Source: Chlamydiales bacterium (lineage in GTDB: Bacteria > Chlamydiota > Chlamydiia > Chlamydiales > JARBTQ01). From it: 64,000 nt of DNA. The translations under genes were made by a program, and so were the position numbers. Within the stretch, counting starts at the first letter, position 1. Each line of letters opens with the position of its first letter. The DNA is taken from the NCBI GenBank assembly GCA_029240075.1, contig JARBTQ010000008.1, positions 2,284 to 66,283 of the forward strand. The letters run 5' to 3'. The notes beneath the pieces were generated by a model that had not been told where the DNA came from, searched no databases, and worked only from the letters and a program-made list of their open reading frames with translations. Shown here piece after piece: positions 1-64,000 of the stretch.

Positions 1-570
1 TGTTGAAATCGTATAATGCGATGGCAATCTAGCTGGTATGTTTACTATCGGAGAGGAATTCTCTTTATCATTTTTATGGTCACAAGACCTACTAAGAGGA
101 GTTTTCTTTACAGCTGCATTGCTAAATTCTGAACTAGAAACTTCTGGGCTTGAGGATGGGCCTGGAATAGGATTATAATTACGATATTCAATTTGTAATT
201 CATCACATAAATGATTAAAACCAGGTAAAACAGCGTCTGATTGTACTTTTCGGAGAGTATAAGGATAAGGATTCTTAACGCTCAAATTTATAGATAATCG
301 CCTATCTGAGGTTTTAATTTGTTTTAGTGAGATAATACGCTTTTTGTAAGCAATACGTCGTTGGTTGTTAGGCCATGAGCATGAATATTGCTCCTCTGAA
401 TAGTCATTTACATGCTCACGTATACTTTTCTCAAACTGATCTATTAAAGATTTTACATTTGAGAGTGCCCGAGGTCTAGCCGAAGAAATCGATGTTGGTC
501 CATCTTTCAGATTATCTGCGCCCATCGAGTCAGCGGCTATACAATTATTGGTAGTTATAATATTTTGCAT
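1..570 (-). CDS. hypothetical protein, N-terminal portion (ORF runs off the left edge of the window)
   Basis: Hand translation of the minus strand from the ATG at 568-570 (MQNIITTNNCIAADSMGADNLKDGPTSISS...) stays open for about 190 codons to position 1. It is absent from the track because it has no in-window stop. No recognisable domain. Confidence 0.45.
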   Translation of the reverse strand, partial: MQNIITTNNCIAADSMGADNLKDGPTSISSARPRALSNVKSLIDQFEKSIREHVNDYSEEQYSCSWPNNQRRIAYKKRIISLKQIKTSDRRLSINLSVKNPYPYTLRKVQSDAVLPGFNHLCDELQIEYRNYNPIPGPSSSPEVSSSEFSNAAVKKTPLSRSCDHKNDKENSSPIVNIPARLPSHYTIST

Positions 571-695
571 TCTAATTCCATTACATTTTGATTACAAAGC
601 TTTCTTATCTGTTATTCACAATCCCCTTTTTTGCCTTAAATGAATAAAAGATTGCAATTGGTTTATGGATAAGTTATTAAACAGGAAGTTTAAAA

Positions 696-1397
696 ATGGA
701 TTTAGACCAAATGACCTATACTATTAAAGAGATCCCACTTAATGATCGTCCTAGAGAAAGATTAGAACTTTATGGCGCAGATATTCTATCTAGTGCTGAG
801 TTGTTGGCCATTGTACTGGGAAGTGGAACTAAAGGTAAATCTGTTTTGGTACTAGCCCAAGAAATTTTAGCTTACTTTGGCGATCCATCTAAAATTAACG
901 AATCTTCAATTCAAGAATTATGCCAAGTAAAGGGATTAGGCAAAGCTAAAGCTATTCAAATTAAAGCTGCGATTAATTTAGGAATACGTGCCGCAAGAAC
1001 AGAAAATAAACTAAAAGTAGCTCTTTCGACTCCTTCGCAAGCTTATGCTTGGATTCGCGATGCTTTAGAGCATCGCAAAGAGGAATGTTTTGCTGTTATT
1101 TTGCAGGATACAAAAGGGTGTGCTATACGTTATGAAATTATATCTATTGGTACTCTTTCAAATACTTTAGTGCATCCCCGCGAAGTTTTTTTCCCAGCTA
1201 TACGTCACAAAGCAGCTAGCATCATCATTGCACATAACCACCCTAGTGGTGATCCTACCCCCTCTGATAATGATTATGAGTTGACTAAACTTTTAATCAA
1301 TGCGGGCAAAACCATTAAGATTCTTGTTAATGATCATCTAATTATAGGGCATGACAAATATGTTTCCTTAAGACAACATGGATTCTCCTTCGAGTAA
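696..1397 (+). CDS. radC: RadC-family JAB/MPN domain protein
   Basis: 233-aa ORF with an HhH-like GLGKAKAIQIKAA segment and the C-terminal JAMM-type motif HNHPSGDPTPSDND typical of RadC. AGGAAG lies just upstream of the ATG. Confidence 0.9.
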   Translation: MDLDQMTYTIKEIPLNDRPRERLELYGADILSSAELLAIVLGSGTKGKSVLVLAQEILAYFGDPSKINESSIQELCQVKGLGKAKAIQIKAAINLGIRAARTENKLKVALSTPSQAYAWIRDALEHRKEECFAVILQDTKGCAIRYEIISIGTLSNTLVHPREVFFPAIRHKAASIIIAHNHPSGDPTPSDNDYELTKLLINAGKTIKILVNDHLIIGHDKYVSLRQHGFSFE

Positions 1398-1421
1398 CTG
1401 GAGTTACAAATAAGGAAAATT

Positions 1422-2522
1422 TTAAATTATAGTTAAATTTAAAAAAAAAGCCTCTAATACGGTGCTTACTTTCATTGATCTTTCGACCCCTAATAAAGCT
1501 TTTTCAATCTGCTGTTGCACTGATTCAATACTTAGTATCCTAGATTGCTTTATTCGTTTTTTTAATAGGTCGAGAGCTAGCTGATGAAAAACAAAGGATT
1601 GTTGAACTCCAAAGGAAAGTAATTGTAAGTCTCTATACCACCATAAAACTAAAGTTAGAAATTGCCCTATGCGCTCTAAATAACGAGAACTTAGAGTACC
1701 AGCAATCTCTTTTTCAATAGAGTCTTTATGAAGAGCTGTCAGATCTTTATAAGGGGCGATTAAAGTATCGTGTAGATTTTTTTCTAACTCTTTCTTTTCG
1801 TGATCGATTTTTTTCTCTACTTCGATAACTAAATCTTGGATGGATTGGTAGCTCCATTGCTTTTCAGAAACAGATAACAGTTCATATAATAGATCTAAAA
1901 GAGGATCTTTTCCTTGATGATAAAGTTTATTAGCTTGGGCTAATGATCCTTGCGCCAAAGACGCAAAATGGTGAGCTTCTGTACTTGTTATTCCGTAAGA
2001 ATGAATCAGCCAGTTAGCGATCTCCTCCGGTTGTAGTGCCTGGAATTGCACACGACGGCAGCGGGAAGTGATTGTAGGTAAGAGCTGCTGGGGAGAGCTC
2101 GATATCAAAATAATAAGACTATCTTTAGCAGGTTCTTCGAAGGTTTTTAATAGAGCATTTGCACTCGATGGTAGCATTCTCTCTGCATCATACAGAATAA
2201 ATACTTTGGATTGTGCTTCATGGGGGTGCATGTAAACTTCTTCACAAAATTGACGCATGGAGTCAATGCTGTGCATGCCTGTTTTTCCTTCTGGTCTGTA
2301 AAGATGGATATCTGGGTGAGTCTTAGCTTGTAACTTGTTGCATTGCTTTTCCTTGCTGATTGCTAAAATAAATTCCGCACCAAAGGAGTAAGCAAACTCC
2401 CCTTTGCCTACTCCTTCAGGGCCAGAAAATAACCAGGAATTCCCAACGGCTTTGTTGAGTATTACTTGTTTGAGATGCTTTTTTACTCGATCATTTCCTA
2501 TAAGCTGTTCTAGAAAAATCAT
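1422..2522 (-). CDS. holB: DNA polymerase III delta-prime subunit
   Basis: Clamp-loader AAA+ motifs are present: GPEGVGKGEFA (P-loop-like), LLKTFEEP box and TSRCRRVQF (SRC motif). The track ORF extends to 2564. Met15 at 2522 abuts the tmk stop (2525) and is the more likely start. Confidence 0.8.
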   Translation of the reverse strand: MIFLEQLIGNDRVKKHLKQVILNKAVGNSWLFSGPEGVGKGEFAYSFGAEFILAISKEKQCNKLQAKTHPDIHLYRPEGKTGMHSIDSMRQFCEEVYMHPHEAQSKVFILYDAERMLPSSANALLKTFEEPAKDSLIILISSSPQQLLPTITSRCRRVQFQALQPEEIANWLIHSYGITSTEAHHFASLAQGSLAQANKLYHQGKDPLLDLLYELLSVSEKQWSYQSIQDLVIEVEKKIDHEKKELEKNLHDTLIAPYKDLTALHKDSIEKEIAGTLSSRYLERIGQFLTLVLWWYRDLQLLSFGVQQSFVFHQLALDLLKKRIKQSRILSIESVQQQIEKALLGVERSMKVSTVLEAFFLNLTII

Positions 2523-2524
2523 GT

Positions 2525-3169
2525 TTATTTTGTTGATCCGATAGATTCTGCTATTATTTGCCAAACTTTGTTAAATACTTGATCTGGCGATTCTGCGGCA
2601 TCGATAATATTGTATTGTTTAGGGGTTCTGTATTGAGCTAGTTTCACAAAACCTTCACGTACTTTGTTGTGAAAATTTAAATTTTCCAACTCCATACGGT
2701 CTTTAACACTACCTCTATGTCCAACGCGTTGCATGCCTATAAGAGGATCAATATCTAGGTAAAAAGTAAGATTTGGTTGTAATTCCTGAGCAGCCCAGTT
2801 TGATAAATGTTGCACCTCTTCTAAACCTAGAGCTCTTGCAATTCCTTGGTAAGCTATGGTTGAATCGTGAAATCTGTCACAAATAACTACTTTGCCTTGG
2901 CTTAATGAGGGCAAAATGACTTCTTCAACATGTTGTGCTCTTGCGGCTAGGAATAAGAGCAACTCTGCCCTTATTCCTATATTTAAAGATTCCCCAGAAT
3001 CTAAAATAAGGTTACGCACTTTTTCTGCTAACATACAGCCCCCAGGCTCTCGTGTTTGCACAAAAGGGATTTGCCTTGCTTGCAATTGGGCACAAATTTT
3101 TGTAATTAAAGTTGTTTTTCCTGCCCCTTCTCCCCCTTCAAAAGTTATGAAAGATTTTTTATGACTCAT
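2525..3169 (-). CDS. tmk: thymidylate kinase
   Basis: P-loop FITFEGGEGAGKTT and the CDRFHDST (DRF/Y) motif, 214 aa. It overlaps the gyrA stop by 11 nt, consistent with an operon. Confidence 0.92.
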   Translation of the reverse strand: MSHKKSFITFEGGEGAGKTTLITKICAQLQARQIPFVQTREPGGCMLAEKVRNLILDSGESLNIGIRAELLLFLAARAQHVEEVILPSLSQGKVVICDRFHDSTIAYQGIARALGLEEVQHLSNWAAQELQPNLTFYLDIDPLIGMQRVGHRGSVKDRMELENLNFHNKVREGFVKLAQYRTPKQYNIIDAAESPDQVFNKVWQIIAESIGSTK

Positions 3170-5684
3170 CAGGTTGTTCCATCTCCACAGCCTCTATGGT
3201 TGCAATCTCTTCATCTGCATCTCCAGCGGCATCTGCAACTTGTCCATCTATTTTCTGAATCGCGACAATCATATCTGGATCCTTGAGATTAGCTAGTTTG
3301 ACCCCTTGAGTATTACGTCCTAATACACGTAAACTGCTCATATTGAATCTAATAGTTTGACCAGATGAAGAAACCAAGAGAGCACTATCATTAGCAGCCA
3401 TACTCAATGCACCAACCACATCTCCATTTCGTTCACTTGTTACGATCGATTTAACACCACCTGTGCCACGATTAGTAATACGAAAATCGACAACAGAGGA
3501 GCGTTTACCAAAGCCTTTGCTACATACAACTAAAATAGTCTCCTCTTCCAAGCCATGGACTACCTCGCAGCTTACAACGTAATCTTCCTCTTTCAGATTG
3601 ACTCCTTTAACACCGCGCGCTGTGCGACCTAAAGAGCGTAATGCCGACTCATCAAAACGAACTGCCATCCCTTTTTTGGTAAATAACATAATCTGCTGTG
3701 TAGGCTTCACAAGTCTAGCAGCAACTACTTCATCCCCCTCATCAGGATTAATTGCATAAACTCCTTTACGGCGTGGATTACTGTAAGATTCTAGATCTGT
3801 CTTTTTAACTACTCCATATTTAGTCACTAGTAACATGGATGTTTCGATTTCTTTAAAATCTTTTACTGGTAAGGCTGTTGCAATTTTCTCATCGGGCTGA
3901 AGATCTTCAAGAAGCTGAACTAATGGTTTCCCTTTAGAACGGCGCCCTGTATCAGGAATCTGCCATACTTTTAGCCAGTAACAACGGCCGAAATTAGTAA
4001 TCAACAAGAGAGTTTCATGTGTTGAAGCAACGTATAAAGCCTTTAATACATCGTCTTCCCGCTTCATCTGGAAACCTGCTACCCCACTACCACCTCTTCG
4101 TTGTTCACGGAAAGTATCTAAAGGCATTCGCTTGATATAGTCATCGCCTGATAAGGTAATGACCACTGTTTCTTTAGGAATTAAATCCTCTAAATCCATT
4201 TCACCATCAGCTGGGATAATTTGAGAAAGGCGGGGTGAGGTATGAACTTTAGCTATTTCAGTGAGCTCATCCCTGATCACTCCGCGGATCAGAAGTTCAT
4301 CAGCTAAAAGTGAGCGATAGTAAGCAATTTTACGTTGTAACTCTTCATGTTCTTGTGTAATTTTTTCGCGTTCAAGTCCTGTTAACTGGTAAAGACGTAG
4401 CTCGAGGATGGCTATAGCTTGTCTATCACTAAAATCCATTTCAAGCATTAATTCTTGCTTAGCGGCTTCTTTGCTATCACTTGAGCGAATTAATTGTACT
4501 ACGCGATCTAGAACATCGATTGCACGCAAAAATCCTTCCAGGATATGAGCTCGAATTTCAGCCTTATTAAGTTCGAATAGAGTTCGTCTACGAATTACTT
4601 CAATACGGTGCTCAATCCATGCTAAAATAAGCTGTTTGACATTCATTGTACGTGGCAACCCTTTATCAAGGGCTAATATATTGCACCCAAAACTTGACTG
4701 GAGATCTGTAAACTTATAAAGCTGGTTAAGTGTAAAGTCGGGAATCTCCCCTTTTTTCAGTTCTATCACAATACGTAAGCCATTACGATCTGATTCATCG
4801 CGCAGGTCTGATATAGTAGAGATCTCTTTGTCGTTAATTAAGTCGGCAATATGTTCGATCAAGCGAGATTTATTAACATTATAAGGCAATTCTGTAACCA
4901 CAAGGCGATGACGGAGTCCATCTTGCATCTCCTCTATAGCAACAACTGCTCTCAATACAATCTTGCCCCTTCCTGTATGAAAAGCATCCCTAATTCCTTT
5001 ATACCCACAAATTATTCCCCCCGTAGGGAAGTCAGGCCCAGGCATAACGGTCAATATCTCGTCAATTGTGGTCATTGGATTTTCTAAAACAAGCAGAGTT
5101 GCTTGGATTAACTCTTTTAAATTATGGGGGGGAATATTTGTTGCCATACCCACGGCAATTCCTGAACAACCATTGCAAAGTAGATTTGGAAATTTAGCGG
5201 GAAATACTGTTGGTTCATCTTTTGTCTCATCATAGTTAGAAACAAATTCAACTGTATCTTTGTCCAAATCTTCCATAAGTTGTGTTGCAGAATGAGTTAG
5301 GCGAGCTTCTGTATAACGCATTGCCGCTGCATCATCACCGTCCACCGATCCAAAGTTTCCTTGCCCATCAATTAAGCGATAACGCATTACCCATTCTTGT
5401 GCTAGACGCACTAATGTAGGATAGATTACACTTTCACCGTGAGGATGGTAATCCCCTGAAGTGTCTCCACATATTTTAGCGCATTTTCTGTGTTTTGCAT
5501 TGGGCGTCAAGTTTAACTGCCGCATAGCGTAGAGAATTCTTCGTTGTGAAGGCTTTAAACCATCACGTGCGTCGGGTAGTGCTCTGGAGATAATCACAGA
5601 TAGTGAATAGCGCAGGTAACTTTCTCTTACTTCCTCTTCTACGTTACGAGGAAGAACAAGACCTATAGGATTTTCTGTAGTCAT
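3159..5684 (-). CDS. gyrA: DNA gyrase subunit A
   Basis: 841 aa. Catalytic-Tyr region AAAMRYTEARL, and GyrA-box QRRGGSG in the C-terminal domain, which argues for gyrase rather than topo IV. Confidence 0.97.
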   Translation of the reverse strand: MTTENPIGLVLPRNVEEEVRESYLRYSLSVIISRALPDARDGLKPSQRRILYAMRQLNLTPNAKHRKCAKICGDTSGDYHPHGESVIYPTLVRLAQEWVMRYRLIDGQGNFGSVDGDDAAAMRYTEARLTHSATQLMEDLDKDTVEFVSNYDETKDEPTVFPAKFPNLLCNGCSGIAVGMATNIPPHNLKELIQATLLVLENPMTTIDEILTVMPGPDFPTGGIICGYKGIRDAFHTGRGKIVLRAVVAIEEMQDGLRHRLVVTELPYNVNKSRLIEHIADLINDKEISTISDLRDESDRNGLRIVIELKKGEIPDFTLNQLYKFTDLQSSFGCNILALDKGLPRTMNVKQLILAWIEHRIEVIRRRTLFELNKAEIRAHILEGFLRAIDVLDRVVQLIRSSDSKEAAKQELMLEMDFSDRQAIAILELRLYQLTGLEREKITQEHEELQRKIAYYRSLLADELLIRGVIRDELTEIAKVHTSPRLSQIIPADGEMDLEDLIPKETVVITLSGDDYIKRMPLDTFREQRRGGSGVAGFQMKREDDVLKALYVASTHETLLLITNFGRCYWLKVWQIPDTGRRSKGKPLVQLLEDLQPDEKIATALPVKDFKEIETSMLLVTKYGVVKKTDLESYSNPRRKGVYAINPDEGDEVVAARLVKPTQQIMLFTKKGMAVRFDESALRSLGRTARGVKGVNLKEEDYVVSCEVVHGLEEETILVVCSKGFGKRSSVVDFRITNRGTGGVKSIVTSERNGDVVGALSMAANDSALLVSSSGQTIRFNMSSLRVLGRNTQGVKLANLKDPDMIVAIQKIDGQVADAAGDADEEIATIEAVEMEQPDES

Positions 5685-5702
5685 TATTAGTGCTCCTGCC
5701 CT

Positions 5703-8189
<2,487 letters not shown>

Positions 8190-8231
8190 TTATTGAATCC
8201 TACACCTTTTTTTACTAAAAACGGGAATGTA

Positions 8232-8558
8232 TTAACCCATACGAAAGACAATTGTCTTAATCATTGTATTGGGGAATTTTTCACGTAAACTTTTGATTAA
8301 TTTAGGCTTATCATATTGGTTTAATAAGCTATATAGAGTGGAATCCTTAACTTTTACAGTTAAAATACCAGCTTGAAAAGAGATGGGTTGAGTAAGCGGG
8401 GCCAATTTAGGACCTATAATCTCTGGCCAAGTTGCCAAAATAATATCACCACGATCTTTGTATGAGCGACTGATATTGCCTAGCACTTCAGGTAAGAGAT
8501 CGGAAAGCTTATGCCCAGTAACAGCAGTTCCCTGAAATTCTTTGGGATTTTTACGCAA
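8232..8558 (-). CDS. DUF721 / DciA-like small protein
   Basis: 108 aa, directly upstream of and co-oriented with gyrB. The pattern LATWPEIIGPKLAPLTQPISFQAGILTVKVKDSTL matches the DUF721 signature (W..ivG..la..t.p..l..g.L.v.v.s) as recalled. No HMM was run. Confidence 0.6.
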   Translation of the reverse strand: MRKNPKEFQGTAVTGHKLSDLLPEVLGNISRSYKDRGDIILATWPEIIGPKLAPLTQPISFQAGILTVKVKDSTLYSLLNQYDKPKLIKSLREKFPNTMIKTIVFRMG

Positions 8559-8702
8559 GTGAAAATCCTATTTTAATACATTAACGATTATCTTTATATA
8601 GAGTCATTATACACATTTTGCAGAGAAAAAGCAAGAGGTGGAAAGAGTTAAAATTCAACTCTTAAACTCTTTTAAATTGTAGGCTTAATGAAGAAAAAAG
8701 AA

Positions 8703-8775
8703 TAGCGGGGGAAGGATTCGAACCTCCGACCTTTGGGTTATGAGCCCAACGAGCTAGCCTCTGCTCCACCCCGCG
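8703..8775 (-). tRNA. tRNA-fMet (initiator, anticodon CAT), copy 1
   Basis: The reverse complement folds as a cloverleaf: CGCGGGG acceptor with a C1xU72 mismatch, anticodon arm TTGGG-CTCATAA-CCCAA with three consecutive G:C pairs (initiator hallmarks), and T-loop TTCGAAT. No encoded CCA. Confidence 0.85.
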
Positions 8776-8821
8776 TTATAAATGACAAATTGAACTGAAA
8801 ATATAAAGAATAAAGAGAAAA

Positions 8822-8895
8822 TAGCGGCAGTCGGACTTGAACCAACGACCCTCGGATTATGATTCCGATGCTCTAACCAACTGAGCTATACCGCC
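8822..8895 (-). tRNA. tRNA with CAT anticodon (elongator Met or lysidine-modified Ile2)
   Basis: Reverse complement GGCGGTA-TA-GCTCAGTTGGTTAGAGC-A-TCGGA-ATCATAA-TCCGA-GGGTC-GTTGG-TTCAAGT-CCGAC-TGCCGCT-A, with a regular 7-bp acceptor. Met versus Ile2 identity cannot be decided by eye. Confidence 0.8.
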
Positions 8896-8904
8896 ATCTG
8901 CAAT

Positions 8905-8977
8905 TAGCGGGGGAAGGACTCGAACCTCCGACCTTTGGGTTATGAGCCCAACGAGCTAGCCTCTGCTCCACCCCGCG
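8905..8977 (-). tRNA. tRNA-fMet (initiator, anticodon CAT), copy 2
   Basis: Identical to copy 1 except for one T-loop base (TTCGAGT versus TTCGAAT). It lies 9 nt upstream, in transcript sense, of the middle CAT tRNA. Confidence 0.85.
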
Positions 8978-9072
8978 TTATTAAAATCTGGCATAAGGTT
9001 AACAAAAGCTGCATTTTTGAGCAAAAAAAATATTAAGTGAATATTAACTACTATTTGTCAGCGACTTATAGT

Positions 9073-10914
9073 TCAAATCAATATTTTTTCCATTTCTTTA
9101 ACGAGATCATTAAATTTATTTATAACATTTTCAACAGGATGAGGGGATATAAGGTCTGCTCCTGCAATCTGCAATTGCTCCAAAGGATAAAGACTTCCAC
9201 CGCTCTTGAGAAAATTTAAATAAAGTTGACGCTCTTTTTCGCCACCTTGAAGCACTTTATCCGCTAAAGTCAAGGCTGCACTAACCCCTGTTGCGTATTG
9301 ATATACGTAGAAAGGTGAATAGAAATGAGGTATACGAGCCCATTCTATAGAGATCTCTTCATCTACCACCACACTATCTCCAAAATAGTCACGGTTCAAC
9401 TGAATGTATATATCTTTCACTTTTTGTGGTGTTAAAGGTTCTCTTTGCTCAATTAAGGTATGCATTTTCAATTCAAACTCAGCAAACATTGTCTGCCGGA
9501 AAAGCGTTCCTCTAATTTCTTCAAGTTTGTGGTTGATCAGGTAAGCTTTTTTTAGAGGATCATGGGATTGCTTTAGTAAATGCTGCAGCAATAACTCTTC
9601 ATTGAAAGTAGAGGCGACTTCAGCAACAAAAATAGTATATTCAGAATACTGATAAGGCTGATTTTGCCAACTTAAAGCACTGTGCATACTATGTCCAGCC
9701 TCATGTGCTAGAGTAAAAGCATCGTTAAGCTCCCCTGTAAAGTTCATTAAAATATAGGGGTAACTGTCGTAGCAACCGCTTGAATACGCTCCTGTTCGCT
9801 TAAACTTATTTTCATAACGATCAACCCATCCCTCTTGCATAAGGCCTTTTTCAAGACGGCTTTGATATTCGTTACCTAAAGGTGCAACAGACTCAATGAT
9901 CCACTGAACTGCTTTATCATAATCAACTTTAACATCTAATTCAGGTAATAAAGCTACGTACATATCGTAAAGATGCAATTCTGGTAAATTAAGGATCTTT
10001 TTCCTGAGATTATAATAGCTATGTAAAGCACTTAATCCCTTTCTAACAGTAGCTATTAGATTAGTATAAACTTTTGTATCAATATTTTTAGGAAATAACG
10101 CTGATTCTAAGTTAGACTTATAATGATGAGATTTTGCGTAAAAATTGTATGCTTGTAACTGTCCCTGGAATAATTCACAAAATGTATTTTCCTTTTCCAG
10201 ATATTTAGCATGTAGAGTTTGAAAACTATTTTTTCTTAAGGTGCGATCTTGGCTACGGATATACCCTTGGTAGGCAGCATGAGTTAACGGTAATTCTTGG
10301 TTTTGTGCGTCGGTCACTGTACCTAGATTTAGATCTGCATTATTAAGAGCAGAAAAACTTTTTCTAATCGCATCTAATGGTTGAGCTGCTAATGCAACTA
10401 GCTCTTCTTTTTCGGCGGATAAGGAGTGTTCTTTTAAATGACAAACTTTTTCTAGGTAAAATTTATATTCTTTTAATAGAGGATCCTTAATGTAATCTTC
10501 TAGAGTTTGTTTTGATAGAGTCAATAATTCAGGTTGTATCCAAGAACTTTCTTGCGCAAAGAGATGGTAAAGAGATGATATCTTTTGAAATTTTTGTTTA
10601 TGTAAATCGTGTGTAATATCCTCATCATGACGTAAGTGTGCATATGTATACAACTTACTGATTATCCTATCTAACGAAAAGTAAAGGTCTAAAGCTAGCT
10701 TTACATTTTCCCCTTTCTTTGCAAATGTGTGACGTAAAGCTTCTAACTGTGGCCAGACTTTTTGACCTGACTGAGATTGACATAATTCGGCATACTCCTT
10801 GTCCCATACGTCCCAATTTCCATATAAAGCATTTACATTCCAGGTATTGTTTGGTAGTACATCTGTGCGTAATTGACTCATATCCCGTATCTCCCCATTG
10901 TCGCCACTCTTCAT
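9073..10914 (-). CDS. pepF: oligoendopeptidase F (M3B family)
   Basis: 613 aa. Zinc motif HEAGHSMH followed by FVAEVASTFNE, with length and layout typical of PepF. An alternative start at Met12 (10881) is possible. Confidence 0.9.
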   Translation of the reverse strand: MKSGDNGEIRDMSQLRTDVLPNNTWNVNALYGNWDVWDKEYAELCQSQSGQKVWPQLEALRHTFAKKGENVKLALDLYFSLDRIISKLYTYAHLRHDEDITHDLHKQKFQKISSLYHLFAQESSWIQPELLTLSKQTLEDYIKDPLLKEYKFYLEKVCHLKEHSLSAEKEELVALAAQPLDAIRKSFSALNNADLNLGTVTDAQNQELPLTHAAYQGYIRSQDRTLRKNSFQTLHAKYLEKENTFCELFQGQLQAYNFYAKSHHYKSNLESALFPKNIDTKVYTNLIATVRKGLSALHSYYNLRKKILNLPELHLYDMYVALLPELDVKVDYDKAVQWIIESVAPLGNEYQSRLEKGLMQEGWVDRYENKFKRTGAYSSGCYDSYPYILMNFTGELNDAFTLAHEAGHSMHSALSWQNQPYQYSEYTIFVAEVASTFNEELLLQHLLKQSHDPLKKAYLINHKLEEIRGTLFRQTMFAEFELKMHTLIEQREPLTPQKVKDIYIQLNRDYFGDSVVVDEEISIEWARIPHFYSPFYVYQYATGVSAALTLADKVLQGGEKERQLYLNFLKSGGSLYPLEQLQIAGADLISPHPVENVINKFNDLVKEMEKILI

Positions 10915-11196
10915 TCAATAAAGTACATTAAACTTATTCATAGCTAAATTTAGTATAGCTTCTACGGCTCGCTCTGCATCCTCACCTTCAGCCTCTACTT
11001 GTATCTTTGCTCCCCAATTTGCTGACAAAGTTAAGATATCAAGAATCGACTTTGCATCAATGCACTGCTGATTATAAATCAGCCAAATATTAGATTTAAA
11101 AGTATGAGCACATCTAACCAGCTCAGTAGAAGGGCGCGTGTGTAACCCTTTTTTGTTAGAAACTACAAATGCGGATTTGGATTTAGTAGCAACCAT
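10915..11196 (-). CDS. ptsH: phosphocarrier protein HPr
   Basis: 93 aa. Active-site GLHTRPS (His15 equivalent) and regulatory Ser motif DAKSILDIL. The stop codon abuts the pepF start. Confidence 0.85.
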   Translation of the reverse strand: MVATKSKSAFVVSNKKGLHTRPSTELVRCAHTFKSNIWLIYNQQCIDAKSILDILTLSANWGAKIQVEAEGEDAERAVEAILNLAMNKFNVLY

Positions 11197-11294
11197 AAAC
11201 CACTTCCTAAATTTTGTTCTTTTGTTATTATAACGCGTCTCATATTTTCTGTAATTGTTTTAGCTAAGCCCTAAGTCAGTTTAGTTTTCGCAAT

Positions 11295-11345
11295 AAAAAC
11301 AAAAAACGATCCTATCCATTTACTTTTAATCGTAAATGGTAGGAT
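11295..11345 (-). terminator. Rho-independent terminator-like hairpin with no ORF upstream of it
   Basis: Minus strand reads ATCCTACCATTTAC-GATTAAAA-GTAAATGGATAGGAT (about 13 bp stem with one bulge) followed by CGTTTTTTGTTTTT. It sits about 100 nt upstream of the ptsH start, in the same orientation. Confidence 0.45.
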
Positions 11346-11761
11346 GCACCAAAAACCAGAGTGATACTAAAAACTGTACTTATCCCGCTTAGAGAGCCTT
11401 GAACGGCAATCCCGCGCTAATTCAATAATGTAACGGACAATGAACGAAACTAGAATAATGTTCAATAAAAAAGCCTAAGATAACCTCAATTATTTGAAGA
11501 TTAGAAGAGTACAACGCGATCAGTATTTTTCTTCACCCTACCTAGGTATTATTGCCATCCATTAAATCTTGGCATGCTATTTGCTAAATTCACATCTCCT
11601 AGGATTAAAGCAAATAGATGAGATCTCTTGAACATCCTCCTACCGACTGCCTTAGTAAACTCTTATAGAAAATTTTAGAAGAGACCTATTGGCTAAACAA
11701 GTTCAAGGAATTATTAAAAGTACCTAAATAAGTTTAAAATTCTATAGAGTGTGCTCAACAT

Positions 11762-13294
11762 ATGAATAAGCTGCCCTTGTGGCTCTATTTTCTCATTGCT
11801 ACTGTGTCTCTAGCTAGCTGCGCTCCCCAGCCTAAAAATATCATGTTATTAGGACTGGATAGAAAGCTTACTCATACAGAAAAATTAGCCTTAGAAATAA
11901 GAAAAATTCCTTGTCAGGATAGCGAGTTCGTAACCCTTGCTCAAGCTATCTCCCTGGCTTTTAAGCAAAATTTAGAAGCTTCCGTTTATGAACAACAATG
12001 TGCTATACAGCGAGAGGCCTCTACAGGTAAAAGATTAGCCCAATTACCTTTTTTTGCTTTAAGTAATGGGGATAGTAGTCAGCCTAATTTATTTAATACC
12101 CAAAATACCCTTGAAAGATGCTCTTTGTATGAGATTGAAGAAATTTTAGACTTTAGTATTACTTATTTTCAAGCTCGTCAAATTACAGACCGGACACCTG
12201 CAGTTATACAACAATTCCTTAGAGCTAAGCAAAATCTTATATTTGAAACCTTTTCAAAATATTCGAAAGCTGCTCTGTATAAGCAAGTCTTAAATAAGTC
12301 TAAGCTCCTCTATGATAAAGCTGTCGATTTGCAGCAACAGGCTTCTGCGGATAAAACTTTTGATACGGAGCAACCCCTATTAAAAGAACGTCTACATCAA
12401 ATTAATTCATTAGTACAGAACTACCAAGCAAAATACGAAAAGGCCCTAAATAATTTAAAAGGGGTTTTAAATTGGGATGCTAAAGCTAATTTGGATATTG
12501 ATGAACAGATTATTTCACTAAAAAATCCCCTTTTATTGAATAGCGATATTGAACAACTAGAAGAGCTAGCTCTGCTCAATCAAGAGGAAGTGTATCCAGA
12601 CAATTCTAACTCAAAAACTAATCTCGCAGAAGTAAAACAATTATTCTCGAAAATACTCCCTCAATACGATCTCTTTAAAGATGAGCAAAAAGAAAATAAT
12701 CAAGTTAATCTCTATCAAAATTGGGTTTCTGCTGGAGCCCAAATAGCCGCAAACTTACTAGCCTTTCCTGACTTATCCCCTATCCATACGATTAATAGAC
12801 AAGATATAACACAACAGAGAACTAGACAAAAGATTTTGTCATTGGGCATCTTGACTCAGATCCACCTAAATCATTTCGAATATCTATGTAAACAGGCCAA
12901 ATTTCAGCACGATTATGAAATCTTAAGTATTAGACAAGAACTTGCTGATCGATTAGAGCAAAACAATCAAATAAAAAAAGGCGCTATAGCTGGTAAACTT
13001 GATGCCGCAATAGCACATTTATTAACTGAGTTAAAAACTTTGAAACAGTATATACAGCTACAACTCAGCTTACAAAAGATTTCCAATATTGTTGGACTTC
13101 CTATAGTAGCATTTACCACTGCAAAGCCTCAACCTTATCAGGAAGTATTAAGTTCTATTAAAGTTTTTCCATCATTGAATGAAAAATATTTCATAGGTAC
13201 TAAAAATTCTAACCAAAAGATGCTTGGTCAAAATTTTTCTGACAATTTTATAGCTCTTTTGAGTATAGAAGAAAATTTAAAGGGCTTTCCTTAA
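11762..13294 (+). CDS. TolC-like outer membrane factor lipoprotein
   Basis: 510 aa. Signal peptide with lipobox LASC (Cys20). Two OEP-like repeats beginning VTLAQAISLAFKQNLE and IEQLEELALLNQEEV. Long heptad-rich helices typical of outer membrane efflux proteins. Confidence 0.6.
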   Translation: MNKLPLWLYFLIATVSLASCAPQPKNIMLLGLDRKLTHTEKLALEIRKIPCQDSEFVTLAQAISLAFKQNLEASVYEQQCAIQREASTGKRLAQLPFFALSNGDSSQPNLFNTQNTLERCSLYEIEEILDFSITYFQARQITDRTPAVIQQFLRAKQNLIFETFSKYSKAALYKQVLNKSKLLYDKAVDLQQQASADKTFDTEQPLLKERLHQINSLVQNYQAKYEKALNNLKGVLNWDAKANLDIDEQIISLKNPLLLNSDIEQLEELALLNQEEVYPDNSNSKTNLAEVKQLFSKILPQYDLFKDEQKENNQVNLYQNWVSAGAQIAANLLAFPDLSPIHTINRQDITQQRTRQKILSLGILTQIHLNHFEYLCKQAKFQHDYEILSIRQELADRLEQNNQIKKGAIAGKLDAAIAHLLTELKTLKQYIQLQLSLQKISNIVGLPIVAFTTAKPQPYQEVLSSIKVFPSLNEKYFIGTKNSNQKMLGQNFSDNFIALLSIEENLKGFP

Positions 13295-13461
13295 AAGAAG
13301 TCCATTTTGAGCGTCAGATTTGTATAGAATAAATCGGCTCAGCGATAGGGAAAATAGATGTTAGGATGTAAAATTTTCTAGTCGTCAGATGCAAATTGCC
13401 GCTAGAACATGAAGACCAAATATTTTTTAATGTTATATAGCAAAACAGGGACATAGCTAAG

Positions 13462-16400
13462 ATGCAATACTCTTCACCCACTTGGATCCGATTCATACTT
13501 TCACTAGGCTTATTTACTAGCTGTACCTCCAAAGCTTTGGACGTAAGGAAAAATCGGATTGAAAACCTTCAAAAAGATTTGAACGAATTACATAAAAGAG
13601 ATACCGCTATAGCTCCCGAATATACGTTAGATCAATTGGTTGCTTTAGCCCTAAGTAGAAGTATTGATATTCTTTACCATGAGCAAGAGTACGAGATCCA
13701 AAAAGAGATCGCAACTAAAGCAAAATTAACACAACTGCCCTCCTTGACAGCCAGTTTTGATAGTAGTATGAGATCTCCCCCTATGCGCAGTACGGCAAGT
13801 TCTTTTGCTGCGGACGGAAAGACCCCTATCGAAAAGACAAGCGTTGAATATTCCCAGAGCACCCCAAAAGAAAATCAACAATTTTCCCTAGGTGCAGCTT
13901 GGAATGTGTTAGATTTTGGCTTAACTTATCTTAGAACTAGGCAGGAGCAAAACCAACTTCTAATCTTGCGGCAAAGACAATTAAGGTTAAGACAAAACCT
14001 AATATTAAATGTTACAGAATATTATTGGAAAGCCTCCGTATTCAAATACGCTCTACAAAAATCTACAGAGACTTTAGCTAAGACTAAAGAACTACAAAAA
14101 GCTATTAACAAACAAATACAAGCTAAAACTATTTCTGAAGTGGTGGGATTGCAAATTGAAGATCAAATTCTACAGATGCAAGCTCATGCACACCATTTTA
14201 AAGTCGAATATGAAAAAAACTTAACTGTCCTCATCTCCCACTTACAACTTCCGCCTGGCACAGACCTCAACATTAAAGGATTTGATAAGTTTCCTGAGCT
14301 AAAAGGGAGACTTGATATTGATGTAGCTAATTTAGAAGAGCAGGCTTTACTTAATAGACCTGAGTTATTTGAACAAGATATCAAGCAAGTGATCGATATT
14401 GATGAGACTAAACAATCTCTTTTAAGAATGTTTCCCAATGTCAGCTTATTTGCAGATCTTAATTATAGCAAAAATAAATATCTGCTTCATCATGCTTGGT
14501 TGGATCTAGGCGCGAAAACAGCTTGGAATCTCTTATCCCTTCCTCAACAGCTTCATAATTTCCGTTCCAATAAATTGGGAGAAGACTTAACTAAACAAGC
14601 ACGCCTCTCGCTGTCCATGGGGGTTTTGTCACAATTGCGTTTAGCCTACCTCCTCTATGATGAAGCGATCTCCACATTTGAAATCACACAGCGTTTATTC
14701 CAAGTTAAGCAAAGAAGATTAGCTGCGGCACAGAAGAGCTTTGCTGAAGGGCAAACCTACGAAATGGAAATTATTGAATTACAGGCGGAAACTCTCTTTG
14801 CCGAAATCAATAGCCTTAATAATTTTGCTGAAGCACAAATTGGGTTAGAGAAAATAGCCAATACAGTTGGTATTCCCATGCTCTTTAGTGATATCAATGT
14901 GAGCAAAATTGCTGAACGCTTGAGTTACGGTAAGCCTACTCCAGTTCTGCTTACTAATACTTGGTTGCAATGGGAAAATCCTAAACAAAACTTTAAAAAA
15001 TACCCTAAAAATAAAATATTTTCACGCCAAAGAAATGCGCTTAATTACGAAAATCATATGCGTGGAGTTGTAAGTCAAGAGATTCAGGAGCACTCTAAAA
15101 TCACCCCATTTAATCAACAATTTGACTCTAAAGAGATCTCTTTTTTCCAAGCAAAACCTGCTGATGGCAACGTTATAGATAAAGAGGATGAACAAACGCC
15201 CCCTAATGAAACTCAGAACCAAATTGACTCTAATATCGATTGTAATACTGGAGCAGAAACTTCATGTGAAAATACTGCAATAGCTAAGGCTGAGCCTCAA
15301 ATTACTGGTAATGTTATTGGAGCTATTTTTGCAGAAAACTCACCCACGACAGAACTCAATTTACAAATTCCTCTCTCTGAAGCAATAAATCAGGAGCAAA
15401 ATGATCTCATTGAAAATGAAAAAGAAATCACTAATTCTGTTTTATACGAACATCTAGTAATTATTGAACCACAGGAAGAGTCAAACCAACTTATAGATAT
15501 AGTTGAGGCAAAGGATTGCTGCGAAGATGAAAAACAAGTACCTAGTAAGAAGCCCGAGGGAAGTGGTCAACCAACAGCAATTGAAGCTAGTGTCAATGAG
15601 ACCATGATAGTAGAAGTTGCATTAGTAGATGTAATTAGTCCTATGAACGACAACGTCACTGATTTAACAGACCTATTAACGCAAGCTGTAGAAGAAGAAA
15701 AACAAGAAGATCTACCCATTCAGACTTCTGTAGAGAACGCAACTCTTTTTATAGAGGCAGAACCTATTGCCTATACTCCGGTTGACAACTCTTTACCTAG
15801 CTTAAATCAATCAACTACCATTCATAATAATGAATCTTCAACATCTCAAAGTCATTTTTCTCCTACAGAATCTTTAAAAGAGGTTGAACAAACTGTTGAA
15901 ATTGATGTTAAAAAGAAAAGTGTTGAAGATCTTCCTTATGATGTAAAAGAACACACACTAGAAGGATTAGATCAATCCACCTCCACTCATTATCCTCTTA
16001 AAATAGATGGATCAGAAACAGATTGGAATGCGGATACCCCTTTTGAGGAAGATTATAAAGAAGATGAAGAATTTAGCTCTTCCAAAGAAACTTCAGCTAT
16101 AGAGTCTGGGGAGGAAACTCAAAGTAAGTCCTATCAATCAGAAGATCAACAGGAAAGTGCACTTTTAGACTTACCAGAATCGATCAAACAAGTTCCTGTC
16201 GAACCACAATTAGTAGAGCAGGAACTTCGTCCGTATATTTTCAATATAGCGGAGCAACCTAATACTAGTAATGAAAACGAAAAAATTGAACAAACCAGAG
16301 AAGACAAAGATCCTCAACTCTCTTATGAATTAGTAGGTGAGGCAACTACTGATACTATAGCTTCTACGGAGGTTGATCTTAAGGAAAGCTATAGAGAAAA

Positions 16401-16623
16401 AGACAGTCCCTGTTTGACTCCCCAAATGGCAGCCACTGTCGAAGAAAAACAAGAACCCTCAGCTCTTAAAACAATCGAACTTGGGGCTAATACTGAAGAC
16501 AGCGTTGAACTACCAGAAGAACACCAAATTGAAATTGAAGTGCTGGAAGATCAAGCTAGTGAAAATGCTACAGAAAGTCAAAAAGATTATAATTCTAAGG
16601 CTATCCATGAAACAAATGCATAA
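13462..16623 (+). CDS. TolC-like outer membrane factor lipoprotein fused to a ~570-aa acidic low-complexity C-terminal extension
   Basis: 1053 aa. Lipobox LFTSC (Cys21). The OEP-like halves begin YTLDQLVALALSRSIDIL and ANLEEQALLNRPELF and end near ...EKIANTVGIPMLF (about nt 14890). The remainder is E/Q/T/S/D/N-rich and non-repetitive. Confidence 0.6.
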   Translation: MQYSSPTWIRFILSLGLFTSCTSKALDVRKNRIENLQKDLNELHKRDTAIAPEYTLDQLVALALSRSIDILYHEQEYEIQKEIATKAKLTQLPSLTASFDSSMRSPPMRSTASSFAADGKTPIEKTSVEYSQSTPKENQQFSLGAAWNVLDFGLTYLRTRQEQNQLLILRQRQLRLRQNLILNVTEYYWKASVFKYALQKSTETLAKTKELQKAINKQIQAKTISEVVGLQIEDQILQMQAHAHHFKVEYEKNLTVLISHLQLPPGTDLNIKGFDKFPELKGRLDIDVANLEEQALLNRPELFEQDIKQVIDIDETKQSLLRMFPNVSLFADLNYSKNKYLLHHAWLDLGAKTAWNLLSLPQQLHNFRSNKLGEDLTKQARLSLSMGVLSQLRLAYLLYDEAISTFEITQRLFQVKQRRLAAAQKSFAEGQTYEMEIIELQAETLFAEINSLNNFAEAQIGLEKIANTVGIPMLFSDINVSKIAERLSYGKPTPVLLTNTWLQWENPKQNFKKYPKNKIFSRQRNALNYENHMRGVVSQEIQEHSKITPFNQQFDSKEISFFQAKPADGNVIDKEDEQTPPNETQNQIDSNIDCNTGAETSCENTAIAKAEPQITGNVIGAIFAENSPTTELNLQIPLSEAINQEQNDLIENEKEITNSVLYEHLVIIEPQEESNQLIDIVEAKDCCEDEKQVPSKKPEGSGQPTAIEASVNETMIVEVALVDVISPMNDNVTDLTDLLTQAVEEEKQEDLPIQTSVENATLFIEAEPIAYTPVDNSLPSLNQSTTIHNNESSTSQSHFSPTESLKEVEQTVEIDVKKKSVEDLPYDVKEHTLEGLDQSTSTHYPLKIDGSETDWNADTPFEEDYKEDEEFSSSKETSAIESGEETQSKSYQSEDQQESALLDLPESIKQVPVEPQLVEQELRPYIFNIAEQPNTSNENEKIEQTREDKDPQLSYELVGEATTDTIASTEVDLKESYREKDSPCLTPQMAATVEEKQEPSALKTIELGANTEDSVELPEEHQIEIEVLEDQASENATESQKDYNSKAIHETNA

Positions 16624-16657
16624 AGATCAGCTTTACAAATTTTCAGGTGATGAAAGG

Positions 16658-17566
16658 ATGCAAATGGAGTATTTTCATCCTTTTCACCGGGCAGGATTTT
16701 TACAAATCTCATTTTGGCAAGATTTATTAAATTTCAAATTGTCAAAAGTTTATAGATTTTTACTCAACATAGGACTACCCGTTGTACCTTTAGCCCTCTT
16801 GTGCTACATGACCCCTTGCATTGCCCTAGAAAATACTATACCTTCTAGTCCTGTTGCATCGTTGATTGAAAAACCCGCTAAAGAACACTCTTTTCGAGTG
16901 GTCTTAACACCACTGCATACAACAACAGTTCGTACAAAAGTACCTTCTAAAGTAGTTTATATTCATAAACAGATGGGAGAAAGCTTTGAAAAAGATGAGG
17001 TACTTGTTCAACTGGAAGACACTTTGTTTATTGCAGAAAAGAATAGAGCTCAAGCCATATTTGAAAAATTTAAATCAGTTTTAAATGCAAAACAAGAGCT
17101 TTACCGCTCTAGTATTGCGTCTCTTTCTGACCTGAAAGAAGCTGAAGCTTCTCTAGTCTCCTCTGAAAGAGATCTTATAGCTGCTATGGATGCCCTAGAT
17201 AGCTGCAAATTTAAAGCTCCTTATATAGGTTCTATATCTGCAGTCCATATTAAAGAATTTGAATTAGTACAACCAGGCGACCCAATTGTCGAATTAGTGG
17301 ATGATCATATTCTCTTAGCTAAATTTCTTCTTCCTTCTCACTATTTCAATCAGGTCAAGAAAGGGCAAAAGATCGAAATTAGTGTACAAGAAACTTTTAC
17401 TAAAGAGATTGGTACAGTGACTCAAATAGATGCTGTTATTGATCCTGCTAGCTCTGTCTTTAGAGTGTATGCCGAAATTGATAATTCTGATAAGCATCTC
17501 ATGTCTGGCATGAGAGCAGATATTATACTTAAGCCAGCCCCTTCTAACCTAGCGTCATCGCGTTAA
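16658..17566 (+). CDS. HlyD-family periplasmic adaptor (membrane fusion protein), short form
   Basis: One N-terminal TM (FLLNIGLPVVPLALLCYMTPCIAL). Lipoyl-like hairpin halves VRTKVPSKVVYIHKQMGESFEKDEVLVQLED and FKAPYIGSISAVHIKEFELVQPGDPIVELVDD, followed by a beta-barrel segment. The track ORF start at 16481 overlaps the upstream gene. The ATG at 16658/16664 (AGGA upstream) is more plausible. Confidence 0.6.
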   Translation: MQMEYFHPFHRAGFLQISFWQDLLNFKLSKVYRFLLNIGLPVVPLALLCYMTPCIALENTIPSSPVASLIEKPAKEHSFRVVLTPLHTTTVRTKVPSKVVYIHKQMGESFEKDEVLVQLEDTLFIAEKNRAQAIFEKFKSVLNAKQELYRSSIASLSDLKEAEASLVSSERDLIAAMDALDSCKFKAPYIGSISAVHIKEFELVQPGDPIVELVDDHILLAKFLLPSHYFNQVKKGQKIEISVQETFTKEIGTVTQIDAVIDPASSVFRVYAEIDNSDKHLMSGMRADIILKPAPSNLASSR

Positions 17567-17581
17567 ATTTATGAGAGCTTT

Positions 17582-18928
17582 ATGATTACGGCAAATTCAG
17601 ATAAGGTCTCTGCAGTTCAACTATTAGCAATTATCAATCAACTCAGTTTGCAAGCATACCGTTCGCAATCTCTAGAAGCGTTAATATTTCAAATTGTTAA
17701 TGATACATACCATGCGATTAGTTATAACCGCGCTATGCTTTGGAAATATGAGGATAAGCAATTCGTTCTTTTAGGAATTTCTGGCCAAACACAAATTAGT
17801 AAAAAAAGCCCTTTAATTGATCAAACTCAGCTTTTAATGAGTCATCTTAAAGAGTTAGAAAAACCACAAATTTTGTCTAAGGACTCTTTTAAAGAACAGG
17901 TGCATACTATATGGCATAAGCTTTCAGCAGATTCCCTACAACCAGAGATTTGTTGGTTTCCCATTATTCAAGACAAGCAGCTTATAGGAGGCCTCTGGCT
18001 AGAACGGTGGCATAAAGAAGAGTGGTTGAACTACGAATTAGAAATGCTAGGCTTTATTACTGCAGCCTATGCAGCTGCTTGGGATAAGTACAGAAATAAA
18101 TTTAACTGGAAGAAAGTCTTTCGTTTCTGGGGTTTCTATTTAGGCATAATGTTACTCGGATCTTTTATAATTCATGTCCCTTTGCGCATAGTAGCTCCAT
18201 GCGAGGTAGTTTCCAAAGACCCAGTTGCAATTAGCGCGACTTTGGATGGAACTATTGCTCAACTTGAAGTGAAGCCAGGACAATTGGTTAAAAAAGGTGA
18301 CCTACTTTATAGCTACAATCCAGAAATTCCTCTTCAAAATTTAAAATCCTTTCGCAAACAGGTAGAGGTTAGCCAAGCAGAGCTTGATCGTGCAGTCTCT
18401 TTAGCTTTTACTCACAATCGAGGTCTAGCTGAAATCGAAGAACTTTCACTACGCTTGAGAAAAGAAAAGATCGCTTTAGAAACTGCTGAATATCAAGCTA
18501 AGCATTTGCAAGGATTTGCCCCTAAAGATGGTATTGTTATGTTGGATGACCCTGAAAAATGGCGCGGTAGTCCTGTGACTATTGGGGAAAAGATTCTTCA
18601 AATTGCAGACCCATCTGAGACTAAAGTACGTATGTGGATACCTGAGAGCGATAATATCGTACTTAACCAAAATAAGCCTATCAAAGTTTTTTTAAATGTA
18701 AGCCCTAATCGTAGCTTTACAGCTCAATTAAAATACATTGCCAGCTATACCCATGTAAATGATAAGGGAATGCCTTGCTTTACCTCCGAAGCAAATTGGA
18801 TCGAAGAAGAGGAAAATTTAAAATTAGGACTTAAAGGAAGCGCTATCCTATATGGGGAAGATGTCTCCCTTTTTTACTGGCTTGTACGCCGCCCTTGGAC
18901 AGCACTGCGCAACTTCATAGGATTTTAA
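17582..18928 (+). CDS. HlyD-family adaptor with an N-terminal cytoplasmic GAF-like domain
   Basis: 448 aa. Residues 1-175 are soluble and GAF-like (NRAMLWKYEDKQFVLLGISG ... KQLIGGLWLERW). TM segment VFRFWGFYLGIMLLGSFIIHVPL. The HlyD signature follows: ISATLDGTIAQLEVKPGQLVKKGDLLYSY, a coiled coil, then FAPKDGIVML. Confidence 0.6.
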   Translation: MITANSDKVSAVQLLAIINQLSLQAYRSQSLEALIFQIVNDTYHAISYNRAMLWKYEDKQFVLLGISGQTQISKKSPLIDQTQLLMSHLKELEKPQILSKDSFKEQVHTIWHKLSADSLQPEICWFPIIQDKQLIGGLWLERWHKEEWLNYELEMLGFITAAYAAAWDKYRNKFNWKKVFRFWGFYLGIMLLGSFIIHVPLRIVAPCEVVSKDPVAISATLDGTIAQLEVKPGQLVKKGDLLYSYNPEIPLQNLKSFRKQVEVSQAELDRAVSLAFTHNRGLAEIEELSLRLRKEKIALETAEYQAKHLQGFAPKDGIVMLDDPEKWRGSPVTIGEKILQIADPSETKVRMWIPESDNIVLNQNKPIKVFLNVSPNRSFTAQLKYIASYTHVNDKGMPCFTSEANWIEEEENLKLGLKGSAILYGEDVSLFYWLVRRPWTALRNFIGF

Positions 18929-18938
18929 TCAATTCATG

Positions 18939-18977
18939 ATAAGCCTATTTTTTAGTCTATAGATAGGCTTATTTTTC
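18939..18977 (+). terminator. Rho-independent terminator closing the OMF/MFP operon
   Basis: ATAAGCCTAT - 14 nt loop - ATAGGCTTAT followed by TTTTT, 11 nt after the stop of the 17582-18928 gene. Confidence 0.55.
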
Positions 18978-19232
18978 TGCGATAAAGTATACATTTTCGC
19001 TTGCATCTATTTCCCCAGATTTTTCAGATGGAAAATATCCCCCCTCAATCTTTTCAAATTTTGCCAGCTTGAGTGCATTGCCTAAAATCTTGTAATCGAG
19101 TAGATGCACGGAGTTAGGGAAATGTTCGCGCATACTTGGAATATAGTCCCATACGTTATTTATATAACCTGCCCAGTCGCTTCCAGCTCTCTTTTGCTCC
19201 TCTATTCTATTTAATTTAAGGTTGGGACCTTC
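18969..19232 (-). pseudogene. possible C-terminal gene remnant (methyltransferase-like tail)
   Basis: Hand translation of the minus strand gives an 87-codon open frame with no upstream start: ...EEQKRAGSDWAGYINNVWDYIPSMREHFPNSVHLLDYKILGNALKLAKFEKIEGGYFPSEKSGEIDASENVYFIAEK*. The only Met leaves 54 aa. The ending resembles C-termini of class I methyltransferases. Confidence 0.3.
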
Positions 19233-19390
19233 TTAAAGTTTTTCTCACAGCCCATCTTGCGACCTCACAAACGATTCAATGTGCATAAAATACATATCAT
19301 AAATAAAACTAGAATTTTAACAATGTTATACTATAATAAAAAACTGCTTTTAAATTCTACATTTCTAAAGTTATATATAAGGAAGTTTTT

Positions 19391-20626
19391 ATGACAATTA
19401 ATTGGGGTTCATCTAAAATCTGTGAACTTGATATCAACGATGAACGTTTGCAAGTTGAACAAGAAAATTTACAAGTTACAATTTCAACTATAAAGCAAGC
19501 TCTAAATCTAATAGAAAGCCAGATGGATAGCAAATTTGCTACATATGAAAGGCCTCCTAGAAACTACCATGAATTTTTTAAGTACCTTTTAAAAGCGAAA
19601 GAGGGCTTTAATACTAAGCAGTTTTCAGCTAGTAGAATAACTATCAAAGAATCTATAACTGCTATAGTCTCTGAAGTAGTCAATACATTTTTTAAATCCC
19701 CACAATCTATTGTGGAGTTAGGCTCTGGGGCGTTAGACCTACAAGGTAATTCATGGCTAATGCAACATATGCCTAGCACAATACAAGACCATGTGGAACC
19801 TACAGAAGCTAATAACTACTTTGTTAATTTAAGGAATACTAAAAAACAATCATTAAGGCTTTTGGATGGATCTGAGGTAAGCAAGCATTATAGTGATAAC
19901 TCTTTGAATGGCATTGTTTCTTCTTCTTTCCTAGATACCTTGGATGAAGAAGACCTTCTTGCAACTTTAGGTCAATCCTACAAAACTTTGAAAGAGAGAG
20001 GGACATTCATCCATTTCGCAGCTCTAGAGCCTTACATTGATACCTTTTTATCTGCTCATTGCACTGAAAGCATAATCTACTTTCCTTCCATGATTAATAA
20101 TGATTTTAGCTTTACGCAATTACAAGTTATTAATAGAAAGTGCTATTTAGAGTACCTTAACCAACTTGGGCAGCAAAATATTGAAATTCTAGGATTAGAT
20201 TTTTTAAAAGAATTTGGCAATCTCTCACCTATCTATCTAGATACAGTATGGCAAATGCTAAGGACCGATCCTCGAATTGGTCGAAAGCAAAGAGAATTTA
20301 CTACATCATACCTTGCAAGATCGATGAAAGCTTTGAATCCTCCCGGTCTTACCATTGTTGATAATAATGACTTCTTTGAAAAGAGAGTACATAAAGGTTT
20401 GGAGGATACTGGTTTTAATATCCTTGAATTTGGTTACCGTGAAATATCGCAGTTCACTCAAAGGCGTAAAGATTTACCTAAAAAATATGAGGGTTATAAT
20501 CATTTTTATTCAGACCATGGCAAATTTACCTATAAATTTGTAGCCCCAATTGCTCCTAACCTAGTTTACCAATATGTCAAAATGCACATTATCATAGCAA
20601 AGAAGCCTTCTGCTAGTAAGTTTTAA
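19391..20626 (+). CDS. hypothetical protein with class I SAM-methyltransferase-like core
   Basis: 411 aa. Motif I-like IVELGSGALD, motif II-like LRLLDGSE, SLNGIVSSSFLDTL and post-III LKERGTFIHF. Ending ...VKMHIIIAKKPS. N-terminal ~100 aa is coiled-coil-like. Assigned by eye only. Confidence 0.5.
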   Translation: MTINWGSSKICELDINDERLQVEQENLQVTISTIKQALNLIESQMDSKFATYERPPRNYHEFFKYLLKAKEGFNTKQFSASRITIKESITAIVSEVVNTFFKSPQSIVELGSGALDLQGNSWLMQHMPSTIQDHVEPTEANNYFVNLRNTKKQSLRLLDGSEVSKHYSDNSLNGIVSSSFLDTLDEEDLLATLGQSYKTLKERGTFIHFAALEPYIDTFLSAHCTESIIYFPSMINNDFSFTQLQVINRKCYLEYLNQLGQQNIEILGLDFLKEFGNLSPIYLDTVWQMLRTDPRIGRKQREFTTSYLARSMKALNPPGLTIVDNNDFFEKRVHKGLEDTGFNILEFGYREISQFTQRRKDLPKKYEGYNHFYSDHGKFTYKFVAPIAPNLVYQYVKMHIIIAKKPSASKF

Positions 20627-20877
20627 ACAAAAAAGTTTAACAGAAGCTACAAAGGCCAGCCTAATAATCCTTATTAGGCTTCTAGAATGCTCTAATCTAT
20701 CTAATTTTATAAAAAATAAAATGTTCTATTGTCTCAAATTACACTTAAATTATTCTATTGCTTTAATAAAATCGTTTTAATATGATTTAAGGGTTCATAT
20801 ATTCTTGAATTACTTCTTAAAATATAAAAATTTAATCTTTAAAAAAATAACCTTCATAAACTCCTTTAGGAATTAAT

Positions 20878-30218: not shown

Positions 30219-30377
30219 ATGTCAAGACACACAAGTTACGGAAAAAGCACTAAAGGCGTAAAAAAGCGTAATGTTTTAAAACGTTATGAAAGAATTGACG
30301 TTATGCGCAAATTAGGCACTTGGAAAGATGGCGATAATAAAAGAGTAACTGGTTTACCTAAAACTCCATCTGTATAA
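30219..30377 (+). CDS. small basic protein (52 aa), resembles the Chlamydiae/Verrucomicrobia small basic protein family
   Basis: Hand translation: MSRHTSYGKSTKGVKKRNVLKRYERIDVMRKLGTWKDGDNKRVTGLPKTPSV*. GGAAAAGAG is upstream of the ATG. The KRNVLKR.ER...R..G.W...D.RVTGLPKT pattern matches my recollection of the PVC small basic protein family (unverified). Confidence 0.5.
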   Translation: MSRHTSYGKSTKGVKKRNVLKRYERIDVMRKLGTWKDGDNKRVTGLPKTPSV

Positions 30378-30513
30378 TAAAGCTTTATCCTATTTAAAGG
30401 ATTCAGATTATACATCAGAGCAGACCTCTTGCAAAATGACGCATACAGAGGTCTATCTGACTAGCAAAAGTCAAAATCACCCCAAAATCTCATCCTCATT
30501 ACATTTTATAATT

Positions 30514-31008
30514 ATGCCCCATTTCCCCTCTTCAGACTCCCCCTCTATACTTGTTTCTGTTGAAAATGAACAAAAAGATCTTACCCTTTCTAACATGTTA
30601 AAAGATCAAGTCAGCGCAATTGTCCAGCAGGTCTTATTATTAGAAGAAGTAGAATACCATGAGGTCTCGCTCTATTTTACTGACAAAGAGACTATTAGCC
30701 AATTACATGCTGATTTCTTTGATGATCCCACTCCCACAGACTGTATTTCATTTCCGATGGATGATTCTGATGAGCAGGGTTATCGTGTTTTAGGAGAAGT
30801 TTTTGTTTGCCCTGCTGTAGCTATTGAATATGCACAAAGCCATTCTATAGATCCTTACGAAGAGACAACTCTTTATGTTGTACATGGATTGCTCCACCTA
30901 CTAGGATATGATGATATAGAAGAAAGTGACCGCTTAGAGATGCGCGCTGCAGAACAAAAGCATATAGACCATTTAAAACAGTTGAATTTATTGCTAAAGT
31001 CTGCGTAA
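30514..31008 (+). CDS. ybeY: rRNA maturation endoribonuclease YbeY
   Basis: Zinc-binding motif HGLLHLLGYDD and upstream TDCISFPMD. The track ORF starts at 30436. Met27 (30514) gives a YbeY-typical length of about 164 aa. Confidence 0.88.
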   Translation: MPHFPSSDSPSILVSVENEQKDLTLSNMLKDQVSAIVQQVLLLEEVEYHEVSLYFTDKETISQLHADFFDDPTPTDCISFPMDDSDEQGYRVLGEVFVCPAVAIEYAQSHSIDPYEETTLYVVHGLLHLLGYDDIEESDRLEMRAAEQKHIDHLKQLNLLLKSA

Positions 31009-31139
31009 ATTTCGCCCTTATACTTTTACCAATTCTAGTCTTTTAAAATTGGACTTATAAATGAGGTCAAAAAGACCCCATTTTAATTTTATGCACTAAC
31101 AGCTATTTTGCGTTCATACGTCTATTAGATATTTGCTTA

Positions 31140-32777
31140 CTATTTAGAACGTAATGATAAAGTTTTTTTAAGGATCAAATTGCTTATCTCATAACTTGCT
31201 GTTTCTAAAATTTCATATAAAGAACAAAATCCTTTTTTCTTATAATCGAGACATTCAAACAAGCAGCTCTGAATATAGGTTTGATCTAACAGCACTTTTA
31301 GGACTTCCTTGTGCCCTAATTGGGCAGCTTCCACAAGCAATCTATTTTTATTCTGGAAAAAAAGATCTGTTGTTGGCGGACTATAACTTAAAATATAGTC
31401 TCCCTGTGCAACCTCTAAAATTTTCTTTAGTATTTTAGGTTGGTTATTTGTACAGGCTAGATAGGCTAGAGAACGCATGATTTCAAATTTTGAACTTGAA
31501 TCATATTTTGCTGCTAATAGTGTAACTTCTAGTAAAGAAATTAATTCTTCAAATTTTTCAATATCCCCTTTTATAACTAAACTATTAAATCTAGCTTCTA
31601 GCATCTTGTATAAATTTATTCTATCTCTATTATAGTTTTGAGGTATGGATTTTAGAGTTGCTTTGATTGCAGGGTCATCCAATAGATCCTTTATACGTTT
31701 TGAATCACCCGAATGAAAAGCTAGAGTTAAAGGATAGTACGGAACAACCCTAGTAGAATTATTGCTCCATTGAAATCCAGTAGTTGTATCAAATTTTAGC
31801 TTGTTAAGTAATTCTATATTTTCTAAATCCTGTGCAGAAGGTACTGTCTTTAATTTTTTAAGGATTAAATCGCTTATCTCATAACTTGCTGTGTCTAAAA
31901 CTTCATGTAAAGAATCAAACATTTTCTTCTTAGGGTCTAGGCATTGCAATAGACAATTTTGGATATAAGTTTGATCTAATAGTAATTCTATAATTTCCTT
32001 ATGCCCTAGTTGAGCAGCTTCCACAAATAACCTAATATGACTAGGAGGGCACAATTCCACAGAATCGTGGTTCGTTGGAGGAGTGTAAGTTAAAACATAT
32101 TCCCCGCTTGCAACTTTTAAAATTTCTTGCAACATTTCAGGCTGATTATTTCTACAGGCTAGATGAGTCAACGACTTCATGATTTTATAATAGGCTGCAT
32201 GGTTGTGCTCATTCGCTGCTGTTAGCGTAGGTTTTAGTAAAGGAATTAAATTTTTAAATGTTTCAATATCCTCTTCTATAACTAAACTATTAAATCTAGC
32301 TTCTAGCATATTACATAAGTTTTTCCTTCTGTCATTGGAGCCAAGGGGCAAAGAATCAAGAGCCTCCTTGATCTCAGGCTTATCCAAGACAGTTTTTATA
32401 AGCTTTGAGTTTTTTGAATGAAAGGCTTGGATTAAAAGATAGTAGGGAGGCATCTTATAATTAACATTTTGAATCCATTCAAATGTCGTTGTTGCACTAA
32501 AACCTTTTACACTCAGTAGTAAATCTACATTTCTTAAATTTCCTTGTGATGCATATTTAGCTAAGTCTAAAGCAGCTTGCTCCCCCTTGCTTGCTTTAAC
32601 AATATTACCTATTGCAAGTTGTGCTATTCTATTAAATAACTTGTTTACTTGTGCGTGCAAAGCTAAATCTCCAAGCTTCATTAAACTCATTATTTTTACT
32701 TGTATATCTTGTGGTAACTTTTCAAATTTAAAATATTCTGGAGCAAAGCTTTCAATTTTACTATTATTCACGTTCAT
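31140..32777 (-). CDS. F-box-like protein built from two ~230-aa tandem repeats
   Basis: 545 aa. N-terminal EKLPQDIQVKIMSLMKLGDLALHAQVNKLFNRIAQ fits the F-box consensus, including the LP start. Residues ~85-310 and ~321-540 are collinear paralogous halves. Confidence 0.7.
   Translation of the reverse strand: MNVNNSKIESFAPEYFKFEKLPQDIQVKIMSLMKLGDLALHAQVNKLFNRIAQLAIGNIVKASKGEQAALDLAKYASQGNLRNVDLLLSVKGFSATTTFEWIQNVNYKMPPYYLLIQAFHSKNSKLIKTVLDKPEIKEALDSLPLGSNDRRKNLCNMLEARFNSLVIEEDIETFKNLIPLLKPTLTAANEHNHAAYYKIMKSLTHLACRNNQPEMLQEILKVASGEYVLTYTPPTNHDSVELCPPSHIRLFVEAAQLGHKEIIELLLDQTYIQNCLLQCLDPKKKMFDSLHEVLDTASYEISDLILKKLKTVPSAQDLENIELLNKLKFDTTTGFQWSNNSTRVVPYYPLTLAFHSGDSKRIKDLLDDPAIKATLKSIPQNYNRDRINLYKMLEARFNSLVIKGDIEKFEELISLLEVTLLAAKYDSSSKFEIMRSLAYLACTNNQPKILKKILEVAQGDYILSYSPPTTDLFFQNKNRLLVEAAQLGHKEVLKVLLDQTYIQSCLFECLDYKKKGFCSLYEILETASYEISNLILKKTLSLRSK
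31158..32525 (-). repeat. intragenic tandem duplication, period about 690-705 bp
   Basis: It is visible at DNA level: TTTTTAAGGATCAAATTGCTTATCTCATAACTTGCTGTTTCTAAAATTTCAT near 31165 versus TTTTTAAGGATTAAATCGCTTATCTCATAACTTGCTGTGTCTAAAACTTCAT near 31855. At protein level: EARFNSLVI, VEAAQLGHKE, LLDQTYIQ.CL and TASYEIS.LILKK occur in both halves. Confidence 0.85.
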
Positions 32778-33155
32778 AAAAAAACCTTAAAAAAAATTTC
32801 TATATATAAAATTTAACAAAAATAAATGTAAAAATATACGAATATAATAAAATTAATCAAAATACATGGAAGGAGCTTTTCAATCATTAAGATAAAATGA
32901 ACTTTCATATAGCACATGCGATTGGGGAGGTTAGCTCATGTTATCAAGATTTAGCTTGGATTGATGAAGTTGTGCACTCAACTGAAGCTGACTGCAATAG
33001 CCTCAAATTTTATTGCAATGTGAGCTTTGATTGCATATAATACTTACGCTTGCTAGTTACTTTACTAAAAAAAATATTTCCAAATATTTCGCAAATGAGC
33101 TAAATAGTCGGAAAATTTAAGAGTCAACCCTATAACCCGATTGTGTAGTAAAATT

Positions 33156-33623
33156 ATGACCCTCAAGAGTGAACGCCTAAAAAAATTAGAAGGAGAGCTA
33201 AACGATTTGGCCCAGTGGCTTAAGCTCAACCTTGTTCCTAAAAAAGAGATTGAAAAGCATAAAGCTGAGATGCAAAATTTAGAGGAAAAAATTGAGGAGG
33301 AAAAAAATCGATTACGAGCTCTCAAAGAGAGTGGCGAAGTTGAAGAATTCATTGCTCCTCGACGCAATATGGCTAAAAATGCTTATGCTGAAGCTCCGAC
33401 TATGGCTGATATAGACTTGGTTGAAGAAAGTGGTTTTACAGATATTTCAATGGACGCAGAACAAGATACTGTAGGTCTGACAACCTCTGCTGTAGAAGAT
33501 GATGATGACGATCGAGAAGAAAAAGAAGATCGTACGCGTTATGATGATGAAGATGATGATCCTTTTAGTGACCGCAATCGCTGGCGCCGTGGAATCAAAG
33601 ATCCAGATGATGATGAGTGGTAA
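33156..33623 (+). CDS. hypothetical coiled-coil protein with strongly acidic C-terminus
   Basis: MTLKSERLKKLEGELNDLAQWLK... is a coiled-coil N-terminal half. The C-terminal half is D/E-rich (EDDDDDREEKEDRTRYDDEDDDPFSDRNRWRRGIKDPDDDEW). The track start is at 33141. The 3' end overlaps the hemW start. Confidence 0.55.
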   Translation: MTLKSERLKKLEGELNDLAQWLKLNLVPKKEIEKHKAEMQNLEEKIEEEKNRLRALKESGEVEEFIAPRRNMAKNAYAEAPTMADIDLVEESGFTDISMDAEQDTVGLTTSAVEDDDDDREEKEDRTRYDDEDDDPFSDRNRWRRGIKDPDDDEW

Positions 33624-34770
33624 GAATTCCCCTGCAGAAGAGATCAGTCTGTATGTTCATGTTCCCTTCTGCAATCGCAAGTGTGATTATTGCCATTTTT
33701 ATGTACTACCCAATCAGGAAAGATATAAAGACATTTTGCTTAAAGGGCTTGAATTAGAGATTGAGAGGGTCAAGCCCAATGTCAACAACCAAACCTGTGT
33801 TTCTATTTACTTTGGTGGTGGAACTCCTTCATTATTTGGTCCAAACCGTGTTCAACAAGTCCTTAAACTAATTAAAAATACAGGTATTATTTTTTCTCCT
33901 CAGATCGAGGTTACCTTAGAAGCTAATCCTGATGAATTTAGTCCTGAACTTGCTTTTGAATATGCAGCCGCCGGCATTAATCGCCTAAGTATCGGAGTCC
34001 AATCATTTAACAATCAACTTTTACCTTTGTTATCACGACAGCATAGTGCAGAGCAAGCAATCAAAGCTGTACAATATGGAATACAAGCGGGGATCTCTAA
34101 TATCTCGATTGATTTAATGTATGACCTCCCACACCAAACCTTAATGCAATGGCAAGAATCTCTTGAAATTGCAGCTTCTCTCCCGATTACTCACCTGTCA
34201 CTTTATAATCTAACCATTGAGCCCCATACTGTTTTTTTTAAGAAACAAGATCTCATCCGCAAACAACTGCCAGAAGAAAAAGTTAGTACAACAATGTACC
34301 AAAGAGCAATTGAAGTTTTTGCAGCTCATGGACTACAGCAATATGAGATTTCAGCTTTTGCGCGTAATCAGCATATTTCTAAGCATAATATTGGCTATTG
34401 GACAGGTCGTAATTTTTGGGGATTAGGTCCTTCAGCGTTTAGTTATTGGCAGGGAAAGAGGTTCCGTAATGTAGCCAATCTCTACCGCTATCAACAATCT
34501 TTGGCTGCTGGAGTTTCTCCTATTGACTTTGAAGAAAAGCTACCTCCTGAAGAGAGCCTAAAAGAGCTTCTTGTGATTCAACTACGCTTGATGGAGGGAG
34601 TTCATTTAAAAAAATTTCAAGCTAAATACGGCTTACTGCCATCTGAGACACAAATTACTATTCAGAAACTTATAGAAACTGACTTCCTTCATTACCCATC
34701 ACCTCTTCAACTCTGCTTAACGACAAAAGGACGCCTTTTTTACGATAGTGTTGCCTCTGAGCTCATTTAA
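33607..34770 (+). CDS. hemW: radical SAM heme chaperone HemW / HemN-like protein
   Basis: LYVHVPFCNRKCDYCHFY (CxxxCxxC), GGGTPS and the HemN C-terminal domain. About 387 aa from the ATG triplet at 33607-33615. The longer track ORF from 33499 is an out-of-frame read through the upstream gene. Confidence 0.85.
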   Translation: MMMSGKNSPAEEISLYVHVPFCNRKCDYCHFYVLPNQERYKDILLKGLELEIERVKPNVNNQTCVSIYFGGGTPSLFGPNRVQQVLKLIKNTGIIFSPQIEVTLEANPDEFSPELAFEYAAAGINRLSIGVQSFNNQLLPLLSRQHSAEQAIKAVQYGIQAGISNISIDLMYDLPHQTLMQWQESLEIAASLPITHLSLYNLTIEPHTVFFKKQDLIRKQLPEEKVSTTMYQRAIEVFAAHGLQQYEISAFARNQHISKHNIGYWTGRNFWGLGPSAFSYWQGKRFRNVANLYRYQQSLAAGVSPIDFEEKLPPEESLKELLVIQLRLMEGVHLKKFQAKYGLLPSETQITIQKLIETDFLHYPSPLQLCLTTKGRLFYDSVASELI

Positions 34771-34796
34771 AAACTAAGTGTTGCTCAGAGACCTCC

Positions 34797-36674
34797 CTAA
34801 GAGTGAGTAACTTTAGGTGGATTAGGAAAAGTGATTGTAAAGCAGGAGCCTTTCTGGAACTCGCTACTTACAGTTAATTCCAAGTTAAGGAGGATACACA
34901 ATTGCTTTGAAATGTAAAGGCCTAAACCTGTTCCTGAGTGTCTACGATTGTATTTTTTATCAACTTGGTAAAACTTATCAAATAGCTTAGGTAATTTATC
35001 CTCTTTAATTCCTATTCCTGTATCTAAGATCTGAATAGATAAAGGGCGATCTGTACTCTCATCCCAAACTAATTCTATCTTCACGTAGCCTTCATCCGTG
35101 AATTTTATAGCATTACCTAAAAGATTAATTATAACCTGTTTCAGCTTGAACAAATCTGTCATATAGCGAAACTTTTTCGGTGGAATTATATAACTTAAAC
35201 TGAGGCTTTTTTCTAGTGCTTGGCCTCCTATCTCTTGTACTGTATCTAATATAAGCTGATTTAAACAAACCTGGCTAATTTCTAAGTGAGAGCTTCCATT
35301 TTCTATTTTGGAAATATCTAAGATACTTTCTATAAGCTTTAATAAATGCATTGAATTTTTAGTGATTCGTTCTAGATATAATGAGCATATTTTGCTATTG
35401 CTCATCTCAGGCTGCTCTGCAAGCAAGTTAGCAAAACCTATAATAGAATTCAGTGGTGTTCTTAGTTCATGACTAACATTAGCAATAAAATGGCTTTTCG
35501 CTTCACAAGCTTCCAAAGCTGCTTTTTGAGAATACAGCAATTCCTCATTAACTAATCTTTGCTTATGAATATCAATGATAATAGCAAAAACTTTTTCACT
35601 TCCAATTACCTGTCCTGGTGGTAAAGCTATTCTCCATAACAACCAGCGATAAGTTCCATCTTTACATAGAAAACGGTTTTCTATATCCATCACTTTTTGC
35701 GTTGTTACTACAGCTTGCCATGCTATTAATGTTGCCTGGTAATCATCTGGATGAACTAGGCTAAGGATCGTATGCTCTTTTAAATCATCTATCGAGTATC
35801 CTAAGATTTCACTGAATGCTGCATTAGTCTGCAAGAAACGAGCTTTTGTACTAGATATGACAAGAATTTGAGTAGAGCAGTTCCACAAGTAATCTAACTT
35901 TCGCTGTACTTGTTTTGATCGCGTAACATCGGTCAATATAACATAGATATCAGAGAGGGGGTTAGTATGATCAATTTTAGCACAAGAGGCCTCCATCTCT
36001 CTAATCATCCCACTTCTTTCTCTGATAAATATAATTTGATTATAAAGATATCCTTGCTGATTGAACTTAGAAAAGCGTTGCTCGTACTCCTCAATACTTA
36101 TACCTAACAATAGATTAAAGATATCAACCCCAATCACTTCTGCTCGGCTATATCCAAAAGCTTGTTCCCAAAGGTTATTGACATTTAAAATAATCCCTCT
36201 ATGGTCAACTACATGGGATATTGTTGGATTATTTTCATAAATAAGGCGGTAAAGGTGTTCTTTATCTTTCAAAGCTTTCGTTTGTTCTACAACTTTTGCA
36301 AACAATTCGACTAAGGTAACATCGTTTTGGGTAAATTCTGGGACCTGAGGATCCATAGAAACAAATCCCAGTACATATAGCTTATTTCCTAGAGTAGATA
36401 TGGGAGTACAGATTCCTCTTCTGACTTTTATAACATGATTCGCAGGCTTATAATGGCATTCAAAATTATATTCAATATAGGTCCTATTTTGTACAACCAT
36501 ATGGTACGCCATAGTTTCTACAAAAGGAGTTTTATATCCTGGGTTCACTTGGGGGTAAACTTCTGAATAATAATCTTCTAATAAAAAAGATTCTTCATCT
36601 TGACACCCTATATAAGCTGTGTCTGTCTTCAATAAACTACAGCCGAATTTTAGAATATCTGTTGTACTGTACAT
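34797..36674 (-). CDS. cytoplasmic sensor histidine kinase (GAF-like, 2x PAS, HisKA, HATPase_c), paralog 1
   Basis: 625 aa, no TM segment. H-box HFIANVSHELRTPLNSIIGF, N-box LLGNAIKFT, G1 ILDTGIGI, G2 GTGLGLYISKQL. PAS-like segments at ~140-250 and ~260-370. Confidence 0.85.
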   Translation of the reverse strand: MYSTTDILKFGCSLLKTDTAYIGCQDEESFLLEDYYSEVYPQVNPGYKTPFVETMAYHMVVQNRTYIEYNFECHYKPANHVIKVRRGICTPISTLGNKLYVLGFVSMDPQVPEFTQNDVTLVELFAKVVEQTKALKDKEHLYRLIYENNPTISHVVDHRGIILNVNNLWEQAFGYSRAEVIGVDIFNLLLGISIEEYEQRFSKFNQQGYLYNQIIFIRERSGMIREMEASCAKIDHTNPLSDIYVILTDVTRSKQVQRKLDYLWNCSTQILVISSTKARFLQTNAAFSEILGYSIDDLKEHTILSLVHPDDYQATLIAWQAVVTTQKVMDIENRFLCKDGTYRWLLWRIALPPGQVIGSEKVFAIIIDIHKQRLVNEELLYSQKAALEACEAKSHFIANVSHELRTPLNSIIGFANLLAEQPEMSNSKICSLYLERITKNSMHLLKLIESILDISKIENGSSHLEISQVCLNQLILDTVQEIGGQALEKSLSLSYIIPPKKFRYMTDLFKLKQVIINLLGNAIKFTDEGYVKIELVWDESTDRPLSIQILDTGIGIKEDKLPKLFDKFYQVDKKYNRRHSGTGLGLYISKQLCILLNLELTVSSEFQKGSCFTITFPNPPKVTHS

Positions 36675-36757
36675 TAGAACTTTTAGATAACTCCTTATTA
36701 ATTACTTTAAAACCGCCCCTACAAAAAGGTTTATACGGTAAGTTTATTACTAAAATT

Positions 36758-38635
36758 TCATGTGTAAATAATTTTAGGCTGCTTAGGAAAAAAGATGCTA
36801 AAGCAGGAACCTTTTGCAAATTGACTAGAAACAGATAATTCTAAACCCAATGCAACAGATAGCTGTTTAGAAATATATAACCCTAAACCTGTCCCTGAGT
36901 GCTTGCGACTGTATCCTTTACCAACTTGATAAAATTTATTAAATAATTTAGGTAGCTCATCTTCCTTGATGCCTATACCTGTGTCTGTAACCTGAATTGA
37001 TAATGAACGAGACAGATTGGGATTCCAGATAAGCTCTACGGTTATAGTCCCTTCTTCAGTAAATTTAATAGCATTAGCTAGTAAATTTATAAGGATCTGC
37101 TTAAGTTTGAATAAATCTGTTTGGTAAAAAAAATTTTCTTTAGGAATTAATGCTTTAATTTCTAATTTTTTTTCCAATGCCTGTCCAGTTATTTCGCTAA
37201 CAGTTTCCGCAATTAACTGATTCAAACAAATAGAATTTATTTCTAATCCTGAATCTCCACTTTCAATTTTAGAAATATCTAAAATACTTTCTATAAGTTT
37301 TAGTAGATGAGTTGAATTTTGATGAATACGCTCTAGATATAATGAGCATGGGATACTATTTCTTAGCTCTGGCTCTTCGGCTAATAAATTACTAAAGCCT
37401 ATAATGGAATTTAAAGGGGTTCTTAATTCATGGCTTACGCTTGTAATAAAATGGCTTTTAGCTTCAGAAGCTTCTAATGCAGCTTGTCTTGAGCAAAGCA
37501 ATTCTTCATTAATAAGTCTTTGCCTATGAATGTCAATAACAATGGCAAAAATTCTTTCATTACCTACAGGTTGCTCGAAAGGGGATGAAATACGCCAAAG
37601 CAACCAGCGGTAAGTACCGTCCTTACATAGACAACGAACTTCTATATCAATGACCCCTTGCTTAGTTACAACGTTATTCCAAGCTGCAAAAGTATGATCA
37701 TAGTGCTCTTGATGTACCAAATCAAAAACAGTAAGTTCTTTTAAGTCTTCTAGTGTATAACCTAAAATTTGGCTAAATGCTGAGTTCACTTGAATAAAAG
37801 AAGCTTCCTGATTAGAAATTACAAAGATTTCATTAGAACAGCTCCATAAGTAATCTAGCTTCCTTTGCGCTTGATTTGAATCTGTTATGTCTGTGAGGGT
37901 TACATAGATATCAGAATGTTCATTAGTAGGGTCAACGCGAATGCTAAATGACTCCATCTCTTGAATTTCACCCGTTTTTCTCCTAATATTTATCACGTTA
38001 TTGTAAAGATAACCCTGTTTGTTAAATTCAGAAAATCTGCGGTTAAATTCTTGCCGACTCATAGAGCAGATGAAATCGAAAATATCTTTTCCTATGACTT
38101 CATCTCGATTGTACCCGAACCATTCCTCCCAAAGGTTACTAATATTTAAAACAATTCCTTCATAATCTACTACATATGACATTGAAGGATTATGCTCATA
38201 AATTAAACGGTATAAGAGTTCTCTATCTTTCAGTAATAAAGTTTGCTCAATAATTTTCGCTAACAATTCTACAATTGCTATATCACTATCTGTAAATTCG
38301 GGAGCAGCTGAATTTGTAGATAGAAAAACTAAACCTCGTATTGATTTATCCGCTATAATAATAGGTGTACAAATATAGCGCCTAATCTTCATGGGGGGGT
38401 GGTTAGTGGAACTGTAGTCATATTCAAAATCATACCGGATTTTGGTCATTTTTTGAGAAGCTATCTGATAAGTTACAGATTTATTTAGAGGGACCTTCAT
38501 CTCGGTAATTTCAAAAGGATGTGTAGTATAAATGTATTGTACTACTGAAAAGTCTTCAATTTTCTCCGCTATATAACCTATATCAGCTTGCAAAATATTA
38601 CAGCCAAATTCCAGCATATTTTGAATATTATGCAC
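36758..38635 (-). CDS. cytoplasmic sensor histidine kinase (GAF-like, 2x PAS, HisKA, HATPase_c), paralog 2
   Basis: 625 aa and collinear with paralog 1, with motifs at identical residue numbers. H-box HFITSVSHELRTPLNSIIGF, N-box LLANAIKFT, G2 GTGLGLYISKQL. Confidence 0.85.
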   Translation of the reverse strand: MHNIQNMLEFGCNILQADIGYIAEKIEDFSVVQYIYTTHPFEITEMKVPLNKSVTYQIASQKMTKIRYDFEYDYSSTNHPPMKIRRYICTPIIIADKSIRGLVFLSTNSAAPEFTDSDIAIVELLAKIIEQTLLLKDRELLYRLIYEHNPSMSYVVDYEGIVLNISNLWEEWFGYNRDEVIGKDIFDFICSMSRQEFNRRFSEFNKQGYLYNNVINIRRKTGEIQEMESFSIRVDPTNEHSDIYVTLTDITDSNQAQRKLDYLWSCSNEIFVISNQEASFIQVNSAFSQILGYTLEDLKELTVFDLVHQEHYDHTFAAWNNVVTKQGVIDIEVRCLCKDGTYRWLLWRISSPFEQPVGNERIFAIVIDIHRQRLINEELLCSRQAALEASEAKSHFITSVSHELRTPLNSIIGFSNLLAEEPELRNSIPCSLYLERIHQNSTHLLKLIESILDISKIESGDSGLEINSICLNQLIAETVSEITGQALEKKLEIKALIPKENFFYQTDLFKLKQILINLLANAIKFTEEGTITVELIWNPNLSRSLSIQVTDTGIGIKEDELPKLFNKFYQVGKGYSRKHSGTGLGLYISKQLSVALGLELSVSSQFAKGSCFSIFFPKQPKIIYT

Positions 38636-39008
38636 AGCTACCTACTCTATCTATCCAATGGGCAATCGTAGTTCTAAATGATTTAAAATCAATGATTGGC
38701 TTAGCTATATAATCATCGAACCCCTGCTGAAGATAGTAATCCCTATGTTCTTTCATAGCATGAGCTGTAGAGGCTATAATAGGCATAGTATAATTTGGAT
38801 TTTCTTTAATTCTACGTAAGATCTCAATCCCATCCAGTAAAGGTAGAGAAATATCCAACAAAATAAGGTCGGGGAGGTTGACTCCTATCCCTTGTAAACC
38901 ATCAATTCCATTGACATATTCATGGACTTCATACATGGGAGATAAAATAGCTGTTAACAAAAGTCGGTTGTCTCGATTATCCTCTATAATTGCAATTTTC
39001 TTTTTCAT
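38628..39008 (-). CDS. single-domain response regulator (CheY-like receiver)
   Basis: 126 aa. Acidic pair IIEDN, phospho-acceptor LILLDISLP, T in IASTAH, K in YIAKP. No output domain. It overlaps the start of the downstream kinase by 8 nt. Confidence 0.9.
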   Translation of the reverse strand: MKKKIAIIEDNRDNRLLLTAILSPMYEVHEYVNGIDGLQGIGVNLPDLILLDISLPLLDGIEILRRIKENPNYTMPIIASTAHAMKEHRDYYLQQGFDDYIAKPIIDFKSFRTTIAHWIDRVGSCA

Positions 39009-39020
39009 AAATATAAAGCT

Positions 39021-40619
39021 CTACTTTCGGTCATAATGACAAGTTAATCTTAATTTTTGGGCCATCAATTTATTTACTTTGCAAAATAATTTAGAGGCAA
39101 CGCTGCTACTATAAACTACAGCATCACAACCATGGTTCAGCAGCATTATTTCTAAATCTTCTTGACCCTCATCTATTAAAGTTATAAGAGCTAAATCATT
39201 AAAAGAGGGGTCACTTCTAATAACTTTAATGACATCCACAACGTTAATACCTAATAAAGAATTTTCTAAAATAAGCAAACTTACAGGTTGATCTTTGATC
39301 TCTTGTATCAAAAGATCTGCATCAGTAATTGATTTGAAATGGTAAGAAGTACCATTAAATACAGAAGCTACAAGGTTGCATCGGGAGGCATTATTGTAGA
39401 GATATAAAATCATAGAATCAAAGGTGTAAAAAGCATGACAATACTTTTCAAAAATGGAAATAATATTTGTATAACTTGTGGTAGGGGAAAAATAAAATGT
39501 AAAATCATTCTGAACCGCAGACAATCGATCCTCTAAAGTATCTTCTGTAATAAGTCCTATCAACGGTGGGTATAGATTGTGTGAAATTTTTTGAGTTAAA
39601 GATTTTAATTGTTCTTGTTGTACAGAAAATCCCTCTCTTTTTTTCTGAATCAATATGCATACTTTTGTCAAATCTGTAATCTGATGCGATAAGTTATTAT
39701 CATTTATATTGAATAATGGAATACGTTCAACTGAGCACAATTGCTCGATTTGACTAGAGAGGGTTTTGTCTACAATATCATAAATCAAAATAAAATCTGC
39801 TTCAGATGCTTTGGATTGTTTCTTTTGAGCGTAACTTAAAGCTAATTTTTTAAATATATGGTTGTAATTTGGATTGTATGAAATGTCATTAAAGCATAGT
39901 CGCATCTCTACAAGAAACTGTTTCAAAACCTCTTTATTAAGATTACAAATCTTATATTTGATCAGTGGTTCTATTGTATTTTCAAAGCTATTACATAGAT
40001 TTGTGACATTCATATAACCATAAGAACCTGCTGAACCTGCGAATTGGTGTGCTAGGTCCCTAAGTGCGATTAAATTCTCGAGGGAAGGTTCATCAATAAA
40101 TGTATCAATGCATGTATATAAAAATTCTAACTTAGAAGGAATAGAATTATCGTAGCATGCTTTGACTTTTTTTAGACTTTGCCCTACTAAATAGGGGCTT
40201 TCAATACTTGAATTTGAAAAATGATCTTTTAAAATTGAACTAAATGTCTCTCGACTCAAAGGTTTAGGATAAGATTTAACTGCCAATTCCTTTAGGATAC
40301 TCAGAGACTTAATATCAAAAGAGGAGGTAAAAATAATAGGCGTTGTAGATTTTTTAGTTTTTTTTTGTCCCGAAATAAAATCTGTTCCAGTTCCATCTGG
40401 GAGCAATTGATCTACAATAATCAAATCGTACTGCTGCTTTTGCAACTTCTCTTCTGCGCTCTTTAACGTATTTGCATGATCCAAAAAAACTGATTGTGAC
40501 TGACATATTTCCCTTAGATAATTGAAAAGTGCATAGTCATCGTCAATTAAAAGGGCTGCTTGCATCCGTTTAGAAGCTTTCTTCACTGATAGCGCCATTT
40601 TGATCCTTGTGCTTATCAA
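39021..40619 (-). CDS. REC - HPt - pseudo-receiver phosphorelay protein
   Basis: 532 aa. The N-terminal receiver has LLIDDD, DLIIVDQLLPDGTG, IIFTSS and YPKP. The HPt-like motif is LAHQFAGSAGSYGY (H..kGsag..G). In the C-terminal receiver-like fold, LLILENSL replaces the acceptor Asp. Confidence 0.7.
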   Translation of the reverse strand: MISTRIKMALSVKKASKRMQAALLIDDDYALFNYLREICQSQSVFLDHANTLKSAEEKLQKQQYDLIIVDQLLPDGTGTDFISGQKKTKKSTTPIIFTSSFDIKSLSILKELAVKSYPKPLSRETFSSILKDHFSNSSIESPYLVGQSLKKVKACYDNSIPSKLEFLYTCIDTFIDEPSLENLIALRDLAHQFAGSAGSYGYMNVTNLCNSFENTIEPLIKYKICNLNKEVLKQFLVEMRLCFNDISYNPNYNHIFKKLALSYAQKKQSKASEADFILIYDIVDKTLSSQIEQLCSVERIPLFNINDNNLSHQITDLTKVCILIQKKREGFSVQQEQLKSLTQKISHNLYPPLIGLITEDTLEDRLSAVQNDFTFYFSPTTSYTNIISIFEKYCHAFYTFDSMILYLYNNASRCNLVASVFNGTSYHFKSITDADLLIQEIKDQPVSLLILENSLLGINVVDVIKVIRSDPSFNDLALITLIDEGQEDLEIMLLNHGCDAVVYSSSVASKLFCKVNKLMAQKLRLTCHYDRK

Positions 40620-40693
40620 AATCGTTACTAAAAAAATCTTGAAATAAGGCCGCAGTTTACCAAAATGGTTTAATTGGTTCTATCGAAAATGGT

Positions 40694-41062
40694 TCATTTA
40701 TCGTCTATATCTTTTAAATGGATCTTAGCTCGTTGCTGCTTAGTAGAGGAGCGCTGACGTTTTTGCTCTTTGCGCTCTTGTTTAGCTCCATAGGGAATTT
40801 TGGTAGGAACCCGCTTGGGGGGGCGGTAATTAATTTGTTGAACTTTCTGACGCAATTTTTGCAAGCAGTCTAATTTATTAAGATGTTGACTACGCTCTTT
40901 CTGACTTGTAACAATAATACCTGAAGGGAGGTGAATTAGACGTACTGCACTGTCTGTCGTATTGACGTGCTGCCCTCCGCTACCACTTGAACGATAAGTT
41001 TGCACTTCACATTCTCTTAATAATCCATCATCATCATCAGGCAGAAAGATATACATAATCAA
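40694..41062 (-). CDS. arfB: alternative ribosome-rescue factor ArfB (peptidyl-tRNA hydrolase, GGQ domain)
   Basis: 122 aa. [21 protein letters not shown] motif plus a highly basic C-terminal tail ([20 protein letters not shown]), as in YaeJ/ArfB. Confidence 0.8.
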
Positions 41063-41068
41063 TACTCA

Positions 41069-41893
41069 CTATTTTTGAGCTACTACTGCCAAAAACAGGG
41101 GAAACTCTTCACGTGCACGATTTTCCATCTTAGCAGCTCCCCCTTCACTAACTTTATCTGACATCCACTCTTCCATATCGGTAATTACAAATCCAGCTTC
41201 TTTCAACCATTTAACATAGGCAGAGATGGGATGATGAAAACTCCACGTGTCGGTAGATTTTTGCCCTTTTCCTGGATTCATTTGAATAGGGATTTTGATG
41301 GGAGAATAGTAACGGTTCATCCTGCGATATTGTGTTTTAGTTGCTTGGTCTATTTCCCAGCTAGATTGCCTAGGGATTCTGAAACAAGGATGATTTAAGA
41401 CGATAAGTAAACGCCCACCTTGAGCTAAGTGATTGTAGGCTTGTTGAAGCGCAGCCAGAGGATGTTCAATATTCTGCAGAGCGAGAATGATTGTTGCAAA
41501 CTGAAAATCATTTTTTTGCAAAGGTAGTGGTTTTGTTGCATCAGCTACTGCAAAATGGTGTTTTTTTTGTTTTGAGTAGGATTTTGCTGCTTGTATCAAA
41601 GCTGGAGCAATATCAAAGCCATAGTATTCCATATGTGAAGGAATCTGACGTGCTAAAACTCCTTGACCACAAGCTAAGTCTAGAAGCGAACTTCCTTCTG
41701 GGATTTGATTAAAATTTAGCAGCTTTTTAACCCCTGGCAATACAACGTGTTGGTGATAATAATGTCCATCATCCCCAACGACTTTATCGTACCATTTCCC
41801 CACGTTATGCCACGACGTTGTTTGTTTGTTTGAAGTTTGTTGTTTGGGCATTGCTCGTCTTGCTTTATCGGTATATTGCCTTTCAGTCGTCAT
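41069..41893 (-). CDS. class I SAM-dependent methyltransferase
   Basis: Motif I LLDLACGQGVLARQ, acidic FDIAP, ATIILALQNIEHPLAALQQAYNHLAQGGRLLIVLNHP. Confidence 0.75.
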   Translation of the reverse strand: MTTERQYTDKARRAMPKQQTSNKQTTSWHNVGKWYDKVVGDDGHYYHQHVVLPGVKKLLNFNQIPEGSSLLDLACGQGVLARQIPSHMEYYGFDIAPALIQAAKSYSKQKKHHFAVADATKPLPLQKNDFQFATIILALQNIEHPLAALQQAYNHLAQGGRLLIVLNHPCFRIPRQSSWEIDQATKTQYRRMNRYYSPIKIPIQMNPGKGQKSTDTWSFHHPISAYVKWLKEAGFVITDMEEWMSDKVSEGGAAKMENRAREEFPLFLAVVAQK

Positions 41894-42048
41894 CTCAAAG
41901 ATTCCATTTTCTGCGATTATCTATTTAAAACCTCTGATAATAAAGGAGATTATTATTTTACACAACGCTCAAATTTAAAAAAATGACTACACCATTATAA
42001 AAAAATACCTATAACTATTGTAATAACATTTAATTATATAGGATATTA

Positions 42049-43419
42049 ATGACAACACCTAGAGATGAAAAATATGATCCGTTGTTTAAATCCCAAATGT
42101 ATGCTTTTGATAACGAAGGTAAATTAAAAACAGGTTTTGAATTTGAAGAAAAAGATGAAAGTTACCGAGCTAAGAATATCTTTACAAAAGTGATTGCTTG
42201 GGGAGTATATACTGTTAAAAAATTATTTAGTCCACAGAGTGAAATAAATAAAAAGCTAGAAAACATTCGAAAAAATGAATTTGATAAAATAAACACTGCT
42301 TTAAATGGAAGACCACTCAAAAAATTTAGAGCCTCTCACCCCTCCACTGTTAGAACACAAACTGAAACAGAGAAAACTGCTAATGCAAGGAACTTGATAC
42401 CCGCAAGTATTATAAGCAGTCAATCTATGGGAGCAGGTGTTATGACTCCTGTTATTGCAAAACAAATTGCTGACCAAGCTCAACTTAAGGTAAAAGAAAT
42501 AGCAGAGTCCTCATCTCTTACTACAAAAGCAGAAGCAGCAGTCAGCTTTCAAATGATTTATGATAGGTTACAAAATATTTTAGGAAAAAATCGCCCGTTG
42601 CATCCAGAAATAAAAGCGGCTTTATTTGAAATTTCAGCTGATACTGATCAAAGATTTATTAAAAGAGTGATACAAGCTTTTGACCCAGAAGGAGAAATAG
42701 TTTCATCTAATGCTACATTAGAAAAAAGGAGCTTAGTTGCTGAGAAAATTTTTGTTAAAATTGTTGAATTAGCAATAGAACTTAGTGAGAACCCTAAGTA
42801 CAGTAAATTAGCTAGGATTATAAATAGCTTGTCTAGTCAGCTGACAGATATTATCAATCCTCTTACCCAAGTACATACAGATTCCCTAATCTCTTGTCTT
42901 TATAATAGTCTAGAGGAAATCTCACAAGATGAAGATATTAAAGGTCCACTGCAACGCTGGGTTAATAACCAAGTGCAAGCAAATAAAGAGTTTAAAAGAA
43001 CTGAAGGATATATGGAACGCTTTTCCACGGCATCCAATATACGAGAAAAGGCCACTTGGGAGAATATAGAACTTAACTCCCAAAATGTTTTTAAAAAAGG
43101 TGAAAGAGTTATTTATTTTAAAAATTTATACAATACAAAAATTGCAGTTAAAGAAACCTTAGACTTTTCGAGTTTAACAGATATAGATAAACTTAATAGA
43201 GATGACCTCAAAGTAATTATCAGTTGCTTGGAAACCCTTTCCTCTGTTGAACAGCCTGGACGTTTAGAAATAATCAGTGAATATTTCAGTCTTGATCATT
43301 TTCCAATTAAAGACAAAAGCGAAAGAAAAAAACTAGAAGTGATTTTGCTTACATTTGCAGAAAATATAGATGTAAAGTTATTAGATGCTCTTAGGGATTT
43401 TCATACTACTGAAGCCTGA
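42049..43419 (+). CDS. hypothetical protein (orphan)
   Basis: 456-aa uninterrupted ORF, helical and K/E-rich. No motif recognised. Confidence 0.55.
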   Translation: MTTPRDEKYDPLFKSQMYAFDNEGKLKTGFEFEEKDESYRAKNIFTKVIAWGVYTVKKLFSPQSEINKKLENIRKNEFDKINTALNGRPLKKFRASHPSTVRTQTETEKTANARNLIPASIISSQSMGAGVMTPVIAKQIADQAQLKVKEIAESSSLTTKAEAAVSFQMIYDRLQNILGKNRPLHPEIKAALFEISADTDQRFIKRVIQAFDPEGEIVSSNATLEKRSLVAEKIFVKIVELAIELSENPKYSKLARIINSLSSQLTDIINPLTQVHTDSLISCLYNSLEEISQDEDIKGPLQRWVNNQVQANKEFKRTEGYMERFSTASNIREKATWENIELNSQNVFKKGERVIYFKNLYNTKIAVKETLDFSSLTDIDKLNRDDLKVIISCLETLSSVEQPGRLEIISEYFSLDHFPIKDKSERKKLEVILLTFAENIDVKLLDALRDFHTTEA

Positions 43420-43442
43420 TAAGCTTTAATAAGCACTCTTAA

Positions 43443-43485
43443 GTTCTTACTCTGCGATAAATATTTTTTAGAGTAAGAACTTTTT
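43443..43485 (+). terminator. hairpin terminator between convergent genes
   Basis: GTTCTTACTCT - 16 nt - AGAGTAAGAAC followed by TTTTT. Confidence 0.5.
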
Positions 43486-43505
43486 AAGGTTTAATCTATT
43501 TAGAT

Positions 43506-44081
43506 TTAGTCTGCACCGTCATCAGCAGGAGTGGCTGACTCTGGTAAGGGTGGGTATTTTTGAAGAATTTCATCAAAGAAATCACGAATTCCTGTAAAAA
43601 TTGGATTATAACGACGAAGCTCTTCTTTAGCTAATTCAGATTGTTCCATCTCTTCGATACGAGTTACAAAGTGGTGGAGTAAGTTAATGGTACTTGTAGG
43701 ATCAGTTACGAAAGAGAATTCTTCTCCATCAACTTTCTTGAGGCGATGTAAGAAGCCAATAGAATCTTTCTGTTCAATTGCATCTGAAACAATTAGATTA
43801 ACAACATCTCCACGATCTTGCACCTCTTTAGCAAGGCGAATAAGCATAGAAAAATCTTTAACTAAAGCATCTAATGTTTCTTTAGCTTTGTCCGTAACAA
43901 CCCCTTCCTTCATCTGCCCAAGAAATAATATTTCGAGCAACTTATTAGCCAAATCAGGATTTCCTTCAGATCCAGCTAAAATAATATTTTGGACTTCGCG
44001 AAATGTCGAACGGGTAATTTTTAATGCAAAAATACGTTGGAAATGAGCTCTTACAAGCATTAATGTTTTTCTTTTAAACAT
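43506..44081 (-). CDS. CT584-family protein (Chlamydiae-conserved, proposed T3SS-associated)
   Basis: 191 aa. FQRIFALKITRSTFREVQNIILAGSEGNPDLANKLLEIL and KKVDGEEFSFVTD resemble, from memory, C. trachomatis CT584 (LKRIFATPIGYTTFREFQNVV..., RVDGQEFLLMTD). Its position downstream of thrS-parA-pGP6-D-like matches CT581-CT584 synteny. Confidence 0.5.
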   Translation of the reverse strand: MFKRKTLMLVRAHFQRIFALKITRSTFREVQNIILAGSEGNPDLANKLLEILFLGQMKEGVVTDKAKETLDALVKDFSMLIRLAKEVQDRGDVVNLIVSDAIEQKDSIGFLHRLKKVDGEEFSFVTDPTSTINLLHHFVTRIEEMEQSELAKEELRRYNPIFTGIRDFFDEILQKYPPLPESATPADDGAD

Positions 44082-44138
44082 GAAATCGGTCCTCTCGAAT
44101 TAAAATCGTTAAATTATTTTTACCTTGCCATTATCTAG

Positions 44139-44882
44139 TTATAAAATCAACTCTTGGATTTTATCTACAAGTTCTTTAAGTATTTTTTTCTGCTTTGTGG
44201 AAATAAGTTTATGCTGGGTTTCCATGAGAGCAACAACATCTCCTAAAAGCTTTATGGATTTTTCGGCAGGGTCCCCTTTCCTTTGATCTATTTCAGCTAG
44301 AGGGAAGAGGGAACGGATAAGATCTAACAACTCTTTTTTAGTTTGCCCTTTATAATCTTTAACAATTTGCTGCTTAGCTTCCCATTCCCCTTGCCTACTT
44401 GCTAGGGTATAAATAGCTTGCCTTGGCATAGTTTCCAGTTGTGGATGCAAATTTTTTGGAAGAGCTTGATAAAACTCATAATACAGCAAAAAATTGTAAG
44501 GTGTTTGCCGATTGCCATAAGTGGCCATAAGCCATGCTGTGAAAGCGCCCTCTTGGTAATTCTTTAGCAATCCTTGAGCTTTTTTAATACGTTCTCCATG
44601 TAGTAGTGCAGCTTGATGATTAATAGCCTTAACTTCTGAAGTTAATGTTGTTAAAGCTTTCCAATCACTTTCACTAATACCCCGACCATCTGCAGTGTAC
44701 CGTTCTAAAAGTAAACGTAGAACTTCCTTTTCACTAGCCGAAAGCTCAATACTACCAAAAACTCCTGAAAAACTATTCAAATCACCAGCAGCTGATCTTT
44801 CTACTAAAGCAGCCATTTTCTGCGAGCGTTGCTCCGAACGTTTATTGAAACGTTCTTCAAGTAATGTATTAACTTTTGCCAT
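44139..44882 (-). CDS. pGP6-D-related protein (partner of ParA-type ATPase), hypothetical
   Basis: 247 aa, immediately downstream of parA (12-nt gap). The call rests on synteny with the chlamydial CT582/CT583 pair and plasmid pGP5-D/pGP6-D. No sequence motif was recognised by eye. Confidence 0.4.
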   Translation of the reverse strand: MAKVNTLLEERFNKRSEQRSQKMAALVERSAAGDLNSFSGVFGSIELSASEKEVLRLLLERYTADGRGISESDWKALTTLTSEVKAINHQAALLHGERIKKAQGLLKNYQEGAFTAWLMATYGNRQTPYNFLLYYEFYQALPKNLHPQLETMPRQAIYTLASRQGEWEAKQQIVKDYKGQTKKELLDLIRSLFPLAEIDQRKGDPAEKSIKLLGDVVALMETQHKLISTKQKKILKELVDKIQELIL

Positions 44883-44894
44883 AAAACCGAAATT

Positions 44895-45659
44895 TTAAAC
44901 GTTTTGTAACATGCGATCTAAGATCTCTTCAGCCAAAGCTGTATAGTCCTCAGCTGCTCGGCTCCCTTCGTCAGTATCAAATACAGGCTTACCGTAGATA
45001 GAAGCTTCTGATACAGAAATATCTCTCCGCACTCTATTTTCAAGTAATTTACCGGGAAAAGTTCTCTCTATAACATCTAAAAATGCTTTATTACTTTTTC
45101 CTCGAGGATTCCAAAATGACAATGCTACGCCTAAAACTTCTACTCCATGCCGTTGTGAAATTCCATTAATAAAAAGGGAAAGCCGTTCTAAGCCTTTAAC
45201 ACTATAAAACTCAGGTGTAGCACAGACAAGCACAGAATGAGCGGCAATTAAAGCAGATTCTGTTAACCAGCATAATGATGGTGGGGTGTCGATAAGGATA
45301 CAATCATAGTCTAAAGGCCGAATCAGATCACGTAAACGTTCATGTGAATAGCGATCAGACGCCAAGACCCCAGTAACTTCTACCCTTTCCAGCCATGTAT
45401 CGGCAGGGATTAAGTGGAGGTTTTCCACCTCCGTCTCTAAGATCACTTCTTCCAACTTTTTTTGCTTGAGGAGAACAGCTGCTAAGCTATCATGCTCATC
45501 AGGATCAAATCCTAAACCTGTTGTTAAATTAGCTTGAGCATCAAAATCAATTAATAAGACTTTTTTTTCGTGATAACGAGCTAAGGCTGCCCCAATATGA
45601 AGCGCCGTAGATGTTTTAGCTGTCCCCCCTTTAAAACTACTAACAGCAATCGCGTGCAT
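44895..45659 (-). CDS. parA: ParA/Soj/MinD-family partition ATPase
   Basis: Deviant Walker A SSFKGGTAKTS, LLIDFDAQANLT, Walker B ILIDTPPS. The track ORF start at 45773 lies inside thrS. Met39 (45659, MHAIAVSSFKGG) is the plausible start. Confidence 0.85.
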   Translation of the reverse strand: MHAIAVSSFKGGTAKTSTALHIGAALARYHEKKVLLIDFDAQANLTTGLGFDPDEHDSLAAVLLKQKKLEEVILETEVENLHLIPADTWLERVEVTGVLASDRYSHERLRDLIRPLDYDCILIDTPPSLCWLTESALIAAHSVLVCATPEFYSVKGLERLSLFINGISQRHGVEVLGVALSFWNPRGKSNKAFLDVIERTFPGKLLENRVRRDISVSEASIYGKPVFDTDEGSRAAEDYTALAEEILDRMLQNV

Positions 45660-47622
45660 GAGATCCCTCAGGTTTAACGTGACAAGGAGGGGTAACTTCT
45701 GCTTGCTGTGGACTAAATGGTGAGTGCAACGCTTTTGTGGTACGTTCTTTTTCCAAAATCTCCAGAAGTTCATTGATCCTTATATCACCATGAACCACAT
45801 TATCGCGTGTGCGAAGGCTCACTGTTCCACTTTCAAGCTCCTTATCCCCTACAGTTAAAATGTAGTTGATCTGCTCTAGTTGGGCAGTACGTACTTTTTT
45901 ATTAATCGATTCTCGACTATCGTCTACATCCGTATGGAAATGAGCCTTGCGGAACTTGTTGCGCACTTCATAGGCGTAATCATTGTGCCGATCAGCTACT
46001 GTCAAGATACGCACCTGATTCGGGCTAAGCCAAAGAGGAAACTTTCCTGTAAAATGCTCAATTAAAATCCCAAAAAATCTTTCGATTGATCCGAATAAAG
46101 CACGATGAATCATAATCGGTTTAGGACGAGAACCATCTGCTGCAGAATACTCTAATTCAAAGCGTTGGGGTAAGGCCATATCAAGCTGAATCGTTCCACA
46201 TTGCCAGGTACGACCTATCGCATCCCGAATATGGATATCGATCTTAGGTCCATAGAAAGCTCCATCACCGTGGTTAACTCTATAACTTCTACCTGTACGA
46301 TCCAAAGCATTCTTCAATCCATTTGTAGCAATTTCCCAATCTTCATCACTACCAATTGTGTTTTTTTCAGGTCGGGTTGAAAGTTCTAGATGATAATGTA
46401 GACCAAAAACGCTATAGATCTCATCCAGTAGATGTAATACCCCTAATACCTCATCTTCAATCATCTCTGGTGTCATAAAGATATGAGCGTCATCCTGGTG
46501 AAAGCCTCTAACTCGCATTAATCCTGACAAAGCTCCTGAAGCCTCATAACGGTGGACATGCCCTACTTCAGCAATTCTTAAAGGAAACTCACGATAACTA
46601 TGGTGGTCCATCTTATAGTAGATAATGCAACCTGGACAATTCATTGGTTTGACTGCAAAATCACGCTCTTCTATCGACAAAGTATACATGTTTTGTCGGT
46701 AATTAGCCCAATGTCCTGAAATTTCCCATAACTCACGCGTCATTAAACTAGGAGTTTTAATCTCTAAATAGTCGGCTCGGCGATGACAATCGCGCCAAAA
46801 CTCAAGTAATGTATTCCACACAATCATCCCCTTAGGATGAATAAATGGTAACCCTGGCGCTTCTTCCCTTAAAGAAAATAGACCTAACTTAGGACCTAAT
46901 AATTTATGATCACGTTTTTTGGCTTCTTCTTGCTGTTGTAAATAATCTTGCAACATTTTTTTATCGGGAAAAGTAATTCCATAGATACGAGTCAAACTAG
47001 GTTTAGTTGCATCACCGCGCCAATAAGCTCCTGAAGTTTTAAGAATCTTGAATGCCTTAATTTTTCCAATAGATGGTAAATGGGGTCCACGACAAAGATC
47101 AAAAAACTCCCCTTGACGATAACCTGTCAGCCCCTCTTCTAGGTTGTCAATGATCTCTTTTTTAAAAGGATTACTCCCAAAAGTTTTTAAAGCTTCCTCT
47201 TTACTAGTAAAAGTTTCACGATAGCAACGGAAATTCTCTTTAACAATTTTTTGGGCTTCTTTTTCAATTACTTCAAAGTCACCATCAGAAATTGTAAGGT
47301 CTGCAAAATCATAATAGAACCCTTGCTCAATTGCGGGGCCTATGGTTGGCTGTGCTTGAGGGTATAAACGGAGAACAGCTTGAGCTAGAACATGCGCTGA
47401 AGTATGCCAAAATATCTCTTTACCTAGCTTATCTTCAAAGCTAAAAATTTTAACGCGGTCGCCATTTTGTAGAGGGCGTGCTAAATCACAAATTTGTCCA
47501 TTTAATGACATCCCCAAAGCTTGATCTGGACCCGTTAACTGAAGCTGTTGTGCCAATTGGATTCCATTACTATTTTCAGGAAGTTCAATCCTCTGCTGGG
47601 TGTCTTCTAATATGACGAACAT
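45640..47622 (-). CDS. thrS: threonyl-tRNA synthetase
   Basis: 660 aa. TGS domain at the N-terminus, editing-domain HTSAHVLAQA, class II motifs (FRCYRE..., HRYEASGALSGLMRVRGFHQDDAHIF, GAFYGPKID) and an anticodon-binding domain. Confidence 0.95.
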   Translation of the reverse strand: MFVILEDTQQRIELPENSNGIQLAQQLQLTGPDQALGMSLNGQICDLARPLQNGDRVKIFSFEDKLGKEIFWHTSAHVLAQAVLRLYPQAQPTIGPAIEQGFYYDFADLTISDGDFEVIEKEAQKIVKENFRCYRETFTSKEEALKTFGSNPFKKEIIDNLEEGLTGYRQGEFFDLCRGPHLPSIGKIKAFKILKTSGAYWRGDATKPSLTRIYGITFPDKKMLQDYLQQQEEAKKRDHKLLGPKLGLFSLREEAPGLPFIHPKGMIVWNTLLEFWRDCHRRADYLEIKTPSLMTRELWEISGHWANYRQNMYTLSIEERDFAVKPMNCPGCIIYYKMDHHSYREFPLRIAEVGHVHRYEASGALSGLMRVRGFHQDDAHIFMTPEMIEDEVLGVLHLLDEIYSVFGLHYHLELSTRPEKNTIGSDEDWEIATNGLKNALDRTGRSYRVNHGDGAFYGPKIDIHIRDAIGRTWQCGTIQLDMALPQRFELEYSAADGSRPKPIMIHRALFGSIERFFGILIEHFTGKFPLWLSPNQVRILTVADRHNDYAYEVRNKFRKAHFHTDVDDSRESINKKVRTAQLEQINYILTVGDKELESGTVSLRTRDNVVHGDIRINELLEILEKERTTKALHSPFSPQQAEVTPPCHVKPEGSHARDCC

Positions 47623-47813
47623 GAAACAACAACTCCTAGTATGTTAAACACTCTTAACTTAACGTAAAATAAATGTGGTTTTTCTATGGGTATAAAATTT
47701 GAAATGATTAAAAGATAGATTAACTTGAATAATAATTCAAATCAACAAGGGAAATGCGTGCTATAAGTAAAAGAAATGGATGGGGTTATAGTTGATATTT
47801 GAAGTAAATATCA

Positions 47814-47848
47814 TAAAAAAAGCCATTAGCAATTTCTTGCTAATGGCT
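47814..47848 (-). terminator. Rho-independent terminator downstream of tRNA-Leu
   Basis: Minus strand: AGCCATTAGCAA-GAAA-TTGCTAATGGCT (12-bp perfect stem) followed by TTTTTT. Confidence 0.6.
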
Positions 47849-47853
47849 AAAGT

Positions 47854-47935
47854 TGCCCAGGATAGGGTTCGAACCTACACACCTTGCGGCACTAGATCCT
47901 AAGTCTAGCGTGTCTGCCAATTCCACCACCTGGGC
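47854..47935 (-). tRNA. tRNA-Leu (anticodon TAG)
   Basis: Reverse complement GCCCAGG-TG-GTGGAATTGGCAGACACG-CTAGA-CTTAGGA-TCTAG, a long variable arm TGCCGCAAGGTGTG, then TAGGTTCGAACCCTA-TCCTGGGC-A. Class II tRNA, 82 nt. Confidence 0.9.
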
Positions 47936-48479
47936 ATATTTTTAAATATATAGATGAATAGTAGATGATTGACGAATTATGGTCAAATTTTATTTTGTAT
48001 ATTTGAATCATATTTGACTAGTAAGGGAAATATTAGAGTTGTGAGCACTTAGAGTAATCCCTAAGCAATTTTAGTATAATGCTTCCAGACAAGCTTACCT
48101 GTAACATAACCTAGATCTTCTAAAATCGAGTGTTTAGACACTATAACTCACCTACTAGCAACTACACAGTTTTTCTTTAACTTTTCTCTGTATTCAATTC
48201 ATAAGAAACTTCCCTCTTTTTTCTTTTTAATCTCCTCATAGATAGTTGCTTTTTGGACTAAGTGAAAATGATAACAAATAAGGAATCAGCTTAACTTCAA
48301 TAAAAAAACTATGCTATTCCCGTTGTCTGTTAAGTTATTTATAAATTGAATCTTTCTTAATCCTTATTGTGCCCTATAAATTACGACGAGATTCTTTTTG
48401 GATACAGGTAGGACTCGACAATTAAAATTGAGGTAATTACTATACCTAGCAACTTATTAGAGTAAAAAAATGGTTATAG

Positions 48480-49850
<1,371 letters not shown>

Positions 49851-49857
49851 TTTCCTT

Positions 49858-49893
49858 AGCTGTATAAACTCCTTTAGTTTATACAGCTTTTAT
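49858..49893 (+). terminator. Rho-independent terminator of eno
   Basis: AGCTGTATAAAC-TCCTTTA-GTTTATACAGCT (12-bp stem) followed by TTTTA, 8 nt after the eno stop. Confidence 0.7.
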
Positions 49894-50038
49894 CCTACAT
49901 AGGCTATTTAGATTTTCTAACTAACTCTAGATAGCCTCTACCCATTAACTCTTTATTAAACTTTGCTTGCTTATTAAAGTCGTTTAATCTACCACATCTA
50001 TTATATAAATTAAAAACTTAAATAAGACTTATAAAATA

Positions 50039-50944
50039 TCAAGATGATAATCTTATATAATATAAAGATGCGAATAGACTAAAGAATGCCGCACAAGCTA
50101 TGAAACTGTATTGAGATAAAGATATTGCTGGGTATTGAAAGTAAGAGCTGATCATTAAATTTGCTTTCTCTTTAAAAGGGGGGTAACTTAAGATCTGTTG
50201 CATTAAATCTTGAAGAGTAGAATCACCTAAAATTTGATGACAAATGATAATTTTTTTAGAAGTTATCTCTTGAGCTAGCCCCTCTTCCAAATCGACAATA
50301 ACCCCTGGATGGCAGTCTGTTGAAAGCATTGACTTCTGTAAATTTAGAGACAAAAATTGTGACCTATCGCTTCCGGAGGTAAAGATAACAAAAGGGATTT
50401 TAAGCCTTTGCTGTTCATCATAAATTTGTTTAACAAGCTTGTCCTGCCCCTTATTCATATGCATGGATTCATTTTTTAGGTTTTGCAATGCCAATTCCAA
50501 GCTAAAGTAATCGAGAGTTAAAGGGATAATAGAGACTAATTTTTCCTGTACAGTCCCATATAAAGCCACTTTTTCACCATTATGACAACTGTCAATAAAT
50601 TTTGATATTAGCTGTTTGCTGTATTGCCAATGCTGTTGATTACCCATAGCTTGATCTAAAACAAAGACAATCTCTCTTTCTACACTTTGTTTTTCTAATT
50701 GCTTAACTGAATCGGGGGTTACACTAAAAAAAATAGGCAATAAAGCTGCACACCCAAAAATCCAAATAACGGCTAGTATTACAAAGACCCAACAAGAATT
50801 TCTCTGAGAAATAACCAAGCTTTTTAATAATTGCGAAGAGCCTAGTTTTTTTAAGGTTTGTCGCCTATACCATGTCTGATACAAATATAATGTGGTTAAT
50901 ATCCCCAAACCAGCAAAAAGAATTATAAAAATGAATATACCCAT
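50039..50944 (-). CDS. BatB-like membrane protein with degenerate vWA domain
   Basis: 301 aa. Two N-terminal TMs and one C-terminal TM. The position expected for the MIDAS motif reads IVFVLDQAMGN (D-x-A-x-G instead of D-x-S-x-S). It lies directly downstream of a BatA-like gene. Confidence 0.45.
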   Translation of the reverse strand: MGIFIFIILFAGLGILTTLYLYQTWYRRQTLKKLGSSQLLKSLVISQRNSCWVFVILAVIWIFGCAALLPIFFSVTPDSVKQLEKQSVEREIVFVLDQAMGNQQHWQYSKQLISKFIDSCHNGEKVALYGTVQEKLVSIIPLTLDYFSLELALQNLKNESMHMNKGQDKLVKQIYDEQQRLKIPFVIFTSGSDRSQFLSLNLQKSMLSTDCHPGVIVDLEEGLAQEITSKKIIICHQILGDSTLQDLMQQILSYPPFKEKANLMISSYFQYPAISLSQYSFIACAAFFSLFASLYYIRLSS

Positions 50945-50956
50945 GATATCACCTTC

Positions 50957-52099
50957 TCAAAAAACTCTTCTAAGCCATAATACATCGAATATAATAGCAG
51001 ATAATACGAGGATAAGTGCGAATAAGATAAAATAAGGATAAGAATGAAATTCATTAGATTCGATTACACTGTTTTCAGCTGTTTTTTTGTTTAATTCTTG
51101 CCATATTTCACTATAAATCTGCGTGAGGTGATCAATACTTTCCGCGATATAAAAATTACCCCCTGTTTTAGAAGTTACTTGCTCTAATTCAGATCTAATC
51201 ATTGCAAATTCTGGCTGCTTTAATCTAGGATCAATATTGACAATATAGCATTGTATGTGGTGTTGGGATGCAAATTCAGCTGCATGCATTAAAGCTAAAG
51301 AGCGCCAAGGATGACCTTCATCCTCTGGATGAGGTTGAGGATAACCGTCCGTAACAAATATTACTCCTTTATTCTTAATTAAAGGAAGAGGCAATTTGCC
51401 ATCGTATTTTACATGATGTAAAGCCTCAGCTACAGCTAACCAACATGCAGTTTTAAAAAGCGCATACCCCATAGCAGTGCCATCAGCATCCTCATCAGAA
51501 ATAGTCTTTAACTCTGCTAGATTTTCTAAAATGACTTTATAATCTAGAGTTAGAGGACAAATTTGATGACTAGCACGAGCAAAGCTTACTAAGCCTAATA
51601 AATCGCGACCTTTAGTAGAGTTATGCTGTGATATATTCTCTGCTAAACTTCTAATAAACGCAGTTGTGACCATTTTGAGTATACCAATTCTATTTCCTTT
51701 CCCTTCTTGATAGGAGTAAATGGGATTGAAAGGGGGCTCCATGGAGCGCAACATAGAGGAAGATTGATCAAGTATAAAGTAGGCAGCCGTCCCGCTGTAT
51801 TCCTTTTTAAATGGCTTAAATTCAATTTTTGGATCAACTAAAGCTGCTAAAAATGTAACGGCAGCTAGCCCTAATGATATAGCTGGCAAATTCTTATACT
51901 TTGCTTTACCCCTCATTGCAAAGTTTGTGAGTAGGGTAATATCAGAATAAAGCCACCCCTTTGATCTTCCATGAAAATAATAGAAGAAAGCAGCAAAAAG
52001 CACCGAAATAATTAAGATAAATACTATTGTATAGATTGCGTAAACAGGTGCCAGCATTATTTCGCATGAGATTGAGTTTTTTTTAACGCATCCTATCAT
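50957..52099 (-). CDS. BatA-like vWA domain membrane protein
   Basis: 380 aa. N-terminal TMs and a C-terminal TM. Intact MIDAS AAYFILDQSSSM, later GTAMGYAL and VIFVTDGYPQ. A start at Met15 (52057) is possible. Confidence 0.65.
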   Translation of the reverse strand: MIGCVKKNSISCEIMLAPVYAIYTIVFILIISVLFAAFFYYFHGRSKGWLYSDITLLTNFAMRGKAKYKNLPAISLGLAAVTFLAALVDPKIEFKPFKKEYSGTAAYFILDQSSSMLRSMEPPFNPIYSYQEGKGNRIGILKMVTTAFIRSLAENISQHNSTKGRDLLGLVSFARASHQICPLTLDYKVILENLAELKTISDEDADGTAMGYALFKTACWLAVAEALHHVKYDGKLPLPLIKNKGVIFVTDGYPQPHPEDEGHPWRSLALMHAAEFASQHHIQCYIVNIDPRLKQPEFAMIRSELEQVTSKTGGNFYIAESIDHLTQIYSEIWQELNKKTAENSVIESNEFHSYPYFILFALILVLSAIIFDVLWLRRVF

Positions 52100-52388
52100 G
52101 AGTTCAAATTAAGTAAAATGTATCTTATAGTTTTAATTACGGTGACTGCATATGAGCAAAACTTAACAATACAGGTTTTGAATATACACAAGAAGTCTAC
52201 TGTATGTTAGCAAAAAAATGATTCTATTCTAGAGCAGAAAGTTTAACTTATAATCCTTATCAAGTCATCAGCATCCCCTGTCCCTTGGTTATAGGATAAG
52301 CTTTTTCTCTTGGAGAATATAGATCCATCCGCGTATAGTTAGCTTTAATTAAATTTATAGATTAAATTATTAAAATCCGACACTGTAT

Positions 52389-54503
52389 ATGTTTTCAAAA
52401 AGATTTTTATTATGCTCATTGGGTCTAATTTGGACCTTTAATAGCATCTCTTTATATGCTGCAAGCCTATCTAATCTCCCTTTTTCAAAAGAGGATATTG
52501 ATGCAAATATAAATTCCCCTACCTTTGTTAATGGAAAAATAACGACAACAGAAGGAGGACACCTACACATTCCTTCTATAGATTTACGAATACAAGCAAA
52601 ACATATAGAGTACGGTAAAGAATCATCTGAGAGTCATACACAAGATATAGTAGTGCGAGCAGAAAAGCAAATTGTCCTAGAATACCAGGGACGAATGTTT
52701 ATAGCAGAAAAACTAGAATATAATCTTACTCAACAAACAGGTGTCCTCTATAATGCTCGTACAATATCTTCTGACTGGTTAATTAAAGGGGAGAAAATCA
52801 CCCTGTACGCCGACAAAAGTTATGTTATAGAGCAAGCAAGTCTGACAACAACCCCTTCAGACCCAGCAGAATGGCGTATCGAAGCTAAAAACGTAAGAGT
52901 TGATGCTCAGCAGCAGGCTCATGTTAACGGGATCTCAGTCTATGCTTTCCAAGGACATCTATTTTCTAAACAATTTACTATATTGAACCTAGCAGAAGGA
53001 AACTATCTACCCTTACAAATAAAAGTATCAAGACGTGGGGTAAGATTCCGCTACCGCCTTTACTCAAAAAACGGTTGGAACAACATTGCTTATTTAGATT
53101 ATCGTTACAGAGCTGGATTAGGAGCTGGACTTAATGTTAGATATCAGAATAGAGCCAACAACACTAAATTTTATGGACAAAATTACGTAGCTCGTGGGAA
53201 AACGTCTGAAAAGAAAAAAACACACACCCGCTACCGCTTTGCTGGATCTTATAGAAAAGAAAGCCTTGATAGAAATTGGTTAATTGAAGGTTCTTATGAT
53301 CGCTTGAGTGATCCGGGTATTATCTCAAACTTTAAATTAGATACTTTTAATGAAGAAAAGCAAGGGCGAACCCAAATTTTTGCTCAACGTAAAGAAAATC
53401 CTTGGATGATCACTTTCCTTTCTAGAGTAAAGGTCAATTCTTTCGAAAATGTAAAGCAAGAACTGCCAACTATACATGCTGATTTAAGACCTATACAACT
53501 TGGCAATAGTGGAATTTTTACGCACAATCACTTGTCCGCATCATTTCTAGATTATAAATATAATCATAAACTGCGAAATCATTCATCCAAGCAGTTTCAA
53601 AATTATCATTCTGGACGTTTTAGTTTTGATAATCGTTTTTATGCTCCTTTAAGTGTTAGCACTATTAATATAACTCCTTTCGCAGGCTTCAATACAACCG
53701 CCTATACAGATAGCCCGCAAAAAAAACATCGTTCTATTACAACAGGTATTCTTGGTGTTAATGCATCTTTACCTCTGCATAAGCATTATGAGGTATTTAA
53801 GCATGTTACAGAGCCCTATATTGAATACGAATATCGTACAAAACCACAGCATAATTACACTAAAATACATATATTCGATATGCATGACATGCGTTACAAG
53901 CATAATATGCTTCGTTGGGGGGTTCGAAATCATTTTTACTCACATGATAGTAGTGAAGCAGACCCATTAATGTTTGTTGATTTGTATGCTCACTCCTCTA
54001 TGCGTAAACAGAAAAATCATAAACACACTCCTAATATCCATGGGCAAATTATATGGAATCCTACTAAAACAGTAAGTTATCACCTCAATACCGCATGGAA
54101 TACGAAACATCATAATTGGAATCATTGTAACTTAGGCTTAGATTATACCTATAATGAAAATTTAGCTTTAGGGGCAGAAATCCGACATCGTAAAAAATAT
54201 AGCTGGCGTAAACTAGATAGCAGCAATTACTCATTAGAATCCACTTATGATGAGTTTGCTCTGCGCAATTCAAGACACGCGGATCCACGCAATACTTTTT
54301 TAACTAAACTTTATTACCGCATCGCACCCGATTGCAAAGCTTTATTTGAAACTCAACATGGGTGGAGAAGACCTGGAGAATCCAAGTACTATCGTTATCA
54401 ATTAGGATTAGAAACACAGCTTGAGTCTAAGTTGAAATTGAAAATTATTTTCCAACATACAAAAAGGGAAAAATTTGCCTTCATGATTGGAATTACAACT
54501 TAA
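52389..54503 (+). CDS. lptD: LPS-assembly outer membrane protein LptD (OstA family)
   Basis: 704 aa. Signal peptide ...SISLYA. N-terminal OstA-like beta-jellyroll with AEKLEYNLTQQTGVLYNAR and the LTTTPSDPAEWRIEAKNVRVD motif (f.tC....W.i.a..i). The C-terminal region is Y/R/N/H-rich and beta-barrel-like. Confidence 0.6.
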   Translation: MFSKRFLLCSLGLIWTFNSISLYAASLSNLPFSKEDIDANINSPTFVNGKITTTEGGHLHIPSIDLRIQAKHIEYGKESSESHTQDIVVRAEKQIVLEYQGRMFIAEKLEYNLTQQTGVLYNARTISSDWLIKGEKITLYADKSYVIEQASLTTTPSDPAEWRIEAKNVRVDAQQQAHVNGISVYAFQGHLFSKQFTILNLAEGNYLPLQIKVSRRGVRFRYRLYSKNGWNNIAYLDYRYRAGLGAGLNVRYQNRANNTKFYGQNYVARGKTSEKKKTHTRYRFAGSYRKESLDRNWLIEGSYDRLSDPGIISNFKLDTFNEEKQGRTQIFAQRKENPWMITFLSRVKVNSFENVKQELPTIHADLRPIQLGNSGIFTHNHLSASFLDYKYNHKLRNHSSKQFQNYHSGRFSFDNRFYAPLSVSTINITPFAGFNTTAYTDSPQKKHRSITTGILGVNASLPLHKHYEVFKHVTEPYIEYEYRTKPQHNYTKIHIFDMHDMRYKHNMLRWGVRNHFYSHDSSEADPLMFVDLYAHSSMRKQKNHKHTPNIHGQIIWNPTKTVSYHLNTAWNTKHHNWNHCNLGLDYTYNENLALGAEIRHRKKYSWRKLDSSNYSLESTYDEFALRNSRHADPRNTFLTKLYYRIAPDCKALFETQHGWRRPGESKYYRYQLGLETQLESKLKLKIIFQHTKREKFAFMIGITT

Positions 54504-54528
54504 AGGTTAATAAGGAGTTCTAGACGTA

Positions 54529-55377
54529 ATGTTGAATAATGAAACAAATCATGAGCAGCGTATCTCTATAGAAGGAATAGAACTTGCTTTGGCTCATCCT
54601 GACCGCTTAAAAGTTCATTGGATTGGCCAAAATGATCTTTTTGAACAGCTTTTAGCGGCTTGGTTTGTATTGAATGAGCAAGATATTCCTTTAAATCCTC
54701 GCCTTATAGGAAAACCTGGTGTAGGTAAGACAACCTTAGCTTATGCAGCGGCTGAATCATTAGGAAAAGATGTCTATATTTACCAATGCACAATGGATAC
54801 AAGACCAGAAGACTTATTAATTACCCCCGTTATAGATCAACAAGGAAAGGTAAGATATGCAGCTTCATCGCTAGTTACAGCTATGATTAGAGGAGCTGTT
54901 TGCATTTTAGATGAAGGAAACCGCATGAGTGAAAAAGCTTGGGCTTCTCTGGCACCCTTACTTGATTCCCGTCGCTATATTGAGTCTATTGTAACAGGGT
55001 TAAAAATTGCCGCACATCTTGATTTTCGAATTTGCATCACTATGAATGATGATTCCTCTACTTTTGAGATCCCAGAATATATACACAGCCGCTTACAACC
55101 CCAAATCTACTTAGAATTCCCTAGAGCGGAGGAGGAAAAACGAATTTTAAAAGAAAATTTACCCTTTGCTTCAGATGAAATCTTAGACTATGTGGTAACT
55201 TTCTTACAAAAAGCGCATCAGAACAATGAAAATTATACAATTCGTGATGGGATTAATATTGCTCGCTATGCAGCTAAAAGGATATCAAAAATAGGGACAC
55301 AAACAGATAAAATAAGCTTAATTCGACAGGCCATTGTTATGACCTTAGGAGATGAAGCTTCTATTTATCTTTTATAA
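54529..55377 (+). CDS. MoxR/CbbQ/NorQ-type AAA+ ATPase (AAA_5-like)
   Basis: 282 aa. Walker A GKPGVGKTT, Walker B CILDEGNR, single AAA module. Size and layout resemble CbbQ/NirQ/GvpN. Confidence 0.8.
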   Translation: MLNNETNHEQRISIEGIELALAHPDRLKVHWIGQNDLFEQLLAAWFVLNEQDIPLNPRLIGKPGVGKTTLAYAAAESLGKDVYIYQCTMDTRPEDLLITPVIDQQGKVRYAASSLVTAMIRGAVCILDEGNRMSEKAWASLAPLLDSRRYIESIVTGLKIAAHLDFRICITMNDDSSTFEIPEYIHSRLQPQIYLEFPRAEEEKRILKENLPFASDEILDYVVTFLQKAHQNNENYTIRDGINIARYAAKRISKIGTQTDKISLIRQAIVMTLGDEASIYLL

Positions 55378-55393
55378 TAACGGAACTTAAAGT

Positions 55394-57232
55394 ATGGGCC
55401 AGGCTATTCCGTTCACTTTGCATCAAAACAACATCCATATACTACCAATTCTGCATCATACTATGGAATTTGCAGCAGAAGTAGAAATAGCCATAAGAAC
55501 CCTTAAACCTGATTGCATCGCAGTTGAGCTCCCCCAAGAGCTCTCAAAACTATGTATTGAGGCTGCTGCTCGCTTACCAGATATCAGTGTTATTGTACAA
55601 AATAAAAATTCCTTACACCCTATTTATTATCTATGCGAACCCTGTGACCCTGCATTTGCAGCGCTAAGATATGCAGTAGAAACTCCTTCAATTACCCCTT
55701 ATTGTATTGATTTATATTTTGAAGATTACCCTAATATAGTTGAACATTTTCCTGACCCCTTTGCAATCAACTCAATCGGGGCAAAAGCTTATTATGAAAA
55801 TTATGAAAAATATGCTAATCAAGCAAAGCACGACTTAGATATTTTACGTGAACTGCATATGGCTCGTTGTCTCAAGGAATTATCCCTAAGACATGACAAA
55901 GTATTACTAATTACCGGCATGTCTCATGCTCAATCGATTTTTGAAAAATTTAATTTACCTAAATTTCCTGTTTTTAATTCTGATAGCATACAAGAAAGTA
56001 TATTGTGTACATTGACAGACAAAAGTTGTCGTGAGGGCTTACCTGAATATGGATGGTTGTGTTTACAATACGAGTTCTGGAGAGAACAATTAAATAGTGG
56101 TTCTTCAGTTATTCCCTCCTTAAATAGGCAAGAGCTGATTTTAAATCTTTATAAAGAAGCTAGCAAAGAATACATCAAGCAAACTGGAAATAATTTCGAA
56201 CATTACCACTTGTCCAATACAATGAAGTTTGCTCGTAATTATGCATTAGTTACCCAGCGTCTTTTGCCGGACCTTTATCAGCAATTAACAGCTGCGCGTG
56301 GTTGTGTTGATCATAACTATGCCTATGCGACATGGTACTTAGCCACAGATTATCCCCTAAGAAAAAATATAGATCAACTCCCAGAGTTAGACCTTAGCGT
56401 AGAAGAGTTATGGGGGTATAGTAAAAAAATTAGTTTCCAGCTAAAACAACGCTCACGCAAAGATACTCCCTTCAAAATAAGGACCAAAGATAAAAAAGGA
56501 ACTATTAAATACCCTCCCTCTCCTTTCTTTGGAATGTGCTCCTACCCCCCAGAGGATATTGTCATCGAAAAATTTGCAGATTATCTTAAAAAAAAAGGTG
56601 TGCAAATTGTTGGAGATGAACAAGTGCGCATTGAGCCCTTTAGCACAAGCATTGAAGATGGAATAGATACTCGTGAGACTATTCGTCATTGGACAGAAAA
56701 AAAACTTTATGTGAGGGTTAAAGGAAAAGCTCCTAGTGGTACTGGTTCTATTGTTGTAATTTTTGACGAAGATATTTCAGGTGAAAAATTACAACAAAAA
56801 GAAAAGTATCCCTGGTGCATGACATGGATTGGTGAACACAATCAAGAATCTGATATGGCATTATATGCCACGCACCCCAGAAATAATGTTGTAGGTCCAG
56901 GTATTAGTCGATGTGAATATGGAGGATTTATGATGTCTTATCCTCCCCAAAGGATGCAAGATATCTGGCATGACCCTGATTACTCACAATGCCATACTAA
57001 AGCAGAAGTATTACTTATGGCAGCAATTGACTATGCTATACAACCCGTAGTTGCCTACATTGCTAAAAAGCCCCCTAGATCTCTATTTAGAAGCTTTGCT
57101 GCTCGCTATGGAAAGAAATTAGTTTTTATTCCTTTATCGCAACTTTCTCCCATTATATTGAATAAACTTCGAGTCTTTCATGTACTTGATGGTCACGCCA
57201 AACGAGATATAGCTGATGAGTATATTTATTGA
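55394..57232 (+). CDS. large conserved hypothetical partner of the AAA+ ATPase (DUF5682-like, tentative)
   Basis: 612 aa, starting 17 nt after the ATPase stop. N-terminal IHILPILHHTMEFAAEVEIAIRTLKPDCIAVELPQE resembles, from memory, the (G)IRHHSP......PD.VLIEGP start of DUF5682 proteins linked to MoxR ATPases. No vWA MIDAS was seen. Confidence 0.4.
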   Translation: MGQAIPFTLHQNNIHILPILHHTMEFAAEVEIAIRTLKPDCIAVELPQELSKLCIEAAARLPDISVIVQNKNSLHPIYYLCEPCDPAFAALRYAVETPSITPYCIDLYFEDYPNIVEHFPDPFAINSIGAKAYYENYEKYANQAKHDLDILRELHMARCLKELSLRHDKVLLITGMSHAQSIFEKFNLPKFPVFNSDSIQESILCTLTDKSCREGLPEYGWLCLQYEFWREQLNSGSSVIPSLNRQELILNLYKEASKEYIKQTGNNFEHYHLSNTMKFARNYALVTQRLLPDLYQQLTAARGCVDHNYAYATWYLATDYPLRKNIDQLPELDLSVEELWGYSKKISFQLKQRSRKDTPFKIRTKDKKGTIKYPPSPFFGMCSYPPEDIVIEKFADYLKKKGVQIVGDEQVRIEPFSTSIEDGIDTRETIRHWTEKKLYVRVKGKAPSGTGSIVVIFDEDISGEKLQQKEKYPWCMTWIGEHNQESDMALYATHPRNNVVGPGISRCEYGGFMMSYPPQRMQDIWHDPDYSQCHTKAEVLLMAAIDYAIQPVVAYIAKKPPRSLFRSFAARYGKKLVFIPLSQLSPIILNKLRVFHVLDGHAKRDIADEYIY

Positions 57233-57943
57233 TGAGTAACTAGTGCTCAAGAATTAATTAGATCACTTGCATAACTCCATTTTCAGTTATTGCCCCTCTT
57301 TTAAATCTCTACTTTTGGTGACTCGCCAGATCTCTGCAAAACTTGTTTCGATAAAAATCTATTCAAATAATTTTCTGCACAACTGATTTTACAAAAACAG
57401 ATTCTATTTGCTAATTCCTGAATTTAATAAAACCAAATAAGCATCTGACATTTAATGAGAAAAGTGTAGATCTATCTGTCCCATTCGATTTACATGATTT
57501 CTAAATAACCTTTATTTTGAAAAAAATTATTTATAAGCAATTGAAAAGCTAAGTTGTTGCCTTATAGAGAGATTCTATTGACTTTTAGAGGGCTTATTCC
57601 CACTTAAAAGGAAGCTTTTTTAAAGTTAGGGTTGAATTAAAAAAACAAAACAGTTCAAAATAGGGAACTTGATTAAACATAGATTTGTGGTAAATGCAAA
57701 TTACAACGAATCTGCGAATAATCAAACCCTCTTGTCCGCGGCAAGAGGTGTAGCATACCGTATTGTCACAGTGGTATAGGCACCGTGCAACCAGTACGCT
57801 TCTGTCTAACCTGTGCTTTAAAGAGAGTGGCATACTGCCCTCATATATTGTTAAAGCAAGTTTAAATTCTTGCTATAACAGAGTAGAAAAAGTAGTTTCC
57901 AATAGAATCAGAAATTAGTCAAAAACTAACTAAGGAGCTTATC

Positions 57944-58717
57944 ATGGCAACACATACTCTCAATAAAGAAACAGAAGATCGTAATAATCAAGGCCGTAAT
58001 CAAGAAAAACCTACAAATCGCTCTGAGGCAGGCCATAAAGCCGCAGCTCATCGTGATAAAAATGAAATGAATGCTTCTCTAGAAAAAGCCCGTGAAGCTA
58101 AACAAGGTCATAGCTCAAGCGATAGAGGGCAAGCAGCACATCATACAGCTAGTCATCGTAGCTCTGATGCACGTCATTCCAGTACAGAAGATAGAGAACA
58201 AGATGGCCGCCGTTCTCATACCTCCGCCAACAGGGAACATGCTACACAGCATACTACCAGTAATCGTGCTACAGACGCACGTCATGCTAATATAGAAAAA
58301 GCTCAAGAAGCTTCCATGGACCGTACCCATGAAGAAAAATCTGAAGCTTCAAAAAAAGCAGCCGCAAATCGTGACCAAAATGAAATGCAGTCTACATTAG
58401 AAAAAGCTCGTGAAGCTTCTATGGCTCGTAGCCATGAAGAGAAATCAGAAGCTTCTAAGAAGGCTGCATCTAATCGTGATCAAAATGAAATGCAGTCTAC
58501 ATTAGAAAAAGCTCGTGAAGCTTCTATGGCTCGTAGTCATGAGGAGAAATCAGAAGCTTCTAAGAAAGCTGCATCTAGCCGAGATCCTGAAGAGCGCCAT
58601 CAGACAGCTATAAAGGCAGCTCAAGCTTCAGCTTCTCGCACTCATGATGAAAAATCAGAAGCTGCAAAGAAAGGTTGGGATACTCGTAGAGAACACGCAG
58701 GTGAAGCTACAATATAA
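57944..58717 (+). CDS. His/Ser/Arg/Glu-rich repeat protein (35-aa repeats), hypothetical
   Basis: 257 aa, AAGGAG 7 nt upstream. Repeat unit HEEKSEASKKAA.NRDQNEMQSTLEKAREASMARS, with a His-rich linker (AAHHTASHRSSDARHSS...). Low complexity, likely disordered or helical. Confidence 0.65.
   Translation: MATHTLNKETEDRNNQGRNQEKPTNRSEAGHKAAAHRDKNEMNASLEKAREAKQGHSSSDRGQAAHHTASHRSSDARHSSTEDREQDGRRSHTSANREHATQHTTSNRATDARHANIEKAQEASMDRTHEEKSEASKKAAANRDQNEMQSTLEKAREASMARSHEEKSEASKKAASNRDQNEMQSTLEKAREASMARSHEEKSEASKKAASSRDPEERHQTAIKAAQASASRTHDEKSEAAKKGWDTRREHAGEATI
58328..58690 (+). repeat. 105-bp in-frame tandem repeat, about 3.4 copies
   Basis: Units start at the CAT codons 58328, 58433, 58538 and 58643. 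Units 1 and 2 differ at only a handful of bases. Unit 3 diverges in its second half. A degenerate unit lies near 58020-58100. Confidence 0.85.
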
Positions 58718-58741
58718 CTTTGCTCAAATAGTTTTCTCTTT

Positions 58742-58784
58742 AACGAGGTATAAAAGTTAAAACTTTTATACCTCGTTTATTTTA
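58742..58784 (+). terminator. strong Rho-independent terminator
   Basis: AACGAGGTATAAAAGT-TAAA-ACTTTTATACCTCGTT (16-bp perfect stem) followed by TATTTTA. Confidence 0.75.
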
Positions 58785-59082
58785 TAGACTTAGAAAATGC
58801 CCATAAACTCATCTTAATCAATTCTCCATTCAATTGTGACCTCAATCAACTCTATTGTTGCTTCTTGCTTCCGCCTTTTGCTGTGCTTCAAACAAGACAA
58901 CCATTTGCACCGTTCCTTTACAATATGGATTGACCCCTTTCAGAGAGTTAGATAAATTAATCATATTAAAACCTATTGTTCAATAAGAGATTATATAACC
59001 TTAGCAAAATTACAAAAACAATTTAAAAGCTCTTTAGAACAGGAACTATATCCTACACATAAATAGGAATGGGATAAAGTTT

Positions 59083-64000: not shown

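Follow-up and report, generated by a model that had tools for sequence, protein, structure and literature searches.

Tripartite machines of the bacterial envelope are regarded as dependent on an ABC, RND or MFS motor, and in such systems the adaptor is normally co-transcribed with its pump. A T1SS-related module without an ABC transporter has been reported on bioinformatic grounds by Kamneva, Poudel and Ward in 2015 (PLoS One, PMC4452313). This module comprises a GAF-HlyD protein, a Peptidase_M50-HlyD protein, a HlyD/biotin-lipoyl protein, a secondary SecA_DEAD protein and sometimes an OEP protein. The analysis was anchored on SecA_DEAD, and the phyla in the title of the paper do not include the Chlamydiae.

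Homologs of several of these components are encoded by four neighboring genes in a 64-kb window, i.e., the whole stretch of Chlamydiales DNA that was analysed here. The adaptor MFP2 (GAF-like-TM-HlyD), the adaptor MFP1 (HlyD/biotin-lipoyl) and an OEP-type outer membrane factor (OMF) are homologous to proteins of the described module, and both lack an ABC transporter. On the other hand, the locus has neither Peptidase_M50-HlyD (M50-HlyD) nor SecA_DEAD, and it carries a second, divergent OMF (OMF1) and a 573-aa acidic tail on the other one (OMF2). In the initial annotation, the combination of two OMFs and two adaptors was considered not to be a described architecture. This view has to be abandoned, as the module was already reported in 2015 and is found across three phyla. 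The locus is the chlamydial form of a known but functionally uncharacterised module, and what is peculiar to it is the detached M50-HlyD, the extra OMF and the long acidic tail of OMF2. Taken as a whole, the four genes probably represent the outer-membrane and periplasmic half of this conserved trans-envelope module.

Gene content and layout of the locus

The four co-oriented ORFs lie on the plus strand in the 5' to 3' order OMF1, OMF2, MFP1 and MFP2, and encode proteins of 510, 1053, 361 or 319 (start at 16481 or 16607) and 448 aa, respectively. OMF1 and OMF2 are separated by 167 bp, OMF2 and MFP1 overlap or are at most 34 bp apart, and 15 bp lie between MFP1 and MFP2. The long spacer that had been described upstream of the unit is present, spanning 565 bp (11197-11761) between OMF1 and a divergent HPr gene on the minus strand (10915-11196). 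It presumably contains the promoter region, and neither an Rfam family match nor an ORF with the leader motif discussed below was found in it. Ten nucleotides past the MFP2 stop codon, a hairpin with a T-run begins (18938-18977, plus strand), consisting of a 13-bp AU-rich stem and a 10-nt loop. The hairpin itself (18938-18973) has a folding energy of -15.2 kcal/mol (z -2.77), is directly followed by the T-run and was not called by a consensus terminator scanner. It is plausible that this is an intrinsic terminator, but a weak one and not the clear terminator that had been claimed. Likewise, the opposite-strand gene remnant mentioned behind it does exist as an ORF (18969-19133), but this ORF is merely 54 aa long and could not be identified.

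The assignment of the four genes to two OMFs and two adaptors is correct, as profile searches, homologs and fold matches agree. OMF2, MFP1 and MFP2 match the profiles of their own families, whereas OMF1 itself has no Pfam or NCBIfam match. OMF1 (11762-13294, plus strand) is a divergent TolC-like outer-membrane-factor lipoprotein that was recognised through its similarity to OMF2, its homologs and an AF2 model. It is a paralogue of OMF2, with 26% identity over ~480 aa (BLASTP, E 6e-30), and its 40 nearest homologs all match Pfam OEP (PF02321). The model (pLDDT 75) has long helices, 75 and 68 residues in length, and in a fold search against the PDB its best 44 matches are all TolC-, OprM- or CusC-type channels (probability 1.00). 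Judged by this predicted fold, OMF1 is a member of the TolC-fold OMF family. The beta-hairpin regions are modelled with low confidence (pLDDT ~40), and the first of them is shorter than in OMF2. The protein starts with a signal peptide and the lipobox LASC, whose cysteine (Cys20) shows a conservation of at least 90% among the homologs of OMF1. In both public gene calls the start lies downstream, by which the signal peptide is lost.

The sole close relative of OMF1 is P0241 of the same organism, and the next best match has 27% identity. Compared with the OMFs of related loci, OMF1 is 22-27% identical and OMF2 32-39%. Each orthologous locus has one OMF, except for one (L073) with an independent duplication. 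By sequence comparison, the channel domain of OMF2 is the orthologue of the conserved OMF of the module, and we infer that OMF1 is a lineage-specific extra paralogue, i.e., a fast-evolving duplicate.

The OMF2 ORF (13462-16623, plus strand) encodes a protein of twice the length of an OMF, with a channel domain and a tail in one frame. The channel domain (aa 1-480, 13462-14901) is preceded by a signal peptide with the lipobox FTSC (Cys21) and matches Pfam OEP with an E-value of 1.9e-20 (73.9 bits vs. a cut-off of 22). The C-terminal tail (aa 481-1053, 14902-16623) is rich in Glu, Ser, Thr and Gln (14.8% Glu), has a net charge of -77 and is of low complexity without repeats. The probability that 573 codons stay open by chance in DNA of 36% GC is about e^-41, which is a rough estimate and not the output of a tool. 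This tail contains no TM segment and, on both strands, lacks similarity to M50-HlyD. Of 149 representatives of this OMF family, 51 have tails of at least 100 aa, which are mostly acidic. The description of both proteins as TolC-like with lipoboxes stands, but it had overlooked the tail.

MFP1 (16607-17566, plus strand, 319 aa in the JGI call) is a short periplasmic adaptor that passes the TIGR01730 RND_mfp model (108.3 bits vs. a cut-off of 94.9) and matches HlyD_3 (2.9e-15). A hydrophobic N-terminal segment is located at approximately aa 90-115 of its longest ORF (361 aa, from 16481), and an ATG at 16658 is an alternative start. The protein is 34-45% identical to MFP1 of related loci. MFP2 (17582-18928, plus strand, 448 aa) is an inner-membrane-anchored adaptor that matches HlyD_3 (6.9e-13, 49.7 bits vs. 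22.2), HlyD_D23 (4.9e-11) and Biotin_lipoyl_2. It consists of an N-terminal cytoplasmic alpha/beta domain (aa 31-166), a TM helix (~aa 183-205) and a periplasmic part (aa 206-448) with lipoyl, short alpha-hairpin and beta-barrel domains, and the fold of its AF2 model (pLDDT 92.7) matches MacA, MexA and AcrA. The match of MFP2 to GAF is weak (E 0.01, 16.8 bits vs. a cut-off of 22.4), and GAF is matched by 5 of 60 homologs; the alpha/beta fold modelled for aa 31-170 would suit a GAF domain. There are 179 homologs of MFP2 with 38-50% identity, the named ones being mostly chlamydial, and GLWLERW, PLRIVAPCE and GLKGSAILYG are conserved motifs. In an alignment of 60 sequences, MFP2 retains every invariant column. 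The two different adaptors were placed in the right family before, but the cytoplasmic GAF-like domain and the membrane anchor of MFP2 had been missed.

The module in relatives and its inner-membrane partner

The full set of the module, as revealed by locus comparison, consists of an OMF channel, the short adaptor MFP1, the adaptor MFP2 with its GAF-like domain and M50-HlyD. The latter is a polytopic site-2-protease-type Peptidase_M50 that is C-terminally fused to a third HlyD-type adaptor domain. It adjoins MFP2 in 58 of 68 genome loci anchored on MFP2, and both genes are present in 71 of 79 metagenome loci anchored on M50. The module is present in Chlamydiota, Planctomycetota and Desulfobacterota, and in the latter two phyla the gene order is OMF, MFP1, MFP2 and M50-HlyD, all co-oriented. 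Tractable carriers are Methylorubrum extorquens (META1p2399-2402), a Desulfovibrio and a Planctopirus. Four chlamydial genomes (L002, L004, L006 and L008) have orthologous clusters with an adjacent M50-HlyD of ~707 aa, and their OMFs, with lengths of 554-649 aa, exceed a plain OMF. The catalytic motifs HExxH and NxxPxxxxDG are intact in all 120 M50-HlyD homologs among the matches listed, which are chlamydial wherever the source is named.

No ABC, RND or MFS pump is conserved at the related loci; ABC-like ORFs are seen in 6 of 77 loci, with no constant distance or orientation. A SecA-like ORF was found in none of the 77 loci, using the motifs GEGKT and DExD, which are strict and could miss divergent copies. 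The initial annotation had stated that relatives with an adjacent ABC or RND pump would speak against its reading. In substance such a neighboring inner-membrane partner exists (the 58 loci mentioned above), but it is a site-2-protease-HlyD fusion and not an ABC or RND pump. Therefore, the term pump-less applies to the whole family.

At the locus studied here, no ABC, RND, MFS, M50 or SecA-like gene was found in the window using Pfam scans, JGI gene calls and tblastn, nor in record positions 4668-87359 (83 kb) of the 99.7-kb contig. This agrees with the earlier statement that neither a transporter of these classes nor a site-2 protease-like partner is encoded in or next to the operon. The M50-HlyD of this organism is not among the best 120 of 1341 database matches; the genome census collection does not include this MAG, and its metagenome is not among the metagenome-scan matches. 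Split loci have been observed in other Chlamydiae from both sides, with OMF-MFP1-MFP2 lacking M50 in two loci (L007 and L038) and M50-HlyD lacking MFP2 in three (L081, L113 and the P0121 locus). Therefore, M50-HlyD is likely to be encoded elsewhere in the genome of this organism. The earlier suggestion that the locus may borrow a pump encoded elsewhere fits the data, in the form of a partner elsewhere.

The absence of M50-HlyD from 83 kb of contig and from the database matches listed also fits an orphaned remnant, in which this gene has been lost from the lineage and the four that remain are in decay or serve another purpose, for example as an envelope scaffold. The divergence of OMF1, which misses Pfam OEP and has no close homolog outside this organism, and its shortened first predicted beta-hairpin region point in the same direction. 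However, none of the four ORFs is disrupted, not even the frame of 1053 codons in AT-rich DNA, and the invariant columns of MFP2 are all kept, together with a confident model. In addition, OMF2, MFP1 and MFP2 are tightly packed in an operon-like manner, and the module is split in other Chlamydiae as well, which makes a remnant unlikely.

It is very unlikely that the four genes belong to a conventional set for tripartite efflux or type I secretion whose ABC, RND or MFS transporter is encoded elsewhere, as is the case for TolC in Escherichia coli. The JGI label of MFP2 is 'multidrug resistance efflux pump', the closest solved folds to its periplasmic part are MacA, MexA and AcrA, and MFP1 passes the RND_mfp model. 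The lipoyl, alpha-hairpin and beta-barrel layout of MFP2 is indeed shared with MacAB-TolC and RND pumps, whereas the module has no conserved MacB or RND partner, contains three adaptor-type proteins per system and has a cytoplasmic domain on MFP2. Over the 77 loci the conserved inner-membrane neighbor is M50-HlyD and not one of the scattered ABC-like ORFs, the window is free of RND, MFS and ABC genes, and adaptors usually share a transcript with their own pump. Least probable of all is a self-sufficient conduit of two OMFs and two adaptors, passive or tail-gated, in which the acidic OMF2 tail replaces the inner-membrane partner: OMFs with very long tails (573, ~900 and ~1500 aa) are found in all three loci (this one, L007 and L038) in which the flanks are adequate and no M50-HlyD adjoins, but long tails are widespread in the family, OMFs beyond plain length also occur in the four chlamydial clusters that kept M50-HlyD, the OMF2 tail has no TM segment, and MFP2 keeps the cytoplasmic domain and membrane-proximal motifs that are expected to contact an inner-membrane partner.

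Putative cargo and a proposed secretion mechanism

With the four genes read as half of the conserved module, its neighbors in relatives provide indications of a possible function. In three phyla, a total of 25 of 69 genome loci have giant DUF4347 proteins with a conserved N-terminal motif next to the module, and so does the P0121 locus; the chance expectation for such motif matches is ~0.01 (a back-of-envelope value based on uniform residue frequencies). The putative cargo leader is of the type (M)RFxIxPLEERIVLDAA and is followed by DUF4347, and the putative substrates range from 1000 to >3700 aa. The window and the visible contig contain neither a DUF4347 gene nor an ORF with the leader motif. 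The best NCBIfam matches of the M50 domain of M50-HlyD are proteases of RiPP pathways, i.e., the daptide protease (NF041824, 161 bits) and YydH/LiaK (39 bits), both below the respective cut-offs of 300 and 225 bits. These enzymes recognise and remove N-terminal leaders; the daptide protease is RRE-fused, and the N-terminal motif ELExMEAP of daptide precursors resembles the LEERIVLDAA of the putative cargo. M50-HlyD differs from them in its sub-cut-off scores, its HlyD fusion and its putative substrates, which are large proteins and not short peptides; neither M50-HlyD nor such a substrate is encoded in the window. Together, the DUF4347 neighbors with their LEERIVLDAA-type motif and the likeness of the M50 domain to RiPP leader proteases suggest leader-dependent secretion by the module.

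In the proposed mechanism, the three adaptor-type proteins would assemble into a periplasmic tube that rests on the M50 membrane domain and docks to an OMF trimer. The module would export proteins that carry the N-terminal leader followed by DUF4347, and the M50 domain would recognise and clip this leader, similar to RRE-fused daptide and epipeptide proteases or the C39 domain of ABC exporters. Export of DUF4347 proteins by such leader recognition and clipping, as proposed from gene neighborhood and family resemblance, is given slightly less than even confidence. More tentatively still, the complete module may be a distinct ATPase-less one-step secretion system for giant DUF4347 adhesin-like proteins of PVC bacteria, Desulfobacterota and others, with an N-terminal LEERIVLDAA-type leader that is clipped by an adaptor-fused M50 protease; at this locus it would be split, its channel being duplicated and one OMF bearing an acidic tail.

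Type I secretion systems (HlyB-HlyD-TolC, including C39-bearing ABC exporters) also combine an OMF with an inner-membrane-anchored HlyD-type adaptor, and giant repeat proteins adjoin the module in relatives. Coupling of leader cleavage to export, as in C39 exporters, would be another shared feature. In contrast, the module has no ABC ATPase, and its putative signal is of the N-terminal LEERIVLDAA type and not of the C-terminal RTX type. Also, the peptidase domain of C39 exporters is cytoplasmic and located on the pump, whereas that of the module is an intramembrane M50 metalloprotease on an adaptor.

The module family has been kept over at least three phyla for a long evolutionary time, with a protease-adaptor fusion in the place of the motor. 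If the DUF4347 giants are its cargo, two questions become testable, namely what energises a transport without ATPase and how planctomycetes, chlamydiae and deltaproteobacteria release giant surface proteins that have neither Sec nor RTX signals. Chlamydiae depend on secreted and surface proteins in dealing with their hosts, and the proposed system, if true, would add an unrecognised export route for them. As the present locus illustrates, splitting of the module is possible, as are duplication of its channel and the gain of long acidic tails. Among the carriers of the module are also gut Desulfovibrionaceae-like contigs.

Gene content of the OMF and adaptor locus

Four co-oriented ORFs at window positions 11762-18977 encode two TolC-like outer membrane factors (OMF1 and OMF2) and two HlyD-type adaptors (MFP1 and MFP2). 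The window starts at record position 13973 of the 99.7-kb contig Ga0456365_0000417 (JGI metagenome 3300042923), which has also been deposited within a 'Chlamydiales bacterium' MAG. The chlamydial assignment is backed by marker families, namely CT_584-like, UPF0137 and F-box/ankyrin proteins. OMF1 (11762-13294, + strand, 510 aa) is preceded by a 565-bp spacer that follows a divergent HPr gene. OMF2 (13462-16623, +, 1053 aa) has a Pfam OEP match, MFP1 (16607-17566, +) scores above the RND_mfp cut-off, and MFP2 (17582-18928, +) is present in the databases as MDF2577172.1, locus tag K0S74_656. The initial annotation closed this operon with a clear terminator. A hairpin with a 13-bp stem and a T-run, beginning 10 nt past the MFP2 stop codon, is indeed present (-15.2 kcal/mol, z -2.8) and is a plausible intrinsic terminator, but it is weak and was not called by the terminator scanner. 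Between this hairpin and the next gene lies a 54-aa ORF on the - strand (18969-19133), where about 80 codons are open; it is possibly the opposite-strand gene remnant of the initial annotation. An Rfam scan of the window returned tRNAs only, without any match in the spacer or the operon.

OMF1 and OMF2 are, as first proposed, paralogous lipoproteins: they share 26% identity over approximately 480 aa (E 6e-30), and both start with a signal peptide and a lipobox cysteine. The public gene calls for both begin 3' of these elements (window 11762-11842 and 13462-13536), as the NCBI start of the OMF1 protein (P0241) is Met28 and the JGI start of OMF2 lies 25 codons in. Therefore, OMF1 and OMF2 as annotated would not resemble lipoproteins. 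OMF1 has no Pfam OEP match of its own; OEP is matched by all 40 of its 40 nearest homologues. A sequence search with OMF1 against the PDB gave no matches, and its fold family came from structure comparison, in which the best 44 PDB fold matches of its AlphaFold model (pLDDT 75; helices of 75 and 68 residues) are exclusively TolC, OprM and CusC-type channels.

In a word-indexed search, OMF1 matched the same organism's copy only, and an exhaustive HMMER search gave no match with more than 27-28% identity apart from the same organism's second assembly. The HMMER matches include long-tailed module-like OMFs, two of which are, judging by length, apparently OMF2 (1028 aa) and the OMF of the related locus L007 (1386 aa). 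With such OMFs among the matches and no near relative, the possibility that OMF1 is the borrowed channel of another pump was rejected, and OMF1 is treated as a divergent within-family duplicate. It is an extra and fast-evolving copy. Residues 481-1053 of OMF2 form a 573-aa tail that is rich in Glu, Ser, Thr and Gln, carries a net charge of -77 and lacks repeats. C-terminal low-complexity tails of 100 to >2300 aa are found in about a third of the OMF-family representatives (51 of 149; P0244-P0387), and these tails are mostly Glu-rich and acidic. Tailed OMFs are also present at L007 (5040-9200) and at a second related locus, L038 (3214-9144).

In the AlphaFold model of MFP2 (pLDDT 92.7), an N-terminal alpha/beta domain that weakly matches GAF precedes a TM helix and an adaptor part with lipoyl, short alpha-hairpin and beta-barrel elements; MacA, MexA and AcrA are the nearest folds for the adaptor part. 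The 179 homologues of MFP2 share 38-50% identity and come from chlamydial MAGs wherever the source is named. The four-gene observation thus stands and is extended on three points: OMF2 is tailed, MFP2 has a cytoplasmic domain, and the terminator is weak.

The M50-HlyD partner and the module in relatives

No ABC, RND, MFS, M50 or SecA-like genes are present in the window or in contig record 4668-87359, in line with the initial report that neither a pump nor a site-2 protease is encoded near the operon. In four chlamydial genomes, a gene for a Peptidase_M50 protein fused to an HlyD-type adaptor domain (M50-HlyD, ~707 aa) adjoins the orthologous OMF-MFP1-MFP2 cluster on the opposite strand, and at loci L002 and L006 it is located between OMF and MFP1. 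A census anchored on MFP2 in 185,579 species genomes, which do not include this MAG, returned 69 loci, and M50-HlyD and MFP2 were both present in 58 of 68; in a census of metagenome contigs anchored on M50-HlyD, both were present in 71 of 79 loci. The order OMF, MFP1, MFP2, M50-HlyD on one strand is found in Planctomycetota and Desulfobacterota (21 loci), and chlamydial contigs have M50-HlyD on the opposite strand (33 loci). The motifs HExxH and NxxPxxxxDG are retained in all 120 M50-HlyD homologues among the matches listed (1341 in all). A motif scan of 77 loci detected no SecA-like ORF and ABC-like ORFs at only six, without consistent placement. As M50-HlyD is conserved at the loci of relatives and no ABC gene is fixed there, being pump-less is a property of the whole family.

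Many complete co-oriented OMF-MFP1-MFP2-M50-HlyD modules, with ~38% M50 identity, were also observed on human-gut metagenome contigs (L123-L155), indicating that the system is present in gut bacteria; the carriers are perhaps Desulfovibrionaceae.

While the gene content, the families and the lack of a pump in the earlier interpretation are upheld, the architecture is not novel. A module of GAF-HlyD, Peptidase_M50-HlyD, HlyD/biotin-lipoyl and sometimes OEP proteins, plus a secondary SecA_DEAD protein, has already been described, though it is uncharacterised (Kamneva 2015, PMC4452313). Beyond that study, nothing was found in the literature on M50/HlyD/TolC/GAF clusters, or on chlamydial TolC/HlyD clusters. 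The lit cluster of Legionella (PMC11559062) was set aside as a parallel, since it is a MacB-type system. The locus represents a split and embellished form of this known module.

M50-HlyD itself is not encoded at window 11762-18977. By tblastn at E up to 50, no remnant was detected under the OMF2 tail or elsewhere at the locus, and the only matches were weak ones to the HlyD part of MFP2 itself. The OMF2 tail was therefore rejected as an M50-HlyD remnant, despite the position of the gene at L002 and L006. The contig flanks contain no M50-HlyD either, a metagenome scan gave no Ga0456365 contig among its matches, and the best JGI-only match, protein P0121, is from another sample. No entry of the same organism (K0S74, MDF257) occurs in the best 120 of the 1341 homologues; the M50-HlyD query of L004 (GCA_002709385) is missing from its own match list, in which the top match is 49% identical, so absence from this list is weak evidence of absence.

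The only other loci lacking M50-HlyD despite adequate flanks are L007 and L038, the latter with an OMF ORF of 1976 aa. The L007 OMF lies downstream of an 18,085-aa ORF, which ends 236 bp upstream of it (L007 1-4804). MFP2 of L007 and L038 are 79% identical to each other and 48-49% identical to that of this organism, no closer than those of the M50-HlyD-bearing loci L004 and L008. Conversely, a lone chlamydial-type M50-HlyD (~53% identical to the chlamydial query) was found at L081, L113 and the P0121 locus. The occurrence of both OMF/MFP clusters without M50-HlyD and lone M50-HlyD genes indicates that splitting is recurrent, and the partner of this locus is probably encoded elsewhere in the genome.

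Giant DUF4347 proteins as putative cargo

The link of the family to leader-bearing giant proteins is a more interesting lead than the architecture of the locus. Of the 69 genome loci, 25 encode a giant protein next to the module, as does the P0121 locus; these loci belong to Planctomycetota, Desulfobacterota and Chlamydiota (among them L009, L010, L014-L016, L021, L031, L033-L035, L041, L042, L044, L045, L049, L061, L062 and L068). These giants start with the motif (M)R[FL]xI[IM][PR]LE[ED]RIVLD[AG]A (MRFxIxPLEERIVLDAA type), which is not a Sec signal. It is followed by a low-complexity linker and Pfam DUF4347, after which Ig, cadherin, VCBS or tandem-95 repeats extend over 1000 to >3700 aa. 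By our own estimate with uniform residue frequencies, a nine-residue pattern taken from this motif would be matched by chance about 0.01 times in the scanned sequence.

Among curated families, the M50 domain best matches the intramembrane proteases of the daptide and YydH/LiaK types, enzymes that cleave leader peptides off RiPPs. The daptide protease carries a fused RRE domain for peptide recognition, and an N-terminal ELExMEAP motif is common to its substrates. From the motif and adjacency of the giants and this likeness to leader proteases, we infer, tentatively, that the module may export DUF4347 proteins in a single leader-dependent step, with the adjoining giants as candidate cargo. The basis for this lies in related loci and not in the window, which contains neither a DUF4347 gene nor the leader motif. 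The N-terminal leader would direct export through the module in one step, and the adaptor-fused M50 protease would fill the role that a C39-peptidase ABC exporter has in certain type I systems. In the searchable literature, we found no work on what DUF4347 does or on a link between the module and these giants.

Contig piece L157 (1-9875; contig record ~4.7-14.5 kb), upstream of the window, encodes a protein of 3002 aa or more that bears OTU and filamentous-haemagglutinin (Fil_haemagg_2) domains. This protein has no LEERIVLD-type motif and so is not an obvious cargo of the module. L157 also carries an 855-aa RasGEF protein.

Other features of the window and contig

Window 34797-40619 (- strand) encodes a tandem pair of paralogous PAS-PAS histidine kinases of 625 aa each, one of which has a GAF domain at its N-terminus. 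A 532-aa response-regulator/Hpt protein adjoins them on the same strand. One F-box plus ankyrin protein and two more ankyrin-repeat proteins are located at 20878-22725, 25954-28158 and 31140-32777; these look like candidates for the eukaryote-like effectors that amoeba-associated Chlamydiae typically have. Contig piece L158 (1-2013; contig record ~85.3-87.4 kb), outside the window, carries two flagellin genes (Flagellin_N, Flagellin_C). Among Chlamydiae, flagellar genes are known solely from a few environmental lineages. A three-tRNA cluster lies between dciA and pepF (window 8703-8977, - strand), and further tRNAs are found at 47854-47935 and 60095-60182.

Follow-up and report, generated by a model that had tools for sequence, protein, structure and literature searches.

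The minus-strand operon at positions 34797-40619 encodes a protein, g1, that is, judged by its sequence, a truncated, divergent and fast-evolving offshoot of a mainly chlamydial (REC)-HPt-REC-REC-GGDEF-like-REC family, together with a stand-alone receiver (g2) and two paralogous soluble histidine kinases (g3 and g4). The predicted parts of a His-Asp-His-Asp relay are all present, namely kinases, two complete receivers and an HPt domain. We consider it moderately probable that the four genes constitute a working cytoplasmic multi-step phosphorelay, running from g3 and g4 through g2 to g1 and read out through pseudo-receivers.

A four-gene operon without an output domain

The four ORFs are co-oriented, with g2, g3 and g4 directly downstream of g1, and span positions 39021-40619 (g1), 38628-39008 (g2), 36758-38635 (g3) and 34797-36674 (g4), all on the minus strand. 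Their tight packing, with a 12-nt gap between g1 and g2, an 8-nt overlap between g2 and g3 and an 83-nt gap between g3 and g4, is exactly as described in a first-pass annotation of this DNA. The genes and the domains of g1 are located as follows:

39021..40598, minus strand: g1, 525-aa protein, REC1-HPt-pseudo-REC2-pseudo-REC3 (ORFs, Pfam REC and Hpt, family alignment, four domains in the AF2 model)
40218..40559, minus strand: g1 REC1, aa 14-127 (Pfam E=7e-15; residue table)
39888..40184, minus strand: g1 HPt, aa 139-237 (Pfam, family profile, AF2, structure matches)
39423..39794, minus strand: g1 pseudo-REC2, aa 269-392 (AF2 (beta-alpha)5 fold, alignment A1, Foldseek)
39042..39416, minus strand: g1 pseudo-REC3, aa 395-519 (PhoB receiver match, family REC3 profile, residue table)
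38628..39008, minus strand: g2, 126-aa stand-alone receiver (Pfam Response_reg E=1.4e-21)
36758..38635, minus strand: g3, 625-aa soluble histidine kinase (Pfam, NCBIfam, kinase boxes located)
34797..36674, minus strand: g4, paralogue of g3 with 59% identity (BLASTP) and the same architecture (Pfam)

The reading frame of g1 is open from a TTG at 40619, and its start is probably the ATG at 40598, matching the public annotation, in which a 525-aa protein (P0001) is identical to g1. All four ORFs are intact, and one JGI and one Logan assembly contain the g1-g4 sequences too.

Pfam and NCBIfam assign no DNA-binding, enzymatic or chemotaxis effector domain to any of the four proteins, bearing out the earlier description of a relay whose parts are split over separate proteins and carry no such output. 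None of the proteins contains a typical 19-residue hydrophobic window indicative of a TM helix, the Kyte-Doolittle maximum being 1.34 in the kinases. The adjacent genes offer no output regulator either: upstream are genes for an ArfB-like RF-1 protein and a methyltransferase, and downstream is a convergent gene for HemW. No REC, HK or HPt gene beyond g1-g4 occurs in the window, by which we mean the whole 64 kb stretch analyzed, and no gene of terminal regulator type was found in the window or in the ~19 kb of inspected flanks on the same 99.7 kb contig. The term "self-contained", which the first-pass annotation applied to the operon, is not supported as written, since the DNA inspected comprises this window and these flanks. 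That annotation also set the operon against the minimal two-component repertoire of Chlamydiaceae, a contrast that is beside the point for the source at hand, a metagenome-assembled genome (MAG) of an uncultured environmental Chlamydiales with two flagellin genes on the same contig, ~7.4 kb past the window end.

g1 joins a complete receiver and an HPt domain to two pseudo-receivers

Pfam detects Response_reg in g1 with E=7e-15, and Hpt, at 24.5 bits, falls just short of its 24.6-bit cut-off. From its residues (D19-D20-D21, acceptor D63, T91 and K112-P113), REC1 looks like an active receiver. The phospho-acceptor of the HPt domain, His184, lies in the motif HQFAGSAGSYGY, and D19, D63 and H184 are all invariant in the family alignment (A1). 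The HPt assignment, proposed in the first-pass annotation, survives testing by profile and is confirmed in three independent ways that together make it solid: a profile of the family HPt domain, made without g1, recovers it with 72.6 bits (E=2e-24); the domain forms a four-helix bundle in the AF2 model, with block-mean pLDDT mostly 80-91; and the family profile matches the CheA P1 and BarA HPt structures, CheA P1 being the closest.

The remainder of g1 had been read as one pseudo-receiver, whereas the AF2 model and the alignment resolve two past the HPt domain; the REC and HPt parts of that reading stand. The first, pseudo-REC2, is without the acceptor Asp and the Lys, and scores a weak 16.9 bits against the family REC2 profile. 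In pseudo-REC3, where residues 404-519 match positions 5-120 of the PhoB receiver, the acidic pair has become N402-N403 (YN or NN), the acceptor has become E445, and the Lys is absent. Because this C-terminal domain scores 38.4 bits against the family REC3 profile and 2.1 bits against that of REC4, it is a REC3 homologue and not a REC4. Foldseek searches with g1 placed PleD chains at the top (~284 aligned columns, E=9e-9), with REC2-REC3 aligned to the tandem receivers of PleD; the several domains of g1 keep the global TM-score low.

g1 belongs to a wider, mainly chlamydial family

End to end and colinearly, g1 aligns with the (REC)-HPt-REC-REC-GGDEF-like-REC family (alignment A1), for which we found no description in the literature searched. 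Its members come mostly from Chlamydiota MAGs, and 18 of its 30 genome loci are labelled chlamydial, so that the earlier notion of stand-alone, lineage-specific machinery does not hold. Overall, the observation made in the first-pass annotation is confirmed and its interpretation partly supported. Members from Waddliaceae (MEX1013040.1, P0006) and Simkaniaceae (MCI5052524.1, P0002) carry REC1, HPt, REC2 and REC3 colinear with g1. Common to g1 and its family are the three invariant residues and a G-x-x-G-x-x-G motif, and the family loci usually resemble the g1 locus in having a kinase and a g2-like stand-alone receiver nearby.

What sets g1 apart is the lack of a GGDEF-like domain and of REC4, a dead REC3 and a very divergent sequence. 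Neither GGDEF nor REC4 gave a profile match in g1, which stops at residue 525 directly past REC3, and the REC3 site that is live (DD, D, KP) in nearly all relatives is missing. Against family profiles made without it, g1 scores 50.7 (REC1), 72.6 (HPt), 16.9 (REC2) and 38.4 bits (REC3), much lower on all than many other members, which reach roughly 90-150 bits per domain profile. We found no close orthologue: the nearest full-length relative among the matches listed, P0002, is 27% identical to g1, P0006 is 24% identical over the whole alignment, and family members generally fall at 18-25% across the alignment. The GG[DE]EF motif is intact in 18 of the 152 family sequences examined, and the family ancestor was therefore probably an HPt-PleD-like cyclase.

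The surroundings of relatives are informative about g2 as well. Across 45 related loci, a stand-alone REC adjoins the HPt gene in 22; a kinase is encoded at 27, and at 23 of these such a REC lies within 300 nt of the kinase gene. Relatives without REC1 keep a g2-like REC. Fully split relatives (L017, L023 and L040) have the gene order HK-REC-HPt-REC or REC-HPt-REC, and two fusion proteins (P0274 and P0275) each consist of a single chain in which HPt-REC-REC is joined to a kinase and, at the C terminus, a receiver; in P0275 this receiver is g2-like and stands directly behind the kinase. At locus L016, REC1-like receivers are part of the kinase, and REC1 is missing from the HPt protein. The REC4-type receivers of relatives bear the signature LDRxLPDM. 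Compact forms that are likewise output-less occur in other chlamydial MAGs, one consisting of REC1-HPt, HK and REC (L006) and another of REC1-HPt-REC2 with HK, REC and HK (L009). HEAT-repeat, GT2 and TPR genes of an exopolysaccharide-type locus adjoin 11-14 related loci, a subset of members; such polysaccharide genes had no BLASTP match among all window ORFs.

Two paralogous kinases accompany a hybrid-kinase-type receiver

The domains of g3 are GAF-like (1-135), PAS (137-260), PAS (265-375), HisKA (392-460, with His402) and HATPase_c (509-619). Pfam finds two PAS domains, HisKA and HATPase_c in each kinase, with E-values for the latter two ranging from 1e-17 to 1e-27, and the kinase boxes H (His402 in SHELRTP), N (NAIKFT), G1 (DTGIGI), F (KFYQV) and G2 (GTGLGL) could all be located. 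Of the cytoplasmic GAF-PAS-PAS layout proposed at first pass, the PAS-PAS part and the absence of TM segments hold, whereas the GAF domain is marginal by Pfam (g3 at 22.5 against a cut-off of 22.4, g4 under it). The AF2 model of the N-terminal domain is modest (pLDDT 68), and its best PDB matches, the GAF domains of DosS/DosT and of cyanobacteriochromes, support calling it GAF-like and nothing firmer. The two kinases share 81% identity in the DHp and 36% in the GAF-like domain, a disparity that implies selection. Their catalytic cores score best against the TorS, BarA, LuxQ and ArcB models of NCBIfam, far under the equivalog cut-offs.

The active site of g2 is complete (E9-D10, D52, T81, Y100 and K103). 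This protein had been called CheY-like, and it is indeed a one-domain receiver, but NCBIfam and the PDB place it closest to hybrid-kinase receivers (BarA, HrmK, RcsC, 12aw) and to DivK, not to CheY: PDB scores are 77 bits for a hybrid-kinase receiver, 60 bits for DivK, the second-best, and 45 bits for CheY, and the CheY family models all fall far under their cut-offs (CheY_Halo, 43 bits against 200). Among the best matches is PDB chain 7c1j, named "Histidine kinase", presumably the receiver of PA1611 described in PMC7467158. By motif class, g2 groups with the stand-alone RECs that adjoin HK and HPt genes at related loci. The fused receivers of 36 hybrid kinases homologous to g3 were closer to g2 than to g1 REC1 in every case (36/36), with mean scores of 33 bits against g2 and 1.6 bits against REC1.

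A proposed phosphorelay and its alternatives

We infer phosphate exchange among g1-g4, the nature of the output and the transfer order, the last from gene order, the fusion proteins and the similarity of g2 to hybrid-kinase receivers. In the relay that we propose, g3 and g4 would autophosphorylate on His402, each on its own intracellular cue; they differ chiefly in the GAF-like sensor, and their near-identical DHp helix would serve one common partner. The phosphoryl group would pass to Asp52 of g2, acting as an intermediate receiver like Spo0F or a detached hybrid-kinase receiver, then to His184 of the g1 HPt domain, and from there to Asp63 of REC1, the sole other live acceptor in the operon, and/or to an unlinked regulator. 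The tandem of pseudo-REC2 and pseudo-REC3 would correspond to a PleD-like stem without its cyclase, most likely a dimerization or partner-binding surface, and the readout would thus be a protein-protein interaction, not an enzymatic or DNA-binding domain. A more specific version is speculative and, in our judgement, unlikely: that the relay ends in this pseudo-receiver scaffold, the phosphorylation state of REC1 and HPt altering what the dead stem binds, and that the kinases read intracellular or host-derived cues. Were it true, the operon would provide a post-translational switch in an obligate intracellular, possibly flagellated chlamydia, for instance in the control of developmental stage or surface polysaccharide, and the HPt relay family, mainly of Chlamydiota, would have lost or disabled its cyclase output on repeated occasions.

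The alternative that we regard as quite possible, though short of probable, is that the operon does no more than sense and transfer within an otherwise conventional relay, its terminal acceptor being encoded elsewhere in the genome. That acceptor might be a DNA-binding regulator, a receiver of REC4 type, or a full-length HPt-REC-REC-GGDEF-like-REC paralogue neighbouring an exopolysaccharide locus. Relatives provide the HPt domain with a live REC3, a REC4-type receiver or both, neither of which g1 retains, and often adjoin the polysaccharide genes, and our inspection covered the window and its flanks; yet no candidate lies within that DNA, and output-less compact units recur at L006 and L009. 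Transfer might also run in the reverse order, from g3/g4 through Asp63 and His184 to Asp52 of g2, with REC1-HPt corresponding to the C-terminal half of an unorthodox kinase, split off as a separate protein, and g2 as a terminal, target-binding protein of CheY/DivK type. The REC-then-HPt order of g1, as in ArcB/BarA/TorS-type kinases, suggests a flow from HK via REC1 and HPt to g2; a first place for REC1 accords with the layout of L016; CheA P1, which the HPt profile resembles, donates to CheY-like proteins; and g2 has both a complete Thr/Tyr switch set (T81, Y100, K103) and its affinity to DivK. We nevertheless find this order rather unlikely, because the receivers fused to g3-like kinases resemble g2 and not REC1, the g2-like receiver stands directly behind the kinase in P0275 and is kept where REC1 is missing, and split operons read HK-REC-HPt-REC4.

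Two further readings carry far less weight. The flagellin genes on the contig, the CheY-like size and intact switch of g2, and the flagella and chemotaxis systems known in some environmental chlamydiae (PMC5604735) would suit a chemotaxis-type CheY acting on the flagellar motor, with the operon as an alternative motility input. This is very unlikely: no che or fli genes adjoin the operon and no che genes occur in the window or inspected flanks, g2 scores poorly against CheY structures and family models, and g2-type receivers accompany HPt and HK genes at many chlamydial loci. Nor do we give much credence to a decaying remnant, with g1 truncated and degenerating and the relay silent, which we consider highly improbable. 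The loss of the last two family domains and of all REC3 active-site residues, profile scores far under those of other members for every g1 domain and the want of a close orthologue speak for it, and the low scores could reflect relaxed constraint. Set against this, the four ORFs are intact and tightly spaced, the catalytic motifs of g3, g4, g2, REC1 and HPt are all kept, the conservation of the DHp between the kinases implies selection, and pseudo-receivers are regular functional modules, as is the PleD adaptor domain.

Comparison with known systems

In the Bacillus sporulation phosphorelay, several soluble PAS kinases (KinA-E) feed Spo0F, Spo0B and Spo0A in turn, all separate proteins. The relay proposed for g1-g4 is similar in that PAS kinases would converge on a single-domain receiver, a His phosphotransferase and a second Asp, but where g1 has an HPt four-helix bundle, Spo0B is a DHp-like dimer, and Spo0A ends in a DNA-binding domain, with no comparable terminal effector at the g1-g4 locus. 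The unorthodox kinases ArcB, BarA/GacS and TorS hold HK-REC-HPt in one chain; g1 shares their REC-HPt order, and the BarA receiver is the top-scoring model for g2. We rejected g1-g4 as an orthologue of such a kinase: the modules are on three proteins, the kinases are soluble, and NCBIfam scores are far under equivalog cut-offs. In the HptB network of Pseudomonas aeruginosa (PA1611-type hybrid kinases to HptB to HsbR), transfer to HPt is from hybrid-kinase-type receivers, as proposed here, although HptB is a free HPt protein and its acceptor HsbR has a PP2C and anti-sigma-antagonist output, to which nothing at g1-g4 is comparable.

In structure, REC2-REC3 of g1 comes closest to the tandem stem of Caulobacter PleD (REC-REC-GGDEF), in which one REC is live and the other an adaptor; g1 differs in having no GGDEF domain, in that both stem receivers are pseudo-receivers, and in the HPt domain and extra REC that precede the stem. 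The RedCDEF "four-component" system of Myxococcus xanthus comprises four two-component proteins in one operon without an output domain (PMC2755868) and likewise has one protein with several receivers and one receiver on its own; its His relay, however, is the kinase-like RedE and not an HPt, RedC is membrane-bound, and there is no sequence kinship with g1-g4 past the shared domains. Chlamydia CtcB/CtcC, a one-step NtrB/NtrC-type pair, and ChxR, an atypical OmpR-type protein, have DNA-binding or AAA+ outputs (PMC4989314); they share phylum and domain superfamily with g1-g4 and involve no HPt.

A four-gene relay operon without an output domain

The relay genes are co-oriented ORFs on the minus strand, separated from g1 to g4 by +12, −8 and +83 nt, as the first-pass annotation had described.

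Genes of the relay operon
39021-40619, minus strand: g1, REC-HPt protein
38628-39008, minus strand: g2, stand-alone receiver
36758-38635, minus strand: g3, histidine kinase
34797-36674, minus strand: g4, histidine kinase

The g1 ORF is open from TTG 40619, but an exact query with this longer form had no match; its start is likely ATG 40598, giving 525 aa as in the public protein. The window comes from a contig of 99.7 kb (JGI 3300042923, Ga0456365_0000417), an identical g1 protein is held at NCBI under the label "MAG: Chlamydiales bacterium", and the operon genes are likewise present in Logan assembly SRR35179801. Horizontal acquisition was considered and dropped: GC ranges from 0.32 to 0.41 across the window, and the operon (0.32-0.37) is not an outlier but matches the remainder.

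Housekeeping genes flank the operon: upstream lie those for an ArfB-like RF-1 protein and a methyltransferase, and on the downstream side HemW is encoded in convergent orientation. Single-sequence phmmer proved too insensitive within the window, with the g2 query missing even the first g1 receiver, and we therefore repeated the search with family profiles. Applied to all window ORFs, these detected no REC, HK or HPt gene in the 64 kb beyond those of the operon, and an adjacent output regulator, which would have refuted the first reading, is absent. None of the four proteins contains a TM-like hydrophobic window, as first proposed. Rfam and tRNA scans gave no match inside or adjoining the operon. 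Promoter and terminator scans performed no better than on shuffled sequence (35 versus 31 sites and 7 versus 4.5), so we make no claim on transcript boundaries. The contig was also inspected for approximately 9-10 kb beyond either window end. The operon is a real relay without an output domain; it holds all parts of a His-Asp-His-Asp relay, and judged by their sequences these parts look catalytically competent.

Domain anatomy of the relay proteins

An AF2 model of g1, built from a 10-sequence alignment (mean pLDDT 73.8), contains four domains.

Domains of g1
aa 14-127: REC1, active-looking receiver; D19-21, D63, T91 and K112-P113 kept
aa 139-237: HPt helical bundle; phospho-acceptor His184 in HQFAGSAGSYGY
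aa 269-392: REC2, pseudo-receiver lacking the acceptor Asp and the Lys
aa 395-519: REC3, pseudo-receiver with N402-N403 for the acidic pair and E445 at the acceptor position, lacking the Lys

The REC-HPt-pseudoREC architecture assigned at first thus holds in its component types, but g1 has two pseudo-receivers rather than one. Pfam detects Response_reg (E=7e-15) and places Hpt at 24.5 bits, 0.1 bit below the cut-off. The HPt assignment, on which the original proposal depended, is nonetheless secure, because a profile of relatives built without g1 matches the domain at 72.6 bits (E=2e-24) and because the HPt domain profile matches solved structures of CheA P1 domains and the BarA HPt domain. 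Foldseek with the whole g1 model placed PleD on top, via the tandem receivers. Neither the NCBI label of g1 ("response regulator transcription factor") nor the one used by JGI ("DNA-binding response regulator") is supported; Pfam, NCBIfam and the AF2 model revealed no DNA-binding domain.

The stand-alone receiver g2 (Response_reg, E=1.4e-21) has a complete active site (E9-D10, D52, T81, Y100, K103). Pfam assigns two PAS domains, HisKA and HATPase_c to each of g3 and g4, which carry all kinase boxes plus an H-E-x-x-T motif. These domains agree with the GAF-PAS-PAS kinases first annotated, with the exception of GAF, which is marginal in g3 (22.5 against a cut-off of 22.4) and below cut-off in g4. 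AF2 modeling of the N-terminal 140 aa was modest (pLDDT 68; one of five models confident), and the best PDB matches were the GAF domains of DosS/DosT and cyanobacteriochromes at a TM-score of ~0.5. Given the marginal Pfam score and these model matches, we label the domain GAF-like. The kinases are 59% identical overall, unevenly so across domains (GAF-like 36%, each PAS 59%, DHp 81%, catalytic 65%), which suggests that their inputs diverged while they kept a common partner. Homologue searches with g3 returned generic PAS kinases alone, at 28-46% identity over partial lengths, and none of these matches shares its N-terminal 140 aa.

A modular HPt family in Chlamydiota

A word-indexed homologue search with g1 alone recovered only g1 itself, and one with A1, our alignment of g1 with relatives, was flooded by generic REC proteins. 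It took an exhaustive HMMER search, run with residues 128-525 of g1 (525-aa numbering), to bring the family to light; this matched 253 proteins at E<=1e-3. We examined 152 family sequences: 150 of the 253 matches, as listed, and two cluster members. The commonest architecture (40 of 152) is REC1-HPt-REC2-REC3-GGDEF-like-REC4, at ~800 aa, where REC4 is the last receiver of the long forms. Variants lack REC1 or the GGDEF-like domain, carry two to four HPt domains, or consist of HPt or REC1-HPt alone. The Simkaniaceae protein MCI5052524.1 (P0002; L014:9965-13438) has four tandem HPt domains in the arrangement REC1-HPt x4-REC2-REC3-GGDEF-like-REC4. Two further proteins of ~1040 aa, P0274 and P0275, are single chains with HPt-REC-REC, PAS, kinase and a C-terminal receiver.

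An intact GG[DE]EF motif occurs in 18 of the 152 sequences, the cyclase domain being degenerate in most members. The subgroup closest to g1 has a degenerate GGDEF motif, and in its REC4 a Glu occupies the acceptor position. To see whether the GGDEF-like domain of relatives might be a PelD-like c-di-GMP receptor, we inspected A1 by eye; no RxxD I-site precedes the degenerate motif.

A narrow search pattern matched 30 loci in a scan of GTDB species genomes, among them 18 labeled Chlamydiota, 5 "uncultured bacterium" and 2 Planctomycetota. The Chlamydiota-labeled family loci come from MAGs of Waddliaceae, Parachlamydiaceae, Simkaniaceae and others.

g1 aligns end to end with family proteins in A1, and the domain it ends with is a REC3 homologue. 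The alternative that this domain is a REC4 brought forward by internal deletion is ruled out by scores of 38.4 bits for REC3 and 2.1 for REC4. We tested g1 and the window for the GGDEF-like domain and REC4, a live REC3 and a polysaccharide neighborhood; all were absent. In its core only, g1 belongs to a wider family, and the operon, first read as lineage-specific machinery, is a truncated form within that family rather than a unique invention. The first observation is confirmed and its interpretation supported in part, "self-contained" being a tentative label on the basis of one contig.

Gene neighborhoods of relatives

Among 45 non-redundant related loci, 32 have a stand-alone REC and 27 a kinase; no more than 300 nt separate the stand-alone REC from a kinase in 23 loci and from an HPt gene in 22. 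Fully split versions read HK-REC-HPt-REC4 (L017, L023) or REC-HPt-REC4 (L040). Compact output-less units also occur, as REC1-HPt with HK and REC (L006) and as REC1-HPt-REC2 with HK, REC and HK (L009).

In 11-14 loci, a conserved set of polysaccharide-type genes comes after the long form. Their products are a membrane protein with HEAT repeats, a processive GT2 glycosyltransferase and a giant TPR protein that reaches up to 1618 aa, and genes for GT4, UDP-glucose dehydrogenase and epimerase often accompany them.

Polysaccharide-type loci
Long form plus polysaccharide-type genes, in chlamydial MAGs: L004, L005, L010, L013-L016, L018-L021, L025, L028, L029, L031
Examples of the locus: L005:12776-20133; L014:13396-14565

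The arrangement resembles a synthase-type exopolysaccharide locus that a phosphorelay would control, and we found no published description of it. None of its genes is present in the window.

Proposed direction of phosphate flow

We favor an order in which the g3 and g4 kinases would phosphorylate g2, which would in turn pass phosphate to His184 of g1. A serious rival runs the opposite way, with REC1 acting first and g2 serving as a terminal DivK/CheY-like regulator; the REC-then-HPt order of g1 mirrors unorthodox kinases, and the kinase of L016 bears REC1-like receivers. The g2-first order is preferred because the receivers of all 36 hybrid-kinase homologues of g3 resemble g2, not REC1, and because the closest solved and curated relatives of g2 are hybrid-kinase receivers and DivK. 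Family architecture argues the same way: in P0275, a single chain that includes HPt-REC-REC, a g2-like REC directly follows the kinase (P0274 shares this layout, but its C-terminal receiver scores as REC4-type), relatives without REC1 retain a g2-type REC, and gene order in split operons runs likewise.

Under the g2-first order, since REC3 is dead and REC4 absent, the phosphoryl endpoint could only be Asp63 of g1 or a regulator whose gene lies elsewhere. If the output is a protein interaction, the dead, PleD-like stem of g1 would be its obvious candidate.

Other features of the window and its flanks

Features on the same contig
L054:1-6187, just before window position 1: protein of at least 3002 aa, Fil_haemagg_2 and faint OTU match
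L054:7308-9875, just before window position 1: 855-aa protein, eukaryote-type RasGEF domain
8703-8977, minus strand: three tandem tRNA genes, all anticodon CAT
10918-11259, minus strand: PTS HPr-family protein, 93 aa as called
13441-18925, plus strand: unusually long OEP-domain outer-membrane protein (1060-aa ORF), then two HlyD-type membrane-fusion proteins
20860-22722, plus strand: large ankyrin-repeat protein
25945-28155, plus strand: large ankyrin-repeat protein
31143-32786, minus strand: large ankyrin-repeat protein
33141-33623, plus strand: 160-aa highly acidic ORF, overlapping the 5' end of the longest HemW ORF
33499-34770, plus strand: longest HemW ORF; gene callers begin HemW later (409 or 387 aa)
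L055:400-2013, minus strand: flagellin, 537 aa, Flagellin_N and Flagellin_C
L055:1-291: second, cut flagellin copy, Flagellin_N

The three ankyrin-repeat proteins fall inside 12 kb, one merely 2 kb from the operon. Such proteins of environmental chlamydiae are commonly viewed as effector-like. Together with a CT_584-like protein, the several ankyrin-repeat proteins fit an environmental chlamydia, and the two L054 proteins are candidate host-interaction effectors. The tandem flagellin genes, ~7.4-9.4 kb beyond window position 64000, suggest that this MAG derives from a flagellated lineage; flagellated marine chlamydiae have been reported (PMC5604735). The CAT tRNAs are presumably initiator and elongator Met and possibly a lysidine-modified Ile tRNA. 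No inner-membrane pump gene for the OEP/HlyD set was identified in the stretch scanned. The HPr-family protein is a separate His-phosphocarrier unrelated to the g1 HPt. Given the overlap and the later gene-caller starts, true starts at 33141-34770 are uncertain.

Significance and comparison with known systems

Chlamydiae are usually portrayed as nearly devoid of histidine-kinase and c-di-GMP signaling (PMC4989314), and in a 2015 census 1.85% of chlamydial genomes had HPt domains, with REC-HPt proteins rare yet catalogued (312 in 264 genomes; PMC4558063). Literature searches on chlamydial HPt, phosphorelay and GGDEF systems yielded no paper on this family. Here, a complete multi-step relay belongs to a modular HPt family in Waddliaceae-, Parachlamydiaceae-, Simkaniaceae-labeled and other Chlamydiota MAGs. 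If functional, the family would be a candidate route linking intracellular cues to surface or developmental changes in environmental chlamydiae, and the truncated form in the window offers a natural experiment in what a relay does after losing its output domain. That the organism is uncultured limits the practical value, but the relay proteins are soluble and lend themselves well to in vitro phosphotransfer profiling.

The operon can be likened to a dismembered unorthodox kinase, and like the RedCDEF operon of Myxococcus (PMC2755868) it has no output domain. By analogy with the Spo0 relay, in which phosphate moves from several soluble kinases to a single-domain receiver, a His transferase and then an Asp, we propose that g1-g4 may work likewise.
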